Part shown: one piece after another, positions 1 to 64,000 of the stretch | Position numbering within the stretch: position 1 is the first letter of the stretch | Layout of the letters: each line of letters begins with the position of its first letter | Source: Escherichia phage vB_EcoM_G2248 | Length of the DNA stretch: 64,000 nt | Reading direction: 5' to 3' (one strand) | Sequence record: MK327932.1 | Translations under genes and position numbers: made by a program | The notes under the pieces: generated by a model | What the model saw: only the letters and a program-made list of their open reading frames with translations | Databases searched by the model: none | What the model was told of the DNA's origin: nothing

Positions 1-1581
1 ACTACCAAAGAACTGATGGAAAAATGGTCCCCGCTGCTGGAAAACGAAAAACTGCCGGAAATCGCAACTGCGTCTAAGCAGAAACTGGTTGCTAAAATTC
101 TGGAATCTCAGGAAGCGGATTTTGCTGTAGACCCGATCTATAAAGATGAAAAAGTTGTTGAAGCATTTGGCGGCTTTATCACCGAAGCAGAAGTTGCTGG
201 CGACCACGGCTATGATGCATCCAAAATCGCCGCAGGTCAGACTACTGGTGCAATCACCAACGTAGGTCCGGCTGTTATCGGTATGGTTCGCCGTGCTATC
301 CCTAACCTGATCGCATTTGATATTTGTGGCGTTCAGCCGATGAGCACCCCGACTAGCCAGATCTTTGCAATCCGTTCTGTATACGGTGCTGATCCGCTTG
401 CTGTTGGTGCTAAAGAAGCATTCCATCCGATGTACTCTCCGAATGCATTCCATAGCTCTCTGGCTGCTAAAGGTGCAACTGTAGGTTCTCCGCTGGGTAC
501 GGCATTCCAGAAACTGGCTATGCAAAGTGCAATTCAGGCTGGCGATATCGTTCATCACACCTTCGCAGAAACTGGCATTGCATATCTGCAAAACGTTACC
601 GCAGAAGCAGTAACTCCGCAGAAAGCAGGGCAGGAAAGCGAAGATGAAGTAGTAATGAAACTGATGGAAGAATGTAAACTGGTCGAAATCGCTTTCGGTA
701 TGGCAACTTCCATCGCGGAAATTCAGGAAGGCTTTAACGGTTCTCAGAATAACCCGTGGGCTGAAATGTCAATGCGTATTGACAAACAGGTTGTTGAAGC
801 GAAATCTCGCCAACTGAAAGCCCGTTACTCTATCGAAGTTGCACAGGATCTGCGTGCTGTACACGGTATGGACGCTGACGCCGAACTGAATGCTATTCTG
901 GCTAACGAAGTTCTGCTTGAAATCAACCGTGAAATCGTTGATGTAATCAACTTTACCGCTCAGGTTGGTAAAACTGGTATGACTCAGACCGTTGGTTCTA
1001 AAGCTGGTGTATTTGACCTGCAAGACCCGATCGATACTCGCGGTGCTCGTTGGGCTGGTGAATCCTTCAAATCTCTGATCTACCAGATCGACAAAGAAGC
1101 TGCTGAAATCGCTCGTCAGACTGGTCGCGGTGCGGGTAACTTTGTTATCGCTTCCCGTAACGTTGTAAACATTCTGGCGTCTGCTGATCAGGGTATCAGT
1201 CTTGCTATGCAGGGTGCTGCAAAAGGTCTGAATACCGACACCACTAAAGCTGTTTTCGCTGGTGTTCTGGCTGGTAAGTACAAAGTATTCATCGACCAGT
1301 ATGCTCGTCAGGACTACTTCACCGTAGGTTACAAAGGCGACAACGAAATGGATGCTGGTATCTACTATGCTCCGTATGTTGCTCTGACTCCGCTGCGTGC
1401 AACTGACCCGCAGTCTTTCCATCCGGTTCTGGGCTTCAAGACTCGCTATGGCATCGGCATCAACCCGTTTGCTGACAGCAAATCCCAGGCGCCGTCCGCT
1501 CGCATCACCTCCGGTATGTTGAGCAAAGAAAGCGTAGGTAAAAACGCATACTTCCGCCGTGTATGGGTTAAAGGTTGCTAA
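1..1581 (+). CDS. 23: Major capsid protein gp23 (5' end outside window)
   Basis: Translation aligns along its length with T4 gp23 (e.g. RRAIPNLIAFDICGVQPM, GKNAYFRRV near C-terminus); reading frame is open from base 1, so the start lies upstream of the window. Confidence 0.95.
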   Translation, partial: TTKELMEKWSPLLENEKLPEIATASKQKLVAKILESQEADFAVDPIYKDEKVVEAFGGFITEAEVAGDHGYDASKIAAGQTTGAITNVGPAVIGMVRRAIPNLIAFDICGVQPMSTPTSQIFAIRSVYGADPLAVGAKEAFHPMYSPNAFHSSLAAKGATVGSPLGTAFQKLAMQSAIQAGDIVHHTFAETGIAYLQNVTAEAVTPQKAGQESEDEVVMKLMEECKLVEIAFGMATSIAEIQEGFNGSQNNPWAEMSMRIDKQVVEAKSRQLKARYSIEVAQDLRAVHGMDADAELNAILANEVLLEINREIVDVINFTAQVGKTGMTQTVGSKAGVFDLQDPIDTRGARWAGESFKSLIYQIDKEAAEIARQTGRGAGNFVIASRNVVNILASADQGISLAMQGAAKGLNTDTTKAVFAGVLAGKYKVFIDQYARQDYFTVGYKGDNEMDAGIYYAPYVALTPLRATDPQSFHPVLGFKTRYGIGINPFADSKSQAPSARITSGMLSKESVGKNAYFRRVWVKGC

Positions 1582-1590
1582 TTAAACTCC

Positions 1591-1615
1591 GGTCGGGTGC
1601 AATGCCCGACTTTAT
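1591..1615 (+). terminator. Hairpin after gene 23
   Basis: Inverted repeat GTCGGG/CCCGAC followed by a T-rich tract immediately after the gp23 stop. Confidence 0.5.
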
Positions 1616-1652
1616 CATAAACCTTATGACAGTGTAAAGTGTTAATTCCAAA

Positions 1653-1681
1653 GGGAAGACTCGAAAGGGTCTTCCCTTTTT
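1653..1681 (+). terminator. Rho-independent terminator after gene 23
   Basis: GGGAAGAC-loop-GTCTTCCC followed by TTTTT. Confidence 0.65.
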
Positions 1682-1697
1682 GCGTATTATATCCCGT

Positions 1698-1705
1698 TAT
1701 AAATA
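1698..1705 (+). promoter_or_regulatory. T4-type late promoter (TATAAATA)
   Basis: Exact TATAAATA about 40 nt upstream of the ORF starting at 1744. Confidence 0.6.
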
Positions 1706-1743
1706 AGGTTGCAAGCCTATATTCTAAGGGGAGCGAAAATTAG

Positions 1744-2052
1744 ATGCACACACTCATAAAGACCAAAACTCCAGCCGTTTCCGCACCCGTAAACTGTATT
1801 CATAGTTCTCACATGACCGTGCAAATGTCAGTTGAAGGGGTAAGGGAAGGGCAAAAAGTCATTGCGGAAGCCTTGTTAGAAGGTTCTCTAGATGGTAAAG
1901 GTTGGTTCACTATTTCAGAATTGAAAGCTGATGGTAATGAATATGCAACTGATGGTGGAGCGTTTGAAACATTATGGTCGTTTATTAGGGCAAATGTAAA
2001 ATCAGTATCTAATGATTCTACTGTAACGGTGTATCTTGCTAAACGGGGGTAA
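1744..2052 (+). CDS. Hypothetical late protein (102 aa)
   Basis: ORF with GGGGAG Shine-Dalgarno about 12 nt upstream of the ATG; downstream of a late promoter; no recognisable homology. Confidence 0.4.
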   Translation: MHTLIKTKTPAVSAPVNCIHSSHMTVQMSVEGVREGQKVIAEALLEGSLDGKGWFTISELKADGNEYATDGGAFETLWSFIRANVKSVSNDSTVTVYLAKRG

Positions 2053-2056
2053 TTAT

Positions 2057-3769
2057 ATGAAGCTAAATCCACAAGCTATCATTAGTGCTGGTTCCGTGAG
2101 TGGTGGTTGTTCTGGTGGTATTCAGATCGGGACTAACGTACCTAGCGGAATTAAAAATACCCATCGTTTCGAAAATGAAGAAGCGAGGGATACATATTTT
2201 ACCGAACATTTTCCAGAATTAGATAGACTAAAAACAATTATTGTTTGCGGTGCTAAACTTCAATTATGGACTGGTAATACAGCACAATCCCCGTATGATA
2301 ATTCTAAATGGGTCGATATGACCTGGGTGATTCAGGGCGAACAAGGTATTACTGGAGAGAAAGGCGAAAATGGACGTGGAATTGCTAGAATCGCAGCACA
2401 ATTATCTGACGATGATCGAAACTGGACTCTAGAAATTACATATACAGACTCAACGCAAGAATCTTTAGTATTTCCTGTTCCAGATGTATTAGCAAACTTC
2501 GTACAGCGTTTAAACGCAATCGAAGTAAAATGGACAACAACCAATCCAATCAACAATCTCGGGGTCGCTATATCACCCGGACGCTATCCGGTAGGTGATG
2601 CAACTTATGGAAAACCTCCAATGATGGCGAATAAGGGGTCCGCAGATGTATATGTCGTTGATGGTAGCGTTATTCAGGTGGTCCGTTCTGTTGATGGTGG
2701 CGTTTACACTCGTATCCGACACAATGGAGAATGGAGTGAATGGAACTCTCAAAACGATGGTGGAATTGGTGGCGGTGGTTTAACTGGTGATCAGGAAGCT
2801 ATGCTAACAAGTCTAAGCACTCGTTTACCGGAGACGTCACCAGAAATACTGGATTTAAACACTCTGACTAAACAAGGTCGCTTTTGTTATTTTGAAGGGA
2901 CCGCAAACCGTCCGAATGGAGCACAAGCACACGGTTCAGTAGACGTACATTCGTGTAAAAACTATGTGTTACAGATTGCAACCAGTGTAGAAGGGGTAAT
3001 GTATCATCGCTCATACACAAAGAAAACTGATTCATGGTCCGAATGGACACAGATCAGCGATCATACTGGAGGGGCGACAATATATGAGTTCCCTCGTGTG
3101 TCTAGTGTGTTCACGACCGCACAAAGTTTAATCGAGGCAACAACACCGGGTACTGGAGGCGGGGCATTTTATATTCCGTGGAAATATGTCATTCATGATA
3201 ACTATGGGTGTACACCACGGATATCAGAGCCAGTTAGACAGAACGATGCCGATCATTGGTGGGTGTGTCCGAAATATGGAAGTTATGACATGGAATTGAT
3301 TTTTGATGTTGGTTTTATTAAAACACCACAAACAATTCCTCCTATCTTTACAATCACGGTATGGCATCGATTAACCGACGGTCGAGAACAACAAGCAGCA
3401 CGTTATCAGATTGGATTAGATGTATCACAAAAAAACCAAACATCAAAATCGCTAAAATTGAGAATGACTCACATTACATCGGGAGAGATGTTCCGGTGGC
3501 ATGTTTCATTTAATGGTGGTAGTTGGTCGGCAAGCGATAACCCAGATGTTTCCCTTGTACCATTCCGAACATTGCTGATGGTCGATGAAGTGGAACACGA
3601 TTCAGCAAAACGAATTGGTTCGTTAGCATACAACACATGGGCGAATTTTCAAGCTAGAAAAGGTCTGGCGGCGACTGTAAGTGAAGACGAATTAAAAAAA
3701 GCTCGTCTTAATGCCGTTAAATGGAGCGCATCAATCGAAAGTGTTGATGCATCTCAGGACGACCAATAA
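2057..3769 (+). CDS. Hypothetical late protein (~570 aa) with short collagen-like G-X-Y stretch
   Basis: Long ORF; ATG at 2057 preceded by GGGGG RBS; contains GEQGITGEKGENGRG (five consecutive G-X-Y triplets) and Gly-rich tracts; no T4 counterpart at this position. Confidence 0.55.
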   Translation: MKLNPQAIISAGSVSGGCSGGIQIGTNVPSGIKNTHRFENEEARDTYFTEHFPELDRLKTIIVCGAKLQLWTGNTAQSPYDNSKWVDMTWVIQGEQGITGEKGENGRGIARIAAQLSDDDRNWTLEITYTDSTQESLVFPVPDVLANFVQRLNAIEVKWTTTNPINNLGVAISPGRYPVGDATYGKPPMMANKGSADVYVVDGSVIQVVRSVDGGVYTRIRHNGEWSEWNSQNDGGIGGGGLTGDQEAMLTSLSTRLPETSPEILDLNTLTKQGRFCYFEGTANRPNGAQAHGSVDVHSCKNYVLQIATSVEGVMYHRSYTKKTDSWSEWTQISDHTGGATIYEFPRVSSVFTTAQSLIEATTPGTGGGAFYIPWKYVIHDNYGCTPRISEPVRQNDADHWWVCPKYGSYDMELIFDVGFIKTPQTIPPIFTITVWHRLTDGREQQAARYQIGLDVSQKNQTSKSLKLRMTHITSGEMFRWHVSFNGGSWSASDNPDVSLVPFRTLLMVDEVEHDSAKRIGSLAYNTWANFQARKGLAATVSEDELKKARLNAVKWSASIESVDASQDDQ

Positions 3770-3786
3770 TTAGCGGGGGGTGATTG

Positions 3787-4716
3787 ATGACTGACATTAA
3801 GGCAAAAATTAGCCAGTTGCAAACTGATTTTGTTCAAGGCGAGATCACACATTTCACCGGAAACGAATCAAATGCTCTAATGGAAAGTGATGTTGAAAGA
3901 ATTTCAAATTCAATCAACACTCAATTAATTGATCCTGTAATTGATTTTGTTATTGCTTGTGATGAAGTAATAGCAGAAACAGCAAGCGAGGCACATCAAG
4001 CGGCAGAAGTAGCAAAAAATACTGCTGACGTGGCAGACCGAACGGCAGGTCAATCCATGAGTATGGCAACTGATGCAATTGCTAAAGCTACTACCGCTGA
4101 ATCAGAAGCAACACGAGCACACACCCGATTAGATGAACTGAATATTCCAACAATGCCTAATCTTGATAACCAGACATGGAACTGGCTATCAAGATCTTTT
4201 GATAGTGTCAGTATTAGAGTTGGTAATGGTGTAACATTAGCTGACTCTAATACTAAACCACATATCACATGGACACCAATTCGCCAAAACTTTGAAACAG
4301 GTAGCTATTACGTTGAAGGACGTTTTGAAGCTCGTTTTAAAGTAATGGTTCGAGATTGGATTCAGGGCGAAGGTGGTAATATTGTTTATCTGGCAGGAAT
4401 TGATAGTTTAGCGTCATTTAACGGTTGGATTTATCTGGATGGTTTATCATCTACGGATACGATGAAAACAACCAATATTCAGATTAACGCATACACACAA
4501 AAAGACTCGCAAGTAGTATTTGGCGCTAGTGCTGTTGCGTCTATGTCAGATTCAACAAAAGTTAAAATGGCGTTATTCGTAAACGTAGGAACAGATAGAT
4601 TTGATCAATATACAGATCCGGTCTATGTCGACCTTGTTATGACATTCCAGCGTGACGCTAGCGGTAATTTTGGTTTTGGTACGTTGTTCCCAGAATTAAC
4701 CCCATCTTCTTCATAA
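3787..4716 (+). CDS. Hypothetical late protein (~309 aa), N-terminal helical/coiled-coil-like
   Basis: ATG at 3787 preceded by GCGGGGGG RBS; N-terminal Ala/Glu/Thr-rich heptad-like region; no recognisable homology. Confidence 0.5.
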   Translation: MTDIKAKISQLQTDFVQGEITHFTGNESNALMESDVERISNSINTQLIDPVIDFVIACDEVIAETASEAHQAAEVAKNTADVADRTAGQSMSMATDAIAKATTAESEATRAHTRLDELNIPTMPNLDNQTWNWLSRSFDSVSIRVGNGVTLADSNTKPHITWTPIRQNFETGSYYVEGRFEARFKVMVRDWIQGEGGNIVYLAGIDSLASFNGWIYLDGLSSTDTMKTTNIQINAYTQKDSQVVFGASAVASMSDSTKVKMALFVNVGTDRFDQYTDPVYVDLVMTFQRDASGNFGFGTLFPELTPSSS

Positions 4717-4726
4717 GGAGGAAGGC

Positions 4727-4879
4727 ATGAGTAAGAAAGAAAACGGCTATGTTATGACTCGTAAGGAATACGACGAATTGATGTTAGCATTAGCGTATGC
4801 GATTATTCGTTCTGATCATGCAATTAATCTGGTGCACAAAGTCAATCGTAGTGTTGATAATGTTGCTAGGAAGAAGTAA
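4727..4879 (+). CDS. Small hypothetical protein (50 aa)
   Basis: ATG 7 nt after a strong AGGAGGAAGG RBS; ends just before a terminator hairpin; below the 60-aa ORF-track cut-off. Confidence 0.35.
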   Translation: MSKKENGYVMTRKEYDELMLALAYAIIRSDHAINLVHKVNRSVDNVARKK

Positions 4880-4888
4880 TTTTATTTT

Positions 4889-4916
4889 GGGAATCCTTCG
4901 GGATTCCCTTTTCTTT
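4889..4916 (+). terminator. Rho-independent terminator
   Basis: GGGAATCC-TTCG-GGATTCCC followed by a T-run. Confidence 0.65.
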
Positions 4917-4919
4917 TTG

Positions 4920-4927
4920 TATAAATA
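4920..4927 (+). promoter_or_regulatory. T4-type late promoter (TATAAATA) for gene 24
   Basis: Exact TATAAATA about 38 nt upstream of the gp24 ATG at 4965. Confidence 0.65.
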
Positions 4928-4964
4928 TGATATATCCATTAAGGCAAATACAGGATTCATAAAC

Positions 4965-6206
4965 ATGACTCATATTTTTACTGAACTGTTGCGGGAATCT
5001 ACTTCCTCAGTAGCTAACCAGACAGCGCGACCGCAACTATTATCACTGACTCGCGCGGTAAACAACCTGATTTTCTCTGATCTGGTGGCAATCCAACCAA
5101 CCGATCAACCAGTATCTGCATTGTACGGCCTACGTTATCTTAATCATGATGGTCAGATGACGTTCCGGACCGCTGCAACCTATGGCGGTGCTGTTGGTGA
5201 TCGTTCTGATATTGAAGAATTTTCACAAGAAAAATCCTATGATGTAGGAGCAAAATTTAAATCAGGCGATGTTGTATACGAAGTTGTAACCGCTGGTACA
5301 GTAGGTGCAGATGCAGCCACGCCCGAAGCCGCAATTTTTAAAGGTGTGATGACAAATCAGATTCGCTTCTATAGCGACTGTGCACCTGTAGAATACTTTG
5401 AAGATAAAAACACAGAGATCTCATCAACGTCAATGCAGTTTGATAAGTGGCAGGTTAATGTAGGTTCTCGTAAATTGAAAACCTCGTTCACCACTGAATT
5501 AATGCAGGATCTTGAAGCAAGCCAAATCAACTCTGAAAACTCTGTAATTGATCTTCTGGCTACTGTCGCTTCCGAAGAGATCAACAAAGATATTATACAG
5601 AAGTTGATCACTGTATCAACTCGCTATAAAATTAAAGGGATCACCCCTGATGGCGTACTTTCTCTAGTTAGCGTTCAGGACGCACCAAAACAAGCTCGCG
5701 AACTTTACCGCTATGCTTGCGAAATGAGCAATCAAATGTTGCGTACTTCCTCCTTTGCTGGCACATACGTTTTGGCGTCTTCTCGCGTGGTTGGTCTCCT
5801 GCAATCTACCGGATGGATGGAAGAAACCGACAATGCTCTAAGCGAAGGCCGTCTACGCTGTGGTCTGGAAGTGTACGCAGATACGGTAACTCCGTTTGAT
5901 TATATGGTCGTTGGCTGTAAACACATGATCGGTGATATGGAGAGTGTAGGTTCTCTTTTCTACTCCCCATACACAGAAGCCGATGGCGCTGGCGCATATA
6001 AGAGCGTAATCGATCCTAACAGCTTCCAACACCATGTAGCTATTATGAATCGTTATTCACTCTCTGTCAACCCATACACAGCAAAAGTTGACCAAGAAGA
6101 ACACCAGGTCATCAAGGGTGACGAGTGGGCTAAACTTGCTGGACGTTCAGAAATGTCCTACATTTTAGGTATCGAACTGCCACCGCTTGAGATTGACAAC
6201 TCTTAA
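4965..6206 (+). CDS. 24: Capsid vertex protein gp24
   Basis: From MTHIFTELLRESTSS... the translation parallels the T4 gp24 N-terminus and is gp23-like in fold; the track's 4797 start is an upstream in-frame extension. Confidence 0.85.
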   Translation: MTHIFTELLRESTSSVANQTARPQLLSLTRAVNNLIFSDLVAIQPTDQPVSALYGLRYLNHDGQMTFRTAATYGGAVGDRSDIEEFSQEKSYDVGAKFKSGDVVYEVVTAGTVGADAATPEAAIFKGVMTNQIRFYSDCAPVEYFEDKNTEISSTSMQFDKWQVNVGSRKLKTSFTTELMQDLEASQINSENSVIDLLATVASEEINKDIIQKLITVSTRYKIKGITPDGVLSLVSVQDAPKQARELYRYACEMSNQMLRTSSFAGTYVLASSRVVGLLQSTGWMEETDNALSEGRLRCGLEVYADTVTPFDYMVVGCKHMIGDMESVGSLFYSPYTEADGAGAYKSVIDPNSFQHHVAIMNRYSLSVNPYTAKVDQEEHQVIKGDEWAKLAGRSEMSYILGIELPPLEIDNS

Positions 6207-6794
6207 CTAAATATCTAACCAAGACAAGTCAGATCCGCCCAAGATTTTTTCGACGGCGGATCTATTTTCTTGATGATATAAGTTAAAACATGGTATCCCA
6301 TGTCTACGGGCAACATAAACAGCAATTCGAGTTCCGCCCGAAACAATACCATTAACTTCTTTCGCCCAAAATAACACACAATCTACAGGATCATCAAGTG
6401 TCTCACCTAAGACTTGAGCAACATTTCTAGAAAACAGATTTTGCATGTATAGCGGTATAGAACGAGGATTATCATAAACGTGTTCTAATTCATCCATCGC
6501 CAGATTCTTTTGCTCTAGAGTCTGCCACGCAATCACATCACGACCATTATGCTTATGATCGTAAAACTTCCAATTTGGAATGAAAATTTTTCTATAATCT
6601 GGGTCGTAATACTTCATGAAAGCATTGTCCATACCGTAAGCCCCTCCAGAATGCGCTACAACGCGATTTTCTGACAATACCCTCCCAATGGCACTAGCCA
6701 TTATCAAAATGTCGTTAGGCGCTTTTCTAGAGCCTATAAGAGCACATCTACGAAGTGGTTTTACTCCAAATAGATCTTGTAACTGGTCAAACAT
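6207..6794 (-). CDS. DprA/Smf-like (SLOG-type Rossmann) protein
   Basis: Motif pattern ALIGSRKAP...A..GR.L......VAHSGGAYGMD resembles the DprA/Smf core (GSR ... SGGA.G.D); ATG at 6794 with GGAGG RBS. Confidence 0.45.
   Translation of the reverse strand: MFDQLQDLFGVKPLRRCALIGSRKAPNDILIMASAIGRVLSENRVVAHSGGAYGMDNAFMKYYDPDYRKIFIPNWKFYDHKHNGRDVIAWQTLEQKNLAMDELEHVYDNPRSIPLYMQNLFSRNVAQVLGETLDDPVDCVLFWAKEVNGIVSGGTRIAVYVARRHGIPCFNLYHQENRSAVEKILGGSDLSWLDI
6231..6270 (+). terminator. Hairpin terminator after gene 24
   Basis: AGATCCGCC...GGCGGATCT inverted repeat followed by a T-rich tract; it overlaps the 3' end of the convergent minus-strand ORF. Confidence 0.5.
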
Positions 6795-7175
6795 AATATT
6801 TTCCTCCATAGAAAGCAGTATCATATTACAAGTTAATAACAAATACAAGTATCCGCGTAGCGGAAGCGAGCACAGCGAGCATTAAAACACTTCCAGTAAC
6901 TGATTAATAAATGTTCGAAACAAATTTTTATTATTCTATAAGATAAGTCTTCGTTTTGTTCATAATTTAATCATACATGTAAAAACTACACAAAAAGGAT
7001 ATCGCTTCGCGAACTCCTACGGAGTATAACATTTGTGTTACAATATGTAGTGATTAATAATTAACCAAAGATACATTTTCTATGTTCTAAAGATCTTTCT
7101 TCGTTTTGGTCACAATTTAATCAAACAGTATTAATATTGTCCACATGTAAACTAAATCATGATGATTTGTGGATA

Positions 7176-7201
7176 CAAAAAAGCCGCCCCGAAGGACGGC
7201 T
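7176..7201 (-). terminator. Rho-independent terminator (minus strand)
   Basis: On the minus strand: TAGCCGTCCTTCGGGGCGGC followed by TTTTTT, immediately downstream of the ORF ending at 7210. Confidence 0.6.
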
Positions 7202-7209
7202 AATGTTAA

Positions 7210-7647
7210 TTATTTGTTGATAACGATCTGATTTCGGCGAATGGTAACATTGCTCTTAGAGATGATCAGATCATCCGGCACTACGTTCGTTTTGTATGGC
7301 TGGAAGCGAACAAGCATCTGATTGCGTTTAGAACCTTCCTTAATCTTGATTTCCATCTGGATATTGTTGCCTACGTGAGCAATAGCAATTTGACCTTTGT
7401 TCTCATAGACCCACTTGCTGGTAACGTCGCCAGCGAAAGCCTTAATAACTTGCAATGCTTCGTCGTATGCAGTAGAGCTATGAACGTTCAGAAGACCAGC
7501 CGTCGCCAGACGTGAGCAAGTGATCGCTGGAGATTGCCAAACATCAACATTGATTTGCTCAATCAGAGCAACACCGCCATGATCAACTGCTTTGAATGCT
7601 TCAAACATTGCTTTTTTCATTGCTACGTGGTTTTTACGGAATTTCAT
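7210..7647 (-). CDS. Hypothetical protein (145 aa)
   Basis: ORF followed by its own terminator; no recognisable homology. Confidence 0.5.
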   Translation of the reverse strand: MKFRKNHVAMKKAMFEAFKAVDHGGVALIEQINVDVWQSPAITCSRLATAGLLNVHSSTAYDEALQVIKAFAGDVTSKWVYENKGQIAIAHVGNNIQMEIKIKEGSKRNQMLVRFQPYKTNVVPDDLIISKSNVTIRRNQIVINK

Positions 7648-7693
7648 AATTAGTCACCTCTATTGATTAGTTATTCAGAATATTAATTACAAA

Positions 7694-7972
7694 TCAGGAC
7701 ATTGCCCGTTTGAATGCGTCCATTATAACAGTGTTTTTCGGCTTGTCAACACGTTTTTGAACTTTATTTTTAATTTTTTTGTTGATGTGGTGTTTACGAT
7801 AAACAACCTTTTCACGGTTGGCGTAAGCCTCGCGTGCATCTTTCACCATCAACCATGCCTTAGCCGCATCTTGTCCGCTGATCCCGCCAATCTTCTTAGC
7901 AATATCAACAAAATTAAGACCGTGGTCTTCTCGTAGCATGTAAACCATTAACGCTGTTTTCCTGTCCATCAC
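7694..7972 (-). CDS. Small putative helix-turn-helix DNA-binding protein (92 aa)
   Basis: Segment LNFVDIAKKIGGISGQDAAKAW resembles an HTH; basic C-terminal tail; ATGA start/stop overlap with the upstream gene. Confidence 0.4.
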   Translation of the reverse strand: MMDRKTALMVYMLREDHGLNFVDIAKKIGGISGQDAAKAWLMVKDAREAYANREKVVYRKHHINKKIKNKVQKRVDKPKNTVIMDAFKRAMS

Positions 7973-8166
7973 TTCGCCTCATTGACGATTAACAGGATAG
8001 TGATCAGTACCGGAAACTGGATCATGACAGTACCAAAAAACCGGATAAACGCATTTTCTGACTTCCACACATTACATGCTGCTAGCTGATAGCACAATGT
8101 TGCAACCAGAGCAAGAATATACACAGAAAGTGGTGTAACTTCGATCAGTCGGGAAATCTCATTCAT
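7969..8166 (-). CDS. Small membrane protein (65 aa, two predicted TM helices)
   Basis: Two hydrophobic stretches (VYILALVATLCYQLAA and VMIQFPVLITILLIV). Confidence 0.4.
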   Translation of the reverse strand: MNEISRLIEVTPLSVYILALVATLCYQLAACNVWKSENAFIRFFGTVMIQFPVLITILLIVNEAK

Positions 8167-8289
8167 ACTTCACCTCATACATTCATAAACACAACAACGA
8201 ATAGAACAGTAACAGTTATTAAAGCCATTTTCAACCCCATATTCATAATATTTTCTTCGCCTCACTATGACAGTAGCATGTCGATGCGT

Positions 8290-8320
8290 GCCATTATAGG
8301 CATCTAAATCGCTCTGTCAA
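8290..8320 (-). promoter_or_regulatory. Sigma70-type early promoter (minus strand)
   Basis: On the minus strand: TTGACA, 16-nt spacer, TATAAT, upstream of the small membrane-protein gene. Confidence 0.5.
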
Positions 8321-8331
8321 GCGCAAAAAAA

Positions 8332-8358
8332 CAAAAAAGCCACCCCGAAGGATGGCTT
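8332..8358 (-). terminator. Rho-independent terminator (minus strand)
   Basis: AGCCACCCC-GAAG-GATGGCT hairpin with a T-run on the minus strand, downstream of the Hoc-like gene. Confidence 0.6.
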
Positions 8359-8363
8359 AATGG

Positions 8364-9593
8364 TTAAAGTGGCGGAGCTTCGCGTATACGAAGAACTCTT
8401 TCTAGTGTCTCTCGATCTAAGTGATGGAATTTGCTTGCATTGTAGCTATAACCATTTCTGGATTCCATACAAATACAATCGCCGTATTTTTCCTCTGCTG
8501 CCGCGATCGTCTCCAGGTCTTTGGCATATCGACTACGGGAATATACTTCTCTGTGTCTCCATTCTAAGTTTAACTCATTGAATTTAACAATCTCGTCAAA
8601 TACCCACCAGCCAATATAGATAAACGACGTTCTACGCCACGGAAGCGGATGGACATAACGGAACATAGTATGAAGAGACTCGACTATGTTCATCTGGCAT
8701 TTGGTACTGATTACAAATCCTACCTCAACACGAGTTCCGTCAATGGTTTGAAAGAGTTTAGCTATACACCAGAAAGTAGCATGATCGTCCTGTGTCGCTC
8801 TTTCTTTGTATAGTGTGCCGTTAGGTAAAATTGAAAATCCCTCTGATATCTCTCCTATGGTGTTTCCTAATAATACCTTATCTTGTCCTTCTCGTTGTAG
8901 ATACCAGTTGTATTGGATGGATAGCGGTGGCATATCGCTATTATCGCCTACAATGTCCTCTGACACAAAATACTGCAATATGATTGGATAACCTATTGCT
9001 ACGGTGTTATCTGCGTTCACATCGCGATCTACGCTCATTTTAGCGAGCATTACCTTAGAAGATGTTTTGTCGATTGAGTTTTCCGATTCACCCCAGACCG
9101 AGACAGTATACACCCCGTTATCGTCATCGCTAAATTCGTGTATTGTTAATGTGTCGCTTGTGTTGTCTAATACTCGACCGTCTTTCTCCCAGCGATAATG
9201 GAGAGTATATGTGTCTGACGGTGATTTTCCTGTGGAGTAACTAACCGTTGTTCGTAGGTCAACATCGGTTTTTGTCTGTACATAGAAATGAGTAGGTTCT
9301 GTTATTTTTACAACTAGTTCGGCCTCATCCATCCGCACCGCGTTACTGGTTGCTTCGTCTCCTGTGTCGGTATCGCGCACGGTTACTTTGTAAGACCCTG
9401 CATTTTCACTTGTTGCGTCAGAAATAGTTAACGTGTTAGTGTCGCCTTCTTGCGATTTATCGTCTTTTGTCCATGTATATGTTAGATTGCTTGGTGCAGG
9501 GTCATCCCCAGAATCCAAAGTCACCGTTAATGTGAACGTGTCACCAGCGAGAAAACATCTTTTATCCGATTTTAATTTAACGGTAAATGCCAT
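8364..9593 (-). CDS. hoc: Hoc-like capsid decoration protein (409 aa)
   Basis: Ig-like beta-rich repeats (e.g. GSYKVTVRDTDTGDE, GVYTVSVWGESENS) plus a C-terminal domain shared with the next ORF (RYVHPLPWRRTSFIYIGWWVFDEI); position matches T4 hoc. Confidence 0.7.
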   Translation of the reverse strand: MAFTVKLKSDKRCFLAGDTFTLTVTLDSGDDPAPSNLTYTWTKDDKSQEGDTNTLTISDATSENAGSYKVTVRDTDTGDEATSNAVRMDEAELVVKITEPTHFYVQTKTDVDLRTTVSYSTGKSPSDTYTLHYRWEKDGRVLDNTSDTLTIHEFSDDDNGVYTVSVWGESENSIDKTSSKVMLAKMSVDRDVNADNTVAIGYPIILQYFVSEDIVGDNSDMPPLSIQYNWYLQREGQDKVLLGNTIGEISEGFSILPNGTLYKERATQDDHATFWCIAKLFQTIDGTRVEVGFVISTKCQMNIVESLHTMFRYVHPLPWRRTSFIYIGWWVFDEIVKFNELNLEWRHREVYSRSRYAKDLETIAAAEEKYGDCICMESRNGYSYNASKFHHLDRETLERVLRIREAPPL

Positions 9594-9610
9594 ATAATAC
9601 TACTCCATAT

Positions 9611-9638
9611 AACAAAGACCGACCCGAAGGCCGGTCTA
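9611..9638 (-). terminator. Rho-independent terminator (minus strand)
   Basis: GACCGACCC-GAAG-GCCGGTC hairpin with flanking T-run on the minus strand, after the 846-aa ORF. Confidence 0.6.
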
Positions 9639-9644
9639 ACTATT

Positions 9645-12185
9645 TTAAAATAACTGTGTTCCGTCAACCAGATAACCGTTACGAGATTCAAGTACATGCG
9701 TATTGCTGTAATGATGCAGCGATGCCGCGATAGTCTCGATCTCATCTGGATATTTGGTATGCTCAAAATCTTCCAGCCAGTTTAATCCAGATTTAAGGCA
9801 TCGTTCGATCTCATCCATGACCCAATACCCTTGATATTGGAACGAGGTACGACGCCACGGGATGGGATGCACATAACGTTTAAGTGTCGCTTTAGTAAAC
9901 ACAATGCGAACTTTTTCTGTGTGTGCAACATGGCCTTCGTCGTCCTTGACGACCGCGTAATATGTTGCTTCATGGTTCTCTTTAGTCAACTCACCATGAG
10001 GGATAGTCAAAACTTTTTGAGTTGCCCCAGGAATTGTTTTGTCTATGCCTCCTTTGACTTTATGCCACTGCCAACTAACTACTTTATCATCATCGACGTG
10101 TTCAGCGTGCGCTTCCAGCTTAACGTCTTGCTCTTGACCTTCTTTTGCCACAACATCAACCGGATGTTTGATAATGTTGATGTTTTGATGTGGAGCCATA
10201 GTGATTTCTGCCGGATTAGTTTCTACAGTTGTTTCTGCGGCTGTAATAACGGCAGTATAACGACCTACGTCAGAAGGTTTAACATGCTCGATGATAAGAG
10301 TTTCCGAGTTTTCCCCTGGAATAATAACACCATCTTTTTTCCACTGATAAGTTGGTTTTATGCCAATCGTATTAGTGGCTTGAGCGTGTAAAATAACTCT
10401 CTGGTTGAGGTTGACGTGAGCATCTTGCGGATGTATTGTAATTCGAGTATCGTTTTCAACAATCGACGGATCGTCGGTAATGATAACCCTTGCCGGATTG
10501 GTCATTTGCGATACACGATGTTCACCAAAACCCGCTGATACACGGCAGGTGTATACACCAGATGACGTTATCTGAGCGTGATCTTCACCATAAGAATTTC
10601 GTTGTTCGACACCAGCCGGGAAAAGATCTTTACCGTCTTTAAACCAGCGATAACGAACAGGTAGCGCATCATTCGAGGTTGCCTCAACTGAGATGGTCCA
10701 TACTCCACCAGAACGAACACTAATAGCGTGTGGCTGTTTAGTGATGTTCATAGTGGATTTGGTGGCGTCTACAGAAACCTGAACTTCATTGGAATCTTTA
10801 ACGATGCGATGATTCGAGATACCCATAGAAACCACGCATTTATAACGACCCTCGTCGGCTTTAGTGATAGCAGAAAAATGTAATGAATCCGAAGTTTTAT
10901 TTGGGATCAACTCATTATCCTTATACCACTGATAATCTAATTTGAAATGTTCATAATTAGACGTTGCTCGACAAGTAAGAGTTTGAGATGAACTCACACG
11001 AACGTTATTGATCGGCTGTGGTTGTTGGGTGATCGTGATCACCGGAGATGACCCGACCAGAAGTGTTGCTACCTCTGATTCGGTGATCTGATTATTTCCA
11101 TATGTAATTCGAGCTTTGAATTTAGCCTCATTAACATCATTGGTCGCCGGAATGATTTTTAACTCTTTTTCCGTTTCTCCAACGATAGGAGTAAATTCAC
11201 CTTCTTCTTTTTTCTGGCGTAGCCACTGTATTTTAACATTGGTGTAATTTGTTACATAATCAACACTTAGTACCGCTGGCGTTAATGCCGGAACATTAGT
11301 GTTTAATGGCTGTCGGGAAATTCGGAAATATGAACGTCCAGACACAACAACATTACAATCTTTAGAATAAACTACAGTACCCCCTTGACGAACTTCGAGA
11401 CGCCAGATCCCAGCATCGGCTTGTGTTACATACGGGATGATCATTGCTGTACCGTCTTGATCGATGATCTTTTTCCCGTTATGAATCCATGTGTACTCAA
11501 TATCACGAGTTGCATCATCGGACCTTACCGTAACTTCTAAATCCAAACGAGCATCTTCTAATACGGTGACAGTATCAGAATAATGTTCTTCGATGTGAAT
11601 TACTGGCGGTTTATCGTTTTCTTCCACAACAACCGGACTAATACGGTAATATGCTCGTGCGTCCTGGATAACAAATACTTTACAAGTATAATTGCCGAAG
11701 TCTTCACGAGATACCCTATCAACGTGTACGTTTTTAGCTTGTACTTTGTTGGGGTCAATCATAACATGATCTTTATACCAGATTGTATCAAATTGATAAC
11801 CGTCTTCGACAATCGGAGTGGCAAAAACATCAAGTGCTTCGCCAATTCGTTTGTAGATGTAAGTCGGAGATTGGTCTTGTGGTGCGATAAATGGAATACG
11901 CTCAACCAAAATCGGATCAATATCCACATAATCCAGTGGATTCTCTTTCAATTTGACACGCGCGGTATATGTGCCAAATTGTTCTTGAGTCAATTCGGCA
12001 ATGTACAGAGATTGGTCTGGTTCTGCAACTTGATCCGCTGGCACACTCTGACCGTTTAGCTTCCATTCTACGATATAGTCTTTAAAATCTGATGTACTTA
12101 CTACCAATTTAAGAACAAGTTCATGTCCCACTGATGCGTGGACAGGACCAGTAGTTTGATGTAAAATATTGATTTTATCAGACAT
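9645..12185 (-). CDS. Giant Hoc-like protein (846 aa) with multiple Ig-like domains
   Basis: Repeated ~90-aa Ig-like modules (conserved W...Y.C/Y.V patterns, e.g. GRYKCVV, GVYTCRV, GNYTCKV) and a C-terminal domain paralogous to the neighbouring Hoc-like gene (RYVHPIPWRRTSFQYQGYWVMDEI). Confidence 0.7.
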   Translation of the reverse strand: MSDKINILHQTTGPVHASVGHELVLKLVVSTSDFKDYIVEWKLNGQSVPADQVAEPDQSLYIAELTQEQFGTYTARVKLKENPLDYVDIDPILVERIPFIAPQDQSPTYIYKRIGEALDVFATPIVEDGYQFDTIWYKDHVMIDPNKVQAKNVHVDRVSREDFGNYTCKVFVIQDARAYYRISPVVVEENDKPPVIHIEEHYSDTVTVLEDARLDLEVTVRSDDATRDIEYTWIHNGKKIIDQDGTAMIIPYVTQADAGIWRLEVRQGGTVVYSKDCNVVVSGRSYFRISRQPLNTNVPALTPAVLSVDYVTNYTNVKIQWLRQKKEEGEFTPIVGETEKELKIIPATNDVNEAKFKARITYGNNQITESEVATLLVGSSPVITITQQPQPINNVRVSSSQTLTCRATSNYEHFKLDYQWYKDNELIPNKTSDSLHFSAITKADEGRYKCVVSMGISNHRIVKDSNEVQVSVDATKSTMNITKQPHAISVRSGGVWTISVEATSNDALPVRYRWFKDGKDLFPAGVEQRNSYGEDHAQITSSGVYTCRVSAGFGEHRVSQMTNPARVIITDDPSIVENDTRITIHPQDAHVNLNQRVILHAQATNTIGIKPTYQWKKDGVIIPGENSETLIIEHVKPSDVGRYTAVITAAETTVETNPAEITMAPHQNINIIKHPVDVVAKEGQEQDVKLEAHAEHVDDDKVVSWQWHKVKGGIDKTIPGATQKVLTIPHGELTKENHEATYYAVVKDDEGHVAHTEKVRIVFTKATLKRYVHPIPWRRTSFQYQGYWVMDEIERCLKSGLNWLEDFEHTKYPDEIETIAASLHHYSNTHVLESRNGYLVDGTQLF

Positions 12186-12264
12186 GTTATATCCTCTTTT
12201 TAATTGTATAACGGAACTACAATTAAAATCATAACAAATATTTCACAACTTTCATCACCCAAAA

Positions 12265-12993
12265 TTACTTGAGTGTGTGAAATTGGCTATGTTTGGTTTC
12301 CCGTACCTTGACAGACCCATCACGTTTGATATAATAGATCAGTGACTTGAGGGTGTCGTGTACATACGCGTGAGGGAAACGCTCTGGATACTTCTTCCAA
12401 TCTGGAGTATTAACGATCCAGTCGAAAATCCACCACGGGCATGAGTAGTAACCACGACCGCCACCGATCAAACAAATGGTTGGACGGAAACCAGTAAGAT
12501 CGCAAAATGAATCAGTATCATGTGCAGGAGAACGATGCTCTGCTTCGTCAGAGAAAATGTTTGCTACCGGAGATTCCACTTTAACTTCCGGTACAACCAC
12601 AATTTCAACTGGTACTGTGTGTGGTTCGGCTTCTTCTACAACTGTAACTGTAATTGTAATTGGTTCTTCTTTTTGTTCTGGTTCTTTCATTGCTTCAACC
12701 AGAGACGGATCAACTTCGTCGAATACCACTTTATCATCTGCGGTATCTGCTGCCAGAATAAGGTCGTTAATGCTGGTTCCCTCTTCCTGGGTTTCTTCTT
12801 CCATTTCGGATGCCAGTTTAGTTAATTCTGTTTCTACGAACTCGATCATGTTCTCTAGTGATAGCGTCTTTTTGACCTTGATGTCAAATTGTTTTGCGTA
12901 GTCCGCTAATTCTGTTTTAGCGGCTTTCTGTGCTTCTTTGTCGTCGGACGCCGCAATAGCGCGGAGTTCTTCGAAATATTCTTTATCAAACAT
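12265..12993 (-). CDS. inh: Inh-like protein (possible prohead protease inhibitor)
   Basis: Assignment is by position only (T4 order hoc-inh-uvsW); acidic Glu/Pro/Val-rich central region; no motif confirmation. Confidence 0.35.
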   Translation of the reverse strand: MFDKEYFEELRAIAASDDKEAQKAAKTELADYAKQFDIKVKKTLSLENMIEFVETELTKLASEMEEETQEEGTSINDLILAADTADDKVVFDEVDPSLVEAMKEPEQKEEPITITVTVVEEAEPHTVPVEIVVVPEVKVESPVANIFSDEAEHRSPAHDTDSFCDLTGFRPTICLIGGGRGYYSCPWWIFDWIVNTPDWKKYPERFPHAYVHDTLKSLIYYIKRDGSVKVRETKHSQFHTLK

Positions 12994-13019
12994 GTTATTC
13001 TCCTGATTGGGGGTGTTTG

Positions 13020-13027
13020 TATAAATA
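13020..13027 (+). promoter_or_regulatory. T4-type late promoter (TATAAATA) for uvsW
   Basis: Exact TATAAATA about 37 nt upstream of the uvsW ATG. Confidence 0.6.
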
Positions 13028-13063
13028 TTTGTATACTGTATTTATTGAGTGAGGCTATTCGCT

Positions 13064-14566
13064 ATGCAAGATATTAAAATTCACTTTCTGAACTACTCCC
13101 ATGTTCAAATTGAATGTAGTGATTCAATTTTATTAGAAATGCGAGATTATTTTAGTTTTGAAGTCGAGGGAGCGCGGTTTCAAAAAAGATTTAAGTATGG
13201 CGGTTGGGATGGGCGTATTCGTCTTTTAGACTACAACGGAAAGTTGCCTATCGGCCTAACTAAAACCGTTGGTATCTTCGCTAAAAATATGGGTTATTCT
13301 GTATGGGTAGATCCTCGCTTATTCGAAAAAGAACAGGTTACAGAAGAAGAGATCACAAAATGGTGTAACGACTTAGAATTATATTCCGGTGCTAACAGGA
13401 TCACCCCGCACTGGTATCAATCAAAGGCTGTCTTTGAAGGTATTCATCATAAACGCCGTATGTTAGTTTTGCCTACGTCCGCTGGTAAATCTGCGATTGC
13501 TTGTATGTTGTCTCGTTGGTACTTAGAGAACTACGAAGGGAAAGTGCTGATCATCGTTCCTACCACGTCGCTAGTGCTGCAAATGCGTGATGATTTTGTT
13601 GATTATCGCCAGTTTCCGTATGAAGCAATTCATACTATCATGAGCGGTACTAGTAAACACGTAGGTGATCGCCTGATCGTTGTTAGTACGTGGCAATCAG
13701 CATGTAAACAGCCGAGTGAATGGTTCCAGCAATTTGGGATGGTTATTGTTGATGAATGTCACAAGGCCACTGCTAAAAACCTGCTAAACATCGTTACTGA
13801 TATGGATCATTGCCAGTTTAAGATCGGTATGACTGGTTCCCCTCGTGACGGGAAAGCTAACATGATGCAGTATGTCGGTCTTTTCGGTGATATTTCTAAG
13901 ATCGTGAGTATTGACCGCCTGATGGAAGAAGGTCAAGTGACGAAACTGAAAATCAACTGTCTTTTCCTTCGTTATACCGATGAGGAATGTAGCGCGGTTA
14001 AGGGTAGAGAATATGCGGAAGAGATCAAGTATATTACGTCTAACCCACGACGTAATAAGTTTGCTTGTAATTTGGCGCTAAAACTCGCTAAGAAGGGCGA
14101 AAACGTATTCCTGATGTTCCGCAATACTAAGCACGGAAAACTTATGTATGACGCGTTACAGAAGGTACACGACAAGGTTTATTATATTGACGGTGGAGTT
14201 AAGACAGAAGAACGTGATGAATTTAAGAAATTAGCGGAAGGGGAAACAGGGATCATTTGTGTTGCTTCCTATGGTGTTTTCTCTACTGGTGTTTCAATTA
14301 AGAATTTGCACCATGTTATTTTCGGTCATCCCGTGAAGGAATCAACTATCGTTCGTCAGAGTATCGGTCGTGCATTGCGTAAACATGGTTCGAAAGACAT
14401 TGCAACGGTCTGGGATCTTATCGATCATTTGGCAGTTAAGACAAAGAGCAAGAATGCTAAGAAACAGTTTAGTCACCTTAATTATGCTCTTAAACATGCC
14501 CTGGAAAGAATAAAAATTTACAACACAGATCGATTCGAATATGTAACGAAAACTATAGAGATTTAA
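13064..14566 (+). CDS. uvsW: UvsW DNA/RNA helicase
   Basis: MQDIKIHF... aligns with the T4 UvsW N-terminus; helicase motifs LPTSAGKS (Walker A), DECH, GSPRDGKANMMQYVGLFG; ATG at 13064 with GAGTGAGG RBS. Confidence 0.9.
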   Translation: MQDIKIHFLNYSHVQIECSDSILLEMRDYFSFEVEGARFQKRFKYGGWDGRIRLLDYNGKLPIGLTKTVGIFAKNMGYSVWVDPRLFEKEQVTEEEITKWCNDLELYSGANRITPHWYQSKAVFEGIHHKRRMLVLPTSAGKSAIACMLSRWYLENYEGKVLIIVPTTSLVLQMRDDFVDYRQFPYEAIHTIMSGTSKHVGDRLIVVSTWQSACKQPSEWFQQFGMVIVDECHKATAKNLLNIVTDMDHCQFKIGMTGSPRDGKANMMQYVGLFGDISKIVSIDRLMEEGQVTKLKINCLFLRYTDEECSAVKGREYAEEIKYITSNPRRNKFACNLALKLAKKGENVFLMFRNTKHGKLMYDALQKVHDKVYYIDGGVKTEERDEFKKLAEGETGIICVASYGVFSTGVSIKNLHHVIFGHPVKESTIVRQSIGRALRKHGSKDIATVWDLIDHLAVKTKSKNAKKQFSHLNYALKHALERIKIYNTDRFEYVTKTIEI

Positions 14567-14571
14567 TAAAT

Positions 14572-14594
14572 AGGGGCTTTAATGCCCCTTTATT
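14572..14594 (+). terminator. Hairpin after uvsW
   Basis: AGGGGC-TTTAAT-GCCCCT followed by a T-rich tract. Confidence 0.55.
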
Positions 14595-14609
14595 CTACGG
14601 AGATTAAAA

Positions 14610-14846
14610 ATGATTAGCTTTAAACGTTTTTTGGTTGAGGCCGTTATTGACGGTTTTATGAGTAAGATTTATTCTTGTAATACTATCGAGGGATTAAATG
14701 AACTTGAGGCATATTATGAGAAGCGCAAGAAAGAAACAGAATTGAAACCTGCTGATGATATTTCGATCCGTGATGCCATCGCTGGACGCCGTAAGCAACT
14801 GGAAGCGGACAACGAGCCGGAAGAGGAGCCGGAAGAGGATTTTTAA
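14610..14846 (+). CDS. uvsW.1: UvsW.1-like small acidic protein
   Basis: 78-aa ORF immediately after uvsW, as in T4; acidic C-terminus. Confidence 0.6.
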   Translation: MISFKRFLVEAVIDGFMSKIYSCNTIEGLNELEAYYEKRKKETELKPADDISIRDAIAGRRKQLEADNEPEEEPEEDF

Positions 14847-14851
14847 GATAT

Positions 14852-14884
14852 AAAAAAAGCCCCATCATTGATGGGGCAAAATAA
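14852..14884. terminator. Bidirectional terminator between convergent genes
   Basis: GCCCCATC-ATT-GATGGGGC flanked by A-run and T-run. Confidence 0.6.
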
Positions 14885-14910
14885 ACCAATTAAAATCGGT
14901 TATCAACAAA

Positions 14911-15105
14911 TTACATTAACAGCATTGTTTGCTCTACGAGTTGTTCTTGTTCTTCGCCGTTCGCATCTTCACTAATCGAACGTTCTGTTACTAGCTGTAA
15001 GCAGTAGCCAGTGTGAACAACGCCGTTTTCTGTCTGAACGGATAACGCATCCTCGACAGGTTGTTTACAACAAATACAGATTTTCATAAAAAATTCCTCC
15101 TGCAT
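14911..15105 (-). CDS. UvsY.-2-like small Cys-rich protein
   Basis: Small ORF downstream of uvsY with CxxC motif (CICCKQ...C); positional analogy to T4 uvsY.-2. Confidence 0.4.
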   Translation of the reverse strand: MQEEFFMKICICCKQPVEDALSVQTENGVVHTGYCLQLVTERSISEDANGEEQEQLVEQTMLLM

Positions 15106-15109
15106 GTAT

Positions 15110-15517
15110 TTAGCGACCAGATTCCAGCATACGCAATTCTATAGCATTCTTGATCGCAAAGCCACGAGATTTAACGATATCAAGTGCGCGACCAGCAAAA
15201 TCCATTACCATCTGGTAATATGCAATTTTTGTATCAAGCGGTAAGATCTCGTCGTCTGCTGCCATGACAACTTTCAATTCTGATTTCTCATATTCAGCAC
15301 GACACCAGTCATCACTACGGTTAGTGTAAAAGTCAAGACGATTTTTCATAGCCTTTTTCTTTTTAGCCTCAAGAGCAATCGTCTCTCTTTTCGCCTCGCT
15401 GTAAATCCTTAACCACTTTGAGTATACTACCGGATTATTCAGCGCCTCCCATTGCAACTTAGTCGCATCGATCTTCATGTCAGCTTCTAATTGTTCTTTC
15501 AAATCGTTTAGGTCCAT
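15110..15517 (-). CDS. uvsY: UvsY recombination mediator
   Basis: 135 aa; aligns with T4 UvsY (KLQWEA.NN..YSKWL, KSRGFAIK conserved). Confidence 0.9.
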   Translation of the reverse strand: MDLNDLKEQLEADMKIDATKLQWEALNNPVVYSKWLRIYSEAKRETIALEAKKKKAMKNRLDFYTNRSDDWCRAEYEKSELKVVMAADDEILPLDTKIAYYQMVMDFAGRALDIVKSRGFAIKNAIELRMLESGR

Positions 15518-15564
15518 AATATCCCCTTATTCACACTAAGACCTATATCATATCACACACAAAA

Positions 15565-15951
15565 TCACTTTGCAAGTCTTATGCGTAGTTGTTCAAGATC
15601 ATCTGGGTTGTCTATTACTGAAAAGTAGATTGATACTATGATTGAGTTATCGTCGTACTGCGGAGTTACTTCTACTGTCAGGTTTCGGACCCGTGGTTCA
15701 TAGTTTCGGATCGCCTCATTGATGTTTTTTGATAAGGTATCCACTGTCAGTGGGTTCATGTTCTCAAACAAAGATTTATTGAGATCGCATCCAAACAGTG
15801 GATCAAATGGACGAGATCCCTTGCGAGTAGTAACGATCAGTAGAATAGAATCCTTAACCGCTTTAATCCCTATGTTCTTTTTAACGTCGTTATTCCACGA
15901 TCTGGATATATTGAGATCCAAATCAGTATACATCTGATTAATAGTTGCCAT
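15565..15951 (-). CDS. 25: Baseplate wedge protein gp25
   Basis: TRKGSRPFDP.FGCDL, FSVIDNPDD motifs as in T4 gp25; start taken at MATINQMY. Confidence 0.9.
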   Translation of the reverse strand: MATINQMYTDLDLNISRSWNNDVKKNIGIKAVKDSILLIVTTRKGSRPFDPLFGCDLNKSLFENMNPLTVDTLSKNINEAIRNYEPRVRNLTVEVTPQYDDNSIIVSIYFSVIDNPDDLEQLRIRLAK

Positions 15952-15959
15952 GTTATACC

Positions 15960-16589
15960 TCAAAGAATTTTAAGGAAACTGGATAGACCTGATAATGAAT
16001 ATACACCAGATTCCCCGCATTCGCACTTGATCGGTACTGCCAGCGTGATTTGATTTCTTGTTAGCTCGTCGATCACTTCTTCCACTTTATCCGTGGTAAG
16101 CATATCCAGCAAGCGGTCAAAGTCCTGTGCGTTCAGGTCGTCTATATTGAATTGCTGATCGCCGATCACGATATATTCGATACATGCAATTACCATCTGC
16201 ATAATATCAACATCTTCTGTAAACTTAGGTTGACGAAACTTGATTTTTACTTGTCCTAAGTCTAAAATATATGGTTCAACTTCTGGTATCTGTGTGCGTG
16301 AAACATCAAGAGAGTATACTTTCTCTTTATTGCATACACCACACACCCAAGTAGCATCAATTTTCATCTTATTGAGGCTGTGACACCATAAGAGAAGAAA
16401 AATATATTCTGCTTCGCATTTCTCTAGCTCTAATGCATTGATCCCCGTACATTCATGTATGATCTCTATAACAACCTCTGACAGCTTGCCAGTCTCTTTT
16501 GCTGCTACCAGTTTTTGAAATTCGCCGAAGGTGAAAGCACGGGCGTGTATCAACTTTTCGCCTAATTGGATCTTGAAAAAGTATTGCAT
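15960..16589 (-). CDS. 26: Baseplate hub protein gp26
   Basis: Position and size (209 aa) match T4 gene 26 between 25 and 51; overlaps gene 25 start. Confidence 0.7.
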   Translation of the reverse strand: MQYFFKIQLGEKLIHARAFTFGEFQKLVAAKETGKLSEVVIEIIHECTGINALELEKCEAEYIFLLLWCHSLNKMKIDATWVCGVCNKEKVYSLDVSRTQIPEVEPYILDLGQVKIKFRQPKFTEDVDIMQMVIACIEYIVIGDQQFNIDDLNAQDFDRLLDMLTTDKVEEVIDELTRNQITLAVPIKCECGESGVYSLSGLSSFLKIL

Positions 16590-16631
16590 AATAAAACACC
16601 CTTTATAAACACATAGAATTATTTAGTATTT

Positions 16632-16639
16632 TATAAATA
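16632..16639 (+). promoter_or_regulatory. T4-type late promoter (TATAAATA) for gene 51
   Basis: Exact TATAAATA about 21 nt upstream of the gene 51 ATG. Confidence 0.55.
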
Positions 16640-16659
16640 CCCGAAAGGGGGATTATACC

Positions 16660-17430
16660 ATGAATATTATCCGAATAAAACTGCCGGAAGGTGTGCAGAG
16701 ATTTAAACCATTCACGGTAAAAGATTATAGAGATTTCCTTCTGGTGTCAACTGAAATTAAGATGAATCCAGAAGAAGAACAAACGATTCTTGATGAGCTA
16801 TTAGAAGAAATATATCCAGACGTAGACCCGGCATTTCGTGAATATATTTTCCTGAATGTCTTTACTAGTTCAATTGGTAAAACTAAGATACCGCTTTGTT
16901 TTACTTGCCCGACTTGCAACAAAGAAAGAAAAATGTTGCTTAACTTACAGGTTGAAGCACTAAAACCAATCGTTCTAGAGGCCGCAGGGCTTAAAATAAC
17001 TTTCCGGTATGTTAAACCATCAACCGACTATGCAAAAACGTTTCTGGATGCGATAGAGCGTGTATCTGATGGTATTAATGATTATCTATGGACTGAATTA
17101 CCGGAAGAAGTTAGAGAACAGGTTATCGATTCAATCTCATTTGCTGAATTTGAAGAAGTTGTTAAGCAGATGCACACAATCAAGATCGAACAAAAGATAT
17201 CTTGTTGTGAAAGTCATGACCTGAAATACATAGGTCTTCTTCCATTATTCAAATTGTTGTTGAATCCAGATGAGTTATTCATCTTTTATCGAATAAACCA
17301 TCTATTGGCAAAATCAAATTATTCTATCAGTGATCTTATGGATATGTTACCGATTGAGAGAAACATTGCACTGACACTGGTCGAGAAAGACGTAAAAGAG
17401 GCAAATAATGCAAAGAACGGGGTTTCCTAA
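16660..17430 (+). CDS. 51: Baseplate hub assembly protein gp51
   Basis: Position and size (256 aa) match T4 gene 51; Cys cluster CFTCPTCNKER. Confidence 0.7.
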   Translation: MNIIRIKLPEGVQRFKPFTVKDYRDFLLVSTEIKMNPEEEQTILDELLEEIYPDVDPAFREYIFLNVFTSSIGKTKIPLCFTCPTCNKERKMLLNLQVEALKPIVLEAAGLKITFRYVKPSTDYAKTFLDAIERVSDGINDYLWTELPEEVREQVIDSISFAEFEEVVKQMHTIKIEQKISCCESHDLKYIGLLPLFKLLLNPDELFIFYRINHLLAKSNYSISDLMDMLPIERNIALTLVEKDVKEANNAKNGVS

Positions 17431-18517
17431 TGTCTCAATAAAACTTTATCAGGATTATGAGGCATTTCTAAATCATCGCTTTATAGAGTTGGGTGCTACC
17501 TTTGTTACAATGACTCTGCGTGATTCGATTCGTGGGGTGAATGAAGGATTGTTGCAATTCTATGATAATAAGGCGATGCATACAAAATTAAACGGGAGAG
17601 AGATCATTCAGATTTCGCTATCCACTGCTAATACAGATGAAGTGTTTAACCGAATCTATGGGATCTCTCATAGTAATGTAACAATTGACCAAAAATCCGA
17701 CAATATTTTAACATTCCAGTTAAAGAGCTATCACGAAACATTAAACCTTAAATTTTCTCGCTCATTGACAAATAACGCGGTTAATAACGTAACTAGCATG
17801 ATTGATGCCATCTATAAGGAAGTTCCTTTATGGAAACCTACTATAAAGGGTGATAACGTTGTTATTCCTCGTTGTCCGTGGGTTAGTACCATAAATGACT
17901 ATATGGATTTTGTTAGGGCATACGGGCAAAGCGTAGAAACCGAGTCTTTCGTGTATTGCTGGGAAGATTTTGATGGTATAACGATTGCTGGATACGATAC
18001 AATATTAAAAAATGAGCCAATACCAGCTATAATCTGTGAGCCTAGACTCATGGGGCAATTTATTGATATGTCGCCTAATCTGATGGTTTTTAATTTCGAG
18101 TGGCAGACTAAGAGCAATGCTAAAGTTAAAAATTCATTTAGCAATGTGACATACACAACTATTGATTTTGTTACTAAGCAGTATAATAAAATTGTTGTTG
18201 GTAATGGGGATAATATTGCACACTTTGCTCATGGTGGCGCTTATGGTAATTTAACTTATAAGAATGCGTTTTTGGAAGGTTCTAAACTTGCCACAATAGA
18301 ACAATATGATTCATATGCTACCGCCGTGTGTCACGGTAATTTTTCGTTGCGCCCCGGCATGGTTATTCGATTCTTTGATGAGAAGCAACAAGCACGCAAT
18401 GATTTTATTGTTGACGAAGTGGTGCATGAAATTAGCCGAGAGCAATCATTAACTCACCTGTATATGATCGGTAACAGCGAAGAATTACAGGAAGTCAAAT
18501 TTGAAGGTAAGATATAA
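17408..18517 (+). CDS. 27: Baseplate hub protein gp27
   Basis: 369 aa in the T4 gene 27 position; overlaps the gene 51 stop. Confidence 0.75.
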   Translation: MQRTGFPNVSIKLYQDYEAFLNHRFIELGATFVTMTLRDSIRGVNEGLLQFYDNKAMHTKLNGREIIQISLSTANTDEVFNRIYGISHSNVTIDQKSDNILTFQLKSYHETLNLKFSRSLTNNAVNNVTSMIDAIYKEVPLWKPTIKGDNVVIPRCPWVSTINDYMDFVRAYGQSVETESFVYCWEDFDGITIAGYDTILKNEPIPAIICEPRLMGQFIDMSPNLMVFNFEWQTKSNAKVKNSFSNVTYTTIDFVTKQYNKIVVGNGDNIAHFAHGGAYGNLTYKNAFLEGSKLATIEQYDSYATAVCHGNFSLRPGMVIRFFDEKQQARNDFIVDEVVHEISREQSLTHLYMIGNSEELQEVKFEGKI

Positions 18518-19035
18518 TGACAGAAACTAAACCTATGTTAAAATTTGTTGTTCCTGTAAAAAAATTAGAGATAAACGGGAAACATATTAAGATCCCAAAA
18601 ATGGGGATTAAGCAACATCGATTATTAAAAGATGTTCGTAGCTGTGATGAAACATTAAAGATTCTTCTTGATTCAATCTGTCCTGGGTTAAACGCTGCCG
18701 AGTCTGAATTGGTTATGCTTAACCTTTGTGCGTTTAATGGTAAGTGTCTGGAAGAAAAAGATGGTCTTAAGCTGTCTGATGTGTATATTTGTACAGAGAC
18801 TGAATTTACTTTAAATGGTAAAGTCTTTAAATTTAAAAATCCAATGTATACTTCTGACCCCATTATCGATGACGCTGATTTCTTGAGTCATCATTATCAC
18901 GATCCTAGCGTAGACTTCCATGATTTCCCAGCTTTTATTATGGATTGGGCTACAGGATTAAGAAAAACTATTGCACTGGATACACCGGAAGGTACTATCT
19001 ATGGTGGAATTAACATATTGGATCGCCTATCATGA
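18517..19035 (+). CDS. 28: Baseplate hub distal protein gp28
   Basis: 172 aa in the T4 gene 28 position; ATGA overlap with gene 27. Confidence 0.7.
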   Translation: MTETKPMLKFVVPVKKLEINGKHIKIPKMGIKQHRLLKDVRSCDETLKILLDSICPGLNAAESELVMLNLCAFNGKCLEEKDGLKLSDVYICTETEFTLNGKVFKFKNPMYTSDPIIDDADFLSHHYHDPSVDFHDFPAFIMDWATGLRKTIALDTPEGTIYGGINILDRLS

Positions 19036-20765
19036 ATGACGCATTAACATCATTTCGCGGGATGCGCAAGGAAGCGGAAGAAAACCCGATTGATAAACTT
19101 AACAAATTAGATAAACTTGATTCTATTGATAATTTGCAAGCCGCTACCGAATTGGTGGCAGAGACAGTAGAACAAAAATCTAATGAAGTTGTTGGTGCGG
19201 TCGAGGATAACACCGCAGCCAATGAATTGACGGCAGAAAATACACAATCTACCGCTGGCAATACACAAAAAACTTATGAAGAATTGCAAAAACTCAATAA
19301 TTTCTCTTCTCAGATGAATGAGAAATTACGTGGTTTTGGTGTTATGATGGAACGTAGATTTGGTGTTGTCAGTAAAATGGCTAGCGGTATTGGTGCGATT
19401 GAAGAAGCATTGAAAAAACCGGAACAACCGCAAACAATGCCATCACCTCAGCCAGTTTTGCCTACTGTACCGGAACAGCCTAACAATGACAACTATCAAG
19501 GTCTTCCAAAGAAAAAACCAGATGTTGAGGAACGGAAGAAAAAGAACGCCGCAGATAAGCGTAATGCTGATTCTATGGAAAATCTTCTTAAAGTTGTTCG
19601 TGGAGGATTTAAAGAAACCATAGGTATCTCTAATAAGGTCTTAGGGATGTTATTTAAGATCACTTTGACCGCTATGGCAGAAGCCGCAAAATGGGGTGCT
19701 ATTTTGATGGGTATTGTTTTTGTCATTGATACCCTGATGGTTCATTTCAGATATTGGAGTGATTTATTCGAAACAAAATTCAAGGAATTTATGGATAAGG
19801 CCGGAGGATGGGCTGGTCCTATTAGCGATATTTTAACTACTGTTCGTCAGGTTCGAGATTATTGGTCTAAAGGAGAATATAAAGAATTAATTAAATCGCT
19901 GGTTATGGGTATTGGTGATGCGTTCTATAAAACCTTTATCCAACTTGATCGAATTATCACTACTGGTATTGCTAAAATTCTTCGCATGATCCCTGGTATG
20001 GGTGATTATGCCGATAATTTAGAATACGGTGCTTTAAAATCTGCTGTTGCTAAAGGCTATAAGCCAAATGAAAGAGAACTCGAATTAATGGATAAGGTCG
20101 AGTCTGAACACGAAGAAGACAAATATGGAGAGCGCACAGGATGGACAGGAAAAGCCCGTGATATTGGCGAGGCCATAGGCGAATCTATTAAAGATAAATT
20201 TAATGAAGGTCTTGTTAGTCTGGGCTGGAGAGATCAAAAGGATGTTGACGCAGAGAAACGACAAGAAGAATTAAAACGCGGGGAATACAAGTCTGTTTCT
20301 GCTGAACAACGATCTGCTAGTCGTAAACTTAAAATTAAAAGCGAGGGAGCGATCAATAATATTAATGAAGTTATGGAGAATTTGAGCGGTGACTATGACA
20401 AAGAAAGAATGGAAGAGTTGAAAAAGGATATTGATGTTTACCGTGAGCAAGTTCAAGATCCTACATTAGTTGAAAGTGACCGTTCTCAGTTAGAGCGTCT
20501 TATTGAAAAATTTGATGAGATGTATGCTGATAAAACTAAGGGTGTGGTTCCAACTAATCCTGTTCCTGCAACTGAAACGGAAACAGCAAAACAAGCGGAA
20601 CGTACTGAACAAATGCAGAAACAAGCTGCAATCCAGCAACAAACGACAAATCAGACCTCAAACGTAAATAATACACAAATTGTAACAAACAATAGAACTA
20701 TTAAACAGGGTGCACCAACAACTAGAATTGATGCCCCAGGTACAATTAATATGGGGAACTTTTAA
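19032..20765 (+). CDS. 29: Baseplate hub / tail tape-measure protein gp29
   Basis: 577 aa (T4 gp29 is about 590 aa); helical, charged, with a hydrophobic segment; position matches. Confidence 0.75.
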   Translation: MNDALTSFRGMRKEAEENPIDKLNKLDKLDSIDNLQAATELVAETVEQKSNEVVGAVEDNTAANELTAENTQSTAGNTQKTYEELQKLNNFSSQMNEKLRGFGVMMERRFGVVSKMASGIGAIEEALKKPEQPQTMPSPQPVLPTVPEQPNNDNYQGLPKKKPDVEERKKKNAADKRNADSMENLLKVVRGGFKETIGISNKVLGMLFKITLTAMAEAAKWGAILMGIVFVIDTLMVHFRYWSDLFETKFKEFMDKAGGWAGPISDILTTVRQVRDYWSKGEYKELIKSLVMGIGDAFYKTFIQLDRIITTGIAKILRMIPGMGDYADNLEYGALKSAVAKGYKPNERELELMDKVESEHEEDKYGERTGWTGKARDIGEAIGESIKDKFNEGLVSLGWRDQKDVDAEKRQEELKRGEYKSVSAEQRSASRKLKIKSEGAINNINEVMENLSGDYDKERMEELKKDIDVYREQVQDPTLVESDRSQLERLIEKFDEMYADKTKGVVPTNPVPATETETAKQAERTEQMQKQAAIQQQTTNQTSNVNNTQIVTNNRTIKQGAPTTRIDAPGTINMGNF

Positions 20766-21823
20766 TGAAAATTAGTGTTATCAATGATGCCGTTGATAGC
20801 TTTAAAGCGGGGGTTAAAACCTCCGCTGGTTTTACCTCAAAAAATAAAGGGAAAACATTAACCGCTCAATTCCCCGCTGAACGTGCTAGCGGTAATGATT
20901 CTAGCGGTTATTATATCAACGACTTATATAATAATGGTCTGTTATTCACTGCATACGATTACACATCTCGTACTACTGGATCGTTGCGTGATTTCAGGAA
21001 AAAGAAAAATGTTGCTAGCGGTTTTGGCGGTAGCGTTAATATCGCTGGTTTTGATTTAAATTTGGGTGGGAGAAATGCTGCATTTGACCGAGAGGCAATT
21101 GCTAATATTCTTCTTCCTCGTAGTCAATCTGACGTTGACGCTGCCAGCCATAAGTTTAATGATGTTGGTGAATCTGTTATTTCTCGCGGCGGTGGTACTT
21201 TAGGCGGTGCTCTTTCTAATATGGCATCTACTGCCGTTTTTGGTGGTATCGAAAGTATTACTGGTGGATACCTTGCCGATCACGGTGAACAGATTTATAA
21301 TACGGCGCGAAGCATGTATGCGGGTGCTGACGCACGAACGAAAAACTACGTATGGCATCTAACCCCACGTAGTATTGAAGACCTTCGCAATATTCTGATC
21401 ATATACGAAACGTTTTTAGAGTTGTCTTATGGTTCTAGTGGTATTTCCAGCACCGCAAAAGAATTAAAAGCGGAAGTTGATGCGTGGTATAAAAATACAC
21501 TATTGAGCAAATCCACTCCAGCCGAGGCAAAGAGAAATGATACGCTGTTTGAAGGGATCACCGATTTTCTATCAAACGTAATTACTGTATCTAACCCGAC
21601 AATATGGATGATCTCTAACTTCGGCAAGCGTACATCGTTTGAAGGGCGTAGCGATGCATTTGGTCCCGCTCAGATCTCAAGTGTACGTCTGGACAAGTCG
21701 CCTGATGGTAAGTTTAATGGCCTTGCTATTTCTCCTAACTTGCCGAGTACCTTTGTTCTGGAAGTATCATTTAGAGAGATCTTGACACTTTCCCGTGGTA
21801 CTATATTTGGGAGTGCGGCATAA
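20765..21823 (+). CDS. 48: Baseplate tail-tube cap gp48
   Basis: 352 aa in the T4 gene 48 position; translationally coupled. Confidence 0.75.
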   Translation: MKISVINDAVDSFKAGVKTSAGFTSKNKGKTLTAQFPAERASGNDSSGYYINDLYNNGLLFTAYDYTSRTTGSLRDFRKKKNVASGFGGSVNIAGFDLNLGGRNAAFDREAIANILLPRSQSDVDAASHKFNDVGESVISRGGGTLGGALSNMASTAVFGGIESITGGYLADHGEQIYNTARSMYAGADARTKNYVWHLTPRSIEDLRNILIIYETFLELSYGSSGISSTAKELKAEVDAWYKNTLLSKSTPAEAKRNDTLFEGITDFLSNVITVSNPTIWMISNFGKRTSFEGRSDAFGPAQISSVRLDKSPDGKFNGLAISPNLPSTFVLEVSFREILTLSRGTIFGSAA

Positions 21824-22755
21824 TGTTTGATTTAAATGATTTTAACGAACAAGCCGCTAACCTTGACTTTCAGCGATCTAACTTATTCAGCGTGGCATTT
21901 GCCACCACTCCAAGTAATAAGACACAAGCGATCCTAGAAAGTATGGGTGGTGCGGTATATGATATTATACCAAATGCATTAAATGACTATTTCGGGATTA
22001 CTCGTGGTGATTATACTGACGCATTAACAAATCTTGCTGTACAGGGTGTTAGGCGTGCTGTTGATTCATCTGGTGTCAAAAAGTATCTTTTAGGTGCAAT
22101 GTCATCCCGCGTAGTTCAATCTCTTCTGGGGCAATTTGATGTTGGTACATATGCGCTTGACTGGTTCAATATGGCATATAAGACAAACGGTCTTCTGGTG
22201 TATGCTGTTAAGGTTCCAGAAAACAGATTGAATTATGAAATGGACCGTAACCACAATGCGCCAAACATTCGAATTACCGGACGTGATTTTGATCCGCTTG
22301 TATTGAGCTTTAGAATGGACTCTAGCGCATCAAACTATAGAGCAATGCAGGATTGGGTTAACTCAGTAGAAGACCCCGTTACAGGGCTTCGTGCGCTTCC
22401 TGTTGACGTTGAAGCAGATATTCAGGTCAACTTACATAACCGAATGGGAGTTCCTCACACGATCATGATGTTTAATGGTTGTGTTCCTGTTGGTGTGAGT
22501 GCACCGGAATTAAACTATGAAAACAACAACGAAATCACAACATTCGATGTTACTTTCGCATATCGTTCTATGCAAACTGGTGCTGTAGGAGAGCAAGCCG
22601 CGCGAGAATGGATTGAGGATAAGGCAATAAACGCAATAACAAACACTTTCGGCAATAATTTACTTGATAGTGGGTTATCTGCTGCTGGTAATGCTTTATC
22701 GCGTCTAAATGGCGTTGGTGGGCGTGTGGTGAATACTGTCACTAACTGGTTCTGA
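21823..22755 (+). CDS. 54: Baseplate tail-tube initiator gp54
   Basis: 310 aa in the T4 gene 54 position. Confidence 0.75.
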   Translation: MFDLNDFNEQAANLDFQRSNLFSVAFATTPSNKTQAILESMGGAVYDIIPNALNDYFGITRGDYTDALTNLAVQGVRRAVDSSGVKKYLLGAMSSRVVQSLLGQFDVGTYALDWFNMAYKTNGLLVYAVKVPENRLNYEMDRNHNAPNIRITGRDFDPLVLSFRMDSSASNYRAMQDWVNSVEDPVTGLRALPVDVEADIQVNLHNRMGVPHTIMMFNGCVPVGVSAPELNYENNNEITTFDVTFAYRSMQTGAVGEQAAREWIEDKAINAITNTFGNNLLDSGLSAAGNALSRLNGVGGRVVNTVTNWF

Positions 22756-22761
22756 TAAGCG

Positions 22762-22790
22762 AAAGGCGGGGATTATCCCCGCCTTTTTAT
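22762..22790. terminator. Bidirectional terminator
   Basis: GGCGGGGA-TTA-TCCCCGCC followed by TTTTT. Confidence 0.65.
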
Positions 22791-23272
22791 TTTGCTAAAT
22801 CATTGCAGTATTTTAGTGCCTTAGTTTGAAATTCTGCGCTGTTAAGTTCTTCATAACGGTCATAATCACCGTTTAATGCTGCCTTTCTTGCTTCTTGCTC
22901 TATCTGCATGTCAGACATGATAATACAGCGATCCCGTGCTTTCAGCTTCTCAAGTTGTATAGACTCTTCTTTCTGTTTGCGCAATTCTTCTTGACGCTTC
23001 TTTTCTTCTCGTGCTTTCTCTTCCCGCGCTTCTTTGATTGCATCCTTGAACATCTGCGTTTGTGGTGCTAAACCAACTTTAACGCGATCCACGTCTCGAC
23101 GTTCCATTTTAGAAATAAAGCATGATTCGATCTGATCATCACTTGCATATGCTGCTTTACATTCACGAAGCAAGAAAACCGGATCTGATTTAGCATTCAT
23201 CATAGCTTCCATGTTGGCACAACCAGTAAGCATGAATGCAGCCGCAAGACCAATCAGTTTAATCATTTTCAT
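22787..23272 (-). CDS. Putative lipoprotein (161 aa)
   Basis: N-terminal signal peptide with lipobox (LAAAFMLTGC); charged coiled-coil-like centre; ATGA overlap with the upstream ART gene. Confidence 0.5.
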   Translation of the reverse strand: MKMIKLIGLAAAFMLTGCANMEAMMNAKSDPVFLLRECKAAYASDDQIESCFISKMERRDVDRVKVGLAPQTQMFKDAIKEAREEKAREEKKRQEELRKQKEESIQLEKLKARDRCIIMSDMQIEQEARKAALNGDYDRYEELNSAEFQTKALKYCNDLAK

Positions 23273-24093
23273 TTAGTCACCTCACCGAAAATTGTAAATT
23301 GTCTACGATTCTCATCGCCGAAAGATTCTACTACGTCGTTTACCTTGACGCAAGTCCCGCGCGGTAAAATTACTTCACATTCGCAAGGATTCCATGCAAT
23401 TGACCCAACAACAAAACCTTTATGATCTTTTACGTCAATTACCCATGATACATTACAAGAATGTTGCATCTTTCCGGTCATTGATTCATATCGATTCTCA
23501 CAATAAAGGCTAGTGCTGTTTGATAGCCATCCTCCAAAGATGATCGGTGTCATGCTGGTCGATACAAAGTTTTTAAAGGTAAACTCCTTATCTTCAATGA
23601 TGCGCTCTATTGTCTGAATGTCAAGATGTTGACCGCGATAAAGAGTACCGTTTAACTTTTCGGTTTTATCCATGACACAATCCATCAAATCAACAATCTC
23701 TGATATCTCATCGGTCATGTCTTCTTCCCCTAAGAGAGCACCATTTACCCATTCGTATTGTTCAGATACATAATCACAGATTGCATTATATTCTGCTGGG
23801 GTTATGTTGTTATGTTTGTAATGTTTGAATACATTATCTCCAAAGTCTTCGGAGTGTACTTCATACATCACATTAATGATTTTCTTGACAAATCCATAAT
23901 CTTGTGTCTCGCGCTCAAGGAAGCGGATAACCTTCACATAATCATCAAAGTTAATCTGATCGCTGATCATCTCAGTGATCATGTAACCATTAATACCCTC
24001 AATGTCATATGTTTCGATGTAATTATCCATACGTTCCATCATTGATTCGCGTGATTCTTCTGAAAGACGAAAATCCTGTAATTTCTTGAACAT
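23269..24093 (-). CDS. Alt-like ADP-ribosyltransferase paralog (274 aa)
   Basis: C-terminal region paralogous to the Alt catalytic region (LYRGQ...FKNFVSTSMTPIIFGGW versus LYRGM...FKNYVSTSLAPNIFGGW). Confidence 0.6.
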   Translation of the reverse strand: MFKKLQDFRLSEESRESMMERMDNYIETYDIEGINGYMITEMISDQINFDDYVKVIRFLERETQDYGFVKKIINVMYEVHSEDFGDNVFKHYKHNNITPAEYNAICDYVSEQYEWVNGALLGEEDMTDEISEIVDLMDCVMDKTEKLNGTLYRGQHLDIQTIERIIEDKEFTFKNFVSTSMTPIIFGGWLSNSTSLYCENRYESMTGKMQHSCNVSWVIDVKDHKGFVVGSIAWNPCECEVILPRGTCVKVNDVVESFGDENRRQFTIFGEVTK

Positions 24094-24126
24094 TTTAAAC
24101 CTCCCATATAACAGAAAACGGGGCTA

Positions 24127-24158
24127 GTATAAAACTAGTCCCCGTTTGAGTCAACCAT
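24127..24158 (-). terminator. Hairpin terminator (minus strand)
   Basis: AACGGGGCTAGT...ACTAGTCCCCGTT inverted repeat with a T-run on the minus strand. Confidence 0.55.
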
Positions 24159-24171
24159 TATTTCTTAAAAA

Positions 24172-26223
24172 TTACATTTTAAATTTATCTGGCATTGCGT
24201 CTACAGATACCAGATCAGCGATAAGCTGACGTAGAGTTGCCTTATCTGCTTTCTTACGTTCGGTTTTAGCTTCGCTAATGAAGCTGGAGAAAGACAGGTC
24301 AGAAGCAGGTTTAACAACACCTTCACGGATGAATGCATCACCGTCCGCGATCATCTCGCCAGATTCTTGTAATGCTGCCAGTTCATTTTTGTTCATAATA
24401 TGTGCCTCAATGTAATAAGTTTCTTGTGAATCCGTCGATGCCGTAGCACGAGTTACCGTATCAAAGGATAACACAACACCGCGAGGAAGTAAAATCTCGC
24501 ATTCTTTGTAAGCAAATGCTTTGTTACCTACTGGCAAGACAGGGATGTTTTCCGCGCCAGCAATGGAGAAAGCAACATTAGCGCCACCTTCACCGCGAGA
24601 GCCAGCCATAGAATCAACACCAGCAACGGCACTAGCCACGTTTGCATTCCAGCCGCCAAAAATGTTAGGTGCAAGGGAAGTGCTCACATAGTTTTTAAAG
24701 TAAAACGCTTTTTGCTTACGTGCAGTTTCCCACATTTGCGACCGGAAGTCCATACCACGATACAGAATAGTACCCGGATCAAGTTTAACGCCATAGTTGG
24801 AGAAGGCATTATCCAGTGCATCGCACATCTTGACCAATTCTTCTGGATCTGAGATGCCTTCAAACTCTTCCAGCTTACGATCAGTTAGGAAGTTGTTCAT
24901 ATTGATGTATGCTGCATCGGCATATTCGCTCAACACAAAACCTTCCGCGCCTGGCAGATCAAGATCAATATCTGCCATCATTTCACCCATGTTACTAGCA
25001 ATTGCTTCAAACATACCGGAAGCAACATTACGCAGGGCATCGGTTTTAATCTGGGTGATATGACTACGCAGCATTTCAGCTTTTACATCTGCTGGCATAG
25101 ACTGGTCTACTCGATCCATTGCCAGGGCGGTGATCTTGTTTTCGAATACTTCCTCGCTCATGATTTCTTTTAAGCGTTTGATTGATGCTGCGATAACTTC
25201 CGCAGACAACGGATCATATTGATCCTGAACTTTTACCAGTTCGCTTACTGCGTATTTTGCATCGGCTTCGCTTTCAAAAATAGTACGCATGAAACCATAG
25301 CGAGTGATAATATCACTTGTCCAGTCATTCAGAGAACGGGCGGTTGAACGTTCTAAGGCTTGACGATCAATCAGAGTATTAAACTGTTTCTTAGGTTCGG
25401 CTTCGGTGATATCTTCTTCCGGTTTAAGATTAATTTTTTCTGGATGATTCACATAGTCGCTGTTATAGGTCGCTTGAGTTTTCAGCATTTCTTCTTTAGT
25501 CAAACGAGATTTAGCCGCTACGCGTTGTTCCGCTTCCGCGTTTCGTTCTTCTTCTGACACCAGACTAGCCGCATACGCCTCATCTTTAGTCAGAGATTCA
25601 CCAGTAGCCTTAGATACCCAGCGATCACCTAAATCACTTTCTACTTTAGTGAACAAGGAATCATCAAGTTTAATCCCTTTAATCTTATCAATCGCCATAC
25701 CGCGACGCTTGACAACAACTAAAGCGATCTTTTTGCTGGTCATTACTTCCTGCTGGAATACTTCAAACTTCGGTGTACGACGCACCAAACGCTCTATAAC
25801 GCGCTTAACCAGTTCGGTCTTACCTTTCATGCGGGATACGTTAAAACGGAACATAACAGCGTCTAATTGCGCTTTACGGGCTGTTTCCATAACCACATCA
25901 AAAGCACTTGCCATAACTGCAATCGGGTTATCGCCTAGACCATTTTTAAGCTGTACAATACGACCGCTTTTGTTCATTTCGCACAGTACAACATGTGCGG
26001 TCTTGTCACCCATACGAATGATTTTAGGTGTTTTGTTGGTGAAGTTACAAAGACGGACAATCACATCTTTATCGCGTGTCTGTACTGCAAAAAGCTGTTT
26101 AGGATTCTGCTTAGGCTTTAAGCACTGTACCGGAGCAATACTGCCAAAGTTTTCTTCCTCTTCCGTCAACAGCCATTTCTCGAAAGATTCAATCATTAGA
26201 TCGTCGATTTCTAAGTTAAACAT
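24172..26223 (-). CDS. alt: Alt ADP-ribosyltransferase (packaged, modifies host RNA polymerase in T4)
   Basis: 683 aa (T4 Alt is 682 aa); position after gene 54; ART-like C-terminal motifs. Confidence 0.8.
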   Translation of the reverse strand: MFNLEIDDLMIESFEKWLLTEEEENFGSIAPVQCLKPKQNPKQLFAVQTRDKDVIVRLCNFTNKTPKIIRMGDKTAHVVLCEMNKSGRIVQLKNGLGDNPIAVMASAFDVVMETARKAQLDAVMFRFNVSRMKGKTELVKRVIERLVRRTPKFEVFQQEVMTSKKIALVVVKRRGMAIDKIKGIKLDDSLFTKVESDLGDRWVSKATGESLTKDEAYAASLVSEEERNAEAEQRVAAKSRLTKEEMLKTQATYNSDYVNHPEKINLKPEEDITEAEPKKQFNTLIDRQALERSTARSLNDWTSDIITRYGFMRTIFESEADAKYAVSELVKVQDQYDPLSAEVIAASIKRLKEIMSEEVFENKITALAMDRVDQSMPADVKAEMLRSHITQIKTDALRNVASGMFEAIASNMGEMMADIDLDLPGAEGFVLSEYADAAYINMNNFLTDRKLEEFEGISDPEELVKMCDALDNAFSNYGVKLDPGTILYRGMDFRSQMWETARKQKAFYFKNYVSTSLAPNIFGGWNANVASAVAGVDSMAGSRGEGGANVAFSIAGAENIPVLPVGNKAFAYKECEILLPRGVVLSFDTVTRATASTDSQETYYIEAHIMNKNELAALQESGEMIADGDAFIREGVVKPASDLSFSSFISEAKTERKKADKATLRQLIADLVSVDAMPDKFKM

Positions 26224-26290
26224 TTTATATCCTCTAGTTGATAACCTATAAACCTATATTTATGAAAACGGGGCTTAACGCCCCCTTTTA

Positions 26291-26503
26291 TTATAATGCA
26301 CCAGCAAGCAATTGCTCTAAGGTGTATCCTGAATAGTCTTTTTCAATCAGGGTATATTTTCCTACTCGTTTAATCCAGCCACGCATTTCAACGTATTCTG
26401 CGTAGTTGATGGTACGAGTTGTTCCATCTTCTAGCAAAGCAGTACCGATTTCGTTAATGCGGTCATAAGTTACGTCGGTAATGATGATTTCGATGTTAGC
26501 CAT
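26291..26503 (-). CDS. Small hypothetical early protein (70 aa)
   Basis: ORF immediately downstream of a PeSL-like early promoter. Confidence 0.45.
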   Translation of the reverse strand: MANIEIIITDVTYDRINEIGTALLEDGTTRTINYAEYVEMRGWIKRVGKYTLIEKDYSGYTLEQLLAGAL

Positions 26504-26570
26504 TTGATACTCCTTAGTAGTTCGTTTCGGTATGGGTGTATTATGATATACACCCTCTGTTATGTCAACA
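26504..26570 (-). promoter_or_regulatory. PeSL-like early promoter cassette
   Basis: Minus strand reads TTGACA, 17-nt spacer, CATAAT, then ACCGAAACGA leader and RBS before the ATG. Confidence 0.6.
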
Positions 26571-26573
26571 ACT

Positions 26574-26754
26574 TTTAGAACATTTTTGAAATTAATTCTG
26601 CTTTGATTTCGCAGAGAACATCTAAAGATTTCTCGTCACCCGCTTTTGCTGCTTCTGCTTGCATTTTTGAAATGGCTTCAATCTCAGTGCAATTATAAGC
26701 CGCTTGAACTTTAGCGATTGCGATGATTGCCGATTCGATGGTTAAGTGTTTCAT
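26574..26754 (-). CDS. Small hypothetical early protein (~59 aa)
   Basis: ORF below the track cut-off, preceded by a PeSL cassette and GGAGAATCAAACATG start context. Confidence 0.4.
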
Positions 26755-26816
26755 GTTTGATTCTCCTTTCGTTTCGGTATGTGTGCATTATAGGGGATCG
26801 GTGACCCCCTGTCAAC
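26755..26816 (-). promoter_or_regulatory. PeSL-like early promoter cassette
   Basis: Minus strand: TTGACA, GGGGGTCACCGATCCCC (palindromic 17-nt spacer), TATAAT, leader, GGAGAATCAAACATG. Confidence 0.65.
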
Positions 26817-26822
26817 AACTTT

Positions 26823-27341
26823 TTAGTTATTTTTTAATTGTTCATCTTGCAATAATGCAATCACATGCTGGCGATGTTCTTCCGATTGAGGCACACCGAA
26901 AAAGTTTGTTTTGTAGAAATACTCTAATCGGTCTTCTCGTGTGCTCTCTTCCATCATGATCGCGGGTAGTCCGAGATTTCGGAAACGTCGCTTTTCTGCT
27001 GGCGTAAAATCACTGTAATACAACATAGAATCATCATTACCAGCAATGCTAAACTCATCATTCATGAAGGAGAATATTGCGTTTAAACGCTGTTTACCGT
27101 CCACGATTTCGATCTCATAGCGAGAGCCATCATCAATCTTAGCCATTGCGATAGCACCAACCGGAAAATCATTAATCAGGTTTTCGATAAACATACGTTT
27201 GTTTTCGGTGTCCCATACCAAAGGACGCTGATAATCTGGGTTCATGTTGATATATCCATCTTCTAACCACGCCTCATAAACAGAGATGACAAAGTTTTTA
27301 GTATTGGTATAGTAACGGCGTTTAGGCGTTAAACGGTTCAT
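26823..27341 (-). CDS. DUF262 / ParB-like (GmrSD N-terminal-type) domain protein
   Basis: Motifs DYQRPLVW and VDGKQRLNAI match the ParB/Srx-fold DUF262 signature ((Y/F)QR...W, DG.QR); ATG at 27341 with AGGAGA RBS, TAA-ATG coupling to the upstream gene. Confidence 0.55.
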   Translation of the reverse strand: MNRLTPKRRYYTNTKNFVISVYEAWLEDGYINMNPDYQRPLVWDTENKRMFIENLINDFPVGAIAMAKIDDGSRYEIEIVDGKQRLNAIFSFMNDEFSIAGNDDSMLYYSDFTPAEKRRFRNLGLPAIMMEESTREDRLEYFYKTNFFGVPQSEEHRQHVIALLQDEQLKNN

Positions 27342-27342
27342 G

Positions 27343-27675
27343 TTATAGTCTCCTGAATGGATCATCACGTAAATCAATATCTTTTAAGAACTCATCCCAT
27401 GAATGGCGGATATTGTTCTTAATTCTCCAGATAAGCGCAGGGATTGAACGCTCTCCCATCTGGAAGTATGGATCATATGATCCGTATGCCCAATATGCTA
27501 CTACAATTCCACAATCAGCGCAATAGTATTCTATTTCACTTGCTGGCGACCAAAGTCCATCAATATGATCGGTGATCTTGCTTTCGATGTTATGGCTATG
27601 ACAATCAGGGCAACGGATGCAATGACCTTGTTTATCGTAATTTGACGTTAGCGAATACTTAAACAATCTCATCAT
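27343..27675 (-). CDS. Zinc-finger protein (110 aa)
   Basis: CIRCPDCHSH ... CADCG: two CxxC pairs. Confidence 0.45.
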   Translation of the reverse strand: MMRLFKYSLTSNYDKQGHCIRCPDCHSHNIESKITDHIDGLWSPASEIEYYCADCGIVVAYWAYGSYDPYFQMGERSIPALIWRIKNNIRHSWDEFLKDIDLRDDPFRRL

Positions 27676-28388
27676 AGATCCTTATTTGCTTCAAATACTG
27701 CCTTTGCGAATCCTCGCGGGGTAAGTGACCTGATAGTCTTTGTTTTCGTTCCTTTCCCGCCTAGCTTAGAATGCTGTTTACTGTACCCTTTATTAATCTG
27801 CAAAGGTTTCTTTTCTGGCATTATAAAGCCTTGTCCGGTCCATAAGCAAGTCTTTTTCGGGTACATATCACGGGCGGCAATATACTCAGGAAAAGTAGGA
27901 TGTTTATCATCTTCCGGCAAATAACCGCCATATTCCCACGGATGGAACATATAATCAGGCTTACGCCACATGCTAGAGATAACGCTTACAGGATTCTCTA
28001 TCATGTAGGGAACTCCTAGCCATTCACCCAAATAAGCGGTTATTTTAGCTGCCCTTACATCATGAACTTGAATCAATGGTCCTTGCTCTCGTTTCTTTCG
28101 TTCAAAGTGTGCAGCGCCACTAACAGCTAAATTGGTGCACGGTGGGAATGCAAAGATAATATCCGGTTTCCCCCATTCAAGGTCCATTGCTCTTTCCAGC
28201 CAGTTCAAATCAATCCATGTGTTTACATAGGTAATGTTTGGATGTTCAAATCGGGTATTATACTTTTTGTATGTACCGTGGTCGCCATCGTCAGCATTAA
28301 AGCAGATCACCTTATGACCTGCTTTAGCCCATTCTAACCCCATTATCCCCGATCCGTCAAAGTTGCAGAATATTAATTTTTGTTTCAC
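27672..28388 (-). CDS. C5-cytosine DNA methyltransferase-like protein (238 aa, compact)
   Basis: Motif I-like FCNFDGSGIMG (F.G.G), motif IV-like FAFPPCTNLAVSG (PC...S.G) and motif VI-like MIENP (ENV-type), with spacing resembling C5-MTase catalytic cores; lacks an obvious target-recognition domain. Confidence 0.45.
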   Translation of the reverse strand: MKQKLIFCNFDGSGIMGLEWAKAGHKVICFNADDGDHGTYKKYNTRFEHPNITYVNTWIDLNWLERAMDLEWGKPDIIFAFPPCTNLAVSGAAHFERKKREQGPLIQVHDVRAAKITAYLGEWLGVPYMIENPVSVISSMWRKPDYMFHPWEYGGYLPEDDKHPTFPEYIAARDMYPKKTCLWTGQGFIMPEKKPLQINKGYSKQHSKLGGKGTKTKTIRSLTPRGFAKAVFEANKDL

Positions 28389-28636
28389 GCTGCCCCCATT
28401 GGTTTGATAGTAACAGAATCTAAAAGACCTTTGTTAGCCAGTTCGCGGCAAGTTTTCAGATCCGCAACTTCCCAGCCAGCCGCAATCAGGTTGTCAATGA
28501 GGCTGTTAGCAACTTCTTCGCTCATGAAAGAGCACTGTTTGCCGATGGTGTAGCGTACACGCTGTAATTTCAGTTTACGGAAGCCTTTAACGTTCAGGTC
28601 TTTAGCGATTTTCTTTGCGGTTTCGATGTTAGCCAT
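28385..28636 (-). CDS. Small hypothetical protein (83 aa), first gene of the operon
   Basis: ORF directly after a PeSL promoter; ATGA overlap with the MTase-like gene. Confidence 0.45.
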   Translation of the reverse strand: MANIETAKKIAKDLNVKGFRKLKLQRVRYTIGKQCSFMSEEVANSLIDNLIAAGWEVADLKTCRELANKGLLDSVTIKPMGAA

Positions 28637-28706
28637 TGTTTGATTCTCCTAAGTGGTATCTCGTCTTGATGGTTGCATTGTAGGGGAGTTATCCTCCCCT
28701 GTCAAC
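28637..28706 (-). promoter_or_regulatory. PeSL-like early promoter cassette
   Basis: Minus strand: TTGACA, GGGGAGGATAACTCCCC palindromic spacer, TACAAT, leader, RBS. Confidence 0.6.
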
Positions 28707-28721
28707 ACTTTTTATAAAATT

Positions 28722-28886
28722 ATTTGTTAATTTCTGGTGCGTTGCTAGGATAGTAACCTTCTTTAACTCCGAGGTATTTCGCAACCATCCCTACAATCTT
28801 CTGTGCTACTACAATGTCAAATTTCAGATAATCTTCGCCGTGGGTTTCAATGATATATGCTTCACATGCTGCTTTAGTCTCGAACA
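28722..28886 (-). CDS. Small hypothetical protein (~55 aa), duplicated gene copy 1
   Basis: MFETKAACEAY...; near-identical at nucleotide level to the copy at 32000..32167, including flanks. Confidence 0.45.
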
Positions 28887-28887
28887 T

Positions 28888-28950
28888 TTTGATTCTCCTA
28901 TTTCGTTTCGGTATGTGTGTAGTATAGGGGATCTCCCGATCCCCGTCAAC
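28888..28950 (-). promoter_or_regulatory. PeSL-like early promoter cassette
   Basis: Minus strand: TTGACG, GGGATCGGGAGATCCCC palindromic spacer, TATACT, leader, RBS. Confidence 0.55.
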
Positions 28951-28963
28951 AACTTTTTTAAAA

Positions 28964-29245
28964 TTATTCGTGATTAGTTTCGATGTTGTGCATTTTGCAC
29001 CAGTTCAGCCAATCACCCAGATCCTGATAGTTAATGCTTTTATCTGCTGCCATCGTTTTTGTCTTGATACCCATATGTGCGTTATGAGTAAGCATTTTTA
29101 CAGTGAACTCGATTTTATCGCCTTTAGCTTTAACATCAACCAGTTTGGTCCACTGGCTACCAGCGCCGCGAATGTTCATGCCAACGATGTTTCCGATGTA
29201 TGCTTCTTTGTTTTTCATGATTTCGGTTGCTTTGATGAATTTCAT
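28964..29245 (-). CDS. Small hypothetical early protein (93 aa)
   Basis: ORF with PeSL cassette upstream. Confidence 0.45.
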   Translation of the reverse strand: MKFIKATEIMKNKEAYIGNIVGMNIRGAGSQWTKLVDVKAKGDKIEFTVKMLTHNAHMGIKTKTMAADKSINYQDLGDWLNWCKMHNIETNHE

Positions 29246-29309
29246 TTTTGATTCTCCAATTCGTTTCGGTATGGGTGTATTATGCTATGTTCTTACTTTG
29301 GTGTCAACA
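29246..29309 (-). promoter_or_regulatory. PeSL-like early promoter cassette
   Basis: Minus strand: TTGACA ... CATAAT, leader, GGAGAATCAAAAATG. Confidence 0.55.
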
Positions 29310-29314
29310 ACTTT

Positions 29315-29584
29315 TTAGATATTTTCAGAAATAAATTTTAAAACTTGACGTAAATGTTTCTCATCTTTGATAGTCGCCGGAAGTTCTTCTTTTACTTCTT
29401 GTGCAAGATAGATATTTCCGTTCCAAGTGAAAGATCCGTCTTCGTTTACGCGATAGCTGAACATCCACTCGCAATCATTTTCGATTTCATATACACACAG
29501 AAGGGTGTAATCGTTAAAGCTATTGATTTCAAGGTCGAAGCCGTGACGTTTTGCAAAGTTGGTAGTGGTTTTAGTCAGTACCAT
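29315..29584 (-). CDS. Small hypothetical early protein (89 aa)
   Basis: ORF with PeSL cassette upstream. Confidence 0.45.
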   Translation of the reverse strand: MVLTKTTTNFAKRHGFDLEINSFNDYTLLCVYEIENDCEWMFSYRVNEDGSFTWNGNIYLAQEVKEELPATIKDEKHLRQVLKFISENI

Positions 29585-29654
29585 TGTTTGATTCTCCTAA
29601 GTGGTATCTCGTTTCGATGGTTGTATTATGCTATACACAGGATCTGGTGTCAAT
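29585..29654 (-). promoter_or_regulatory. PeSL-like early promoter cassette
   Basis: Minus strand TTGACA ... CATAAT-like; followed upstream by a terminator hairpin (29686..29703). Confidence 0.55.
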
Positions 29655-29710
29655 ACCTTTTTTAAAAATTTTGGCAATAAAAAAGCCGACACTAAGGTCG
29701 GCTAATAAAA

Positions 29711-30019
29711 TCAACGAGATAGATAATCGTTTTGCGCGATCTGGTCGGCGTATGCTGGTGTTACGTCAATCGCCAGCACTTTAACGCGTGCTTTCTTGCG
29801 ACCTGGGTTTTCTCGTAACCAGTGCTCATGACCGTGAACATTTTTATACTGCGATGCTTCTTCGAAGGTACGGATCGGACCTGGGTAATCAGCGTAAAGG
29901 ATCTCTAGATCTTCGGTGATGTAAAAATATACATCGTAATTGCTGTTCTCTAGCTTAAGCAGAGACTTTCGGAACATTGGGAGATTTTCGCGGGTAAATT
30001 CAAAGATATTATCTTTCAT
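29711..30019 (-). CDS. H-x-H-W family small protein, paralog A (102 aa)
   Basis: YFYITEDLEILY ... HGHEHW ... VKVLAIDVT shared with six other ORFs in the block. Confidence 0.5.
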   Translation of the reverse strand: MKDNIFEFTRENLPMFRKSLLKLENSNYDVYFYITEDLEILYADYPGPIRTFEEASQYKNVHGHEHWLRENPGRKKARVKVLAIDVTPAYADQIAQNDYLSR

Positions 30020-30075
30020 AGTATTATCCTCAATAGTTGGATGAAAAGGGGGGGGGGGGCTTAATGCCCCGTATA

Positions 30076-30363
30076 TTAAAACAGTCCTTCCTGTACACCG
30101 TAGTAGAGTTCATCGCTGATAATTTCATTAATGCGACGGTGTGCATATTCCTGATTTGCGAAGTTGTCAGCAAGTTCTACTTTAGTTTCGCCGTCATGAG
30201 TCCATTTAGTGATAACTTTACCATCTGCAAATTTGAAGTTGAACTCTTTAGCTACCGCATCGCGTACCAGACGTGCAAACTTATTGTTGCGGATTGCATT
30301 GTCGGTTTCGTGTGCAGCGTGAGCGAATTTGTTAACTTTCAGAGTGATAGTAATGTATGCCAT
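30076..30363 (-). CDS. Small hypothetical protein (95 aa), paralog of the 33627..33938 ORF
   Basis: Shares the segment VR.A.AKEFN.K with the ORF at 33627..33938. Confidence 0.45.
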   Translation of the reverse strand: MAYITITLKVNKFAHAAHETDNAIRNNKFARLVRDAVAKEFNFKFADGKVITKWTHDGETKVELADNFANQEYAHRRINEIISDELYYGVQEGLF

Positions 30364-30439
30364 AATTTGATTCTCCTAGTTAGAAAGTGTATCTCGTTTC
30401 GATGGGGATATTATGCTATATCCCCGATCCGGTGTCAAC
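30364..30439 (-). promoter_or_regulatory. PeSL-like early promoter cassette
   Basis: Minus strand: TTGACA, CCGGATCGGGGATATAG spacer, CATAAT. Confidence 0.55.
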
Positions 30440-30444
30440 ACTTT

Positions 30445-30723
30445 TTATAAAATAATTTTTTGATATTTTTCTATGATGTTCGTGTAAGTCACATCAACCG
30501 CTAGCACCGTTGCTTCGAATCCACCGTTTAGCCAATGGCTATGATCATGATCGTGAAAGAAACCTAGACCAGTACGAAGACCTTCTTTATATTCTGCGCG
30601 TACATTCAGTTTGTCGTCGATAAACAGATAAAACCATGAATTTTTACTAGGATTGATGATACAACCTTTCAGATTAGGGAGAATATCACGACTAAGAATA
30701 AACTTATCACCTACTTTGAACAT
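30445..30723 (-). CDS. H-x-H-W family small protein, paralog B
   Basis: WFYLFIDDKLNV ... HDHDHSHW ... VLAVDVT; start taken at MFKVGDKF. Confidence 0.5.
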   Translation of the reverse strand: MFKVGDKFILSRDILPNLKGCIINPSKNSWFYLFIDDKLNVRAEYKEGLRTGLGFFHDHDHSHWLNGGFEATVLAVDVTYTNIIEKYQKIIL

Positions 30724-30737
30724 AATATTTTCCTCAC

Positions 30738-31046
30738 TTATAAAGTTTGACCGTTGTTTTTCGCGTAATGCTGAATGCGTGCTTGATCTGCTTCCGCTGG
30801 TGATAGATTCCATGCGATCACTACAACTTCTGGCGCATCATGATCATTATCACTTACCCAATGATTATGATTCATACAATTGTTTGCTATCGCGTGAGCA
30901 AATGATCTCATTACCGGAGACGTATAATCATAGTAACGGATTTTCAGATTTTCATCAACGTACAAGTAGATCGTATACGGCTTATATTCAGTAACCAGTA
31001 ACAGACAGTTACGCAATTCTGGGAAAATCTTTTTAGTTAATTTCAT
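30738..31046 (-). CDS. H-x-H-W family small protein, paralog C
   Basis: YLYVDENLKIRY ... NHNHW ... VVVIAW; start at MKLTKKIF with GAGGA RBS. Confidence 0.5.
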   Translation of the reverse strand: MKLTKKIFPELRNCLLLVTEYKPYTIYLYVDENLKIRYYDYTSPVMRSFAHAIANNCMNHNHWVSDNDHDAPEVVVIAWNLSPAEADQARIQHYAKNNGQTL

Positions 31047-31047
31047 T

Positions 31048-31278
31048 TTATAATCCTCGGTCGCGGCTATAGTACACGGTACGCCATACAATTTCATGTT
31101 TCGTGTCGCTCCAGCACACGATCTCATTTACTCTTAAATCTTTGTTATCAACAAAAGATGAACATTGTGACGCTTCTTTCATCATTTTATCTGCTGTTTT
31201 CTCATCAAATACAGCACAGATTTCTTTATACACTCGATAATCTTTGAATTGACTCTGGATACCCATAATTAACACCAC
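31048..31278 (-). CDS. Small Cys-containing protein (76 aa), paralog pair member 1
   Basis: FKDY.VYKEI..VF.E..A.KMM.EAS.C.SF shared with the next ORF. Confidence 0.45.
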   Translation of the reverse strand: MVLIMGIQSQFKDYRVYKEICAVFDEKTADKMMKEASQCSSFVDNKDLRVNEIVCWSDTKHEIVWRTVYYSRDRGL

Positions 31279-31478
31279 TCAAGAGTTTTTGAAAACACAT
31301 CTATCCATTGTTGAGTATATGCGGTTTCTTTCCATGAGACAATACCAGTAGAATAATGGTTTTTGTTTCCAGAAAAGGACGGGCATTTTGATGCATCTTC
31401 CATCATCTTTTCGGCGAACTCTGGTTCGTATACTCGCAAGATCTGTTGATATGCTTTATAATCTTTAAATTTGCTCAT
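31269..31478 (-). CDS. Small Cys-containing protein (69 aa), paralog pair member 2
   Basis: SKFKDYKAYQQILRVYEPEFAEKMMEDASKCPSF paralogous to the preceding ORF. Confidence 0.45.
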   Translation of the reverse strand: MSKFKDYKAYQQILRVYEPEFAEKMMEDASKCPSFSGNKNHYSTGIVSWKETAYTQQWIDVFSKTLEWC

Positions 31479-31743
31479 AATCGTTAACTACCTTATCAGC
31501 TTCTTTTATTGTTTTTACATCAACTGCGATAACCCGTAAAGGTTCGTCATGGTTCCACCAATGATCGTGAATATCGGCTTGTGATTTATCACCAAAGGAA
31601 TCACGAATATCATTTTTACATTTATAGCTAATGTGACCGTCATAGTCAACATAAAGGTAATTATCGAAAATCGGCGTTTTTAAGATCATACCGAAAAATC
31701 TTTCTTTGTGTGTCTTATCCAGCGTTGCAGTAATTCGCATCAT
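31465..31743 (-). CDS. H-x-H-W family small protein, paralog D
   Basis: YLYVDYDGHISY ... IHDHWW ... VIAVDV. Confidence 0.5.
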   Translation of the reverse strand: MMRITATLDKTHKERFFGMILKTPIFDNYLYVDYDGHISYKCKNDIRDSFGDKSQADIHDHWWNHDEPLRVIAVDVKTIKEADKVVNDYEQI

Positions 31744-31755
31744 AATATATTCCTC

Positions 31756-31935
31756 TTAGAAAGGGATGGTCATTTCTTGAGCTTGTACATTCTCGTTAGG
31801 ATTAAACTTCATCCAACCGATATTGTCTACCAGCATATGTACATTTTTATCATATCCTACTTGAGTAGTCAACACTAAATGTGCTTTACCTTCAACGATG
31901 ATTTCCATGTACTTCTGAACTTCGATAGCTTTCAT
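31756..31935 (-). CDS. Small hypothetical early protein (~59 aa)
   Basis: ORF below the track cut-off, preceded by a PeSL cassette and GGAGAATCAAAATG context. Confidence 0.35.
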   Translation of the reverse strand: MKAIEVQKYMEIIVEGKAHLVLTTQVGYDKNVHMLVDNIGWMKFNPNENVQAQEMTIPF

Positions 31936-31997
31936 TTTGATTCTCCGTTTGTTGTCTTGATGGGAGTATCTTACTACTCCCTTTAATCATTGTCAAC
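31936..31997 (-). promoter_or_regulatory. PeSL-like early promoter cassette
   Basis: Minus strand: TTGACA ... GGGAGTAGTAAGATACTCCC palindrome ... leader. Confidence 0.5.
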
Positions 31998-31999
31998 GA

Positions 32000-32167
32000 T
32001 TATTTGTTAATTTCCGGTGCGTTGCTTGGATAGTAGCCTTCTTTAACACCCAGATATTTTGCAACCATTCCGGTGATCTTCTGTGCTACTACGATATCGA
32101 ATTTCAGGTAGTCTTCACCGTGGTTTGCTACAATGTATGCTTCGCATTCTGCTTTAGTCTGGAACAT
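32000..32167 (-). CDS. Small hypothetical protein (~55 aa), duplicated gene copy 2
   Basis: MFQTKAECEAY...; near-identical to 28722..28886; the ORF-track start at 32203 runs into the promoter, so the internal ATG with GGAGAATCAAAAATG context is used. Confidence 0.45.
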   Translation of the reverse strand: MFQTKAECEAYIVANHGEDYLKFDIVVAQKITGMVAKYLGVKEGYYPSNAPEINK

Positions 32168-32232
32168 TTTTGATTCTCCTATATCTCGTTGGTATGTGTG
32201 CATTATAGGGGATCTCCCGATCCCCTGTCAAC
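32168..32232 (-). promoter_or_regulatory. PeSL-like early promoter cassette
   Basis: Minus strand: TTGACA, GGGGATCGGGAGATCCCC palindromic spacer, TATAAT. Confidence 0.6.
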
Positions 32233-32240
32233 AACTTTTT

Positions 32241-32576
32241 TTATTCTTTATACGCATATTTCATAAATTTGTCTGCTACTTCATCGGCATGTTCCGATTC
32301 TACGCCGGATTCGAGAACAATAGCAAGGTCGGTTTCGTCGTGACCTTCGTACCAGTGATTATGTGTGTCGTTTGAATCAATATAGAATTTATCACCTTCG
32401 TAAGTTCGAGCAAATACATCTAAATTCTCGTCGATGTAAAAGATCCAATCTTCATAAAGAATAACCGTATTAGCCAGATTTTTATTGCCTTCAACGAAAG
32501 GTTCGACTACAAACAAATTAGTATTTTCCTCAAAATTATACAGCTTCGTAAACTTCCCAATGTTCAGCGCCAACAC
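32241..32576 (-). CDS. H-x-H-W family small protein, paralog E (start uncertain)
   Basis: WIFYIDENLDVF ... THNHWY ... LAIVLESG; the N-terminus overlaps the next ORF so the true start may be internal. Confidence 0.45.
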   Translation of the reverse strand: MLALNIGKFTKLYNFEENTNLFVVEPFVEGNKNLANTVILYEDWIFYIDENLDVFARTYEGDKFYIDSNDTHNHWYEGHDETDLAIVLESGVESEHADEVADKFMKYAYKE

Positions 32577-32727
32577 GCTTAACGAAAAGGTTTTCTTTGA
32601 TGTTATTCATAAACGTCTGGATGGATTTAATGCGGTTGGAAGGTTTCCAGTCTTTGTTGGCATTGCGGCGATACATAATAATATTACCAGTTCGCTTATA
32701 TTCAGCAACCATTTTAAGACCACACAT
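32536..32727 (-). CDS. Small hypothetical early protein (63 aa)
   Basis: ORF directly downstream of a PeSL cassette. Confidence 0.4.
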   Translation of the reverse strand: MCGLKMVAEYKRTGNIIMYRRNANKDWKPSNRIKSIQTFMNNIKENLFVKRVGAEHWEVYEAV

Positions 32728-32783
32728 AATATTATCCTCAATTTGTGGGAGAGTATTACCCTCCCGATTATTGTTATACTACA

Positions 32784-33086
32784 TTACGCAAAATGGCGTG
32801 TCAATGCTTCTTTTGCTGTTCCGCTAAGATTCTCGATCTCTCCTGGCATAACATCAACCGCCAGAACTTCTACAACATCCTCTGATCCTAACCAGTGAGT
32901 ATGACCTTTGTAGAACTTGATATCCCATTTATCGCTATCGCTAGCCCACCACACATCACCGTCTATAAAGTTGATGTAAAGCACACTACGACACATTGAA
33001 TTAGTTACTTTCAATACTGCGCCTTTCATCTCTTCCACGGTATGGTCTTCCATTTTGAAGACCTCGCCTACCTTAACTTTTGCCAT
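32784..33086 (-). CDS. H-x-H-W family small protein, paralog F
   Basis: LYINFIDGDVWW ... KGHTHW ... VEVLAVDVMP; start at MAKVKVGEV. Confidence 0.5.
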   Translation of the reverse strand: MAKVKVGEVFKMEDHTVEEMKGAVLKVTNSMCRSVLYINFIDGDVWWASDSDKWDIKFYKGHTHWLGSEDVVEVLAVDVMPGEIENLSGTAKEALTRHFA

Positions 33087-33087
33087 G

Positions 33088-33354
33088 TTACATGCTCCGA
33101 ATATGTTTAGATGCATCTTCCAGTTCGTCGATAGTGACACTGTGAGCCAGTAAGTGTACTGGTTGTGGTTCTTCACCTTCCATAGTATTGATCAGATGAC
33201 CGTTTCCTGGGTGGAATGTATCGTTGCCGTTCCAAATAGCATACACATCATCTTCTGTTACGTAGATAATAAGTCCAATCGGTGATTCTGGTAATTGAAA
33301 AATTTTACCCACTGCATCTTTGCGATTGTTTACGATATCTTTTACTGTCTTCAT
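33088..33354 (-). CDS. Divergent H-x-H-family-like small protein, paralog G (88 aa)
   Basis: IIYVTEDDVYAIW ... HPGNGH ... VHLLAHSV follows the family layout with weaker motif conservation. Confidence 0.4.
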   Translation of the reverse strand: MKTVKDIVNNRKDAVGKIFQLPESPIGLIIYVTEDDVYAIWNGNDTFHPGNGHLINTMEGEEPQPVHLLAHSVTIDELEDASKHIRSM

Positions 33355-33373
33355 TTAGTTACCTCTCGTTAAA

Positions 33374-33553
33374 TTACATCACAATCACGCCAGCCGTTGA
33401 AAGTTGATGTTTCAACTGAGCATTTTCTGCTACTGTCAAATCAATGATTTCTTGTGACGCTGCAATCATATAGCCATTGGTGATATTGTTTTGCATCAGT
33501 TCAATGGTTTCTTCGTTGTAGCGGATTTTAGCGATGATTTCGTTGAAGTTCAT
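33374..33553 (-). CDS. Small hypothetical early protein (~59 aa)
   Basis: Start taken at MNFNEII directly after a PeSL cassette. Confidence 0.4.
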   Translation of the reverse strand: MNFNEIIAKIRYNEETIELMQNNITNGYMIAASQEIIDLTVAENAQLKHQLSTAGVIVM

Positions 33554-33618
33554 GTTTGATTCTCCTAGTTCGTTTCGGTATGTGTGTATTATAGGGGAGT
33601 TTAACCTCACCTGTCAAC
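33554..33618 (-). promoter_or_regulatory. PeSL-like early promoter cassette
   Basis: Minus strand: TTGACA ... TATAAT, leader ACCGAAACGA, GGAGAATCAAACATG. Confidence 0.6.
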
Positions 33619-33626
33619 AACTTTTT

Positions 33627-33938
33627 TTAAAGTTTTTCCATGATAACGGTCATAATTACATCTTCTGCGCGAGCGGTCAGATTATCAGCGTCAGTATGTG
33701 GGCGGTTGGTTGTTACAGAGATAACACCGTTGCGCACTGGTTTGATATTGATATCAAGATGATCCGCGAAACGTTCGCCAGTTACAGAATGAATTTTGGT
33801 GTTAAATTCTTTTGCCAGTGCCTTGCGAACTTCACGAATCAGGATAGCGTTTTTCAGTTGGTTCTCCGCGCTCATGGTCTTCTGGGTGTTCATGGTTCCG
33901 TCGAAGTCAATCATTGGCAGCGTTACGATGTATTTCAT
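33627..33938 (-). CDS. Small hypothetical protein (~103 aa), paralog of 30076..30363
   Basis: Start at MKYIVTL after a PeSL cassette; shares VRKALAKEFNTK with the 30076 ORF. Confidence 0.45.
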   Translation of the reverse strand: MKYIVTLPMIDFDGTMNTQKTMSAENQLKNAILIREVRKALAKEFNTKIHSVTGERFADHLDINIKPVRNGVISVTTNRPHTDADNLTARAEDVIMTVIMEKL

Positions 33939-34052
33939 TTTTGATTCTCCGTTTAAGAAAGTGTGTTTCGTTTTGATGTGTGTAGTATAGGGGATACGTG
34001 ATCCCCTTCGTTTTGATGTGTGTAGTATAGGGGATACGTGATCCCCTGTCAA
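33939..34052 (-). promoter_or_regulatory. PeSL-like early promoter cassette containing a perfect 40-bp tandem duplication
   Basis: The unit TCGTTTTGATGTGTGTAGTATAGGGGATACGTGATCCCCT occurs twice in direct tandem (33968..34007 and 34008..34047), duplicating the -10 region and stem-loop; -35 TTGACA lies just beyond. Confidence 0.6.
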
Positions 34053-34065
34053 CAACTTTTTTGAA

Positions 34066-34410
34066 TTATTTTTTCATGAGCTTAATGGCTTCTTCCATAG
34101 CCAGCACATTTCGATAGTTAGGGTATCGTGTTAGATCGTCATACATTCGCTTAAGGGTGGAAACTTCCTCAAACTCTGGGTTTTCTAGATATAGTTGAAC
34201 AAATTGTTTCTCTACCATCTCGGCTTTTAGCTTGTCTGCTTGTTCCTGTTCATATGATTTCGTTGGACCCAACACCAACAAAATGATAAAGGTGATCAAC
34301 GGGCTAATGATCAATGATAGGATAACATAACCGATAACGCTACGGTTTAAACGGCTTGCGTACATGCCTACCAGGAAAACAAAAAGGATATAGATAAACA
34401 GAAAGAACAT
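34066..34410 (-). CDS. Small membrane protein (114 aa)
   Basis: Two strongly hydrophobic N-terminal segments (FFLFIYILFVFLVGM, VILSLIISPLITFIILLVLG). Confidence 0.5.
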   Translation of the reverse strand: MFFLFIYILFVFLVGMYASRLNRSVIGYVILSLIISPLITFIILLVLGPTKSYEQEQADKLKAEMVEKQFVQLYLENPEFEEVSTLKRMYDDLTRYPNYRNVLAMEEAIKLMKK

Positions 34411-34417
34411 ATAATGG

Positions 34418-34891
34418 TTACTCCTTATTTTCGCGCTCGTACTTTTCGAAATAAAATTCTACTGGCTGGTCATGAATTGACAGCAAGCCAAAGCGTTTAG
34501 CCGCTCGCAATCCCATATTGCGCTGAATGTACTTCTGGAAGTTCTCGCGTATACACTTACGCCAGTATTCTAAGCCCATACAGCTTTTATAAAGATTGCA
34601 TTGCACACACGCCGGATTCATGTTATCAAGTATATCATGTTCCGGTTTATGCATTCCTACAACCTTATACTTCCACGATCCATCATCATTACGGGCAATT
34701 CGTCCATTTTCATCATAGACTACCTTTGAGCGTCGCAATACTGGTTTGATGTGGTCTGCGTGCCAGCGATCCCCTAGTTCCTCGCCACAATAGGCACAAC
34801 GTCCACCATATTTCATTTTCAGGATCTGGCGTTGCTCTTTCTTTGACAATTTTTTAGGTTTAGGGGCTTTCGCCCCTTCATTATCACACAT
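34418..34891 (-). CDS. HNH endonuclease
   Basis: CAYCGEELGDRWHADHIKPV ... NMNPACVQCN: HNH motif with two CxxC pairs; overlaps the 3' end of the ligase gene. Confidence 0.65.
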   Translation of the reverse strand: MCDNEGAKAPKPKKLSKKEQRQILKMKYGGRCAYCGEELGDRWHADHIKPVLRRSKVVYDENGRIARNDDGSWKYKVVGMHKPEHDILDNMNPACVQCNLYKSCMGLEYWRKCIRENFQKYIQRNMGLRAAKRFGLLSIHDQPVEFYFEKYERENKE

Positions 34892-36386
34892 CGAATACCT
34901 CTTTTACTGTATTTGCAGTGGTCTTGTCGTAGCGAATACGTTTGATGATCGGGAGAAATAAAGAGAACTCAGGTTCATCTTCTTTACGTGATTTGCTGCG
35001 AATGTACCCGTTGCATGTCATCTCAATGACTTTTCCAATCAGGTTATGACGGTCAGCCCATAACATTTCTCGGTCGAGTTCATTTCGACGATCGAACGGA
35101 ATTACACGTTCAATACCATCATCACCTTTTTCGGTTGTGGTGTCGGTTAATCCCGATCCGGTGTTAGTCATCATTCGTCCGCACGCACTACGGACAGTAA
35201 AACCGCCTACCTTATTAGGATCTTTACTATGCGGATATACATCAACAATTTCAGCGTCGAAGTCAATCACTTCTTTAAATTTAACCTGGTCTTTACTGCG
35301 ACGATCTTCAAATACACCATGTAAATTTTTAAGGATAATACCTTCTAAGCCCATGTTTACATAGCGATGATATACTTCGCGAGCTTCATCTATATTGTTA
35401 ACTACAGTGTTTTCGATTATCTGAACACGAGGATCGTTAAGTTCTTCAACAATCTGTTTTAGTTCTTCGAATCGATCTTTATATTGCTTCGTTGCTTTCT
35501 CGTTTCCGTAATACACATCACGGTCGATAACATCCCAGACAGTATAAACAATACATTGGGCTTCTTCTTTTGGAATAGTTCCTTTAAGTGATTTGTTGAG
35601 GATACCATTTCCGGTCTGACGATCTGCAACAACGGATTCTTTTACTGCTTCCGCTACTGGCGTTAATGGCATTTCCTCTTCTTCAAATATCCATGACAGA
35701 GTACCATCATAAACGCTCTCAACGAAGTTCTGCGCTGGTGTTTGCGAAAGGGTAGGCATATATACCAATTCGCCATCTAGAACAATTCCACGGCCTCGTA
35801 GACGCTCTAAAACCGCAAACAAATCATCAAGTCCTTGATAGGTATTACCTGAGCGGGTATAGATTGCTAATGTTTCCCCGTCAATATCAGCCATACCACG
35901 AGCGCCATCGCTTTTAAGTTGTGCATACGCCGGATACTTGATATTAGCAATAGTCTTATCAGAACATGACGATGCAAGGTGACACGGTTGCTGGGGGATC
36001 AGTTTCTTCCATACCTTGTTTGCAGTGGTAGCGGAACAACCACATTCCAGATCACGATTCAGGACCATCATTGCAACTTTAGCATCATCTTCTGACAAGC
36101 AAGTCAGAGTATCGGTAACTAGCTGTAATGCTGCGTTACCAGTTACTTGACGCGTGGCAAGTTTATTTTTAAAGACCTGTAATGCACCGGATAAAGACAA
36201 TACAGACGAATAACGCGATGGTTTATCGTATTTCTTTACGCCAAACGTAACCTGTTTGCAATATGCCAGATAAAAGCATTCTTTCAGTGTTTCATTGCTT
36301 GCAGATTCTTTCAGGATCTTTTCTTTCAGCGATGTTTTGTCTGTTGCTGCAAGCTGGTTAATGATATTAAGAATTGACATTTTCAC
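34884..36386 (-). CDS. 30: ATP-dependent DNA ligase gp30
   Basis: 500 aa; adenylation motif AQLKSDGARG (KxDG); position and size match T4 gene 30. Confidence 0.85.
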   Translation of the reverse strand: MKMSILNIINQLAATDKTSLKEKILKESASNETLKECFYLAYCKQVTFGVKKYDKPSRYSSVLSLSGALQVFKNKLATRQVTGNAALQLVTDTLTCLSEDDAKVAMMVLNRDLECGCSATTANKVWKKLIPQQPCHLASSCSDKTIANIKYPAYAQLKSDGARGMADIDGETLAIYTRSGNTYQGLDDLFAVLERLRGRGIVLDGELVYMPTLSQTPAQNFVESVYDGTLSWIFEEEEMPLTPVAEAVKESVVADRQTGNGILNKSLKGTIPKEEAQCIVYTVWDVIDRDVYYGNEKATKQYKDRFEELKQIVEELNDPRVQIIENTVVNNIDEAREVYHRYVNMGLEGIILKNLHGVFEDRRSKDQVKFKEVIDFDAEIVDVYPHSKDPNKVGGFTVRSACGRMMTNTGSGLTDTTTEKGDDGIERVIPFDRRNELDREMLWADRHNLIGKVIEMTCNGYIRSKSRKEDEPEFSLFLPIIKRIRYDKTTANTVKEVFDV

Positions 36387-36846
36387 CTCGTTTTGTTAAA
36401 CGTTCACGAATATCATTGAGGATACTACAAAATTCCGATTCAGTCAATATAGTCTTTAACGGATCAGTTCCACCTATGCTATGACGTAATTTCTTATTTC
36501 CTGTAGCGAGTAATGCTTTACAAAATTCTGGGTTATCCCGTGCCATCGTAACAAATGCCAGATGTACCAGTCTGTAATAATGCTCACTCATTCGATGAAT
36601 AGGGCGACCCTGAAAATATAACATGTGATTCTCAATCTTTTCAGTTCTTCCGGTTCTTTTTGCTTTGCCACCGTGCATCAAAAAGATTTCTCTTTGTCTC
36701 TGAGGGTTCTTAAATCTTAGCCCCTGTAAAAATCCTTCTGTGCTGTTAATATCGCAACCAAATAGACGGAATGGTCTTTTATTGAAATTGCTCAATTCAC
36801 CCGATGGATAAGGTCCACCCGCATAGATATCAATTTCAGAAGTCAT
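36367..36846 (-). CDS. NADAR (YbiA-like) domain protein
   Basis: GELSNF...F......EGFLQGLRF and ALLATGNKKLRHS resemble the YbiA/NADAR pattern (LSNF ... E..FQ..KF ... ALL.T....L.E). Confidence 0.55.
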   Translation of the reverse strand: MTSEIDIYAGGPYPSGELSNFNKRPFRLFGCDINSTEGFLQGLRFKNPQRQREIFLMHGGKAKRTGRTEKIENHMLYFQGRPIHRMSEHYYRLVHLAFVTMARDNPEFCKALLATGNKKLRHSIGGTDPLKTILTESEFCSILNDIRERLTKRGENVNS

Positions 36847-37052
36847 TGAAACTAATCTCGCTAATCAGAGAGAACGGATCATAATCGTCATTAGGAATAT
36901 CGATAGTAATCGAATGAGGATTTACCCATACACCAAACTGGTCTTCTTCGGTGAATACTTCGGTATGGATTTCGTGGATGTTTACATTCATAGTTTTCAT
37001 AATAAAATTCCTTAATAATCAATAACTTACAAAATCATATAGCCAAAATATA

Positions 37053-37071
37053 GGCGGGATTATTACCCGCC
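37053..37071 (-). terminator. Hairpin terminator after gene 31 (minus strand)
   Basis: GGCGGGATTATTACCCGCC with a T-rich tract on the minus strand. Confidence 0.55.
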
Positions 37072-37082
37072 GTTTAAAATCA

Positions 37083-37406
37083 TTAACCGTAAACTACCAC
37101 AATATTCTGTTTGTGTGTTACAGTCCATTTCAGGTCGATCTCTTCTTCCTTCTTAACGCCGTTAATAACGTCTGGATGAGGAACTTTATTCATCTTTCCA
37201 TGTGGCAGTAGAACAGTTTTACCCAGCAATTCTTGATCTACCGTTTCACCAATATCAATAATCTTACCTACCAGCGGAATCTCGCCCATAGTGCGCTTTT
37301 GCTCAATAATGATCCCCATAGAGCTTTTTACTTCGGTCCCTGCGCTTTCTGCTTTAGCTTCGATAATTACATAATCACCAAGTGCTTTAGGAGTTTTAAC
37401 GGTCAT
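37083..37406 (-). CDS. 31: Co-chaperonin gp31 (GroES-like)
   Basis: 107 aa (T4 gp31 is 111 aa); GroES-like layout (GDYVIIEA ... NKVPHP); position after ligase. Confidence 0.75.
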   Translation of the reverse strand: MTVKTPKALGDYVIIEAKAESAGTEVKSSMGIIIEQKRTMGEIPLVGKIIDIGETVDQELLGKTVLLPHGKMNKVPHPDVINGVKKEEEIDLKWTVTHKQNIVVVYG

Positions 37407-37447
37407 AATTTTATTACCTCTTCAAATCAATACAGTTTAATGATGAA

Positions 37448-37768
37448 TTATTTATAAATTTCGACGATCTGCGCTGGAGTCAGCCCGTCTACATTAATCA
37501 GACTATCAAGCCCAAAACTACGGAAACCTTCAACTGCAATTTCATATACTGGCAAAGATGTTTCTGATTCTTTACGCGGTTTTTCAACATTCGGAACTAA
37601 CCACTTTTCGTATGTTTCGAAAGGCATCAGTGCCGGATCTCGCGTAGCGATCATATCTCGGACAGTACCATCTTTCTTAGTAAACTGCAAAGAGTGAGTA
37701 CCGACCGAAAACATTTTCTTTAGTGCTTCACGAAGTGCGATATTATCAACTTGTTCAGTCATTATCAA
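37448..37768 (-). CDS. Hypothetical protein (106 aa)
   Basis: ORF between cd and 31; overlaps the cd stop. Confidence 0.4.
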   Translation of the reverse strand: MIMTEQVDNIALREALKKMFSVGTHSLQFTKKDGTVRDMIATRDPALMPFETYEKWLVPNVEKPRKESETSLPVYEIAVEGFRSFGLDSLINVDGLTPAQIVEIYK

Positions 37769-38261
37769 TACCCTTCAAATCAGTCAATAATGCTTTTGGA
37801 ATACGCGTGATCGTAATATCGGCATTATTCAGAATATCAGCCCAATCACGCCCACCATTTCGATCATATGTGTCGCAATAGTATAGATGTTTAATTCCAC
37901 TGTTTGCAATTGCTTTAGCGCAATCTGGACACGGTGAAGCAGTACACCACATACTAGCGCCTTCAATCGATACACCGCTACGGGCAGCAAACAAAATAGC
38001 ATTTAATTCAGCGTGGATCTCGTTTTTCTGTGACCATGCACTATGCTCTGGTCGTTTTTCTGGGATCATTTTGCCGTCATCATCCAGCCAACCGCTTTTA
38101 TGTGCATGACAGCTACAATTTACTTGCCCTGCTGGAGTTCCGTTAAATCCAGTAGAAATGATTCGCCCGTCTTTTTCGATCAGTGCGCCTACCTTCCACG
38201 AAACACATTTAGAGTTCTTTGCGATCAGATAGGCGATCTGCATGTAAGTTTGTGACAACAT
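37755..38261 (-). CDS. cd: dCMP deaminase
   Basis: Cytidine/dCMP deaminase zinc motifs HAELNAI and ASPCPDCAKAI. Confidence 0.8.
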   Translation of the reverse strand: MLSQTYMQIAYLIAKNSKCVSWKVGALIEKDGRIISTGFNGTPAGQVNCSCHAHKSGWLDDDGKMIPEKRPEHSAWSQKNEIHAELNAILFAARSGVSIEGASMWCTASPCPDCAKAIANSGIKHLYYCDTYDRNGGRDWADILNNADITITRIPKALLTDLKGIDND

Positions 38262-38282
38262 AATATAATCCTCACATATTAA

Positions 38283-38486
38283 TTAACCGTATACGCGAAA
38301 GTATTCTACTGATCCGTCGCTATACTGTTTTACATTGAATGTATTCACACCATGATTATTTCTCATGATGACATATACACTGCGACGCTCATCACCAAAC
38401 GGCATAACTGGCGCTGGTTCAATATCAACACTAAAACCACGTTTAGCAAGTGCTTCGCCTAATTGCTTGATTTTATCGGTAAACAT
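38283..38486 (-). CDS. Small hypothetical protein (67 aa)
   Basis: ORF between pseT and cd; adjacent start/stop. Confidence 0.4.
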   Translation of the reverse strand: MFTDKIKQLGEALAKRGFSVDIEPAPVMPFGDERRSVYVIMRNNHGVNTFNVKQYSDGSVEYFRVYG

Positions 38487-39364
38487 TAAAAGTCTCCGTA
38501 GTTAACCTGAAAACATTCTACACCAATTGAGCGGTACATGTCAACCACTTGATCACGATCATCTACTGCCAACACAACATGATAACGCGGTGCAATTTCA
38601 GAGAAGAAAATCTCTTTCTTCACTTCATGATCGGGACGACGATCATTAGTTTCACGTTGAAAGTGATCACTCGGTTCAATACCCTGTTCACGCAACCATT
38701 GCAGAGTATCTTCTTCGCAAACATCCTCACGCCCTGAGCATGTAATGATACGATAACCATTATCACGATACAGTTTAAGCATTTCGATCACTTGCGGACG
38801 CGGTTTATCTTCTTTGACCTTTGTCCAGTCAAACGGATGACGACCGCCCTTATCCGCTAATGTTCCATCAATATCAAAGATCACTGCCTTCGGCAGCATG
38901 GTATTCGGTTTGTATACTTCTTGACCCATATATTCCTGCATCAGATAAAATTGGTTACGCAAATGAGAAAGTGGAATTGCTTTCTCGCCTCGATAGAAAT
39001 TACGTTTCTTTAGTGTCTCAAATGATTCATTGAACACTTGTTCAGTATACACCGCGTTAAATTCTTTTGCAAGTTCTTTGTAGAATACACGATGTTTTTC
39101 TTTCAGGTTAGTATCAGAGATAATGATACTTAATCCGCGTGATAGAGTCTCACGAGCAATCATTCTCTGAATAGACTCTACCAGTTTTTCTTTTTCCTTA
39201 GTATACTTGTATTTCAAATGTGAGTCAACACCAAACAACATAAGACGAAGATCATCGCGATTCACATTACGATAATTACTAAACCGTTTACACGTTTCCA
39301 TAGCCCATGTAGTTTTACCGGACCCAGAACAACCAACGGTTAAAATCACTTCACATTTCGGCAT
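38486..39364 (-). CDS. pseT: Polynucleotide 5'-kinase / 3'-phosphatase
   Basis: Walker A GCSGSGKTT in the kinase domain and HAD motif VIFDIDGTL in the phosphatase domain; start at MPKCEV with TAATG coupling. Confidence 0.85.
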   Translation of the reverse strand: MPKCEVILTVGCSGSGKTTWAMETCKRFSNYRNVNRDDLRLMLFGVDSHLKYKYTKEKEKLVESIQRMIARETLSRGLSIIISDTNLKEKHRVFYKELAKEFNAVYTEQVFNESFETLKKRNFYRGEKAIPLSHLRNQFYLMQEYMGQEVYKPNTMLPKAVIFDIDGTLADKGGRHPFDWTKVKEDKPRPQVIEMLKLYRDNGYRIITCSGREDVCEEDTLQWLREQGIEPSDHFQRETNDRRPDHEVKKEIFFSEIAPRYHVVLAVDDRDQVVDMYRSIGVECFQVNYGDF

Positions 39365-39816
39365 TATTTCTCCTTCGGTTTGCACCGTTCCTCATTAAGT
39401 TCTTTTCGATAATAACACATGATCAACTTACTTTCAAGTGTATATCTCTTAATATCAGCAAGCCAGACTCTAAATTTTTGGGAGTCCTCCCACGACATAG
39501 AAACTCTAGGTTTACCGTCTATTGTATCCACTTTCAGGTCAATGTCAACTTTTTCTATTGGTGCTGGTAGTTGAGGATGTAATTTCGGTTCCTGTGAATA
39601 ATGGTCCAGTGTACACGAAGAAAGAGCAAATACAATAGGCACAGCGAAGACATGGATTATGGCGGTCTGAAAATTCTTATGTGCTTTCTTAAACATCCGG
39701 TGTATCACGAAAATTGAAAACACCATCAGGATAATAATGCTTGCCCCTATCCCCAGATAATCAACCAGATTAAAATTGCTTATCTGCTCTTGCGTAGGCA
39801 ATATTTCTATGCTCAT
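39364..39816 (-). CDS. Membrane protein (150 aa)
   Basis: Two hydrophobic helices near the N-terminus. Confidence 0.45.
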   Translation of the reverse strand: MSIEILPTQEQISNFNLVDYLGIGASIIILMVFSIFVIHRMFKKAHKNFQTAIIHVFAVPIVFALSSCTLDHYSQEPKLHPQLPAPIEKVDIDLKVDTIDGKPRVSMSWEDSQKFRVWLADIKRYTLESKLIMCYYRKELNEERCKPKEK

Positions 39817-40136
39817 TTAGTAGCCTCCTTTAATTCTTCGGTAAACTCCTTAAATGAATCATTAAGCTGTTTCTCTACCAACTTGGGTTTTTGTGCTACT
39901 ACATAGCCTCGTGTAGCGTCTTTCATTGCTTTGTTTTGTTCTTCTGCAAACTTAGTTCTTATTCCGTACATATCCTTTTGTAGTGAGTCTACGACCTTCA
40001 TCTTTTCATCTGTCTTTTTCTTATACTCTGTAAATTCCTGATTCAGTCGGTCTACCTCCTTTTTATTTTCCCACCACATATTACCACCTACCCCTAGCAA
40101 CACAGAGATGATAACAATGTATATCAGCTTTGACAT
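39813..40136 (-). CDS. Small membrane/secreted protein
   Basis: Start taken at MSKLIYIVIISVLLGVGG (hydrophobic N-terminus) downstream of the rnlA terminator hairpin. Confidence 0.4.
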   Translation of the reverse strand: MSKLIYIVIISVLLGVGGNMWWENKKEVDRLNQEFTEYKKKTDEKMKVVDSLQKDMYGIRTKFAEEQNKAMKDATRGYVVAQKPKLVEKQLNDSFKEFTEELKEATK

Positions 40137-40180
40137 ATTACCCCCAACGACAAAAGGCGGGGAACTAGCCCCGCTTATTA

Positions 40181-41350
40181 TTACCAATCAATCTTATCAG
40201 CCGGAATAAGTTTCTTATAATTCCGTAGATAGTAAGTTTTCATTGAATCCAGAATACGGTCATAATCAAGACCATCAAATGCAATCATCAGACACATGAA
40301 AATATATGCTTGTGCATCACCATGTTTACGTGATTCGATAGTCGCATTTGATGCATATGTCTTTCTGTCTTCTCCCGCGTGTGCGTTATAAAATTCTGTT
40401 GCTGTCGTGAAGGCATTGCGAAGAATAGACCTGAATGCTTCCTCGAATAGCTCGATTCGTTCCAGTGCTTCCGGTTCGCCTTCATATGCAGCACGCAAAT
40501 CATCGGTTTCGCTTTCTACGACATAGTAGATCAGGTTATTAGGAAACATCGATGTGTTTTTAATGTTATGCACACCAATATACCATTCACTCTTCACTTT
40601 GAACATTTGACCGTCTTTAGTGCGTGCAACAATTCCTTCGATACCTTCTGCGGTCCGAACTTCGTCAAGAATATTGCCAAAACGCGCTGAATCAACCTGT
40701 AACGCATTTACCAGATGAGGACGTAGGATTGCGTCAGCAAATAGCATTTGATGCGGTACGTACTCTCCTGTGACGTTATGGCGTACATTCAGAAGTGTTA
40801 GCGACGGTTCAGAATATTCTACAACAATTCGGTTGCTGGGTGCTGTATATTCAAAGTTGAAAGTATAATCAGACCCAATATCAGCAATCTTAGCGCGTAG
40901 ATCCGCATACTTCTCTGAATACAGAAGACCGTTTGCTCTCTCTGCCTGGCTTGAGTACAAGGCCGCTTTAGACTTCAACTGAACATAGCCGTTATCAATG
41001 TATGTGCTTACTAGACTACCGTCCATTTTGTCCATGACCATTTCCACATCTTCCGGCTTAAAGCGAGCGCGATCATTCTCACCCAAATTAAAAAACTTCT
41101 CCATAGGACGAGATGCGATGCGGACCGGACGACCTTTATCGTCAATTTCAAACATGATCCCGCGACACTCTAACGCATCTGGTTTATTCCACATTTCCGG
41201 TTTGCTCAAGTACAGATAACTAAAAATGCGCATACGGGTTTGCATCGCCGTAATTTCATCTTTGTAATAGAACGTATCAGATCCGTCACATAGTGCCATC
41301 AGATTTTTGAACAATGCTAAAACTTTTTTGTTGTTTTCTTTTGTTGACAT
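40181..41350 (-). CDS. rnlA: RNA ligase 1
   Basis: N-terminus aligns with T4 RnlA (RIFSY.Y ... PDALECRGIMFE ... PVRIASRPMEKFFNL.EN). Confidence 0.85.
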   Translation of the reverse strand: MSTKENNKKVLALFKNLMALCDGSDTFYYKDEITAMQTRMRIFSYLYLSKPEMWNKPDALECRGIMFEIDDKGRPVRIASRPMEKFFNLGENDRARFKPEDVEMVMDKMDGSLVSTYIDNGYVQLKSKAALYSSQAERANGLLYSEKYADLRAKIADIGSDYTFNFEYTAPSNRIVVEYSEPSLTLLNVRHNVTGEYVPHQMLFADAILRPHLVNALQVDSARFGNILDEVRTAEGIEGIVARTKDGQMFKVKSEWYIGVHNIKNTSMFPNNLIYYVVESETDDLRAAYEGEPEALERIELFEEAFRSILRNAFTTATEFYNAHAGEDRKTYASNATIESRKHGDAQAYIFMCLMIAFDGLDYDRILDSMKTYYLRNYKKLIPADKIDW

Positions 41351-41747
41351 AATTTGTGTTCCATTCTGGTTTAAATTTGGTGATCAAAACAGGTTCTTCG
41401 ATATCGGCAGTGCTTATAATATCCTTACCCGTTGGATTCTCGATGTACAACTCAAAGCACTGTCGGTAATAGAATGTTACTGTCTTACCTTCCTCTAGCG
41501 CCTTATGAATATTCTTACTCTTGCGAGTATCCGCTGTTGGTGTTTGTCTGTTAATGCTAGTCCTGTAATAATTGATCCTCTTTCTGAGATTGACAGTCTG
41601 ACCAATGTATACCAGTTCATCATCAACAACAATAGCGTAAAGAACATTTAAACGGTTCTTCTGAGGCGGCAGAATCACATCACCATCTTTACACTCTAAA
41701 CATGAATATTTAACGAATCCATAGTTTTCTATTAGCTCATTAATCAT
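41286..41747 (-). CDS. denA: GIY-YIG endonuclease (endonuclease II-like)
   Basis: GIY-YIG-type motif LVYIGQT...R..Y; position after rnlA as in T4 denA; the true start is probably internal to avoid overlap with rnlA. Confidence 0.55.
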   Translation of the reverse strand: MINELIENYGFVKYSCLECKDGDVILPPQKNRLNVLYAIVVDDELVYIGQTVNLRKRINYYRTSINRQTPTADTRKSKNIHKALEEGKTVTFYYRQCFELYIENPTGKDIISTADIEEPVLITKFKPEWNTNYVNKRKQQKSFSIVQKSDGTM

Positions 41748-41797
41748 TATCCTTTCCTCACGTCACAACAAAGGCGGGATTTCTCCCGCCCACCTTA

Positions 41798-42196
41798 TTA
41801 ACTTTCCAGAATATCGCGAGCTTCGTTACGCTCCTTGATGATTTTCAGGACAAATTCCAGTTTTTCTTTGTTCAGTGTTCCGTTTTCCATTGCTTCTTTG
41901 ACGGTAAACACTCCGCCACCTTGCCCGTATACAGTGACAGTGATTTCACCTAACATCGTGGTGTGAAAACCGCCAATTTTCGGTGATTCGAAAGAAACAA
42001 TTACCTCGCGGACAGTATTACCGTCGTTGATTTCTGAGAGGGTAATGTCGTTTTTGTAGGCGGTTGCTTTAACCATACGGATCAGCATAGTCTGATCTGG
42101 GGAGATGGTCATTTTGTCCATTGCATGTTGCAATGCAGCGTAACCGAAAACTTTAACGAAGTCCAGAACGTCTTTGCGAGTTTGAAATTTAATCAT
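41798..42196 (-). CDS. Hypothetical protein (132 aa)
   Basis: ORF with a PeSL cassette upstream and a hairpin downstream. Confidence 0.45.
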   Translation of the reverse strand: MIKFQTRKDVLDFVKVFGYAALQHAMDKMTISPDQTMLIRMVKATAYKNDITLSEINDGNTVREVIVSFESPKIGGFHTTMLGEITVTVYGQGGGVFTVKEAMENGTLNKEKLEFVLKIIKERNEARDILES

Positions 42197-42258
42197 CTTG
42201 ATACTCCTTAGTTGTTTTGGTATGGGAGTATCTTACTACTCCCGTGATATGCTGTCAA
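42197..42258 (-). promoter_or_regulatory. PeSL-like early promoter cassette
   Basis: Minus strand: TTGACA ... GGGAGTAGTAAGATACTCCC ... leader. Confidence 0.5.
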
Positions 42259-42266
42259 CTGCTTTT

Positions 42267-42416
42267 TTATGCAACCGCAAACATCAACATTTGAACATTC
42301 TTGGCTGTCTGGCTTTCAAAGTTCTGACATTCTTTGATAATGTCCTCTACTTTCTCGCCGGAGATCTCCGCGTAAGTTTCGATTGCCATTTTCAGTACCG
42401 CGTCAAAGTTGTTCAT
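42267..42416 (-). CDS. Small hypothetical early protein (~49 aa)
   Basis: Start at MNNFDAV after a PeSL cassette. Confidence 0.35.
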   Translation of the reverse strand: MNNFDAVLKMAIETYAEISGEKVEDIIKECQNFESQTAKNVQMLMFAVA

Positions 42417-42484
42417 TTGATTCTCCTTAAAGTGTATTTCGTTTCGATGGGGGTATATTACTACCCCCCGTTTCATGCTGTCAA
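42417..42484 (-). promoter_or_regulatory. PeSL-like early promoter cassette
   Basis: Minus strand: TTGACA ... GGGGGGTAGTAATATACCCCC palindrome ... leader. Confidence 0.5.
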
Positions 42485-42703
42485 CTACTTTTTAATGACA
42501 AGTTCGAATTTTGCTACCTTGCGTCCTCGTTTATTGAAAGCAACCCACGGACGATTTTCAATGTAGAACAATTCTTCGCCAATAATGAATACTGGCTGAT
42601 TGTAAAGGCGACCCATCAGGTCACGCTGGCGAATGGTAGTAGATTCGTATACTTCGCCTACTACAAAGTGCTTGCTGATAGAGTCGGTGCAAGTAAATTT
42701 CAT
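42485..42703 (-). CDS. Small hypothetical early protein (72 aa)
   Basis: ORF between two PeSL cassettes. Confidence 0.45.
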   Translation of the reverse strand: MKFTCTDSISKHFVVGEVYESTTIRQRDLMGRLYNQPVFIIGEELFYIENRPWVAFNKRGRKVAKFELVIKK

Positions 42704-42765
42704 TTTGATTCTCCTTTGTTTCGTTTCGATGGGGGTATATTACTACCCCCGTTATTCAGTGTCAA
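42704..42765 (-). promoter_or_regulatory. PeSL-like early promoter cassette
   Basis: Near-duplicate of the cassette at 42417..42484. Confidence 0.5.
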
Positions 42766-42772
42766 CTACTTT

Positions 42773-42991
42773 TTACTTGTTGTATTCATTCCACCATTGG
42801 GTTAGCTTATCAATTATTTTTGTGTTTCTATCCAACTTATCCCACCGTTTTCGAGGGTTTATCAACCGTAATAGGTAAGGTGTACTTGTTAAGTGAACTC
42901 GGTCAATGTAGTGATTGATGTACTGTTTTTCGATTCTAAGTTTCATCTTTTTACGATGAAAATATGCAATGACTTGTTCTTCTGTTTCCAT
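42773..42991 (-). CDS. Small hypothetical early protein (~72 aa)
   Basis: Start at METEEQ after a PeSL cassette; basic, helical. Confidence 0.4.
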   Translation of the reverse strand: METEEQVIAYFHRKKMKLRIEKQYINHYIDRVHLTSTPYLLRLINPRKRWDKLDRNTKIIDKLTQWWNEYNK

Positions 42992-43089
42992 ATGTTCCTC
43001 CGTTTCGATGTGCATTATGCTATACCCCGATCCGATTGTCAACACCCAATAACAAAAAAGTCGCCACGATGGGCGACTTTGAACAAACA

Positions 43090-43566
43090 TTAATCATGAC
43101 CGTGATTTGCAATATCCGCTCGCGTCTTATCTTTGTGATTTCCTACGTCAAAGACACGATAACCATTTTCACGCAAAACTTTAATCACTTCTGGGTTATC
43201 CTCAAAGACTCCGACAACTTCATCTTTATCAAAGGATTTAATTACCTCTAATTTGATGTGATAGTCTTTACGGGAATCGGTACGGCCTCTCATAAAGATT
43301 TTATCAAAACACACCCCGTTAGAAATTAACCAATCAATTGTTTCCATGTAAGCATGTGAACTTCGTCCGGTGAGGATGTAAATCAAATGCCCGTTGTCGG
43401 AAAGAGCATTAATAACACGAATTACATCGTAAATGGGGGAATCTCCCCCACATGCTTTGTTATATTCGATCCATGACTCGACTTTATCAAGATTTTCGGT
43501 TGGCATCTTTGCTAGTCGATGCGTTGGATCTGTGATCGTAAAATCTAAATCGACAAAATATATCAT
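43090..43566 (-). CDS. HAD-family phosphatase
   Basis: HAD motif I FVDLDFTIT (DxDxT), motif II ILTGR, and Asp-containing motif FEDNPE. Confidence 0.55.
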   Translation of the reverse strand: MIYFVDLDFTITDPTHRLAKMPTENLDKVESWIEYNKACGGDSPIYDVIRVINALSDNGHLIYILTGRSSHAYMETIDWLISNGVCFDKIFMRGRTDSRKDYHIKLEVIKSFDKDEVVGVFEDNPEVIKVLRENGYRVFDVGNHKDKTRADIANHGHD

Positions 43567-44723
43567 AGATATTTCCCGAATCGGTTGTAGTCGTCGTCTG
43601 TTAAATCGGTATTAACCTGAGATACCAGATACATGATCTCTACTTCTTGCGCCGCGTTTTGAACTTCGTCAGAGTTTAACCACTTACGCATCCACGGTAA
43701 AGGATGACGACGAACACTAAACGGGCTTTTCAGTCCGGCAGCACGCATACGGGAATCTGCCAGGTATTCTACATAGGTTTTCAGAATTTCCGGTGACAGG
43801 TTAGGAATTGCCCCCATTGCGAATAAGTGATCTACCCATTCTTTTTCTTGCTCGACAACATCCAGAAAGATTTTCGTTGCTTCGCCTTCAAGTTCTTCCG
43901 CAATCTGTTTCCACTCATCACCATCAGCCCCCGTTTGCCATTGACGAATAATGTATTGTGTGCCTTTTAAGTGAAGTTGTTCATCACGCGCAATAAATTT
44001 CATGATCTTCGCGTTACCTTCCAGTAAACCACGTTCGGCAAAGCTGAAAGTACATGCAAAGGACACATAAAAACGGATTGCTTCCAGTGCATTTACGCAG
44101 TGTGCACACAGATAAATCGAAGCCATCAGATCTCGTTTTGTATCTTCAAAAAATCTTCTTGCATCATCTAATTCTGTCTGATCGTCTCGTTCTTCCCAAT
44201 AGCGGAGATCTTCTTTTGCATTCTCATACTTACGAATCCAATAGAGAACATCATCATAATATTGCCCGATAGATTCCGCTCGCTTCATGATAGCAGGGTT
44301 ATCGATGATCTGGTCGAACTCACTAGCCGGATCAATGAAACAGTTACGCATAATGTGTGTATAGCTTCGGCTATGAATCGTTTCGCTGAATGTCCATGTT
44401 TGCAACCATGTATCAAGAGTCGGATCAGATACAATTGGACCAAATGCTGCGGACGGTGCGCGACCTTGAATAGAATCAAGTAATGTCTGATACTTCAAGT
44501 TTTCGGTAAAGAAACGCTTTTCAACGTCACCCATATTAAGATATTGAATACGGTCGGTTGCAAGTGAAATCTCTTCTGGACGCCAGAAAAATGACAATTG
44601 CTTTTCGATCAGTTCTTCAAATACTTGATGACGCTGAATATCATAGCGAGCGATACCCAACCCACTACCCAGAAACATTGGTTCGTTCATAATATCAACA
44701 TGTTCGCGGTTAAATACGCTCAT
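43563..44723 (-). CDS. nrdB: Ribonucleotide reductase small subunit
   Basis: 386 aa (T4 NrdB is 388 aa); di-iron ligand pattern (E..H repeats); position before nrdA. Confidence 0.8.
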   Translation of the reverse strand: MSVFNREHVDIMNEPMFLGSGLGIARYDIQRHQVFEELIEKQLSFFWRPEEISLATDRIQYLNMGDVEKRFFTENLKYQTLLDSIQGRAPSAAFGPIVSDPTLDTWLQTWTFSETIHSRSYTHIMRNCFIDPASEFDQIIDNPAIMKRAESIGQYYDDVLYWIRKYENAKEDLRYWEERDDQTELDDARRFFEDTKRDLMASIYLCAHCVNALEAIRFYVSFACTFSFAERGLLEGNAKIMKFIARDEQLHLKGTQYIIRQWQTGADGDEWKQIAEELEGEATKIFLDVVEQEKEWVDHLFAMGAIPNLSPEILKTYVEYLADSRMRAAGLKSPFSVRRHPLPWMRKWLNSDEVQNAAQEVEIMYLVSQVNTDLTDDDYNRFGKYL

Positions 44724-44735
44724 TAATTCACCTCA

Positions 44736-44903
44736 CTGTCACTTTTTAACACAAAAGAACTTAGTATTTCTGTTAACTTCGCTATCCTGCTGCAATTCCT
44801 GCACAGCTTCAAAACAATTTTGATGTGATGAAAACTCTACGCTGGTAACAGTTCCTTTATTATATAATCCTACGCTAACGGAAAGCAATAACCATATTGT
44901 AGC
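44736..44903 (-). CDS. Small secreted/membrane protein (~55 aa), tandem paralog 1
   Basis: MATIWLLLSVSVGLYNKG...; paralogous to the adjacent ORF; below the track cut-off. Confidence 0.35.
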
Positions 44904-44910
44904 CATTAGT

Positions 44911-45081
44911 TCACCTTCTGCTTTTCAACACAGTACAGATTCATAAAGCGTTTATTGTCTTCGCGGATAATCTCGCGAGCTTTAACGCAATCCTGCTTTG
45001 TTGCAAATTCAATGCTTGACATATTTCCGTAATTATACATTGAATTGCTGATTGCAATCAATAACCATACAGTAGCCATTA
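44911..45081 (-). CDS. Small secreted/membrane protein (~56 aa), tandem paralog 2
   Basis: MATVWLLIAISNSMYNYG...; paralogous to the adjacent ORF. Confidence 0.35.
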
Positions 45082-45246
45082 TCCGACAACCTCAAAACAT
45101 TTATCATCAGGAAGAATCGCCCATTCTACGCCATATTCATCCTCAACGTAGTAGCAAGCCCCATCATGTCGAGCATCATATACATCACCGACAACAAAGC
45201 TATCAGCTAGCTCAAAATCTACAGCAACACATTTTAATTTGGTCAT
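45079..45246 (-). CDS. Small hypothetical early protein (~56 aa)
   Basis: Start at MTKLKCVAVDF after a PeSL cassette. Confidence 0.35.
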   Translation of the reverse strand: MTKLKCVAVDFELADSFVVGDVYDARHDGACYYVEDEYGVEWAILPDDKCFEVVG

Positions 45247-45306
45247 AATAAAATCCTCACTTGTTTTTGATGGTTGTATTATAGCGGGGATTTCTCCCCG
45301 CGTCAA
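45247..45306 (-). promoter_or_regulatory. PeSL-like early promoter cassette
   Basis: Minus strand: TTGACG, CGGGGAGAAATCCCCGC palindromic spacer, TATAAT. Confidence 0.55.
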
Positions 45307-45314
45307 CACTTATT

Positions 45315-47558
45315 TTACAGCTTGCAAGATGAGCACTCGCTAGCGTCTTCTGTACCATCTGCACCGTCGCGAACGTTCGCATAATACAGGGTTTTCAGAC
45401 CGTAATGTTGAGCGAACAACATATCATCTAACACATCAGCAATATCGACTTTACCAGTCTTATAAGTGCTTGGATCATAGGATGTATTGGAACTAATCGC
45501 CTGATCTACAAACTTCTGCATGATCGCTGCCAGTGTCAGATAGGGCTTGTTACCTTTCTTGATCAGTGTCCAAAGCAGGTCAATAACATCAGCATTATTC
45601 TCTACGTTCGGAATAACCTGATTAAATTGCCCTTCTTTCGATCCTTTAACCGATACAATCCCGCGAGGCGGTTCAATACCGTTTGTGCTGTTAGACACCT
45701 GAGAAGATGACTCACAGGGCATCAGCGCCGAAAGCGTACTGTTACGAATGCCATATTTTTTCAGGTCTTCGCGCAGTTCTTCCCAATCCATCTCATACAC
45801 CGGATCAACCAGTTCATCTACTGTCTTTTTGTACCAGTCGATAGGAAGTTCACCGCGACCATAGCGTGTTTCGTGCATCAGTTCGCAAGCACCCTTCTCT
45901 TTAGCCAGTCGCACACTAGCCTTAATCAGAGCATATTGCAAGCGTTCAAACGTTTTATGCGTAAACTCGTTAGCGTCTTCATATGTGAAGAAATTATCTG
46001 CTAGATATGATGCAAAGTTAGTAACACCAACACCCAGAGAGCGACGTTTTTTGGCTGTCAGAGCTTGTTCTACAGGATAATCCTGATAATCTAACAGGTT
46101 GTCAAGTGCACGCACCATAACCATAGCAATGCGTTCTACTTCTTCCATATTTTCGATATCGAAATTACCTAAAACATATGCTGCCAAAGTACATAGGCTA
46201 ATTTCTGAATCATCACGACCCATCGGTTTTGTTGGCAGAGCAATTTCACAACACAGGTTAGATTGTTTAATCGGTGCTACATTACGAATAAACGCCCCGT
46301 GATTGTTCATGTTGTCTGTGAACGCTGGATAGATTCGACCAGTGTTAAAACGTTCAATTGCCACCGCTAAAAACAGGTCTTCGGCTTTAACACGAGTTTT
46401 ACGAACACTCGGATCTTTTTCCAGTTTTTCGTAAAGCTGGCGGAAACCTTCCTCATCTCGGAAGTACAGATCCCACAACAAGCCACCCGCAACATCTGGA
46501 CTAAACAGAGTAATGTAATCCCGTTTAAGGAATCGCTCTACCATCAGGTTATTAATCTGTACGCCGTAATCAAGATGACGAATGCGGTTATCTTCCACCC
46601 CCTTATTGTTCTTTAACACAATCAGACTTTCAAACTCTAAATGCCACATTGGGTAATAGAGTGTCGCTGCCCCGCCACGAATACCGCCTTGTGAGCATGA
46701 CTTAACGGCAGTCTGAAAATGTTTCCAGAATGGGATAACGCCAGTATGACGAACTTCACCATGCCCGATCTTAGATCCTTCCGCGCGAATCATACCAGCA
46801 TTGATACCGATACCAGCACGCTTGCTAATATACTTGATGATTGCATTTGCTGTTTCGTTGATGCCCGGCAATGAGTCATCACTTTCAATCACCACACACG
46901 AACTAAATTGGCGTGTTGGGGTACGCACACCTGCCATAATCGGAGTAGGCAGAGAGATTTGCTTATTCGCAACAGCATTATAAAAATCAATCACATGTTC
47001 AAGTCGATTTTCTGTCTCTTCTTGATGCAAGCACATACCGATCAGCATATACGCAAATTGCGGTGTTTCGATTATTTTCTTAGTGCTGCGATCCTGAACA
47101 AGATATTTCTCTTTTAACTGCATCGCACCAGCATAGGTCATTTTAAAATCAAGTTTATGGTCGATGAATTTCTCCAGATATTCCACTTCTTCACGGGAAT
47201 ACTTTTGCAGAATTTCGCGATCATATTTTCCGGTTGCAATATTACTCTCAATATGGCTGTAAAAATCAATCGGTTGGAATTGACCGTATACTGATTTGCG
47301 AAGCGCGAACATTGCAAGGTTACTTGCTACATATTGATAATCGGGTGTTTCTACAGTGATGTTATCTGCGGCGACCTTAATCAATACTTTCTGGATATCA
47401 TTGGTAGACATACCTTCTGTCAGAAGTGGTTCAACCATATCAAACAATTCATATGGATCAACGTTATGACCTTCGGCTGCCGCTTCCAGAATTTTCATTA
47501 CTTTTTCTTTTTCAAACGGAACAGTCAGACCGGAAGACTTAACAACATTTTTAATCAT
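45315..47558 (-). CDS. nrdA: Ribonucleotide reductase large subunit
   Basis: 747 aa (T4 NrdA is 754 aa); ATP-cone N-terminus and class I RNR catalytic core; C-terminal CxxC tail. Confidence 0.85.
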   Translation of the reverse strand: MIKNVVKSSGLTVPFEKEKVMKILEAAAEGHNVDPYELFDMVEPLLTEGMSTNDIQKVLIKVAADNITVETPDYQYVASNLAMFALRKSVYGQFQPIDFYSHIESNIATGKYDREILQKYSREEVEYLEKFIDHKLDFKMTYAGAMQLKEKYLVQDRSTKKIIETPQFAYMLIGMCLHQEETENRLEHVIDFYNAVANKQISLPTPIMAGVRTPTRQFSSCVVIESDDSLPGINETANAIIKYISKRAGIGINAGMIRAEGSKIGHGEVRHTGVIPFWKHFQTAVKSCSQGGIRGGAATLYYPMWHLEFESLIVLKNNKGVEDNRIRHLDYGVQINNLMVERFLKRDYITLFSPDVAGGLLWDLYFRDEEGFRQLYEKLEKDPSVRKTRVKAEDLFLAVAIERFNTGRIYPAFTDNMNNHGAFIRNVAPIKQSNLCCEIALPTKPMGRDDSEISLCTLAAYVLGNFDIENMEEVERIAMVMVRALDNLLDYQDYPVEQALTAKKRRSLGVGVTNFASYLADNFFTYEDANEFTHKTFERLQYALIKASVRLAKEKGACELMHETRYGRGELPIDWYKKTVDELVDPVYEMDWEELREDLKKYGIRNSTLSALMPCESSSQVSNSTNGIEPPRGIVSVKGSKEGQFNQVIPNVENNADVIDLLWTLIKKGNKPYLTLAAIMQKFVDQAISSNTSYDPSTYKTGKVDIADVLDDMLFAQHYGLKTLYYANVRDGADGTEDASECSSCKL

Positions 47559-47626
47559 ATTACCTCACTTCATATTTTAGCAGGAACAAGTTTATCCTCC
47601 ATATTGGGGGCTTTCGCCCCCTTTGT

Positions 47627-48847
47627 TTATACTGCCATTTGAGCGGTGATTGCTGGATGGCTTTGATAGTTGTGAATTTTAAAGTCTTTCGGAGTCTTTG
47701 TCAATACCTCATCTAAAGATTTAAATTCCGGCAACTCAATTGTTGGTTTATCAAACGGAACACGGCTTAACTGTTCCATAACTTGATCAAAATGGTTTTT
47801 GTAAATGTGAGTATCTCCACCAGAGAAAATCAGTTCTCCTACCTCAAGATCACACATTTTCGCTATGATGTGAGTTAACAGCGCATAGCTGGCGACGTTA
47901 AAGGGCAAGCCCAAAAAGCTGTCTACGCTTCGCTGAAACCACATACAAGACAGTTTACCTTCATTGACGTAGAATTGCACGAAAGGATGACATACACCTA
48001 ATACAGCATTATGTGTTCCTTGTACGTTCCATGAGTCAATAATGATCCGGCGATCCGTTGGATTGTTTTTAATTTGTTCAATCACGTTTTGTAACTGGTC
48101 TTCCCAAATCTTCTGGCGATAGACATATTCTTCATCGTCTTTAGGGCTTGATGTGTCTACGTCCATACTAACAAAGATCGTGGTATCCGGTGCTAAAATG
48201 TCACCGCCCAGATATTCATTATCAAGCAGATAACCGAAATAACCATCATCTACCCATTCCTGGAATCCCCACAAGCAATATGCATCATTAACAAAATTAG
48301 ATTGAGTCTTCCAGTGGTCTGCTACCAGAATATAATCAAACTCTTCATAACGCATACCACGCCAGATAGCACATAAACGGTCTTCTGTGTCGTTGGTTGG
48401 TGTAAAGTCTTCTACCCACGGGTGCTTAAATGTATGTGTATATTTGCTCTTAACGCGCTTAATTTTGATTTCACCATGTGGATGAATCGGTTTTCGTCGC
48501 CACGCCATACCATACATATTGCCGACATTATAACCATTGAATCGCAAGGGATTCTTTTCTTTCATATCAAGACAGTTGCCGCGCCAAATATCAAAGGCTT
48601 CCTCGTCAAACTTGCCGCGTGTAATTTCCTGTAAGCGACGGCGGTCAAGTGATCCCTCCATAAACCATAGCAATTCGCCAATTACAGAGGCTGTAGCCAT
48701 CTTTTTAGTGGTCAGTAATGGGAAACCCTTGCTTAAATCAATTCGCATCTCTGCGCCGAATTTAGAGAGCGTACCTACCCCCGTGCGGTCTTCACGAGGA
48801 CAGCCATTATCAAGAACATCACGCAATAGTTTCAAATATTCTTTCAT
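47627..48847 (-). CDS. td: Thymidylate synthase with ~115-aa internal insertion
   Basis: N- and C-terminal thirds align with ThyA (DRTGVGT, CHPFVQFYV, LGLPFNVASYALL), but a ~115-aa aromatic-rich segment is inserted between the YG..WR motif and the DQL..V...K..P.DRR motif, giving 406 aa. Confidence 0.75.
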   Translation of the reverse strand: MKEYLKLLRDVLDNGCPREDRTGVGTLSKFGAEMRIDLSKGFPLLTTKKMATASVIGELLWFMEGSLDRRRLQEITRGKFDEEAFDIWRGNCLDMKEKNPLRFNGYNVGNMYGMAWRRKPIHPHGEIKIKRVKSKYTHTFKHPWVEDFTPTNDTEDRLCAIWRGMRYEEFDYILVADHWKTQSNFVNDAYCLWGFQEWVDDGYFGYLLDNEYLGGDILAPDTTIFVSMDVDTSSPKDDEEYVYRQKIWEDQLQNVIEQIKNNPTDRRIIIDSWNVQGTHNAVLGVCHPFVQFYVNEGKLSCMWFQRSVDSFLGLPFNVASYALLTHIIAKMCDLEVGELIFSGGDTHIYKNHFDQVMEQLSRVPFDKPTIELPEFKSLDEVLTKTPKDFKIHNYQSHPAITAQMAV

Positions 48848-49088
48848 CCCACATCACCTTTTTCTTATTGATTGCTTTCTTACGCAGTTTTGCTACTGTA
48901 TCGTCAATGTCTATAAAGATAACACCACGGTCGAATATAGTAGCAGGTCTTGATATATCGCTATTTTCTTGCACAGGAAGCCATGATGCGCTCGCTTCAT
49001 CATAGAGATATTGTAAACCGTAATAATCTACGGCTACTGCGTAGTTTTCACTGGTAGCTGACCATAATTGAATAATACCGACTTTCAT
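48819..49088 (-). CDS. Hypothetical protein (~90 aa)
   Basis: Start taken at MKVGIIQLW; TAATG coupling to the upstream micro-ORF. Confidence 0.4.
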   Translation of the reverse strand: MKVGIIQLWSATSENYAVAVDYYGLQYLYDEASASWLPVQENSDISRPATIFDRGVIFIDIDDTVAKLRKKAINKKKVMWDERIFETIA

Positions 49089-49180
49089 TATTGTTCCCGT
49101 CCGCAATGTAAACACCGACTACCAGCAAACATCAAAGATTCACCACAATGTTTGCACTCATAATCTGTCAGAATTTTCAT
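49088..49180 (-). CDS. Zinc-ribbon micro-protein (30 aa)
   Basis: MKILTDYECKHCGESLMFAGSRCLHCGREQ: two CxxC pairs; nested between frd and the next gene with TAATG coupling. Confidence 0.35.
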   Translation of the reverse strand: MKILTDYECKHCGESLMFAGSRCLHCGREQ

Positions 49181-49181
49181 G

Positions 49182-49751
49182 TTACGCCTTCTTACGTTCT
49201 AAAATTTTTTCGCTGATCAGGTAATCATCAAGGAAGTAATTATGTTCTTCTTTTGTTGCAAAATCAAAATATAATTCCTGAATCATTTCCTTAGAGATAC
49301 CAACATCATATTCAAATGGATCGTTGATTCCTGAGCGTTGAACATACGTTAACACAATACGATCCGCAAAGTCAACCGCTTTTTCAATCAGGGAAGGTCC
49401 GCCGATAACACTTACCAAACCTTGCATTTTCTCCATGACTTTTAACAGATCCTTCAATTCAATTCCAGTATATACATCTGGTTGGTCTCCATTTTTTGTT
49501 TTCGGTTCTGGCTTGCTGGCATCGGTACTAATAACCACATTCACACGACCTTCCAGTGCTTTAGGGAGACTTTCAAAGGTATTGCGACCCATCACAACCG
49601 CAGCAAGATCAACATCTCCCATAGTGCGCATTTTAAAGTTTTCCATGTCCTTTTTGATTGGACGTCCCCACGGTAAACCGCCTTTAAAACCAAAAGCCCA
49701 ATTTTCATCTGACATTTTAGTGTTACCAATCGCAAATACACATTGAATCAT
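49182..49751 (-). CDS. frd: Dihydrofolate reductase
   Basis: 189 aa; DHFR pattern (IGN...LPW, GRNTFESLP); adjacent to td as in T4. Confidence 0.8.
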   Translation of the reverse strand: MIQCVFAIGNTKMSDENWAFGFKGGLPWGRPIKKDMENFKMRTMGDVDLAAVVMGRNTFESLPKALEGRVNVVISTDASKPEPKTKNGDQPDVYTGIELKDLLKVMEKMQGLVSVIGGPSLIEKAVDFADRIVLTYVQRSGINDPFEYDVGISKEMIQELYFDFATKEEHNYFLDDYLISEKILERKKA

Positions 49752-49765
49752 AATATAATCTCCTG

Positions 49766-50095
49766 TCAGATCAGTTTAAAGAAGTTTTCGTTTACATTTT
49801 CTTCGGTGATTGCTGTCTTAAATTCTTGACCGTTATCCGGTGTGATGAAATAACGGTCAGAATAATCACGAAAACGTTTTAAGTGAGATACCCCAACATT
49901 AACACCATTTTCCCAGAAACGAAAGGTAATCATTTTTGGTTCATATCGATAGTCGCTGGTTAACACAGTACCATCACCGCGACGGGCTTCATAAACCGTA
50001 ATACATTCACGATTAGCGGCTTTAATACATTCTTCAATAGTGCCACATGAGATAATACTTACTGTTTCATCTACGATTTGTTCTACAGTCCACAT
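49766..50095 (-). CDS. Hypothetical protein (109 aa)
   Basis: ORF after a PeSL cassette. Confidence 0.45.
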   Translation of the reverse strand: MWTVEQIVDETVSIISCGTIEECIKAANRECITVYEARRGDGTVLTSDYRYEPKMITFRFWENGVNVGVSHLKRFRDYSDRYFITPDNGQEFKTAITEENVNENFFKLI

Positions 50096-50153
50096 AATAT
50101 AATCCTCTTTGTTTCGATGTTTGTATTATACATCATCTGTGTTTGACGTCAAC
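50096..50153 (-). promoter_or_regulatory. PeSL-like early promoter cassette
   Basis: Minus strand: TTGACG ... TATAAT-like, leader, RBS. Confidence 0.5.
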
Positions 50154-50478
50154 CTTTTTGTTCCATGAAAAGCGGTGCTGTTTCTTCTTTCAGTTTAATA
50201 ACTAGCGCGGAAACTTCATCAAGAAAATCTTTTTCCATATGAGCAAGCATTGATTTAGAATCTTTGATGACTTTCAAAGAATATTCACTTAGATTTCCTT
50301 TTCCTAACAATAATGCGGGATACACACTATGTGGGATCTCGATTTCGTGATATTCGCTCATAGTATAATATTTGTGAATTTTTAAATCTATATTTCTTCG
50401 TTGTACGTCTACATCAGCAATGACATACAGAAGTTCGATTTTATCACTTTTCTGGGAAAGGGTAGCATTCAAAAACAT
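50149..50478 (-). CDS. Hypothetical protein (109 aa)
   Basis: ORF after a PeSL cassette. Confidence 0.45.
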   Translation of the reverse strand: MFLNATLSQKSDKIELLYVIADVDVQRRNIDLKIHKYYTMSEYHEIEIPHSVYPALLLGKGNLSEYSLKVIKDSKSMLAHMEKDFLDEVSALVIKLKEETAPLFMEQKG

Positions 50479-50535
50479 TGTTAATCCTCCGTTGTTTCGA
50501 TGAGTTCATTATACATTACCTCGCCAACATGTCAA
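50479..50535 (-). promoter_or_regulatory. PeSL-like early promoter cassette
   Basis: Minus strand: TTGACA ... -10-like element, leader, RBS. Confidence 0.5.
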
Positions 50536-50558
50536 CACCTTTTTCATAAATTTTTAGG

Positions 50559-50578
50559 CAATAAAAAAGCCTCCCCGA
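50559..50578 (-). terminator. Rho-independent terminator after gene 32 (minus strand)
   Basis: GCCTCCC-TTCG-GGGAGGC followed by TTTTTT on the minus strand. Confidence 0.65.
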
Positions 50579-50597
50579 AGGGAGGCTGTAAAATTCA

Positions 50598-51545
50598 TTA
50601 CATCGCTAACAGAGAGTCCAGGTCATCCAGATCAGAAGCGGAGGAAGTACCGCCACCCAAGTCCAGAGATGCCATCAGGTCATCAGCGGAAGAATCGGAC
50701 GCTGTGCTAGTTGCGGTAGTACCAGCGTCGAATGCATTCATCTGTGCATCAAAATCATCAAGCTGGCTGTTAATCGCTGCCGCAGCACCAGAAGCCGAAG
50801 CACCAGCTACCAGGCTTACACCTTTAACTTTCTTAAATTTAGCATCCAGTTCCTCGAAAGATTTAAACTGGTCTTTTGCTACGATAACATCAATATCTAC
50901 CATGTTTTCGAACAGATATTTCTGGAATGCTTCATCTTCGATGTTCGGAATCGCTGATTGCTGCATGAAACGTGAATCATCGTAGTTCAGGAATTTATCT
51001 ACTTTCTTAGCTTTCAGAAGGAAGTTAGCGCCTTCGAACGGACATACGATGTTTACAGGTTTTTCGCCCAATTCCGTGTTTACGTTGCTCATTGCCAGAA
51101 TCTTGTCATAAATTTTCTTACCGAAGCGGAATTTAAATACTTTACCTTCGTTTTCCGGCGCTTTCGGATCTTTCATTACCAGAATGTTTGCGAAGTAAGA
51201 AGATTTACGCTTAACATCTTGATATTCTTTATTGTTGGTGTTGTACAGGTCATTTTCGCTAATGTATTTGCACACAGGGCAAGAATCAAAATCGCCGTGG
51301 GTGCTAGGGCAGTTTTCCCAATAATACTTACCATTTACTTTGAAAGAATGGTTTACAAGGTTGATGATCGGTAAACCGTCTTCGGTGCGTGCTGGAAGAA
51401 AACGAATCACCGCTTCACCGTTACCCGCCGCGTCAGTTTTAATCTTCCACTCTTTCGGATCTTCTTTGGAGAAGCCGTTGCTACCTTTCAGTGCTGCCAG
51501 TTGAGCTTGCAGTTTGGAAGAATCTTGACGACGAAAAATGTTCAT
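50598..51545 (-). CDS. 32: Single-stranded DNA-binding protein gp32
   Basis: Aligns with T4 gp32 (GNG.AVIRFLP, zinc site H...[27 protein letters not shown]); start at MNIFRRQ with GAGG RBS; acidic Ser/Asp-rich C-terminus. Confidence 0.9.
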
Positions 51546-51611
51546 AATTATACCTCTTTTATACATTAACTATTAATTTGCTAGATTATTATACAGATTT
51601 AAATTTACTTG

Positions 51612-52292
51612 TCAACTATTTGTTTCGGCTTTTAATTGAGATATTTCTTTACACTCTTTAACTACTTTAACAAATAATGCTCTTGCTTTTGCGGCGTCAA
51701 TAACAAGTAGTTTCTTGTACGCCTTCATTTTAACACTATAAGTTTGCCAAATCAAGTCTTTGGCTACCTTGTCGTGTTCGTCGATTATATTTAGAAAGCT
51801 ATCTAACAACATAAACGACTCAAACGATATAATCCGATTTTGCAGTAGTTTAAAGATACCGCTAGTTTCGGTTGCGGGATTGTATGTAATTAGCTCTTTA
51901 AGAGTAACCCCGCGTTTCTCGGAGAAGTATACCAGACTTTTAATGTCATCGTCAAATCTTGTTGCTGCATCGGTTATCTTTCCTATGTATTCCATATAAA
52001 AGCCGTATGCGTCAACATCAGTGATTTCACCTACCCATGCATCGGTATTAGCTACCAGATTGCTTAGGAATAGGAAGTATAATTCTCTTAGATTGTACTT
52101 ATCCGCTAATTTCGCGAAATAATACTTATCTCTGCGTTTATTGAATGCGGCATCAGATAACCGCATCCTCCAATTATATTTTACGCAATCATAACGCCCG
52201 TTCATATGAGCTTTCATCATGCAATATAACATATACACAGATTTAGCATTAATTCGCATATCTGGATCTGGAGGAAGACGGTTTCTGATCAT
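51612..52292 (-). CDS. 59: Helicase loader gp59
   Basis: Aligns with T4 gp59 (KSVY.LY.M.K.HMNG.YD..KYNW.MR.SDAA..KRRDKY.F.KL). Confidence 0.85.
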   Translation of the reverse strand: MIRNRLPPDPDMRINAKSVYMLYCMMKAHMNGRYDCVKYNWRMRLSDAAFNKRRDKYYFAKLADKYNLRELYFLFLSNLVANTDAWVGEITDVDAYGFYMEYIGKITDAATRFDDDIKSLVYFSEKRGVTLKELITYNPATETSGIFKLLQNRIISFESFMLLDSFLNIIDEHDKVAKDLIWQTYSVKMKAYKKLLVIDAAKARALFVKVVKECKEISQLKAETNS

Positions 52293-52301
52293 ACATACCC
52301 C

Positions 52302-52571
52302 TTAAATATCGAGAGTGTTGGTCGGTTCGTCGATCACTCCCTTCCTGAGCGTTCTATTTACTATACATTCTTGTGTGATCTTGTCAATAATGGACACCGG
52401 AATATACTTCTGATAGTGACCATATTCTATAGAGTTTTCCTCTACAAACTGCGTTGTCGCTTCAAGATAAGTCAATCCCTCTTCAACAACCAGTTTTTCG
52501 ATTGCAAGACCGTTTGCTGTTTTATTCGCGGCTTTTACCGCATGTTCATTAAGCATTGAACACCCGATCAT
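52302..52571 (-). CDS. 33: Late transcription co-activator gp33
   Basis: C-terminal half aligns with T4 gp33 (YLEATT.F.EENSI ... NTLD). Confidence 0.75.
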   Translation of the reverse strand: MIGCSMLNEHAVKAANKTANGLAIEKLVVEEGLTYLEATTQFVEENSIEYGHYQKYIPVSIIDKITQECIVNRTLRKGVIDEPTNTLDI

Positions 52572-52824
52572 AGAGTTCTACCGCTTCGTCGCGTTCTGCT
52601 TCGAAGGTTTCGCGCTGTTGTTGGTGATACAGTTTAAACAGAATGCCCCACATTTTACCATCTACGCCTAATTCTTCTTTAGCACGCTGTTTGATCTCTT
52701 TGATCTTATCGCCATATGCTTCTTGAATTGTTTTCTGATCGCTGGCTTCTTTAATCAGTTGTGCCAGGGTATTTCCGTGTACTGCTTCGTCAAATACTAC
52801 TTTTTCTTTTTTCTGTTCAGTCAT
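52549..52824 (-). CDS. dsbA: DsbA-like dsDNA-binding protein
   Basis: 91 aa (T4 DsbA is 89 aa); assigned by position between 33 and rnh. Confidence 0.5.
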   Translation of the reverse strand: MTEQKKEKVVFDEAVHGNTLAQLIKEASDQKTIQEAYGDKIKEIKQRAKEELGVDGKMWGILFKLYHQQQRETFEAERDEAVELYDRVFNA

Positions 52825-52828
52825 AATA

Positions 52829-53428
52829 TTAACCCTCTTTCGTCATTAATTGAAAACCACGTTCAGCTTTTGAGATTTCGCTAGGACTTAAATCATCGCC
52901 GACATATTCTAGCATCATTTCTCGGATAATGTCAAGTGCTTTTTCATCACCTGATTTTAACTCGAACTCAAGTTCATAATGAGCAGTGTCGCCCATTCCT
53001 TCGCCTACTTTGCCATAATAGAAAGTGTCTTTGCACATTTCCACTATACCGCAACCCATATCTAGAGTCAATGACTTGCGATATGTCATTACTTGCATTA
53101 TTGTAGTGATATAGTCGGAGTTTACCCCTAGACTATCAATAAAATGGACGAACTCATCCCAATTTGAAAATGTCATTTCCTCGCGGTTGAATATTCCAGA
53201 TTCATTATCACCCATTTTGACCATGATCTCTGATTTTCTACAGTCAAGTCGTGCATAAATTCCTTTTTGACGTAGTGCATGGTCTTCGGTGTCATAATAA
53301 AAATCGTGTTTTAATATGTTATCACGGTCTACGAGATTGTACCCGTCATACATTGCCACCCACAAATCACAGATTGTTTCTACACCATCCTGTGAATGGG
53401 CATAGTATTTTAATTCAAGTTCTTTCAT
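52829..53428 (-). CDS. CYTH-like (triphosphate tunnel metalloenzyme family) protein
   Basis: N-terminal E-x-E-x-K (ELELK), central Arg/Lys residues, C-terminal acidic strand YELEFELK; size 199 aa is typical of CYTH domains; no T4 gene occupies this position. Confidence 0.5.
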   Translation of the reverse strand: MKELELKYYAHSQDGVETICDLWVAMYDGYNLVDRDNILKHDFYYDTEDHALRQKGIYARLDCRKSEIMVKMGDNESGIFNREEMTFSNWDEFVHFIDSLGVNSDYITTIMQVMTYRKSLTLDMGCGIVEMCKDTFYYGKVGEGMGDTAHYELEFELKSGDEKALDIIREMMLEYVGDDLSPSEISKAERGFQLMTKEG

Positions 53429-53438
53429 ATGTCAACCC

Positions 53439-54386
53439 TTAGAACTCACCAATTTTCTGCAACATTTTAACTAACGCATTTGTTACAAAATAGTTATAAA
53501 TTTTACCGCGTGGTGCTGGTTTAGACTTTTCCCATGACTCCAGAATCTGAGTCTGAATATCATCTGGGATGTAATCGAAATCAATAAGTTCGCGGTTTTC
53601 GTCAAAGCGTCGTGATTCTTCCTCTGTCATCAAAGACTTTGGATCTTCGGCATCGAAAATTTGCTCTAACCATTTGGTCGCAACTGGTTTAGCTCGCTCC
53701 CCTTCCAGTCGAGAGATAATAAAATCACTACGACATTTGACAGAGGCTACACCGTCTTTTGCGTCACCCTTAACACATTTTACCATAAGGTCTTTGTAAG
53801 GGCTACCATATTTGCATTTCTTCCATGCTTTCTGTACTGGCGCCCACTGTTTCACGTTTTTGTATTTGTGCAACTGTGTGTAGTCACCATCGCCGGAGTT
53901 GATCAGTACCTGGCGACCTTCTACAGAAAACTTTTTAGTTAATACAGCGATTATATCATCTGCTTCAACTTTGTCAACCTTAATAACGTGATAAGGCATG
54001 TTCTCTTTAAACTCTTCGGTGATCTTATTGATCGCAGCAAAGATCATCTCCCAATCACGCGGATCTGCGTCTCGTTTTTCCTTACGGTTGCGTTTATAGT
54101 AAGGGGCGATATCACGTCGCCAGTAACCTTTGCTTGAATCAAAAGCAAGTACCGTAATAGGGTATTGCTCTTTGAATTTTGTCATATTATAACGCATGGT
54201 GTCAAGAATAAGATGACGGATCATACCTTCACTAATAAGGTCTTCCGGTTTAAAGGTATGCGAGATAGTAGCAATCATAAGCTGAGACATATCAATCAAA
54301 TGCACACCTTCCGGCAGTTTATCTTCTGGATCATCGAAGAAATCATTAAGTGTAGCGGTAGTTTTTGTAAACGGGTTATACGTCAT
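53439..54386 (-). CDS. rnh: RNase H (5'-3' exonuclease, FEN family)
   Basis: Aligns with T4 RNase H (GYWRRD.A.YYK.NR, DDIIAVL.KKFS.EG, VKQWAP, PRGKIY.YFV). Confidence 0.85.
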   Translation of the reverse strand: MTYNPFTKTTATLNDFFDDPEDKLPEGVHLIDMSQLMIATISHTFKPEDLISEGMIRHLILDTMRYNMTKFKEQYPITVLAFDSSKGYWRRDIAPYYKRNRKEKRDADPRDWEMIFAAINKITEEFKENMPYHVIKVDKVEADDIIAVLTKKFSVEGRQVLINSGDGDYTQLHKYKNVKQWAPVQKAWKKCKYGSPYKDLMVKCVKGDAKDGVASVKCRSDFIISRLEGERAKPVATKWLEQIFDAEDPKSLMTEEESRRFDENRELIDFDYIPDDIQTQILESWEKSKPAPRGKIYNYFVTNALVKMLQKIGEF

Positions 54387-54388
54387 AA

Positions 54389-54574
54389 TTAAGTTCTCTC
54401 CACTCTCACAACAACAGTCTCATCAAACGAGTTAGATACTTCACGATCATACCCGTATTTCTCCATAACACGCAGAATTGCATTGTTTAGTTCTGCGCGA
54501 AAATAATTGTAATCCTTATCAGGGATTCTGTCAACTACCCATTTTGCACCGTCTGACAAATCAACTTTAACCAT
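54389..54574 (-). CDS. Small hypothetical protein (61 aa)
   Basis: ORF upstream of rnh with start/stop overlap. Confidence 0.4.
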   Translation of the reverse strand: MVKVDLSDGAKWVVDRIPDKDYNYFRAELNNAILRVMEKYGYDREVSNSFDETVVVRVERT

Positions 54575-54612
54575 AATATATCATCCTCTTTTGTTTCTAT
54601 CAAGCCTCATTT

Positions 54613-54620
54613 TATAAATA
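54613..54620 (+). promoter_or_regulatory. T4-type late promoter (TATAAATA) for gene 34
   Basis: Exact TATAAATA about 29 nt upstream of the gp34 ATG. Confidence 0.6.
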
Positions 54621-54648
54621 TGAACATACTATAAAAGGAGACCCAATA

Positions 54649-57600
54649 ATGGCAGATTTTTCTCAACATTTCAAGGCCACATTTGGCTTTGATGCTGGTA
54701 ATGAAAAGGTCGTCAATGTAGCATTGGCTGATAAGAATGTCAACACCGATGCGGTCAACGTTGAATTTTTCAATTACCATAATGGTATTACTCAGTATGA
54801 CACAACTCGCGGTTATGATCAATACGGAACTACAATCCATCAAAACCGTCCGTATTATGCAAAAGAAGATATCACAAAGCCAGCAGGTGACTTTGACCCG
54901 ACTAAATGGCAAGCACTGCGCACGGACCCACGTTGGGATTATGTTGCAGCAACTTCCGGCGATACTCCTTTAAAGTCCGGTGATTATATCGCAGCGGACT
55001 GTCAGTTTGCAAACTTAACATTCTCAATGCCTACTAATCCGGCAGAGGGCGACACTATAACAGTGAAAGATATCGGTGGCAAGTGCGGTGTTAATGAGTT
55101 ATCGTTCCTTGCGGCTGGTCATGAGTTCTATCATAACGGTGTGGTAAACAACCGCAAATGGTACTGTACTACCCCTTATGCAATGAACTACTTCATTTTT
55201 GTTCGCAATCGCTGGCACGTTTACCAGACGGGAACAGAGCCGCGCGGGGTATATGCACAGCCGTCTATTGATCCGATTCAGATGCAAAACGGTGATCAGG
55301 TATTCCGTCGTAGTTCTTTAGGTAACATCGTTTTGATGCTTCCTAAATTTGCTAATAACGGTGATATGATTCAGACTACCGACCTTGACGGATTGACTGC
55401 AACCAACCATGTTACGGTAAAAGTGCATGAAGGTGCGCAAGAACAATCAATCGGTACTTTCGGGTTAAAAGAAATTGTTGGTAAGCGTAGCGGTCACGGC
55501 GTATTCATCTTTGACAAGCCGGAAAACTTATGGCGTGTGTGGGATGGTGATCAGTCAGTTCGCTTGAATCCAATCATTGATGATACTCGCTTATCCCCCA
55601 ATAGCTATGTTGCTGTATTTGGTGATCATGATGTTACTCTGACATTACCGACTAACGTAGAGCCTGGCGATCGTATCCAAGTTTCTATGCAGTATATGCA
55701 CGGAAACCAGACCTGCCGAATCATTACCGCCGCAGAAGATACAAAAATTCTTATGCAGAAAAACATGGTTCAGTTTCCTAAGCGTAGCGAGTACCCATTC
55801 AATGGGACCGATACATGGACGGAAGTGTCTGAATTGTCTTTCAACGCTGCAAATGATTATGTACCTTATCTGGAGTTCTCTTATTCAGAAGGTGATGATG
55901 GTAAGAAACACTGGTTGGTGGCACATGCTCACCCGATTGTAGAACGAGTAGATCCGACTCGTAAAGATCGTGTTGGTGTAATTGCACTGGCTACCCAGGA
56001 TGAAACAAACAAAAACCATGAAGATAATCCTAGCGACGAAGTTGCGGTGACTCCAAAGGTTCTGGCTAACAAAACAGCCAACGAGACTCGACGCGGTATT
56101 GCTCGCATTGCGACTCAAGCGGAAACGCATCAAGATACTGGTTCCAGCTTCCTGGATGATGTTATCGTTACACCTAAAAAGTTAAATGACTGTGTTGCTA
56201 CCGAAGCCCGTCGTGGTGTGATGGAAATTGCAACTCAGCATGAAACCAACGAAGGTTTAGACGATACTCGCGCAATCACTCCTAAGAAGTTAGAAGAACG
56301 TCGCGCGTCCGAGGATCTTGCTGGTATCGCTGAAATTGTTCAGGTAGGCGGTAATGCTGCCGCTCGAAGGGGTGAAGCTGGCACGGGGATCTATAACATC
56401 AACGACCACGCTAAAATCGTTACTCCGCAAAACATCAACGAAGTTAAAGCTACTGAAACTTCTCGTGGTGTTGGGTATCTGGCAACTGACGCGGAAGTGC
56501 AAGGGGCTACTGAATCAACCCCGCAAGATGCATTGCTGATCACTACTCGCACGTTAACTAAGCGTATTGCTACCGAATCACGTACTGGTATCGCTGAAAT
56601 TGCAACTCAGGAAGAAACAAACTTAGGTCAAAGTGATAACCATATCATCACGCCTAAAAAGCTACATACTCGCCGTGCAACTGAAACTTTACACGGTTTA
56701 GCAGAAATTGCAACTCAACCGGAGTTTGACGCAGGTCGTGACGATGCTCGCATTTCTACCCCATTGAAGATTAAAACCTTCTTTGAGAATGCACAGCGTT
56801 TGAAAGTAGATCCGACTCAGGGGCTTAACCTTACTGGTGACTTGTGGCAGGGTATCATGATCAGCGGTCTTGATGCAACCGAAGATACAAAAGGTGTCGC
56901 GAAAGTTGCAACTACTCAGCTTACGGACGCAGGAGAAGATGACGCTACGATCATTACTCCTAAAAAGCTGCAAGGCAAAAAGGCCACCGAAGGTAAAGAA
57001 GGTATTATCCGAGTTGGTACTCAAGCCGAAACCGTCGCTGGTACTATGGACAATGTAGCAATTTCGCCTAAAAACTTCAAGTATGTTGCGCAGACAGAAG
57101 AGTCATGGCAAGCAACGGAAGCCCGTCGCGGATTCCTGAAAGTAGCAACACAAGAAAACTGTTTTGTTGGTGACAATCTGCAAGGTTCTACTCAAGATCT
57201 CGATAACTATCAGCATGATGGGATTGCAGTAACTCCGAAAGGATTAAACTACGCACTTGCTAATTTCTTACCTAAGATGGCAACAGCCCAGAATAGTTTG
57301 AAATTGGGTAACGTAGAGGCCGCTAAATGGGCGCGTAGAGACATTGATCAGACCATCGAGAGCAATTACACGTTTAATAAAAACGTCAACGTGAAGGGCG
57401 ATTTAGAGTGCTTAAAATCAGGTTCCTTTGAAACTCTGTATGTGACTAAAAACTCTACTGACGATCCAAGTAATGGTCATCTGGTATTGGGTGAGCGTGG
57501 AGTTGATGGTCACACCGGAATTACATTGCATGGTACTACCCTGTCAGAAGGTATGGAAAACTCATGGTCTATTATCGTTGGTGGTACTGGTACGGCGCAA

Positions 57601-58389
57601 GTAGTTGATAGTGATGCTATCGCTTTCGGTAAGATTAACGATTCTGGGTTTGTTGAGCATTACGCCTTTGCTATGGAACATAATGGCGACGCGGCAGCAT
57701 ATAGAGACTTTATCGCAGGTCGTAACCTGTATGCGAAACAAGGCGGTTTATACATTGTTGATCAGTCTAATCCGGCAATGACTCGCTCAGAAGATGGTAT
57801 GTTGAATATCGGTCACGGTGGAAGTGTTAACATCAAAGCAGGTTATCAGACGCTTACTACAGAGATTGCCGGGCAGAAATATCAGATCGTCCACGCAGGA
57901 AACGCAGACGAAGTTCTTAATCGTCAGTTTGTTAAGAATGCTGGCGATACAATGACTGGTAAATTGATTATGGATAATGCGTCTATTGTATCAGTTAAGC
58001 ATGAAGCGATCGCTACTACTGCACCAGCAATTGGTAACATTGGCTTCTGGAACATGCGAGTAACTACCCAAAACATCAAAGAAACCTACCCAGAAAAGAA
58101 AAATGGTACATTGATGCAATGGGGTACTGATGAAAACGGCCTTACCCAAATCTGGTCGCCTGATGGTACTCATAAGCATTATATCCGTTCCGGTACAGAT
58201 GGTCAATGGACCGCATGGGGCGAAATTTACACCAAACAGAACAAGCCTACCGCTCAGGAAATAGGGGCAGTGGTTGCCGAAGGTGGTTTGATGAACTCTA
58301 TGACGGTTCGTGACTGGATCAAGGTTGGTAATGTTAAAATTATTGCCAATAATCTGACTCGTACCGTAGATTTTATCTGGGAAGACTAA
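54649..58389 (+). CDS. 34: Long tail fibre proximal subunit gp34
   Basis: 1246 aa (T4 gp34 is 1289 aa); N-terminus aligns with T4 gp34 (INVALAD..V.TD.VNV, QYD.TRGY, KPAG.F, W.ALRTD, GDTI...DIGGK.GVN). Confidence 0.85.
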   Translation: MADFSQHFKATFGFDAGNEKVVNVALADKNVNTDAVNVEFFNYHNGITQYDTTRGYDQYGTTIHQNRPYYAKEDITKPAGDFDPTKWQALRTDPRWDYVAATSGDTPLKSGDYIAADCQFANLTFSMPTNPAEGDTITVKDIGGKCGVNELSFLAAGHEFYHNGVVNNRKWYCTTPYAMNYFIFVRNRWHVYQTGTEPRGVYAQPSIDPIQMQNGDQVFRRSSLGNIVLMLPKFANNGDMIQTTDLDGLTATNHVTVKVHEGAQEQSIGTFGLKEIVGKRSGHGVFIFDKPENLWRVWDGDQSVRLNPIIDDTRLSPNSYVAVFGDHDVTLTLPTNVEPGDRIQVSMQYMHGNQTCRIITAAEDTKILMQKNMVQFPKRSEYPFNGTDTWTEVSELSFNAANDYVPYLEFSYSEGDDGKKHWLVAHAHPIVERVDPTRKDRVGVIALATQDETNKNHEDNPSDEVAVTPKVLANKTANETRRGIARIATQAETHQDTGSSFLDDVIVTPKKLNDCVATEARRGVMEIATQHETNEGLDDTRAITPKKLEERRASEDLAGIAEIVQVGGNAAARRGEAGTGIYNINDHAKIVTPQNINEVKATETSRGVGYLATDAEVQGATESTPQDALLITTRTLTKRIATESRTGIAEIATQEETNLGQSDNHIITPKKLHTRRATETLHGLAEIATQPEFDAGRDDARISTPLKIKTFFENAQRLKVDPTQGLNLTGDLWQGIMISGLDATEDTKGVAKVATTQLTDAGEDDATIITPKKLQGKKATEGKEGIIRVGTQAETVAGTMDNVAISPKNFKYVAQTEESWQATEARRGFLKVATQENCFVGDNLQGSTQDLDNYQHDGIAVTPKGLNYALANFLPKMATAQNSLKLGNVEAAKWARRDIDQTIESNYTFNKNVNVKGDLECLKSGSFETLYVTKNSTDDPSNGHLVLGERGVDGHTGITLHGTTLSEGMENSWSIIVGGTGTAQVVDSDAIAFGKINDSGFVEHYAFAMEHNGDAAAYRDFIAGRNLYAKQGGLYIVDQSNPAMTRSEDGMLNIGHGGSVNIKAGYQTLTTEIAGQKYQIVHAGNADEVLNRQFVKNAGDTMTGKLIMDNASIVSVKHEAIATTAPAIGNIGFWNMRVTTQNIKETYPEKKNGTLMQWGTDENGLTQIWSPDGTHKHYIRSGTDGQWTAWGEIYTKQNKPTAQEIGAVVAEGGLMNSMTVRDWIKVGNVKIIANNLTRTVDFIWED

Positions 58390-58423
58390 TTAAAAGGGGG
58401 CGAAAGCCCCCTATGGGGTTATT

Positions 58424-59563
58424 ATGACACAAGAGATAGAATTACGCAATACTGGAATTAAGTTTGCGCATTTCGACGAAGACTCCGCGACATTTACAAG
58501 CATTTCAGAAAACAACTCTGTGATGTATAAGCTGGAAGTGCGCGGATCTAATGCGGATTCTTCCAAACCAGCAAGGATTAGATTTAATGGAGTGGAGATC
58601 GTCGGGACTGGCTATGAGACTGGCCTAAACTTTAAAGTTCTTACTCCAACTGGACAATTGCACGAAGAAAAGGTATTCTATGGTCGTGGTGCTGTATTGG
58701 CAATGCGTGATTATCTTTCTTTACTGAAAGGGGATTATATTATCGCAATGGCATCACATGGAGAACTATTTGCAGATGTTGTAAGTGATGGCATATTTGC
58801 TAAGTTAGGATCTGTGTCTTTCCCTAATTATATTCTATTACAGCAAATGCCTCGTGTATCGTATGCAGCAATTTACTCTACTAAAATGGGTAAAATTGTT
58901 TGTGAAGGCATGCAAGCAACTCACGGAGAAGGGCAAGATTCATCTATACAGATTGAGAAAGTCTATGATACTATAGGTGATCTTGCAATTACAGGAACAC
59001 CACAACGATTTTTAGATTATCCGGTCGAGTATGTTAGCGAAGATGCCGAACATTTCGAGCTAATACAATGGCCTCATGATGAGATCAGCGCACCACTTGA
59101 AGATTTTAACATCAAGGCAGGTGACAAACTATCAATATCTTTTGAATTGTTCCGTGATAGTGCCGCAGCCGCAGCCAACGTAACAGCGCGATTCTTCCAT
59201 AACTATTTTATGGAGGGGCAATATAAAACTGGCGTTCGCTACAATGCCAGCCAGAAAGATCAATGGGAAAAATTCGAAGCTGTTTATACTGTACCGGAAG
59301 GTGTCGATAGTGTAGTAACTGGTTGTATCAGATATCCAACCAACTCCAATGAAGGTGTTGTTAAGGTTAGAAACATCCTGATTACTCCTATAAGCGGTGT
59401 CGTCAAAACTACCGGACCTACTTCCTTTGGTGTTAACGGTATTAGAACAACTCACATTCAGGATAACGGCAATTTCGATAACCCTGTTATGAGTCTTCTT
59501 AAACTACCTAGAGATAATAAACATATCACGTCAAACAACTTTAAAGAGTTTGATGTTGATTAA
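58424..59563 (+). CDS. 35: Long tail fibre hinge protein gp35
   Basis: 379 aa (T4 gp35 is 372 aa); position after gene 34. Confidence 0.7.
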   Translation: MTQEIELRNTGIKFAHFDEDSATFTSISENNSVMYKLEVRGSNADSSKPARIRFNGVEIVGTGYETGLNFKVLTPTGQLHEEKVFYGRGAVLAMRDYLSLLKGDYIIAMASHGELFADVVSDGIFAKLGSVSFPNYILLQQMPRVSYAAIYSTKMGKIVCEGMQATHGEGQDSSIQIEKVYDTIGDLAITGTPQRFLDYPVEYVSEDAEHFELIQWPHDEISAPLEDFNIKAGDKLSISFELFRDSAAAAANVTARFFHNYFMEGQYKTGVRYNASQKDQWEKFEAVYTVPEGVDSVVTGCIRYPTNSNEGVVKVRNILITPISGVVKTTGPTSFGVNGIRTTHIQDNGNFDNPVMSLLKLPRDNKHITSNNFKEFDVD

Positions 59564-59573
59564 CATTTTTAAC

Positions 59574-59612
59574 AAGCCGATCCTCGTGGTCGGCTTTATT
59601 TTTATGCAGTTG
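59574..59612 (+). terminator. Rho-independent terminator after gene 35
   Basis: GCCGATCC-TCGT-GGTCGGC followed by TTTATTTTT. Confidence 0.6.
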
Positions 59613-59724
59613 GTTAAAACATAACCAAAACGAAGAAAGATCTTTAGAATAATAGAAAATTTGTTTCGGTTAAAAAATAATCAGTGCCTACGGCACGTCG
59701 CGAAGCGATATTTTGTTAACATTC

Positions 59725-59732
59725 TATAAATA
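59725..59732 (+). promoter_or_regulatory. T4-type late promoter (TATAAATA) for gene 36
   Basis: Exact TATAAATA about 34 nt upstream of the gp36 ATG. Confidence 0.6.
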
Positions 59733-59765
59733 CTCGGAACTATAACTAATTTTTGAGGTTACTTT

Positions 59766-61256
59766 ATGGCAGATTTGAAACATGGATCTACTGTAGGCGG
59801 ATCTCCCATTTGGACGCAAGGAAACTTGACGATCCAGCCAGCGGGGGACCAGCTTTTCTATAAAGGTCATAAAATCTATACTGCGTTTGACAAGCCAACG
59901 GCGGAAGATTCTGATTCCGTCAGTGCAACCGAAGGTGGTACATTTCAGAAACTGGTCCATTTTGAGGAAGGTTTAAGCGTAGGTAGCGCATCCGGTGGAG
60001 AAACCAAAAAGAACGGGATCTTTAAAGGCAAGAGTGATGCTGCTAACTTTGATGGTGTAAGTTGGGGTTTGCATTCGTGGAAATCCATCGGTTTTGTTAA
60101 TGCTCGTGATGATGTTATCATGGCTTATATTGACACTACCACAGGTGATTTTAAAACTAAAGGGACCATCGAAGGGACAACCATTAAAGACACTGGTCAA
60201 CGCGTCTATAGCCCTGTTAATAAGCCGACGAATAATGATTTAGATTTGGTGTCTCGTCGCGGTGATACTCTCACAGGAACATATAACTTAAACACTGTCA
60301 CTGTTAAACTATCGGTTGATTCGAAATTAATTGCAAGGGGACGTGATTTAATTAATTTTGATGCGACTAAGATCTATTATGGTAACGTTCTTGATACGTT
60401 GGTATTCCGTAGCAAAGATGAGCCTACCATTTTTGTTAATGGCAAAGAAGGTCGTTTTTATCACACCAACAATAAACCAACTAAAGCCGATGTTGGACTA
60501 GGTAATGTCACCAATGATGCACAGGTTAAACGTGCTGGTGATATTATGGAAGGTAACTTGCAAGCGCCTAGAATGTTGGCGACAAACGATCCTGCTGGTC
60601 CGAATGAATTGGTTCGTTTGAGCTACTTTGAGAAAAAATCAATGGTAGCAAATCCAACAATCATTGGAAACGTTGATTGGAACACTCTTATTAATCGCGG
60701 TATCTATCGTGTGGAAAATGCTGGATCAGGTACTAATAAACCGTCTGATAGCTATTATAACGGCGTTTTGATGGTATATCGCCCAGAAGATGCGGTCGGT
60801 ACTCGTCGAATTGTTCAGGTATACTATCCTGAATCTATTGATCATCCGATGTGTTGGCGTTCTTGTTCTAATGAATCATGGACCGCATGGAACTATGTAG
60901 ATCACCGTAAATTGGCTGATGCTCGCTATGTTAATGTGACTGGCGATACCATGACGGGTGCTTTGACAGTTCCCGCTGCAAACGGCGTTCGTACAGCAAA
61001 AGCCAACTATAATGGTGATAATTGCTACGCTGGACTTAATAGCTTAGATGGTACAGCAATGATTCATCGTGTTAGCGATATTAAAGCGCACGAGAAACTA
61101 GGCATCACACATGATTCTAAAATTATTTTCGTTAAATCCCGTGACAATACTCAGGACACCGATACATTTGAATTATACCACGAAGGACACAAACCAACTC
61201 CTGATGATGTTGGTGCTGTTCCGCTTAATGCGGTAATTGATTTTGGTACTTTCTAA
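59766..61256 (+). CDS. 36: Long tail fibre distal connector gp36 (extended, 496 aa)
   Basis: N-terminus aligns with T4 gp36 (MADLK.GST.GGS.IW.QGN...PAGD...YK..KIY); more than twice the T4 length (221 aa). Confidence 0.75.
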   Translation: MADLKHGSTVGGSPIWTQGNLTIQPAGDQLFYKGHKIYTAFDKPTAEDSDSVSATEGGTFQKLVHFEEGLSVGSASGGETKKNGIFKGKSDAANFDGVSWGLHSWKSIGFVNARDDVIMAYIDTTTGDFKTKGTIEGTTIKDTGQRVYSPVNKPTNNDLDLVSRRGDTLTGTYNLNTVTVKLSVDSKLIARGRDLINFDATKIYYGNVLDTLVFRSKDEPTIFVNGKEGRFYHTNNKPTKADVGLGNVTNDAQVKRAGDIMEGNLQAPRMLATNDPAGPNELVRLSYFEKKSMVANPTIIGNVDWNTLINRGIYRVENAGSGTNKPSDSYYNGVLMVYRPEDAVGTRRIVQVYYPESIDHPMCWRSCSNESWTAWNYVDHRKLADARYVNVTGDTMTGALTVPAANGVRTAKANYNGDNCYAGLNSLDGTAMIHRVSDIKAHEKLGITHDSKIIFVKSRDNTQDTDTFELYHEGHKPTPDDVGAVPLNAVIDFGTF

Positions 61257-61258
61257 TT

Positions 61259-61285
61259 CTAGCGGGGATAATCCCCGCTTTTCTA
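61259..61285 (+). terminator. Hairpin after gene 36
   Basis: GCGGGGATAATCCCCGC followed by TTTTCT. Confidence 0.5.
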
Positions 61286-61323
61286 AATAATATTATTCTA
61301 ATAACCGTTAAGGATTTTATAAA

Positions 61324-64000
61324 ATGGCAGATTTACAGAGAATCCAATTTAAAAGAACAAGTACGGCAGGTCGCAAGCCGGATGCGAATATTCTAACTCC
61401 GGGTGAACTTGCTATTAACCTAGCGGATCGAGAACTATATACAAAAGATGACAGCAATAATGTAATTACTTTGGGACAGTTTCGCGGTGAATTGCCATCT
61501 GATGCAAATTTAGATAATTATGGACCTACTGGTAAATTTACTGGCATTTGGTCTAAATCAACTTCAACCAACGCTCAACCAACGCATAAATTCCCAGAAG
61601 AGAATGCTGTAGGTGTATTAGAAGTATTTGTGGCTGGCCAATTTGCTGGTACTCAGCGATATACAACTAGGTACGGTAACGTCTTTATTCGATCTTTGTC
61701 TGCTAAATGGAATGGTGTTGATGGTCCGTGGGGTGTGTGGAGAAATATTCAATCCGGTACTCGTCCATTGTCAACCACAATTGATCTTAATGATCTAGGT
61801 GGCGCGGAACATTTTGGTTTGTGGCGGAATAGTTCAAATACCATTGCTACCTTTGACAGAAATTTCCCAGAAGAAGGATCGTCCGCTCAAGGACTTTTAG
61901 AAGTATATGAAGGTGGAAACTATTCTCGCACACAGAGATATACGACCAGATTTGGTGTTGTTTATACTCGTTGTCTTGCTGCTGCGTGGGATGCTACTGC
62001 TCCTAAATGGGGACCGTGGCAACAAGTCGGTAACGTCACACCAGCGACTTTCTATGACGGAAACCTGAATGATTTTAAAACTCCTGGGTTATATAATATT
62101 TTAGGCACTGATGCCGTTATTAACTGTCCTACAGGTGAAGGTTTGCCGCCTGTTATTGTTGGTTTACTGGAAGTTAAACAGCGTGCTTCCGGTGGTGCTA
62201 TTTTCCAAAAATTTACTACTGCCGGAACGAGTGCAACTACTCGCGGACGTATTTTTGAGCGTGCATATACTGGTGGTGCGTGGGGAGCATGGAACGAAGT
62301 ATATACATCTTATTCTCTGCCAATTACTTTGGGTATGGGTGGTGTTAAATCTCAATTAACAGAGTTAGATTGGCAAACATTTGACTTTATTCCTGGTGGG
62401 ATGTATAGCGTACCGCTGAATAAAGTCAAGAACATGCCAGCAAATATGGATTGGGGAACGATTGACGGTAACTTAATTATGTTATCCGTTGGACCTAGTG
62501 AGCATACCGGAACAGGTCGCACCGTTCAAGTTTGGCGTGGTACTGTGACACAAGCTAACTACCGTTATTTTGTCGTTCGTGTTGCTGGTAATCCGGGAAA
62601 TAGAACTAATACCGTTCGCCGTGTTGTTGTTGAAGATGGTCGCCACACATGGACGGCGCAGCAAGATTTTAATGGCGCTGTTAATTTCGGCGGTTCGACC
62701 GTATTTAAATCAACTACAACATTCAATACAGAAGTTAAATTCCGCTCATCTAATGCATTTAAAATGTACGGCGGTAAATTTGGTACAATTTTCCGTAATG
62801 ATGGTGAAAGTCTTTATATTCTTTCCACCGACGAAGATGATCAAGATGGAAACTTTAACACAAATAGACCTTTCCGGTATCAATTCAAAACTGGTGATGT
62901 TACTTTAGGTGGAACTAGCGGTGCTGATATTTTAAGATTAAAAAGTAGTTCGCTTGCTGCTACCTTTGGTGGTGATGTTAACTTAAGTAAAGGTACATTG
63001 ACGTTTGCAGCTGGTGGTAAGCAATCACGCGATTACTTCCGGTTTAATCATTGGGGTGATAGCAATAACGCTCGTGATAACATTATTCAGTTAGAAGATA
63101 GTAAAGGCGCTCATTTTTCCACTGAACGTACTTTAGCGACGGGTGCAATTAAAACTAAATTCTTTGGTGAAGTTGAATCCGATGGTCGATTGACTATTAA
63201 ACGTCCGGGTGATGCTATTGTATTATCGACTACAGCTAGCAACGCTTTGCATATTCGCGGCGATGTTGATGGAAACAATAACTGGTATATTGGTAAAGGT
63301 GGTGCTGATAATTCACTAGCATTTTATAGCTATGCAACTCAGGCTGGTATACACATCACGAATAATGGCGAGATAGCACTTGCGCCACAAAATTTTAATA
63401 ATGTTAGTATTAGCAAAGACCGCATCTATATCAACGCTACACAGTGGGTTGCTAATCATTCTGGTGCGTGGGATGGGCAATGGCGCGAAGAAGCACCTAT
63501 CTTTGTTGATCAGGGTAGTGTTGGAGAAGATAGCTATTATCCACTTATTAAAGGACATAGCCAGATCACAGGTCAAGGTTATTCTACTAAGGTTGATTTT
63601 GGCTTACGTCGTACTCCCCAAACATGGGGACAAGCTGTTATTCGTGTTGGTTCTGCGGAAAACTCTCCGGCTTCTGGACGCCCTCAAGGAATATTTGAGT
63701 TTCATGCTAACGGAACTTCATATTCTCCTAAAGTTAAAACCGAAGCACTTGCCATCGGTACAGAGTCTATTTGGGGATCGCCACATTTAGTTCTCGGTGA
63801 TAATGACACTGGCTTAATGTGGGGTGGTGATGGACGTATTAACCTGCTTGCTAACGGACAGCATATTGCATCATGGGGTGTTTTCCATCAAGAACATCCT
63901 GGACTATGGTCTGTCGGTGCTGGGTTATGGACAGAAGTCGATAAAGCGATTATTTCTCATGGTCATTTGATTCAGGCGAATGACAACTATTCGACATATG
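61324..64000 (+). CDS. 37: Long tail fibre distal subunit gp37 (3' end outside window)
   Basis: N-terminus aligns with T4 gp37 (MA.L..IQFKR...AG..P.A..L..GELAINL.DR...TKDDS.N); frame is open to the window end (spot-checked at 62101 and 63961). Confidence 0.85.
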   Translation, partial: MADLQRIQFKRTSTAGRKPDANILTPGELAINLADRELYTKDDSNNVITLGQFRGELPSDANLDNYGPTGKFTGIWSKSTSTNAQPTHKFPEENAVGVLEVFVAGQFAGTQRYTTRYGNVFIRSLSAKWNGVDGPWGVWRNIQSGTRPLSTTIDLNDLGGAEHFGLWRNSSNTIATFDRNFPEEGSSAQGLLEVYEGGNYSRTQRYTTRFGVVYTRCLAAAWDATAPKWGPWQQVGNVTPATFYDGNLNDFKTPGLYNILGTDAVINCPTGEGLPPVIVGLLEVKQRASGGAIFQKFTTAGTSATTRGRIFERAYTGGAWGAWNEVYTSYSLPITLGMGGVKSQLTELDWQTFDFIPGGMYSVPLNKVKNMPANMDWGTIDGNLIMLSVGPSEHTGTGRTVQVWRGTVTQANYRYFVVRVAGNPGNRTNTVRRVVVEDGRHTWTAQQDFNGAVNFGGSTVFKSTTTFNTEVKFRSSNAFKMYGGKFGTIFRNDGESLYILSTDEDDQDGNFNTNRPFRYQFKTGDVTLGGTSGADILRLKSSSLAATFGGDVNLSKGTLTFAAGGKQSRDYFRFNHWGDSNNARDNIIQLEDSKGAHFSTERTLATGAIKTKFFGEVESDGRLTIKRPGDAIVLSTTASNALHIRGDVDGNNNWYIGKGGADNSLAFYSYATQAGIHITNNGEIALAPQNFNNVSISKDRIYINATQWVANHSGAWDGQWREEAPIFVDQGSVGEDSYYPLIKGHSQITGQGYSTKVDFGLRRTPQTWGQAVIRVGSAENSPASGRPQGIFEFHANGTSYSPKVKTEALAIGTESIWGSPHLVLGDNDTGLMWGGDGRINLLANGQHIASWGVFHQEHPGLWSVGAGLWTEVDKAIISHGHLIQANDNYSTY

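What the first reader, a model, noticed from the sequence alone, without database searches (positions are those of the whole stretch)
1698..4879. Late-promoter-driven gene insertion between capsid genes 23 and 24
Between the gp23 terminators and the gp24 late promoter lies an independent unit: a TATAAATA late promoter (1698), then ORFs of 102, ~570 and ~309 aa and a 50-aa ORF, ended by a terminator (4889). T4 has only a homing endonuclease gene in this interval. The 570-aa protein has a short collagen-like G-X-Y run and Gly-rich tracts, and the 309-aa protein has a helical, coiled-coil-like N-terminus. Late expression next to head genes suggests additional virion components such as capsid fibres or decoration, but no similarity was recognised.
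Basis: partly seen in the sequence, partly recalled or inferred. Interest (0 to 1): 0.6.

Follow-up and report, generated by a model that had tools for sequence, protein, structure and literature searches.

The report
Accessory fibre genes between head genes
Between the two main head-protein genes of this RB49-type (T4-like) phage lies a real, late-expressed, uncharacterised gene set for two extra fibre-shaped proteins and a small partner protein. It is an old feature that most sequenced relatives have lost by deletion, not a recent insertion.

Summary
A TATAAATA late promoter (1698), four tightly packed ORFs (102, 570, 309 and 50 aa) and a terminator (4889-4908) lie between gp23 and gp24 of a Krischvirus.

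The "insertion" reading does not hold. Phi1/RB49-type relatives keep the promoter, a dead ORF102 start, a 66-nt piece of ORF570 and the 3' end of ORF309. The short form is therefore a deletion derivative.

- **ORF309** has a conserved 60-aa anchor, an 85-residue helix and a beta-sandwich head. Paralogues in relatives keep the anchor and vary the stalk.
- **ORF102** belongs to a 45-cluster family. In other T4-like genera it also sits between gp23 and gp24, and elsewhere it precedes esterase-like or beta-helix-like proteins. In the stronger family members the next gene starts with M-x-L-N-P-x-A-like residues.

All four ORFs are under purifying selection.

The best reading is a dispensable accessory virion-fibre module. 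Head versus tail attachment is unresolved. No proteomics, microscopy or literature on these genes exists.

The parts
16..1581 (+). gp23 major capsid protein gene (3' 521 codons); left neighbour
   Evidence: 95-96% aa identity to annotated gp23 of Phi1 and Brandy
1591..1611 (+). First stem-loop after gp23 (weak terminator)
   Evidence: 8-bp stem, -12.9 kcal/mol, z -3.1
1650..1684 (+). Second, strong terminator after gp23
   Evidence: 13-bp stem, -20.9 kcal/mol, z -5.1, then UUUUU
1698..1705 (+). T4-type late promoter TATAAATA of the cassette
   Evidence: Exact match. Conserved with its leader in Brandy, JK32 and Phi1. 46 nt from its first base to the ORF102 ATG.
1744..2052 (+). ORF102: small conserved partner protein (proposed adaptor for the N-terminal peptide of the next gene's product)
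   Evidence: phrog_16217, function unknown. Family of 45 clusters of 94-113 aa with no Pfam family. Homologues between gp23 and gp24 in 44RR2.8t, phage 31, IME13 and L015. It is the most conserved cassette protein; dN/dS 0.09-0.14.
2057..3769 (+). ORF570: modular fibre protein (whole gene)
2057..2140 (+). ORF570 aa 1-28: conserved N-terminal peptide MKLNPQAII (aa 1-14) plus Gly/Ser-rich linker
   Evidence: Most conserved segment, 83% mean pairwise identity. The motif M-x-[LIVY]-[NG]-[PV]-x-[AS]-[FILV] was found only in genes that follow ORF102 homologues: 15 of 4709 candidate starts in 364 kb.
2141..2380 (+). ORF570 aa 29-108: widespread N-module (F..eaRDtYF...LQLW.G) running directly into a 5-triplet G-X-Y run (aa 94-108)
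   Evidence: Many hits have their best stretch here, at N-termini or inside large proteins, and several are followed by Pfam Collagen repeats. Also in a crAss-like contig, in the region downstream of its capsid and ring-protein genes.
2549..3061 (+). ORF570 aa 165-335: two tandem knob domains separated by a Gly-rich linker (aa 233-241)
3086..3736 (+). ORF570 aa ~344-560: C-terminal head module with a C1q/TNF-like jelly roll (best modelled at aa 400-530)
3787..4716 (+). ORF309: coiled-coil fibre with a conserved N-anchor (aa 1-60), a helix (aa 33-117) and a beta-sandwich head (aa 136-292)
4727..4879 (+). ORF50: small helical-looking ORF, co-transcribed but not dependent on the fibre genes
   Evidence: phrog_16600. 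Intact at 90% aa identity in Phi1, which lacks the fibre genes. Absent from L004 and L015.
4889..4918 (+). Terminator closing the unit
   Evidence: 8-bp stem with a UUCG loop, -14.2 kcal/mol, z -3.8, then a U-rich tail
4920..4927 (+). Late promoter of gp24 (right boundary)
   Evidence: TATAAATA; gp24 is 4965-6206, 95% identical to Phi1 gp24

Best explanation
The interval is a late-transcribed, dispensable accessory-fibre module of the virion.

**ORF570.** It most likely forms a trimeric fibre. A conserved N-terminal peptide on a flexible Gly/Ser linker docks it. An N-module nucleates a very short collagen-like segment. Two pyocin-type knobs form the shaft, and a C1q/TNF-like trimeric head is the distal ligand-binding tip.

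**ORF309.** It forms a second, short fibre: a 60-aa anchor, a trimeric alanine-zipper-like coiled coil of about 85 residues, and a beta-sandwich head.

**ORF102.** This is the conserved small partner. It most likely acts as the adaptor that receives the N-terminal peptide of the protein encoded next to it and ties it to the particle.

**Function.** The fibres would add a reversible first contact with surface glycans or proteins and so modulate adsorption and host range. They are not needed for infection of laboratory hosts.

**History.** The module predates the genus. It was lost in the RB49/Phi1 clade by at least two deletions, along with a second Hoc-like gene.

**What is shown:** the transcription signals, gene integrity and purifying selection, domain folds and modules, distribution, and deletion remnants.

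**What is inferred:** trimer state, presence in virions, the adaptor role of ORF102, and ligand binding. Where the fibres sit is unresolved; I put the head at roughly 55% and the tail, neck or baseplate at 45%.
For: **Transcription unit.**
- Promoter, tight packing, no internal + strand terminator and a closing terminator.
- Promoter position and conservation.

**Functional genes.**
- dN/dS 0.09-0.21.
- Intact in SSG23, UPWr_E1, JK32 and all metagenomic copies examined.

**Fibre nature of ORF570.**
- PHROG tail-fibre hits.
- 359 modular relatives. N-module relatives continue into true collagen repeats.
- The anchor is conserved and the distal part more variable, as in receptor-binding fibres.
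- dS of the fibre genes is 0.9-3.1, against 0.3-0.5 for the flanking head genes. This indicates allele exchange.

**ORF309.**
- Paralogues share the anchor and vary the stalk from 300 to 980 aa.

**ORF102 partnership.**
- ORF102 homologues lie between gp23 and gp24 in three further T4-like lineages:
  - Aeromonas phages 44RR2.8t and 31, and phage IME13.
  - The metagenomic T4-like locus L015.
- In 44RR2.8t, phage 31 and L015 a fibre gene follows the homologue. In 44RR2.8t it is ORF163w, which matches Phage_fiber_rpt and the Sf6-type needle knob (E 3.8e-27). In L015 it is a 675-aa collagen protein.
- ORF102 homologues also lie in Mu-like and E217-like phages, upstream of GDSL/SGNH-esterase-like proteins.
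- The shared N-terminal peptide motif is found only in those downstream genes.

**Dispensable and ancestral.**
- Remnants in Phi1.
- 53 of 58 Krischvirus records have the short form.
- The cassette is present in outgroup lineages.
Against: - There is no direct evidence that any of the products is in the virion. No proteomics or imaging of a cassette-bearing phage was found.
- The structure models are monomers. The N-terminal 109 residues of ORF570 are modelled poorly (pLDDT below 50).
- The G-X-Y run has only 5 triplets and does not reach the Pfam Collagen threshold.
- ORF102 has no detectable fold relatives. The only hints are a weak F5/8-type-C hit and PDB matches above E 0.2.
- The N-terminal motif was defined after looking at the data. 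It is absent or unclear in the three weakest family contexts (L020, L021, L031).
- Brandy carries a 1-nt deletion that splits ORF570.
Confidence: 0.65

Rival explanations
1. Head-fibre version. ORF102 binds the capsid lattice on gp23 hexamers or gp24 pentons. The three flexible N-terminal peptides of an ORF570 trimer plug into it, resolving the symmetry mismatch as the PRD1 P5 and adenovirus fibres do. ORF309-type fibres occupy further equivalent capsid sites.
For: - The position between the major capsid and vertex genes is kept in Krischvirus, Biquartavirus (44RR, 31), IME13 and L015.
- In an unrelated podovirus-like contig the ORF102 homologue is two genes after the major capsid gene.
- The clade that lost the cassette also lost a second Hoc-like capsid decoration gene, and perhaps a third.
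- Several paralogues share one anchor. That is easy to accommodate on a lattice with many equivalent sites, as for Hoc and Hoc2, which share a capsid-binding C-terminus.
Against: - Gene position is not evidence of location. T4 keeps tail and head genes interleaved.
- In Mu-like and E217-like phages the ORF102 module follows the tail-fibre and lysis genes, not the capsid genes.
- Domain homologues are annotated as tail fibres.
- No similarity of ORF102 to Soc, Hoc or other decoration proteins was found.
Confidence: 0.35
2. Tail-side version. The same proteins are extra side fibres attached to the baseplate, the sheath or the neck collar, in addition to gp34-37, gp12 and Wac.
For: - Knob domains are of the R-type pyocin/P2 tail-fibre type.
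- A faint XkdV_N (PBSX tail fibre) hit is on record for three homologues.
- The N-module occurs in a crAss-like contig downstream of its capsid and ring-protein genes.
- PHROG families hit are annotated as tail fibre.
- In Mu-like and E217-like phages the ORF102 module lies at the end of the tail and lysis block.
Against: - The window phage already has a full T4-type fibre set: gp34, gp35 and gp36 at 54.6-61.3 kb, and Wac and gp12 in relatives.
- No baseplate or neck gene differs by a large indel between Brandy and Phi1 that could supply a docking site.
- The locus is conserved among head genes in four T4-like lineages.
Confidence: 0.3
3. ORF102 is not a structural adaptor but an assembly chaperone, or a non-virion factor, for the downstream fibre or enzyme.
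For: - It is always encoded immediately upstream of its presumed client.
- It is small and has no recognisable fold.
- Phage fibres often need dedicated chaperones (established knowledge: T4 gp38 and gp57A, Tfa proteins).
Against: - Known fibre chaperones act on C-terminal domains and are usually encoded downstream.
- Here the feature that co-varies with ORF102 is the client's N-terminal peptide, while the clients' folds are unrelated: TNF-knob fibres, SGNH esterases, collagen.
- ORF102 is more conserved than the fibres, as expected of a part that contacts a conserved particle surface.
Confidence: 0.25
4. The products are not virion-bound. They are soluble late proteins released at lysis that bind or mask host surface structures, for example to keep progeny from adsorbing to debris.
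For: - In non-T4 phages the ORF102 module sits right after the lysis genes and includes GDSL esterase-like proteins.
- No virion evidence exists.
Against: - The architecture is a conserved N-terminal anchor, a long stalk and a distal head. Coiled-coil paralogues of up to 982 aa make sense only for anchored fibres.
- There are no signal peptides or enzymatic domains in the window proteins.
Confidence: 0.1
5. A recently inserted mobile cassette, such as a homing endonuclease or a moron with its own mobility, as in T4, where segD occupies this interval.
For: - The interval is a known variable spot; T4 has segD here.
- The unit is bracketed by terminator and promoter pairs.
Against: - No GIY-YIG, HNH or other nuclease, integrase or transposase domain is present.
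- There are no terminal repeats.
- Collinear decay remnants in Phi1 show loss, not gain.
- The cassette is present in outgroup lineages.
Confidence: 0.03

Closest known systems
PRD1 spike protein P5 (capsid-vertex fibre)
   Different: No sequence similarity (7% identity). ORF570 has two pyocin-type knobs in the shaft. P5 binds a double-jelly-roll capsid penton, and attachment of ORF570 is unknown. The P5 architecture is recalled from memory.
R-type pyocin / P2-type tail fibre (PA0620) knob domains
   Different: The sequence match is not significant on its own (E 0.46-0.55). The N-terminal baseplate-binding part and the C-terminal foot of the pyocin fibre are absent and are replaced by other modules.
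Collagen-stalked gC1q/TNF-head proteins (C1q, collagen VIII NC1, Bacillus BclA)
   Different: In the window protein the G-X-Y run has only 5 triplets and is separated from the head by about 290 residues of beta domains. Pfam Collagen is not matched.
Aeromonas phage 44RR2.8t ORF162w/ORF163w (and phage 31, IME13)
   Same: Same locus (gp23 - small ORF - fibre - gp24). ORF162w is an ORF102 homologue (38% identity, E 1e-10). ORF163w starts MILNPKAV and ends in a trimeric needle-knob domain.
   Different: There is one short fibre of 288 aa with different shaft and knob modules, no ORF309-type gene and no ORF50. It is annotated only as hypothetical.
T4 Hoc (and the Hoc-like genes of this phage)
   Same: A dispensable, late, surface-exposed adhesin-like accessory encoded in the head-gene region. 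It was lost together with the cassette in the RB49 clade (hoc2).
   Different: Hoc is a monomeric string of Ig-like domains with a C-terminal capsid-binding domain. The cassette proteins have no Ig domains and no Hoc C-terminal motif.
T4 fibritin (Wac) neck whiskers; phi29 gp8.5 head fibres
   Same: Dispensable trimeric fibres on a phage particle. ORF309 and its long paralogues resemble Wac in being coiled coils with a small N-terminal anchor.
   Different: No sequence or Pfam similarity. Krischvirus has its own wac. ORF309 ends in a 160-aa beta-sandwich, not a foldon. The properties of phi29 gp8.5 are recalled from memory only.
T4 segD (the occupant of the 23-24 interval in T4)
   Same: Same genomic interval (PMC2988022).
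   Different: segD is a GIY-YIG homing endonuclease gene in the opposite orientation without its own promoter. Nothing in the window cassette is nuclease-like.

Membership tests
T4-type late transcription unit | TATAAATA -10 element shortly upstream of the first gene, on the coding strand | tested here: met
   Exact match at 1698-1705, 46 nt before the ATG. Conserved in relatives. Five other matches precede known late genes.
T4-type late transcription unit | Transcription late in infection, dependent on gp55 and gp33 | not testable with these tools
   Needs RNA-seq or primer extension.
C1q/TNF-like trimeric head domain | Ten-strand jelly-roll fold superposable on TNF/C1q | tested here: met
C1q/TNF-like trimeric head domain | Homotrimer formed about the jelly-roll axis | not testable with these tools
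   Only monomer prediction was available.
Pyocin/P2-type tail-fibre knob domain | Knob fold and motif in tandem copies | tested here: met
Pyocin/P2-type tail-fibre knob domain | Significant sequence similarity to the family | tested here: inconclusive
   Profile against the PDB gives E 0.46-0.55. phrog_6578 'tail fiber protein', E 2e-4.
Collagen triple-helix repeat protein | Long uninterrupted (G-X-Y)n matching Pfam PF01391 | tested here: not met
   Only 5 triplets (aa 94-108) and no Pfam Collagen hit. Relatives that share the N-module do meet it: L015_675/P0064, E 2.3e-17.
Homing endonuclease (segD-like, GIY-YIG/HNH) | Nuclease catalytic domain | tested here: not met
   No such Pfam, PHROG or NCBIfam hit for any of the four ORFs.
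Hoc-type capsid decoration | Ig-like domains plus a Hoc C-terminal capsid-binding domain | tested here: not met
   No Ig hits in the cassette proteins. By contrast, hoc and hoc2 of the same window hit Ig_3 at 6e-14 and 1e-40.
Fibritin (Wac) | Fibritin N-domain, segmented coiled coil and C-terminal foldon | tested here: not met
   There is a coiled coil, but no fibritin or foldon Pfam hit. A separate wac gene exists in relatives.
Lpp/OprI alanine-zipper trimeric coiled coil | Score above the family threshold over the zipper | tested here: inconclusive
   Pfam 18.6 bits against a cut-off of 23.1. NCBIfam 20.2 bits against 43. Two homologues carry the precomputed hit.
Virion structural protein | Presence in purified particles | not testable with these tools
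   No proteomics of a cassette-bearing phage was found in the literature library.
ORF102 family (phrog_16217) | ~100-aa protein with the EGS.DG..W..I / DGG..E..W...R core | tested here: met
   E 1.3e-21 to phrog_16217. Alignment A5 has 13 invariant columns. 45 clusters.
ORF102 family (phrog_16217) | Followed by a gene whose product starts M-x-[LIVY]-[NG]-[PV]-x-[AS]-[FILV] plus a Gly-rich linker (feature proposed here) | tested here: met
   True for the window and for the stronger family members: the T4-like, Orisa/E217-like and Mu-like contexts. There were no other matches among 4709 candidate starts. Not true or unclear for L020, L021 and L031.

The most novel reading that the evidence does not exclude
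ORF102-family proteins and the short N-terminal peptide (M-x-L-N-P-x-A-like, on a Gly-rich tether) form a portable two-part docking system. Unrelated receptor-binding modules use it to hang on phage particles, and in T4-like phages on the capsid itself. The modules include collagen or TNF-knob fibres, SGNH esterases and a beta-helix-like protein. The 23-24 locus would then encode true head fibres. Together with multiple Hoc-like proteins, they would make the head of wild Krischviruses an adhesive organelle that laboratory-type RB49 relatives have shed.
Probability: 0.22. Interest if true: 0.75.

Novelty: new variant of a known kind. Interest (0 to 1): 0.5.

Why it matters
- **Annotation.** Every public record annotates these genes as hypothetical, and I found no study of them.
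- **RB49 as a model.** If the products are virion fibres, RB49-group phages, which are used as models and in therapy cocktails, come in two forms. A minority 'full' form carries extra fibres and an extra Hoc-like protein, with weaker evidence for another. The common form is stripped. That bears on host range, on adsorption to mucus or glycans, and on the choice of therapeutic isolates.
- **A possible docking rule.** The pairing of ORF102 with an N-terminal peptide, seen across T4-like, Mu-like and E217-like phages, may be a general rule for attaching accessory receptor-binding proteins. That would help annotate many 'hypothetical' fibre genes and help engineer display of binding modules.
- **Genome plasticity.** The locus shows that a 'hyperplastic' spot in T4-like genomes can be an ancient functional locus undergoing loss, rather than a landing pad.

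Tried and rejected
- **Direct family assignment.** Pfam, NCBIfam and PDB sequence searches on the four proteins gave nothing significant.
- **N-module against the PDB.** The only hit was a chance-level match to the N-terminus of the phage C1 tail protein (E 1.4).
- **ORF102 profile against the PDB and Pfam.** Only sub-threshold hints appeared: F5/8 type C at 0.0018 in 2 of 8 members, and the FlgD tudor domain at 0.049. I do not assign a fold.
- **BFVD fold search with ORF309.** It returned only the JK32 orthologue and weak hits.
- **Paralogues of either anchor elsewhere in the 64-kb window.** None was found.
- **Terminal repeats that would mark a mobile element.** Only short chance-level matches appeared.
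- **Do the cassette and hoc2 account for the whole Brandy-Phi1 size difference?** No. A whole-genome comparison shows other indels in both directions.
- **Scans of other collections.** The viral-contig scan gave only 2 further loci.
- **Vibrio siphophage hits to the N-module.** These were marginal (E 8e-4) and uninformative.
- **Literature.** Searches found no proteomics, microscopy or genetics for these genes.
- **Limits reached.** No multimer prediction was available.

Full report
**What the window is**

The window starts inside gene 23 of a T4-like phage of the genus Krischvirus (RB49/Phi1 group). gp23 and gp24 are 95% identical in protein to those of Phi1. The flanks of the finding are about 94% identical in DNA to many Krischvirus records. 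The phage itself is not in the phage collection: the best match over the cassette is 83.6%, and a 98% identical ORF570 exists only in a sequencing-run assembly.

**Check of the observation**

- gp23 ends at 1581 and is followed by two stem-loops: 1591-1611 at -12.9 kcal/mol, and 1650-1679 at -20.9 kcal/mol with a U-run.
- TATAAATA lies at 1698.
- Four ORFs follow with gaps of 4, 17 and 10 nt and good ribosome-binding sites: ORF102 (1744-2052), ORF570 (2057-3769), ORF309 (3787-4716) and ORF50 (4727-4879).
- A UUCG-loop hairpin with a U-rich tail closes the unit at 4889-4918.
- A second TATAAATA at 4920 serves gp24.

The octamer is not over-represented in the window as a whole (7 found, 5.3 expected). 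Its placement is telling, though. Six of the seven copies lie on the + strand, 28-46 nt upstream of ORF102, gp24, uvsW, gp51, gp34 and gp36. The promoter and leader are conserved in relatives. T4 has only segD in this interval, in antisense orientation (PMC2988022).

**Not an insertion but a locus that most relatives have lost**

Of 58 phage records that match the region, 5 carry the cassette: SSG23, SFHK24, Brandy, UPWr_E1 and JK32. The other 53 match only the flanks and have about 0.7 kb between gp23 and gp24.

In Phi1 that 0.7 kb is a collinear ruin of the cassette:
- the terminators, promoter, leader and first codons of ORF102, 96% identical, with ATG mutated to ATA;
- a 66-nt piece from the middle of ORF570, 79% identical, E 1.5e-11;
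- the last ~120 nt of ORF309 with a 1-nt indel, annotated as 'ORF161.1', which explains the phrog_20809 hit;
- an intact ORF50, the terminator and the gp24 promoter.

A whole-genome comparison of Brandy and Phi1 shows the same two deletions. Metagenomic relatives whose gp23 is only 82-87% identical to the window's, further away than Phi1, carry the cassette at the same place. Parsimony and the remnants both say the cassette is ancestral and was deleted in the RB49/Phi1 clade. No terminal repeats or mobility genes are present.

**The genes are functional**

dN/dS against JK32 and a metagenomic relative is 0.09-0.21 for all four ORFs, like gp23 and gp24. Synonymous divergence of the two fibre genes (0.9-3.1) is far higher than that of the flanking head genes (0.3-0.5). 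This indicates exchange of alleles with more distant relatives, as is usual for receptor-binding genes. ORF50 is a separate matter. It is kept at 90% identity in phages that lost the rest, so it does not depend on the fibre genes.

**ORF570**

The family is small and always full length (22 clusters). A profile search of 1.8 billion representatives shows the protein is a chain of modules, each found in many other proteins (359 hits). From the N-terminus the modules are as follows.
- **N-terminal peptide.** The peptide MKLNPQAII is highly conserved (83% mean identity) and is followed by a Gly/Ser linker.
- **N-module.** A ~65-aa module (F..eaRDtYF...LQLW.G...Y.N..W) runs straight into G-X-Y triplets. 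There are five triplets here, and long Pfam-grade collagen in relatives.
- **Beta domain.** A small beta domain follows.

All of these relatives are obligate trimers (established knowledge), so a trimeric fibre is the natural reading. The oligomeric state was not tested.

**ORF309**

The first 60 residues (F.QGE..TG...ALME.D...IS..IN..LI.PVIDF) are shared with additional genes in the same interval of relatives. JK32 has a 614-aa 'tropomyosin-like' protein there. A divergent contig (L004) has proteins of 454 and 982 aa. One anchor with stalks from 300 to 980 aa and different heads is the signature of interchangeable fibres that use one docking site.

**ORF102 and a possible docking rule**

ORF102 is the best conserved protein of the cassette. 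It belongs to a family of ~100-aa proteins without any Pfam family (45 clusters; alignment).

Homologues lie between gp23 and gp24 in other T4-like lineages:
- Aeromonas phages 44RR2.8t and 31;
- phage IME13;
- a metagenomic T4-like phage (L015).

In each case examined the next gene encodes a fibre.
- 44RR ORF163w has phage-fibre repeats and an Sf6-type needle knob (E 3.8e-27).
- L015 has a 675-aa protein with the same N-module and a long collagen stalk.

Homologues also occur in Mu-like and E217/Orisa-like myoviruses after the lysis genes. There they are followed by GDSL/SGNH-esterase-like proteins. In a podovirus-like contig the homologue sits two genes after the major capsid gene and is followed by a protein I read by eye as beta-helix-like, although Pfam found nothing in it.

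The proteins encoded directly downstream are unrelated in fold but begin alike: MKLNPQAI, MDINPSAV, MILNPKAV, MELNVGAF, MELGVGAF, MLIGPGAF, MDYGPGSL. A Gly/Ser-rich stretch follows each. A pattern written from these matched 15 of 4709 candidate starts in 364 kb of fetched sequence, and all 15 were exactly these genes. The pattern was defined after the fact. It fails or is unclear for the three most distant family members, so I treat it as a strong lead rather than a result.

The pattern suggests that ORF102 recognises the N-terminal peptide of its neighbour's product and links it to the particle. A flexible tether between the peptide and the trimer is what a threefold fibre needs in order to sit on a five- or sixfold site. 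Adenovirus and PRD1 fibres do this (recalled from memory).

**Head or tail?**

*For the head:*
- The locus is kept between the capsid and vertex genes in four T4-like lineages.
- In one unrelated phage the ORF102 homologue is near the capsid gene.
- The architecture is like the PRD1 vertex spike.
- The clade that deleted the cassette also deleted hoc2, an 846-aa second Hoc-like gene. Window 9645-12185 is reduced in Phi1 to the 54-aa fusion ORF168.1.
- That clade also lacks a 715-aa gene of Brandy that is weakly Hoc-like.

*For the tail:*
- All recognisable modules come from tail fibres.
- There is a faint XkdV_N hit.
- The N-module occurs in a crAss-like contig downstream of its capsid and ring-protein genes.
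- In Mu-like and E217-like phages the module follows the tail and lysis genes.

The phage already has a complete T4-type fibre set. No large indel in baseplate or neck genes distinguishes Brandy from Phi1. I cannot decide with these tools and lean slightly to the head.

**Comparison with the known, and novelty**

The parts are known kinds of module, so nothing here is categorically new. The combination is not described anywhere I could search, and every record calls these genes hypothetical. It has three elements:
- a promoter-to-terminator fibre unit embedded between the two capsid shell genes;
- a small conserved partner protein paired with an N-terminal peptide across very different phages;
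- a family of anchor-sharing coiled-coil fibres.

I therefore rate it a new variant of a known kind, of moderate interest. It would be considerably more interesting if the head-fibre and docking-system reading proves true.

Noticed in passing
window 9645-12185 (- strand); hoc at 8364-9593 (-), inh at 12265-12993 (-): A second, 846-aa Hoc-like gene has about 8 Ig-like domains (Ig_3 E 1e-40) and a Hoc-type C-terminal motif (RYVHPIPWRRTSF). It is present in all cassette-bearing relatives seen. In Phi1/RB49-type phages it is reduced to a 54-aa fusion ORF (ORF168.1) by a ~2.3-kb internal deletion.
   Followed up: partly
L023 (Brandy MZ504876.1) 47245-49392, - strand; outside the window: A 715-aa Brandy gene is absent from Phi1 (+1857 bp). 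It has a weak Ig_3 hit (E 1.2e-4) and a C-terminal stretch resembling the Hoc2 capsid-binding end (blastp E 3e-4), so it may be a third Hoc-like decoration gene. The three largest Brandy-only loci all encode surface-appendage-like proteins.
   Followed up: partly
L001 (Brandy) about 3725, corresponding to window ~2785: Brandy's ORF570 orthologue has a 1-nt deletion (AAA to AA), just after the Gly-run between the two knob domains. This splits it into two annotated CDS. SSG23, UPWr_E1, JK32 and all metagenomic copies are intact. It could be a sequencing error, a real inactivation or slippage.
   Followed up: partly
window 4727-4879: ORF50 (phrog_16600) is co-transcribed with the fibre genes but is kept intact at 90-94% aa identity in Krischviruses that deleted them. 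In those phages the orphaned late promoter at the position of 1698 would drive it. Its function is unknown, and it is absent from the divergent loci L004 and L015.
   Followed up: partly
L003 (JK32) 6689-8533; L004 3498-9061: The interval is expandable. JK32 adds a 614-aa coiled-coil protein. A divergent contig (L004) has three extra genes of 454, 982 and 382 aa. Two of them share the ORF309 N-anchor, and the third is a paralogue of the C-terminal part of the 982-aa protein without that anchor.
   Followed up: yes
window 2057-4716 against its flanks: Synonymous divergence of the two fibre genes (dS 0.9-3.1 against JK32 and L011) is several times that of gp23 and gp24 (0.3-0.5) in the same genome pairs. 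This points to recombinational exchange of fibre alleles inside an otherwise clonal head-gene block.
   Followed up: partly
L024 (Brandy) 15968-16663, - strand: A 232-aa ORF looks by eye like an HNH-type homing endonuclease. It is present in Brandy between the gp2/gp4 and gp53 regions and absent from Phi1 (+695 bp). Phi1 has other elements at different places: segC between genes 13 and 14, and ORF130.1. No domain search was run on it.
   Followed up: no
window 4797-6206: The mechanical ORF list extends gp24 upstream to an ATG at 4797, overlapping ORF50 and the terminator. Homology and the promoter at 4920 put the real start at 4965, giving a 413-aa product.
   Followed up: yes

What the first reader, a model, noticed from the sequence alone, without database searches (positions are those of the whole stretch)
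6207..6794. DprA/Smf-like SLOG-type protein where T4 carries rnlB
The gene convergent with gene 24 encodes a ~196-aa protein with a DprA/Smf-like Rossmann signature (GSRKAP ... VAHSGGAYGMD). T4 has RNA ligase 2 (rnlB) after gene 24; no ligase motifs are present here. SLOG-type domains bind ssDNA or nucleotide-derived ligands, so the protein could act in recombination or nucleotide-signal handling.
Basis: partly seen in the sequence, partly recalled or inferred. Interest (0 to 1): 0.5.

Follow-up and report, generated by a model that had tools for sequence, protein, structure and literature searches.

The report
Phage DprA-like Rossmann (SLOG) protein
The gene next to capsid-vertex gene 24 of this RB49-like coliphage does encode a small DprA-like nucleotide/ssDNA-binding protein, but the family is common in phages and already annotated, and its function is untested.

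Summary
Window 6207-6794 (minus strand) is a real 195-aa gene with a GGAGG ribosome-binding site. Its stop codon abuts the gene 24 stop, and it is under purifying selection.

The window is a Krischvirus (RB49/Phi1-like). The Phi1 orthologue (ORF164) is already named "DprA-like DNA recombination-mediator protein" in RefSeq, and the protein matches PHROG 768 at E=8e-60.

It is not a canonical DprA. It scores below the Pfam and TIGRFAM cut-offs and has the Rossmann domain only. It does not replace rnlB: Jiaodavirus carries rnlB and this gene side by side in the same slot.

The function is untested. The best reading is an accessory protein that binds ssDNA or a nucleotide. Relatives are fused to NADAR, DUF4326 or RecJ domains, and this phage carries a separate gp30.3/AdfN NADAR. 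That points to a possible role in ADP-ribose/ssDNA counter-defence.

Verdict: an ordinary, already-annotated family with an open mechanism.

The parts
6207..6794 (-). Coding sequence of the 195-aa DprA-like SLOG protein (orthologue of Phi1 ORF164 / PHROG 768), stop codon included
   Evidence: ORF and translation. PHROG 768 E=8e-60. Phi1 annotation. AlphaFold model pLDDT 87.
6803..6807 (-). Shine-Dalgarno GGAGG, 8 nt upstream of the ATG
   Evidence: Read directly from the sequence.
6717..6734 (-). [quoted passage not shown] R23 corresponds to the DprA ssDNA-contact arginine (HpDprA R52, ShosA R139).
   Evidence: G21 99%, S22 89%, R23 97% and P26 91% conserved in 135 homologues. HMM alignment to HpDprA. 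ShosA/HpDprA residue roles from PMC12961424.
6627..6650 (-). Motif 2, SGGAYGMD (residues 49-56), the glycine-rich loop typical of DprA (SGxAxGxD)
   Evidence: S49 96%, G50 100%, A52 97%, G54 99% and D56 99% conserved. Aligned to HpDprA SGGALGVD and to E. coli Smf SGLARGID.
6405..6428 (-). Motif 3, RNVAQVLG (residues 123-130). The R123-N124 pair matches the DprA F-x-x-R-N motif (HpDprA R143, ShosA R234).
   Evidence: R123 99%, N124 96%, Q127 97% and G130 91% conserved. Collinear with E. coli Smf FPRRNRIISGLS, judged by eye.
6309..6338 (-). Motif 4, GGTRIAVYVA (residues 153-162). It lacks the LOG catalytic glutamate.
   Evidence: G153, G154 and T155 99%, A158 94% and A162 93% conserved. Position 157 is T/I/Q/V and position 158 is Ala.
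7182..7201 (-). Terminator-like hairpin that ends the upstream transcription unit. Together with the ~390-bp spacer it suggests the gene has its own promoter.
   Evidence: Consensus scan found 8 pairs (6 G-C) followed by a T-run. No TATAAATA late motif on the minus strand upstream. Function not shown.
36367..36846 (-). gp30.3/AdfN-type NADAR gene. It is a possible functional partner, inferred only from gene fusions seen in other phages.
   Evidence: PF08010 Phage_30_3 E=1.9e-38. NADAR::SLOG fusions P0046, P0134, P0152, P0017 and P0018. AdfN activity from PMC11257639.

Best explanation
The gene encodes a stand-alone, single-domain member of the DprA branch of the SLOG Rossmann superfamily. The family is large and mostly phage-borne (PHROG 768).

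Shown here: the fold; the four collinear DprA-type pocket motifs (G-S-R, S-G-G-A-x-G-x-D, R-N, G-G-T); their near-invariance across the family; and purifying selection.

Inferred: the pocket binds a phosphate-sugar-base unit. The most likely ligand is a nucleotide within single-stranded DNA, as in H. pylori DprA and ShosA, where the arginines equivalent to R23 and R123 contact ssDNA.

The proposed role is an accessory, non-structural protein with its own transcription unit. It would bind phage ssDNA intermediates and protect them or hand them to partner enzymes. The partners it is physically fused to in other phages are a NADAR ADP-ribosyl-glycohydrolase, DUF4326 and the RecJ exonuclease.

It is probably not a canonical RecA/UvsX loader. 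It lacks the SAM and winged-helix domains of DprA, and T4-like phages already carry UvsY; a 135-aa ORF lies where Phi1 has uvsY (15110-15517), but it was not checked here.
For: Identity:
- PHROG 768 E=8e-60. PF02481 is the only Pfam hit. 93 of 135 homologues hit PF02481 weakly, against 18 for LDcluster4.
- The family profile hits HpDprA at E=6.5e-6 and LOG only at E=0.1.

Pocket:
- G21, R23, S49, G50, A52, G54, D56, R123, N124, Q127, G153, G154 and T155 are >=96% conserved in a family with ~30% pairwise identity.
- R23 aligns with the GTR arginine of HpDprA. R123 lies in the RN motif that is collinear with Smf's FPRRN.
- The equivalent arginines, HpDprA R52/R143 and ShosA R139/R234, are needed for ssDNA binding (PMC12961424).

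Context pointing to nucleic acid:
- Fusions to RecJ (DHH-DHHA1-OB) and to NADAR.
- NADAR enzymes such as T4 AdfN remove ADP-ribose from DNA (PMC11257639).
- Neighbours include SSB, Pif1/UvrD helicases, and DNA and RNA ligases.

The gene is real and selected: 18 synonymous against 4 non-synonymous codon differences versus Phi1. A family member lies within ~40 bp of convergent gene 24 in Krischvirus, Jiaodavirus, Ceceduovirus and a metagenomic relative.
Against: - No binding data exist for any member of this phage family.
- Only the N-terminal half aligns to DprA by sequence. hhalign against E. coli Smf covers 66 columns at 21% probability. Scores are below the Pfam cut-off (22.1 vs 29.6 bits) and the TIGR00732 cut-off (14.2 vs 191).
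- The third DprA ssDNA arginine (HpDprA R170) aligns with a variable position.
- The same four motif positions form the nucleotide pocket of every SLOG protein, so a free nucleotide or an ADP-ribose derivative is an equally natural ligand.
- Fusions and neighbours such as NADAR, DUF4326, Macro and Nampt were read by Iyer et al. 2022 (PMC9503650) as evidence for processing of soluble ADP-ribose derivatives.
- The protein is slightly acidic (pI 6.6), although the family median is 8.5.
Confidence: 0.5

Rival explanations
1. The protein senses or degrades soluble NAD+-derived immune signals or toxins (ADP-ribose, cyclic ADP-ribose isomers, AMP-containing molecules). The SLOG pocket would bind the free nucleotide, as in ThsA or LOG. 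The protein would sequester it or cleave an N-glycosidic bond, blunting Thoeris-like or other NAD+-centred defences. This is the published prediction for viral SLOG domains.
For: - Family members are fused to NADAR (5 of the 10 proteins of at least 300 aa among the top 150 hits) and to DUF4326 (2 of 10).
- One locus reads Macro - DUF4326 - NADAR::SLOG.
- Nampt and Prs genes lie within 2-3 kb in Pakpunavirus and Slopekvirus.
- Iyer et al. 2022 predicted this role and reported co-occurrence of SLOG, Macro, NADAR and Nudix domains in DNA viruses (PMC9503650).
- A different phage Smf-like protein, PhiDruSM1 ORF83, is needed to grow on AVAST type III hosts and is predicted to bind AMP.
Against: - The LOG catalytic glutamate (PGGxGTxxE) is absent. 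The equivalent positions are variable or Ala.
- Sequence and Foldseek similarity is specific to the DprA/ShosA branch, not to LOG, ThsA or YpsA.
- NADAR and DarG-type Macro enzymes are now known to act on ADP-ribosylated ssDNA (PMC11257639), so those fusions fit an ssDNA-binding module equally well.
- The RecJ fusion has no obvious link to soluble signals.
- Viral YspA/DUF2493-type SLOGs, and the Marseillevirus protein that resembles the amoeba-virus (Tunisvirus) ORF83 homologue named by EVADES, match the model only at TM ~0.45.
Confidence: 0.3
2. The protein works in nucleic-acid nick or RNA repair together with a ligase. It would bind a broken strand end or nick and present it to RNA ligase 2, RNA ligase 1/PNKP or DNA ligase.
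For: - The gene overlaps the rnlB stop codon in Jiaodavirus.
- An RNA ligase lies ~500 bp upstream in Slopekvirus.
- RnlA and PNKP lie 3-5 kb upstream in a metagenomic phage.
- An ATP-dependent DNA ligase lies 1.4 kb upstream in Nankokuvirus.
- In PhiDruSM1, deleting either the DNA ligase (ORF55) or the Smf-like ORF83 sensitised the phage to AVAST type III.
Against: - In this phage no ligase is adjacent. RnlA and gp30 ligase lie 28-34 kb away and no RnlB is in the window.
- The adjacency is confined to related T4-like genera, so it may reflect shared ancestry of the locus rather than function.
- No conserved neighbour exists across phage groups.
Confidence: 0.1
3. The protein mimics a DprA-like antitoxin (ShosA or PsyrA/RqlI). 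It would substitute for the host antitoxin and keep the ShosT or PsyrT toxin silent during infection.
For: - PADLOC gives weak hits to PsyrA (E=3.8e-5) and ShosA (E=2.3e-4).
- ShosA is a DprA-like ssDNA- and RecA-binding antitoxin (PMC12961424).
- Orphan antitoxin-like counter-defence genes have precedent in T4-like phages (AdfN).
Against: - The PADLOC matches cover only residues 15-61, the generic GSR...SGGA region, and are no better than the match to ordinary DprA.
- The protein lacks the SAM domain and the C-terminal helix that ShosA needs for stability and dimerisation.
- ShosA does not bind ShosT directly, so simple mimicry has no clear route.
Confidence: 0.05

Closest known systems
PHROG 768 / RefSeq 'DprA-like DNA recombination-mediator protein' (e.g. 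Escherichia phage Phi1 ORF164, YP_001469510.1)
   Same: This is the same gene. It sits at the same locus, convergent with gene 24, and orthologues are 95-99% identical in 58 Krischvirus records (PHB13 99.0%, kaaroe 97.4%; the Phi1 gene is 96% identical in nucleotides). The PHROG match is full length at E=8e-60.
   Different: Nothing substantive differs. The name is a homology-based label and no member has been characterised experimentally.
Bacterial DprA/Smf (Pfam PF02481, TIGR00732; structures 4LJK, 4LJR, 3UQZ, 3MAJ)
   Different: Scores fall below the curated family cut-offs. There is no SAM domain and no C-terminal winged-helix domain. A ~40-residue insertion (about residues 74-115) lies between strand 3 and the RN helix. 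The third DNA-contact arginine is not conserved. The C-terminal half is not alignable by sequence. Dimerisation, RecA or UvsX binding and any role in transformation were not tested.
ShosA / PsyrA DprA-like antitoxins of anti-phage toxin-antitoxin systems
   Different: No adjacent PRTase or RecQ-like toxin gene. No SAM domain and no helix alpha-14. The similarity is limited to the generic motif region.
Viral SLOG domains of the NAD+/ADP-ribose network (Iyer, Burroughs, Anantharaman, Aravind 2022), and PhiDruSM1 ORF83 (anti-AVAST type III)
   Same: Phage-encoded, small, stand-alone SLOG proteins whose relatives are fused to NADAR, Macro or DUF4326 domains. ORF83 carries the same COG label, 'Smf/DprA'.
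   Different: The ORF83 model is closest to LOG rather than DprA, and its RN-to-T spacing is 23 residues against 32 here. YspA/DUF2493-type viral SLOGs and the Marseillevirus protein match this model only at TM ~0.45, against 0.75-0.79 for true family members.
LOG (Lonely Guy) phosphoribohydrolases
   Different: No catalytic glutamate follows the GGT motif. RN replaces RK. The profile match is insignificant (E=0.1).

Membership tests
SLOG (SMF/DprA-LOG) Rossmann superfamily | Three-layer alpha/beta Rossmannoid fold whose closest structural neighbours are SLOG proteins | tested here: met
SLOG (SMF/DprA-LOG) Rossmann superfamily | Conserved glycine-rich and polar loops after strand 1 and after the next strand, plus a motif in the later helix, forming the nucleotide pocket | tested here: met
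   GSR, SGGAxGxD, RN and GGT are 89-100% conserved in 135 homologues.
PHROG 768 (phage DprA-like proteins) | Significant full-length match to the family profile | tested here: met
   E=8.2e-60, 202.6 bits, residues 15-187 against profile positions 4-181 of 191.
DprA/Smf sensu stricto (PF02481 / TIGR00732) | Score at or above the curated family threshold | tested here: not met
   PF02481 gives 22.1 bits against a cut-off of 29.6, over residues 15-60 only. TIGR00732 gives 14.2 bits against 191.15.
DprA/Smf sensu stricto (PF02481 / TIGR00732) | Domain architecture: a Rossmann domain flanked by an N-terminal SAM domain and/or a C-terminal winged-helix (DML1) domain | tested here: not met
   The 195-aa protein is a single Rossmann domain, with secondary structure H2-9 through H175-185. 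E. coli Smf is 374 aa.
DprA/Smf sensu stricto (PF02481 / TIGR00732) | ssDNA-contact arginines (HpDprA R52, R143, R170) | tested here: inconclusive
   R23 (aligned to R52) and R123 (in the collinear RN motif, R143) are 97-99% conserved. The R170-equivalent column is variable. ShosA R261, the R170 equivalent, was dispensable too.
DprA/Smf sensu stricto (PF02481 / TIGR00732) | ssDNA binding, dimerisation and loading of RecA-family recombinase | not testable with these tools
   This needs EMSA, AUC and pull-downs, or multimer structure prediction.
LOG phosphoribohydrolase | PGGxGTxxE motif with a catalytic glutamate, plus the R-K motif | tested here: not met
   The sequence reads GGT-R-I-A. Position 157 is T/I/Q/V and position 158 is Ala in 94% of the family. 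RN replaces RK. The profile E-value to LOG is 0.1.
YpsA / YspA-cpYpsA (DUF1273, DUF2493/YAcAr) SLOG families | Match to the family profiles or a close structural match | tested here: not met
ShosTA / PsyrTA antitoxin | DprA-like gene paired with an adjacent PRTase or RecQ-like toxin gene, and a significant full-length profile match | tested here: not met
   PADLOC hits have E 2e-4 to 4e-5 and cover residues 15-61 only. The neighbours are gene 24 and a 145-aa protein of unknown function.
RNA ligase 2 (T4 RnlB) | Nucleotidyltransferase KxDG motif and homology to Rnl2 | tested here: not met
   No K.DG in the protein. tblastn with Jiaodavirus and Slopekvirus RNA ligases finds nothing in the window at E<0.01.

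The most novel reading that the evidence does not exclude
The protein is not a recombination mediator. It would be the ssDNA-recognition (or ADP-ribosyl-DNA-recognition) partner of the phage NADAR enzyme gp30.3/AdfN, encoded at 36367-36846. Together they would form a split version of the NADAR::DprA-like fusion proteins seen in other phages. Their job would be to find and reverse DarT-type ADP-ribosylation of phage ssDNA, or of related base-linked ADP-ribose marks. That would make PHROG 768 a widespread and so far unrecognised counter-defence family.
Probability: 0.2. Interest if true: 0.6.

Novelty: already known. Interest (0 to 1): 0.3.

Why it matters
As an annotation it adds nothing. The same gene already carries the same name in RefSeq and in Pharokka-annotated genomes, and phage DprA/Smf and SLOG genes have been discussed in comparative-genomics papers (PMC7824862, PMC9503650).

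What remains open is the function of a very large family. It has 4343 clusters at 50% identity, 1334 phage genomes encode it, and no member has been characterised. Two incompatible published predictions exist: an extra ssDNA-binding or recombination protein, and a processor of ADP-ribose signals.

The recurrent fusions to NADAR, DUF4326 and RecJ, together with the discovery that NADAR enzymes de-ADP-ribosylate DNA, make a concrete hypothesis cheap to test in an E. coli phage. If the protein proved to be part of an anti-DarT or other counter-defence mechanism, the label "recombination mediator" on more than a thousand genomes would be wrong.

Tried and rejected
1. **RNA ligase replacement.** Rejected. 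There is no KxDG motif and no Rnl2 similarity, and relatives carry both genes adjacent to each other.

2. **LOG-type phosphoribohydrolase.** Rejected for lack of the catalytic glutamate and an insignificant profile match.

3. **Conserved two-gene module.** The small genes that overlap the 3' end of the homologue in Pakpunavirus, Nankokuvirus, phAPEC8, Slopekvirus and Acinetobacter phage, and their upstream neighbours, share no similarity with each other or with window ORF 7210-7647.

4. **ShosA/PsyrA antitoxin mimic.** Only the generic motif region matches.

5. **Link to the experimentally flagged anti-AVAST III protein ORF83 of PhiDruSM1.**
   - The sequence could not be obtained.
   - The family profile finds nothing in the first 50 kb of the Queuovirinae phages 9g and Seurat.
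   - Published ORF83 features point to a different SLOG branch.
   - The link is left untested.

6. **The search for related loci with the 135-sequence alignment** failed because no stretch was conserved enough. The 7-sequence alignment returned only 6 loci.

7. **hhalign of the family against single-sequence E. coli Smf** aligned only the N-terminal 66 columns.

8. **Promoter class.** The consensus scan gave only a weak sigma-70-like site (9 of 12) upstream and no late motif, so the timing of expression is undetermined.

Full report
**What is there**

On the minus strand, an ATG at 6794 opens a 195-codon reading frame that ends at 6207. GGAGG lies 8 nt upstream of the ATG, at 6807-6803.

The gene is convergent with the capsid-vertex gene 24. 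Gene 24 occupies 4965-6206 on the plus strand and is preceded by the T4-type late motif TATAAATA at 4920-4927. The two stop codons are directly adjacent.

Upstream of the gene there is a ~390-bp non-coding stretch. It begins after a strong terminator-like hairpin at 7201-7182 that closes the preceding unit. No late-promoter motif lies on that strand, so the gene probably has its own non-late promoter. The scan gives only a weak candidate, and the timing of expression is not established.

**Which genome, and is the gene real**

The region is 88-93% identical in nucleotides to 58 Krischvirus genomes (RB49/Phi1/GEC-3S group of T4-like coliphages). All of them encode the protein at 95-99% amino-acid identity. 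Against Phi1, 18 of the 22 differing codons are synonymous. The Phi1 orthologue (ORF164, YP_001469510.1) is already annotated in RefSeq as "DprA-like DNA recombination-mediator protein", as are many Pharokka-annotated genomes.

**Family**

- The protein matches PHROG 768 over its full length (E=8e-60).
- Its only Pfam hit is DNA_processg_A (PF02481). That hit is below the gathering threshold (22.1 vs 29.6 bits) and covers residues 15-60 only.
- The DprA equivalog TIGR00732 is far below its cut-off.
- A profile search of 1.84 billion representative proteins finds 4343 clusters (2758 at E<=1e-10), almost all stand-alone proteins of 160-220 aa.
- tblastn finds the family in 1334 phage genomes of many unrelated groups: T4-like, Pakpunavirus, Nankokuvirus, phAPEC8-like, N4-like, jumbo phages and others.

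**Fold and pocket**

An AlphaFold2 model (mean pLDDT 87, pTM 0.85) has a Rossmann-type alpha/beta fold.

- All twelve Foldseek hits with E<=1e-3 are DprA or ShosA.
- A profile of 135 diverse homologues hits H. pylori DprA at E=6.5e-6 and a LOG enzyme only at E=0.1.

In that alignment, where pairwise identity to the query is about 30%, four blocks are nearly invariant:
- G21-S22-R23-x-x-P26
- S49-G50-G51-A52-x-G54-x-D56
- R123-N124-x-x-Q127-x-x-G130
- G153-G154-T155-x-x-A158

The same four blocks occur in the same order in E. coli Smf: VVGSR, SGLARGID, FPRRNRIISGLS, SGSLVTA. In H. pylori DprA and in the antitoxin ShosA, the arginines equivalent to R23 and R123 are required for ssDNA binding (PMC12961424). 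The third DprA arginine falls on a variable column here.

The LOG catalytic glutamate is absent.

**Not a canonical DprA, and not a stand-in for rnlB**

The protein consists of the Rossmann domain alone. It has a ~40-residue insertion (about residues 74-115), which is the least confident part of the model, and it lacks the SAM and winged-helix domains.

It contains no K.DG ligase motif, and nothing in the 64-kb window resembles RNA ligase 2. The window does encode RNA ligase 1 (40181-41350) and DNA ligase gp30 (34884-36386).

The slot after gene 24 holds both genes in other T4-like genera:
- In Jiaodavirus the order is rnlB, then the DprA-like gene with overlapping stop and start, then convergent gene 24.
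- Slopekvirus has the RNA ligase, an HNH gene and the DprA-like gene in a row.
- Ceceduovirus has the DprA-like gene one ORF away from gene 24.
- A 49%-identical metagenomic relative has the Krischvirus arrangement.

The DprA-like gene is thus an old resident of this locus in part of the Straboviridae. Krischvirus lacks rnlB there. From established knowledge, T4 has the order 24, rnlB (24.1), 24.2, 24.3, hoc; whether T4 encodes a family member was not checked here.

**Clues to function**

No adjacent gene is conserved across phage groups. The gene sits among early-type accessory and nucleic-acid-metabolism genes: ligases, Pif1/UvrD helicases, SSB, dCMP deaminase, Nampt/Prs and phosphatases.

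Domain fusions are more informative. Among the ten proteins of at least 300 aa in the top 150 family hits:
- Five carry a NADAR domain. Two of these are ~1480-aa polyvalent proteins that also carry YAcAr and LDcluster4 SLOG domains.
- Two carry DUF4326.
- One is a RecJ exonuclease with the DprA-like domain at its C-terminus.
- Two have no recognisable extra domain.

One fusion lies in a gene string Macro - DUF4326 - NADAR::SLOG.

Iyer et al. read such associations as evidence that viral SLOG domains sense or degrade soluble ADP-ribose derivatives (PMC9503650). The same group had earlier suggested that phage DprA/Smf proteins are extra ssDNA-binding proteins (PMC7824862). Since then NADAR enzymes, including T4 gp30.3 (AdfN), have been shown to remove ADP-ribose from DNA modified by DarT1 (PMC11257639).

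An ssDNA-binding DprA-type module fused to NADAR or RecJ is therefore coherent, and it reconciles the two views. This phage carries a stand-alone gp30.3/AdfN homologue at 36367-36846 (PF08010, E=1.9e-38). A split version of the fusion is possible, but this is inference only.

**A possibly related experimental lead**

Deleting ORF83 of phage PhiDruSM1, annotated "Smf/DprA", lowered plating on AVAST type III hosts (preprint 10.1101/2024.04.14.589459). A later preprint models ORF83 as an AMP-binding LOG-like protein with amoeba-virus homologues fused to DUF4326 (10.1101/2025.06.06.658234).

I could not obtain the ORF83 sequence. The family profile finds nothing in two other Queuovirinae genomes. 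The Marseillevirus and YspA-type viral SLOG proteins match the present model only at TM ~0.45, against 0.75-0.79 for true family members. ORF83 is therefore probably a different SLOG branch, but this is untested.

**Conclusion**

The observation and the family assignment are correct, and both were already in the public record.

The most likely mechanism (confidence about 0.5) is binding of ssDNA, or of a nucleotide within it, through the conserved DprA-type pocket. The protein would act as an accessory factor that protects phage ssDNA or hands it to partner enzymes.

The rivals are:
- a sensor or hydrolase of soluble ADP-ribose-type molecules (about 0.3);
- a ligase-linked repair role (about 0.1);
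- antitoxin mimicry (about 0.05).

None can be decided without biochemistry or phage genetics. The decisive experiments are simple and are listed under next steps.

Noticed in passing
window 2036-3769 (+) and 3784-4716 (+): Two extra genes lie between major capsid gene 23 (16-1581) and gene 24. One encodes a 577-aa protein with a short collagen-like G-x-x repeat and weak tail-fibre PHROG hits. The other encodes a 310-aa protein whose last 42 residues match phrog_20809. Phi1/GEC-3S-type Krischviruses lack both genes; only SSG23, SFHK24, Brandy and UPWr_E1 share them.
   Followed up: partly
window 8364-9593 (-) and 9645-12185 (-): Two tandem Hoc-like head-decoration genes (409 aa and 846 aa, the latter with many Ig-like repeats) share a similar C-terminal module (YVHP[LI]PWRRTSF...). 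Phi1 has a single hoc. A metagenomic relative (L017) also has an 853-aa Ig protein next to a 448-aa one.
   Followed up: partly
window 36367-36846 (-), 34884-36386 (-), 40181-41350 (-): The window encodes a gp30.3/AdfN-type NADAR (PF08010, E=1.9e-38) next to DNA ligase gp30, and an RNA ligase 1 (RnlA) homologue. No RNA ligase 2 homologue is present in the 64 kb.
   Followed up: partly
L018 2348-4440 (metagenomic phage contig SRR12487045_701148): A gene string reads Macro - DUF4326 - NADAR::DprA-like SLOG. It is a compact putative ADP-ribose-processing cassette that contains a member of the same SLOG family.
   Followed up: no
P0017 and P0018 (1475 and 1488 aa, representative-library hits): These polyvalent proteins combine the DprA-like SLOG domain with YAcAr and LDcluster4 SLOG domains and a C-terminal NADAR domain. 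That places three different SLOG types in one polypeptide.
   Followed up: no
window 7210-7647 (-): The 145-aa protein upstream of the DprA-like gene matches phrog_15652 (unknown function) over its full length (E=2.6e-99). It is followed by a strong terminator-like hairpin at 7201-7182.
   Followed up: no

What the first reader, a model, noticed from the sequence alone, without database searches (positions are those of the whole stretch)
8364..12185. Tandem Hoc paralogs, one with an expanded Ig-like domain array
Two adjacent minus-strand genes share a C-terminal capsid-binding-type domain (R-Y-V-H-P-[LI]-P-W-R-R-T-S-F...W-V-[FM]-D-E-I) but differ in their N-terminal Ig-like arrays: 409 aa versus 846 aa, the latter with roughly seven or more Ig-like modules, where T4 Hoc has three. 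Both could compete for the same hexon-centre site, giving a mixed or much longer capsid fibre layer. Each gene has its own terminator.
Basis: partly seen in the sequence, partly recalled or inferred. Interest (0 to 1): 0.55.

Follow-up and report, generated by a model that had tools for sequence, protein, structure and literature searches.

The report
Two tandem Hoc capsid-fibre genes
This RB49-like (Krischvirus) phage carries two neighbouring genes for Hoc-type head-decoration fibres, a short one with 3 Ig-like domains and a long one with 8; this arrangement is already known from other T4-like phages, and RB49 itself once had it and lost the long gene by deletion.

Summary
Window 8364-9593(-) encodes a 409-aa Hoc (HocS), 65% identical to RB49 Hoc, whose three Ig domains are solved (PDB 3SHS). 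Window 9645-12185(-) encodes an 846-aa paralog (HocL) with eight Ig-like domains.

Both end in a domain that aligns with the T4 Hoc capsid-binding domain (E about 1e-9 to 1e-10). The published gp23-contact residues are kept. The Hoc-binding loop of gp23 in this window is 17/19 identical to T4.

The kind is known. Fokine et al. 2023 describe long and short Hoc pairs in phages Muldoon and PG7. Five deposited Krischviruses carry the same pair, and JK32 annotates both genes as Hoc.

New here:
- 53 of 58 deposited Krischvirus records, RB49 included, keep a frameshifted remnant of hocL with one shared junction. The pair is therefore ancestral and its loss is derived.
- The two-gene cassette is a divergent island (55-75% nt identity against 92-99% in the flanks) under purifying selection.
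- hocL co-occurs perfectly with a fibre-like two-gene block between genes 23 and 24.

Whether both proteins share one capsid is inferred, not shown. I rate it a new member of a known kind, of moderate-to-low interest.

The parts
8364..9593 (-). hocS: 409-aa Hoc (46.7 kDa, pI 4.83), ortholog of RB49 Hoc
   Evidence: ORF. 65% aa identity to RB49 Hoc. PDB 3SHS E=6e-116. phrog_1149 E=3e-59. pI.
8682..9593 (-). hocS Ig-like domains 1-3 (residues 1-304)
   Evidence: Aligns end to end with the RB49 Hoc three-domain crystal structure 3SHS. Pfam Ig_3, Ig_2 and V-set.
8367..8681 (-). hocS C-terminal capsid-binding domain (residues 305-409)
   Evidence: Residues 311-385 align with T4 Hoc 291-363, i-E 1.8e-9. 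dN/dS 0.03-0.12.
9645..12185 (-). hocL: 846-aa long Hoc paralog (95.7 kDa, pI 5.60)
   Evidence: ORF. Orthologs of 841-847 aa in 5 deposited phages and 13 metagenomic clusters. phrog_1149 E=1e-46. pI.
9894..12185 (-). hocL array of eight Ig-like domains (approx. residues 1-98, 99-192, 193-284, 285-379, 380-475, 476-577, 578-665, 666-764)
   Evidence: AF2 model m50ec6e928aac. Pfam Ig_3 with 6 stretches, Ig_2, I-set. Domain-to-domain Z-scores: L5/L6/L7 are mutually related, L7 matches S1 and S2, L8 matches S3. Foldseek best matches are multi-Ig arrays.
9648..9893 (-). hocL C-terminal capsid-binding domain (residues 765-846)
   Evidence: Residues 740-844 align with T4 Hoc 264-366, i-E 4.1e-10. 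90% mean pairwise identity among 14 orthologs against 59-74% for the Ig domains. dN/dS 0.02-0.16.
9616..9637 (-). GC hairpin with TTCG loop between hocL and hocS (weak terminator or mRNA 3' stabiliser)
   Evidence: RNA fold -16.6 kcal/mol. The stem sequence differs but pairing is kept in JK32, SSG23, UPWr_E1, L006 and L007. It is eroded in RB49.
8337..8358 (-). Intrinsic terminator-like hairpin plus T-run after hocS
   Evidence: Conserved in RB49, JK32, SSG23, UPWr_E1 and L007.
12192..12197 (-). Shine-Dalgarno AGAGGA of hocL, 6 nt before the ATG
   Evidence: Read directly from the sequence.
9603..9606 (-). Shine-Dalgarno GGAG of hocS, 9 nt before the ATG
   Evidence: Read directly from the sequence.
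9757..12153 (-). Segment of hocL (codons ~12-809) that is missing from RB49-type genomes
   Evidence: blastn of window against RB49: 7000-9756 and 12154-14000 align, with 4 bp between them in RB49. Junction sequences.
8100..12050 (.). Divergent hoc cassette: 55-75% nt identity to JK32, SSG23 and UPWr_E1 against 92-99% in the flanks
   Evidence: Sliding identity on a MAFFT alignment. Synonymous sites are saturated.
12265..12993 (-). inh (prohead protease inhibitor), immediately upstream; probably co-transcribed with hocL and hocS
   Evidence: phrog_1051 E=7e-76. In L006, hocL starts 12 nt after inh. No TATAAATA on the minus strand directly before either hoc gene.
994..1050 (+). gp23 residues 327-345, equivalent to the T4 gp23 Gly326-Arg344 loop that forms the Hoc-binding site
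   Evidence: phmmer alignment to T4 gp23: 17/19 identical, with Asp336, Pro337 and Arg344 kept. Site defined in PMC10385173.
2036..4716 (+). Co-occurring accessory block between genes 23 and 24: a fibre-like 570/577-aa protein and a 310-aa coiled-coil protein. It belongs to the same presence/absence pattern as hocL; a functional link is unproven.
   Evidence: Present only in the five hocL-bearing deposited phages and in L006 and L007. Out-of-frame remnants in Phi1. AF2 plus Foldseek: pyocin, phi812 and P68 fibre proteins and a TNF/C1q-like head.

Best explanation
The locus holds two functional paralogs of the T4-type head decoration protein Hoc, in the order inh-hocL-hocS. The order suggests a late operon, but that is inferred. 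Each protein is a monomeric string of Ig-like domains: 3 in HocS and 8 in HocL. Each is anchored by a homologous ~80-aa C-terminal domain that docks at the centre of an expanded gp23* hexamer, one molecule per hexamer. Because the site takes only one Hoc, the two proteins must share the ~155 sites of a T4-like prolate head. The result would be a mosaic coat of short fibres (about 18 nm, as in T4) and long fibres (about 40 nm if extended, taking 4.5 nm per domain). Shown here: paralogy, domain architecture, conservation of the capsid-contact residues and of the gp23 binding loop, purifying selection on every domain, and conservation of the tandem pair out to an outgroup phage. Inferred: that both are assembled on the same particle, their ratio, the fibre length, and what the fibres do (weak reversible adhesion to host or mucosal glycans, and dispersion, as proposed for T4 and RB49 Hoc). 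Evolution: HocL looks like a HocS-like core (D7-D8-CBD colinear with S2-S3-CBD) extended at the N-terminus by Ig-domain duplication. The pair is ancestral in Krischvirus, and RB49-type phages lost hocL through one shared deletion.
For: Homology of both C-termini to the T4 Hoc capsid-binding domain. The contact and conserved residues named in PMC10385173 are kept. The gp23 Hoc-binding loop is 17/19 identical to T4. RB49 Hoc binds T4 capsids in vitro, so binding works across genera (PMC10385173). HocS and HocL are colinear, E=3e-27, with domain Z-scores of 10 for L7-S2 and 8.2 for L8-S3. Eight Ig domains. dN/dS is 0.02-0.3 in all domains, and length stays at 841-847 aa in 18 orthologs. The order inh-hocL-hocS is kept in JK32, SSG23, UPWr_E1 and L007, and in L006 whose UvsW is only 72% identical. 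Both proteins are acidic, like other Hocs. RB49 keeps MSNKINVLHQT plus the out-of-frame last 37 codons of hocL. Phi1 keeps 34 N-terminal codons and has the same 3' junction. 53 of 58 records share that junction.
Against: There is no virion proteomics or imaging for any hocL-bearing phage in the papers I could search. The AF2 model is low-confidence in exactly the capsid-docking strands of the HocL C-domain (residues 771-786 and 831-846). Trp309 of T4 Hoc, a conserved gp23 contact, is Tyr or Phe in HocL, which could lower affinity. Most isolates have lost hocL, so it is dispensable at least on laboratory hosts. No canonical late promoter lies directly upstream of either gene.
Confidence: 0.65

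Rival explanations
1. Only one paralog decorates the capsid to any real extent. HocS occupies nearly all hexamer centres, and HocL is a minor or conditional component, or has another role such as a free adhesin or decoy.
For: HocL has Tyr or Phe in place of the conserved contact Trp309. hocL has been lost without visible harm in 53 of 58 deposited records. The papers on these phages report no longer capsid fibres, although JK32's head dimensions (114 x 83 nm) were measured by negative stain.
Against: The HocL capsid-binding domain is its most conserved part (90% mean identity; dN/dS 0.02-0.16). That is hard to explain if it did not bind capsids. hocL is the upstream gene, has the stronger Shine-Dalgarno, and lies before the internal hairpin. 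Across the deep split to L006, HocL (59%) is better conserved than HocS (48%).
Confidence: 0.2
2. The two paralogs do not compete but partition. Their C-domains prefer different classes of gp23* hexamers (for example vertex-proximal, cap or mid-section hexamers, which depart from six-fold symmetry), giving a patterned coat.
For: In T4, Hoc binds vertex-proximal hexamers in two preferred orientations because those hexamers are distorted (PMC10385173). The two C-domains here are only 44% identical, and HocS has a 24-residue C-terminal extension that HocL lacks.
Against: All residues named as contacts are shared apart from Trp309. There is only one gp23 gene and one gp24 gene in the window. No data point to site selectivity.
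Confidence: 0.1
3. hocL is a decaying or accidental ORF (a duplicated gene on its way to loss) with no function in this phage.
For: Relatives did lose it by deletion.
Against: The reading frame is intact at 841-847 aa in 18 lineages whose synonymous sites are saturated. dN/dS is 0.02-0.3 in every domain. The Shine-Dalgarno, start codon and hairpin are conserved.
Confidence: 0.03

Closest known systems
RB49 Hoc (PDB 3SHS; three N-terminal Ig domains), the single Hoc of the Krischvirus type phage
   Same: HocS is its positional ortholog. It sits between the 65-aa ORF and inh, has a similar length (409 vs 404 aa), is 65% identical, has three Ig domains plus the capsid-binding domain, and is followed by the same terminator.
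   Different: In RB49 it is the only intact Hoc. Upstream of it lies a ~260-bp frameshifted remnant of hocL, annotated as hypothetical ORF RB49p168.2. At nucleotide level the window allele is far more diverged (~65-75%) than the flanking genes; UvsW is 100% identical at protein level.
T4 Hoc (376 aa; capsid-bound C-domain modelled in PDB 5VF3, 8T1X, 8T9R; Fokine et al. 2023, PMC10385173)
   Same: Ig string plus C-terminal capsid-binding domain. Tyr293, His295, Arg300, Trp310, Asp313, the ESRNG loop and Tyr360 are conserved. Acidic pI. Gene sits next to inh and uvsW.
   Different: Only ~37-39% identity in the C-domain, and the Ig domains are barely alignable. T4 has one hoc gene. HocL has 8 Ig domains rather than 3.
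Long and short Hoc pairs in Serratia phage Muldoon (1174 aa with 10 Ig; 314 aa with 2 Ig) and Enterobacter phage PG7 (Fokine et al. 2023, PMC10385173)
   Same: One genome encodes two proteins with the Hoc capsid-binding domain and different N-terminal payloads, one of them a much longer Ig string.
   Different: Different genera and different domain numbers (8 and 3 here). In PG7 the second protein has the binding domain at its N-terminus and carries a GDSL lipase. I did not examine gene order in those phages.
Orthologous hocL-hocS pairs in deposited Krischviruses JK32, SSG23, SFHK24, Brandy(49) and UPWr_E1
   Same: Same order inh-hocL(846/847 aa)-hocS(408-410 aa), same intergenic hairpin, same flanks. 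JK32 annotates both as 'Hoc head outer capsid protein'.
   Different: The window alleles are only 64-71% (HocL) and 61-68% (HocS) identical to them. They form a third deep allele of the cassette. The nearest relative is a metagenomic protein at 96% (P0001).
Slopekvirus hoc_2/hoc_1 (Klebsiella phage PSKm2DI: 353 aa followed by 91 aa)
   Same: Two adjacent genes that both match the Hoc C-domain, near uvsW.
   Different: The second gene there is a short, essentially domain-only protein, not a long Ig array.
Ig-array proteins of Felixounavirus phages (PDB 9NCF_S 'Immunoglobulin-like domain protein'; 9C2D_S 'tail protein'; phrog_3995)
   Same: HocL domains 5-7 are ~29% identical to their repeated Ig domains (E=6e-22 and 4e-16; phrog_3995 E=2e-54).
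   Different: The match covers Ig domains only. Those proteins do not match the Hoc C-terminal capsid-binding domain.

Membership tests
Hoc (T4-type highly immunogenic outer capsid protein): HocS | C-terminal capsid-binding domain homologous to T4 Hoc 281-376, with the conserved Tyr293, His295, Arg300, Trp309, Trp310, Asp313 and the Glu-Ser-Arg-Asn-Gly loop | tested here: met
   phmmer against PDB: residues 311-385 align with T4 Hoc 291-363, i-E 1.8e-9. All listed residues are identical (YVHPLPWRRTSFIYIGWWVFDEI ... ESRNGY).
Hoc (T4-type highly immunogenic outer capsid protein): HocS | N-terminal string of Ig-like domains | tested here: met
   Residues 1-304 align with the RB49 Hoc 3-domain crystal structure, E=6e-116. 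Pfam Ig_3, Ig_2 and V-set are above cut-off.
Hoc (T4-type highly immunogenic outer capsid protein): HocL | C-terminal capsid-binding domain homologous to T4 Hoc 281-376, with the conserved contact residues | tested here: met
   Residues 740-844 align with T4 Hoc 264-366, i-E 4.1e-10. Tyr, His, Arg, Trp310, Asp and ESRNG-Tyr are invariant in 14 orthologs. The Trp309 position is Tyr or Phe. phrog_1149, 14282, 11091 and 21694 all hit.
Hoc (T4-type highly immunogenic outer capsid protein): HocL | N-terminal string of Ig-like domains | tested here: met
   Eight beta-sandwich domains in the AF2 model, pLDDT 80.9. Pfam Ig_3 E=1e-40, Ig_2 and I-set. Foldseek finds 8-Ig DSCAM, contactin and titin.
Hoc (both paralogs) | Gene located in the head-gene region next to inh and uvsW, as in T4 and RB49 | tested here: met
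   Order is 23 ... 24 ... hocS, hocL, inh (minus strand), then uvsW.
Hoc (both paralogs) | Binds as a monomer at the centre of expanded gp23* hexamers, one per hexamer, and is present in virions | not testable with these tools
   Indirect support only: the gp23 Gly326-Arg344 loop is 17/19 identical to T4, and RB49 Hoc binds T4 capsids in vitro (PMC10385173).
Hoc (both paralogs) | Acidic protein (pI ~4-5 reported for Hoc homologs) | tested here: inconclusive
   HocS pI is 4.83 and fits. HocL pI is 5.60 overall, with its three N-terminal domains at 4.7-5.0 and D4-D6 near neutral (6.2-7.0).
Phages with two Hoc-like proteins (Muldoon/PG7 type, Fokine et al. 2023) | Two separate genes in one genome, each carrying the Hoc capsid-binding domain with a different payload | tested here: met
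   There are exactly two capsid-binding-domain copies in the window, 44% identical. In the phage collection the domain query gave 1576 places in 1329 records, so a second copy is common, although in Krischvirus many second places are the hocL remnant.

The most novel reading that the evidence does not exclude
HocL and the co-retained fibre-like gene pair between genes 23 and 24 (a collagen-like stalk, two knob domains and a TNF/C1q-like head) may together form an accessory surface-adhesion layer of ancestral Krischviruses. RB49-type phages lost both by deletion. This layer may account for the unexplained, O-antigen-independent broad host range of Brandy49. Of the four RB49-like phages compared by Efimov et al. 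2022, Brandy49 is the only one that keeps both modules.
Probability: 0.1. Interest if true: 0.65.

Novelty: new member of a known kind. Interest (0 to 1): 0.35.

Why it matters
What Hoc does is still debated: mucus adherence, host-surface tethering, dispersion or pH sensing. This locus does not add a new principle, since long and short Hoc pairs are already published. It does give a convenient natural experiment. Within one genus, at ~95% genome identity, some phages carry the long 8-Ig Hoc and others carry a precise deletion of it. RB49, the phage whose Hoc structure anchors the field, turns out to be a deletion derivative. Comparing or swapping the cassette between such phages could show directly what a longer capsid fibre contributes. 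The perfect co-occurrence with an unannotated fibre-like gene pair also gives a concrete candidate for host-range differences within RB49-like therapeutic phages.

Tried and rejected
- **Late promoters.** I searched for the T4 late promoter TATAAATA before each hoc gene. There is none on the minus strand in 8000-13100. Only one-mismatch sites lie upstream of inh. I therefore could not assign separate promoters and favour an inh-hocL-hocS transcript.
- **Repeat-driven variation.** I looked for diversity-generating or repeat-driven hypervariation. The only internal DNA repeat is the 71-nt core of the capsid-binding domain, at 70% identity. There is no template/variable repeat pair.
- **Positive selection.** dN/dS is at most ~0.4 in all domains, but dS is saturated, so episodic positive selection cannot be assessed. 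The divergence looks like old alleles exchanged by recombination rather than fast in-place evolution.
- **Pfam.** No Pfam model in this copy hits the C-terminal domain. Only Ig, PKD and related families match.
- **AF2 model of the HocL C-domain.** Confidence is too low in the docking strands for a structural comparison with T4 Hoc. The whole-model Foldseek search returned only generic Ig arrays.
- **Distinct clade between the two indels?** Checked whether hocL-bearing phages form a separate clade in the DNA between the two indels. They do not: the window is 92-98% identical to both RB49 and JK32 there.
- **The 577-aa and 310-aa proteins.** PDB sequence searches found nothing. Pfam found nothing significant.
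- **Papers on JK32, SSG23 and Brandy49.** None mentions Hoc or virion proteomics.


Full report
**What is there**

The window is a T4-like phage of the RB49 group (Krischvirus). The flanks of the finding match RB49-like genomes at 86-96% nucleotide identity, and the UvsW protein is 100% identical to that of RB49. One is 8364..9593 (409 aa), here called HocS. The other is 9645..12185 (846 aa), here called HocL. They are followed on the same strand by inh (12265..12993) and, divergently, by uvsW (13049..14566). This is the canonical hoc-inh-uvsW neighbourhood of RB49.

**Homology of the two proteins**

The two proteins are clearly related. BLASTP gives E=3e-27, with HocS 100-389 colinear with HocL 586-845. 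Their C-terminal ~80 residues are 44% identical, and no third copy exists in the 64 kb.

HocS is the ortholog of RB49 Hoc. It is 65% identical, and residues 1-304 align with the three-Ig crystal structure 3SHS at E=6e-116.

Both C-termini align with the capsid-binding domain of T4 Hoc (PDB 5VF3 chain Z and others), with i-Evalues of 1.8e-9 and 4.1e-10. Both also match several PHROG 'Hoc-like head decoration' profiles.

Fokine et al. 2023 (PMC10385173) list the T4 Hoc residues that contact gp23* or are conserved: Tyr293, His295, Arg300, Trp309, Trp310, Asp313, the Glu355-Gly359 loop and Tyr360. All are identical in HocS. All but Trp309 (Tyr or Phe) are invariant in HocL and 13 orthologs. The partner site, gp23 Gly326-Arg344, is 17/19 identical to T4 in the window's gene 23, and Asp336, Pro337 and Arg344 are kept.

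**Architecture**

An AlphaFold2 model of HocL was built from 14 orthologs (mean pLDDT 80.9). It shows eight beta-sandwich domains followed by a helix-containing C-domain. The docking strands of that C-domain are low-confidence. Eight 'W-x-K/H' C-strand motifs agree with the domain count. Foldseek returns eight-Ig DSCAM, contactins and titin.

Shuffle-based Z-scores show the relationships between domains:
- D5, D6 and D7 (and D2) are a recently related set.
- D7 resembles HocS D1 and D2.
- D8 resembles HocS D3.

HocL therefore looks like a HocS-like core (D7-D8-CBD) extended at the N-terminus by domain duplication. HocS is acidic (pI 4.83). HocL is mildly acidic (pI 5.60).

If HocL is extended at the ~4.5 nm per domain implied by the 18-nm, four-domain T4 Hoc, it would reach about 40 nm. 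This is an inference.

**Expression signals**

Each gene has a Shine-Dalgarno sequence: AGAGGA for hocL and GGAG for hocS. Each is followed by a GC hairpin with a TTCG loop.

The hairpin between the genes has only a short T tract. Its pairing is maintained by different stem sequences in six related loci, which argues that it is functional, either as a partial terminator or as a 3' stabiliser.

No TATAAATA late promoter lies before either gene. In one relative, hocL starts 12 nt after inh. I infer that the three genes are co-transcribed.

**Is the kind known?**

Yes.
- Fokine et al. 2023 report Hoc homologs with up to 10 Ig domains. They describe two-Hoc phages explicitly: Muldoon (1174 aa and 314 aa) and PG7.
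- Five deposited Krischviruses carry the same inh-hocL-hocS arrangement: JK32, SSG23, SFHK24, Brandy and UPWr_E1. JK32's annotators called both genes Hoc.
- Slopekviruses have adjacent hoc_2 and hoc_1 genes.
- The capsid-binding-domain query found 1576 places in 1329 phage records.
- The papers on JK32, SSG23 and Brandy49 do not mention Hoc or give virion proteomics.

1. **RB49 lost hocL by deletion.** RB49 lacks window 9757-12153. It keeps the hocL ribosome-binding site, the ATG and 11 codons (MSNKINVLHQT). These are fused out of frame to the last 37 codons (KYPDEI...NGYLVDDNQLF), which are annotated as hypothetical ORF RB49p168.2.
   - Phi1 keeps 34 N-terminal codons (its ORF168.1, equal to phrog_19377) and has the same 3' junction.
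   - RB49 has a further 75-bp deletion between CAGAA repeats.
   - 53 of 58 deposited records carry this junction. Only the five phages listed above keep the gene.
   - An outgroup contig (UvsW 72% identical) still has hocL (841 aa) followed by hocS (395 aa).
   - The pair is therefore ancestral, and the familiar single-Hoc state of RB49 is derived.

2. **The cassette is a divergent island.** Nucleotide identity to relatives is 55-75% from about 8100 to about 12050, against 92-99% on both sides.
   - Synonymous sites are saturated, while dN/dS stays between 0.02 and 0.3 in every domain. It is lowest in the capsid-binding domains.
   - This fits old, functional alleles exchanged by recombination. 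At least three deep alleles exist, and the two genes diverge together.

3. **hocL co-occurs with a second block.** The same five phages, the window and both metagenomic relatives keep a ~2.7-kb block between genes 23 and 24 (window 2036-4716). RB49-type phages lack it and hold frameshifted remnants of it.
   - The 570/577-aa product has a short collagen-like run.
   - Its model is of moderate confidence (pLDDT 62). It shows knob domains and a TNF/C1q-like C-terminal head, and it matches the R1 pyocin fibre and phi812 and P68 fibre proteins.
   - The DNA between the two indels does not separate hocL-bearing from hocL-less phages.
   - Among the four RB49-like phages compared by Efimov et al. 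2022, only Brandy49 keeps both modules. Brandy49 has the broadest host range and an 'as yet unidentified' way through O-antigen. It also has a divergent gp38, which confounds the comparison.

**Mechanism and rivals**

The best-supported reading (about 0.65) is that both proteins are capsid decoration fibres competing for the one-per-hexamer site, which would give a mixed short and long fibre coat. The rivals are:
- HocS predominates and HocL is minor or conditional (about 0.2).
- The paralogs partition between hexamer classes (about 0.1).
- hocL is non-functional (about 0.03, contradicted by the selection data).

None of these can be separated without virion proteomics, binding assays or cryo-EM.

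**Verdict**

It is a new, divergent member of a known kind. Interest is moderate to low (0.35). It is raised slightly by the demonstration that RB49-type phages are deletion derivatives, and by the co-lost fibre-like module.

Noticed in passing
window 2036-4716 (+), between gene 23 (16-1581) and gene 24 (4797-6206): A ~2.7-kb block encodes a 570/577-aa fibre-like protein and a 310-aa protein with an N-terminal coiled coil. The larger protein has a collagen-like GxxGxx run and two knob-like 'W.EW' repeats. Its AF2/Foldseek matches are the R1 pyocin fibre, phi812 and P68 fibre proteins, and a TNF/C1q-like head. The block is present only in the hocL-bearing Krischviruses. Out-of-frame remnants are left in Phi1. 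No Pfam or PDB sequence match.
   Followed up: partly
L001 (RB49) 4557-4754; L005 (Phi1) 1582-1746: The annotated 'hypothetical proteins' RB49p168.2 (65 aa, phrog_32100) and phi1p168.1 (54 aa, phrog_19377) are not genes in their own right. They are the C-terminal and N-terminal remnants of the deleted hocL.
   Followed up: yes
window 8293-8320 (-) and 12308-12335 (+): There are two perfect sigma-70 consensus promoters (TTGACA-16-TATAAT, 12/12). One lies just downstream of the hocS terminator and faces the 65-aa ORF; it is conserved in RB49, JK32, SSG23 and L007. The other lies inside the 3' end of inh on the antisense strand and points toward uvsW.
   Followed up: no
window 12600-12800 (inside inh): The central acidic linker of Inh drops to 72% nt identity against JK32, SSG23 and UPWr_E1, while the rest of the gene is 90-96% identical. 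This is a second small variable patch next to the hoc cassette.
   Followed up: no
window 12050-12185 (first ~45 codons of hocL): The 5' end of hocL is 89% identical to JK32 and SSG23, whereas the rest of the gene is 60-75% identical. The right-hand boundary of the divergent cassette therefore lies inside Ig domain 1. This may explain why D1 is the best-conserved Ig domain (74%).
   Followed up: partly
window 6207-6848 (-): A DprA-like DNA recombination-mediator ORF (phrog_768, E=1e-59) lies directly after gene 24 on the opposite strand.
   Followed up: no
L008 (Klebsiella phage PSKm2DI) 2950-4297: This Slopekvirus has a 353-aa Hoc followed by a 91-aa gene annotated hoc_1, which looks like little more than a capsid-binding domain. 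It may be a 'blank' plug for the Hoc site.
   Followed up: no
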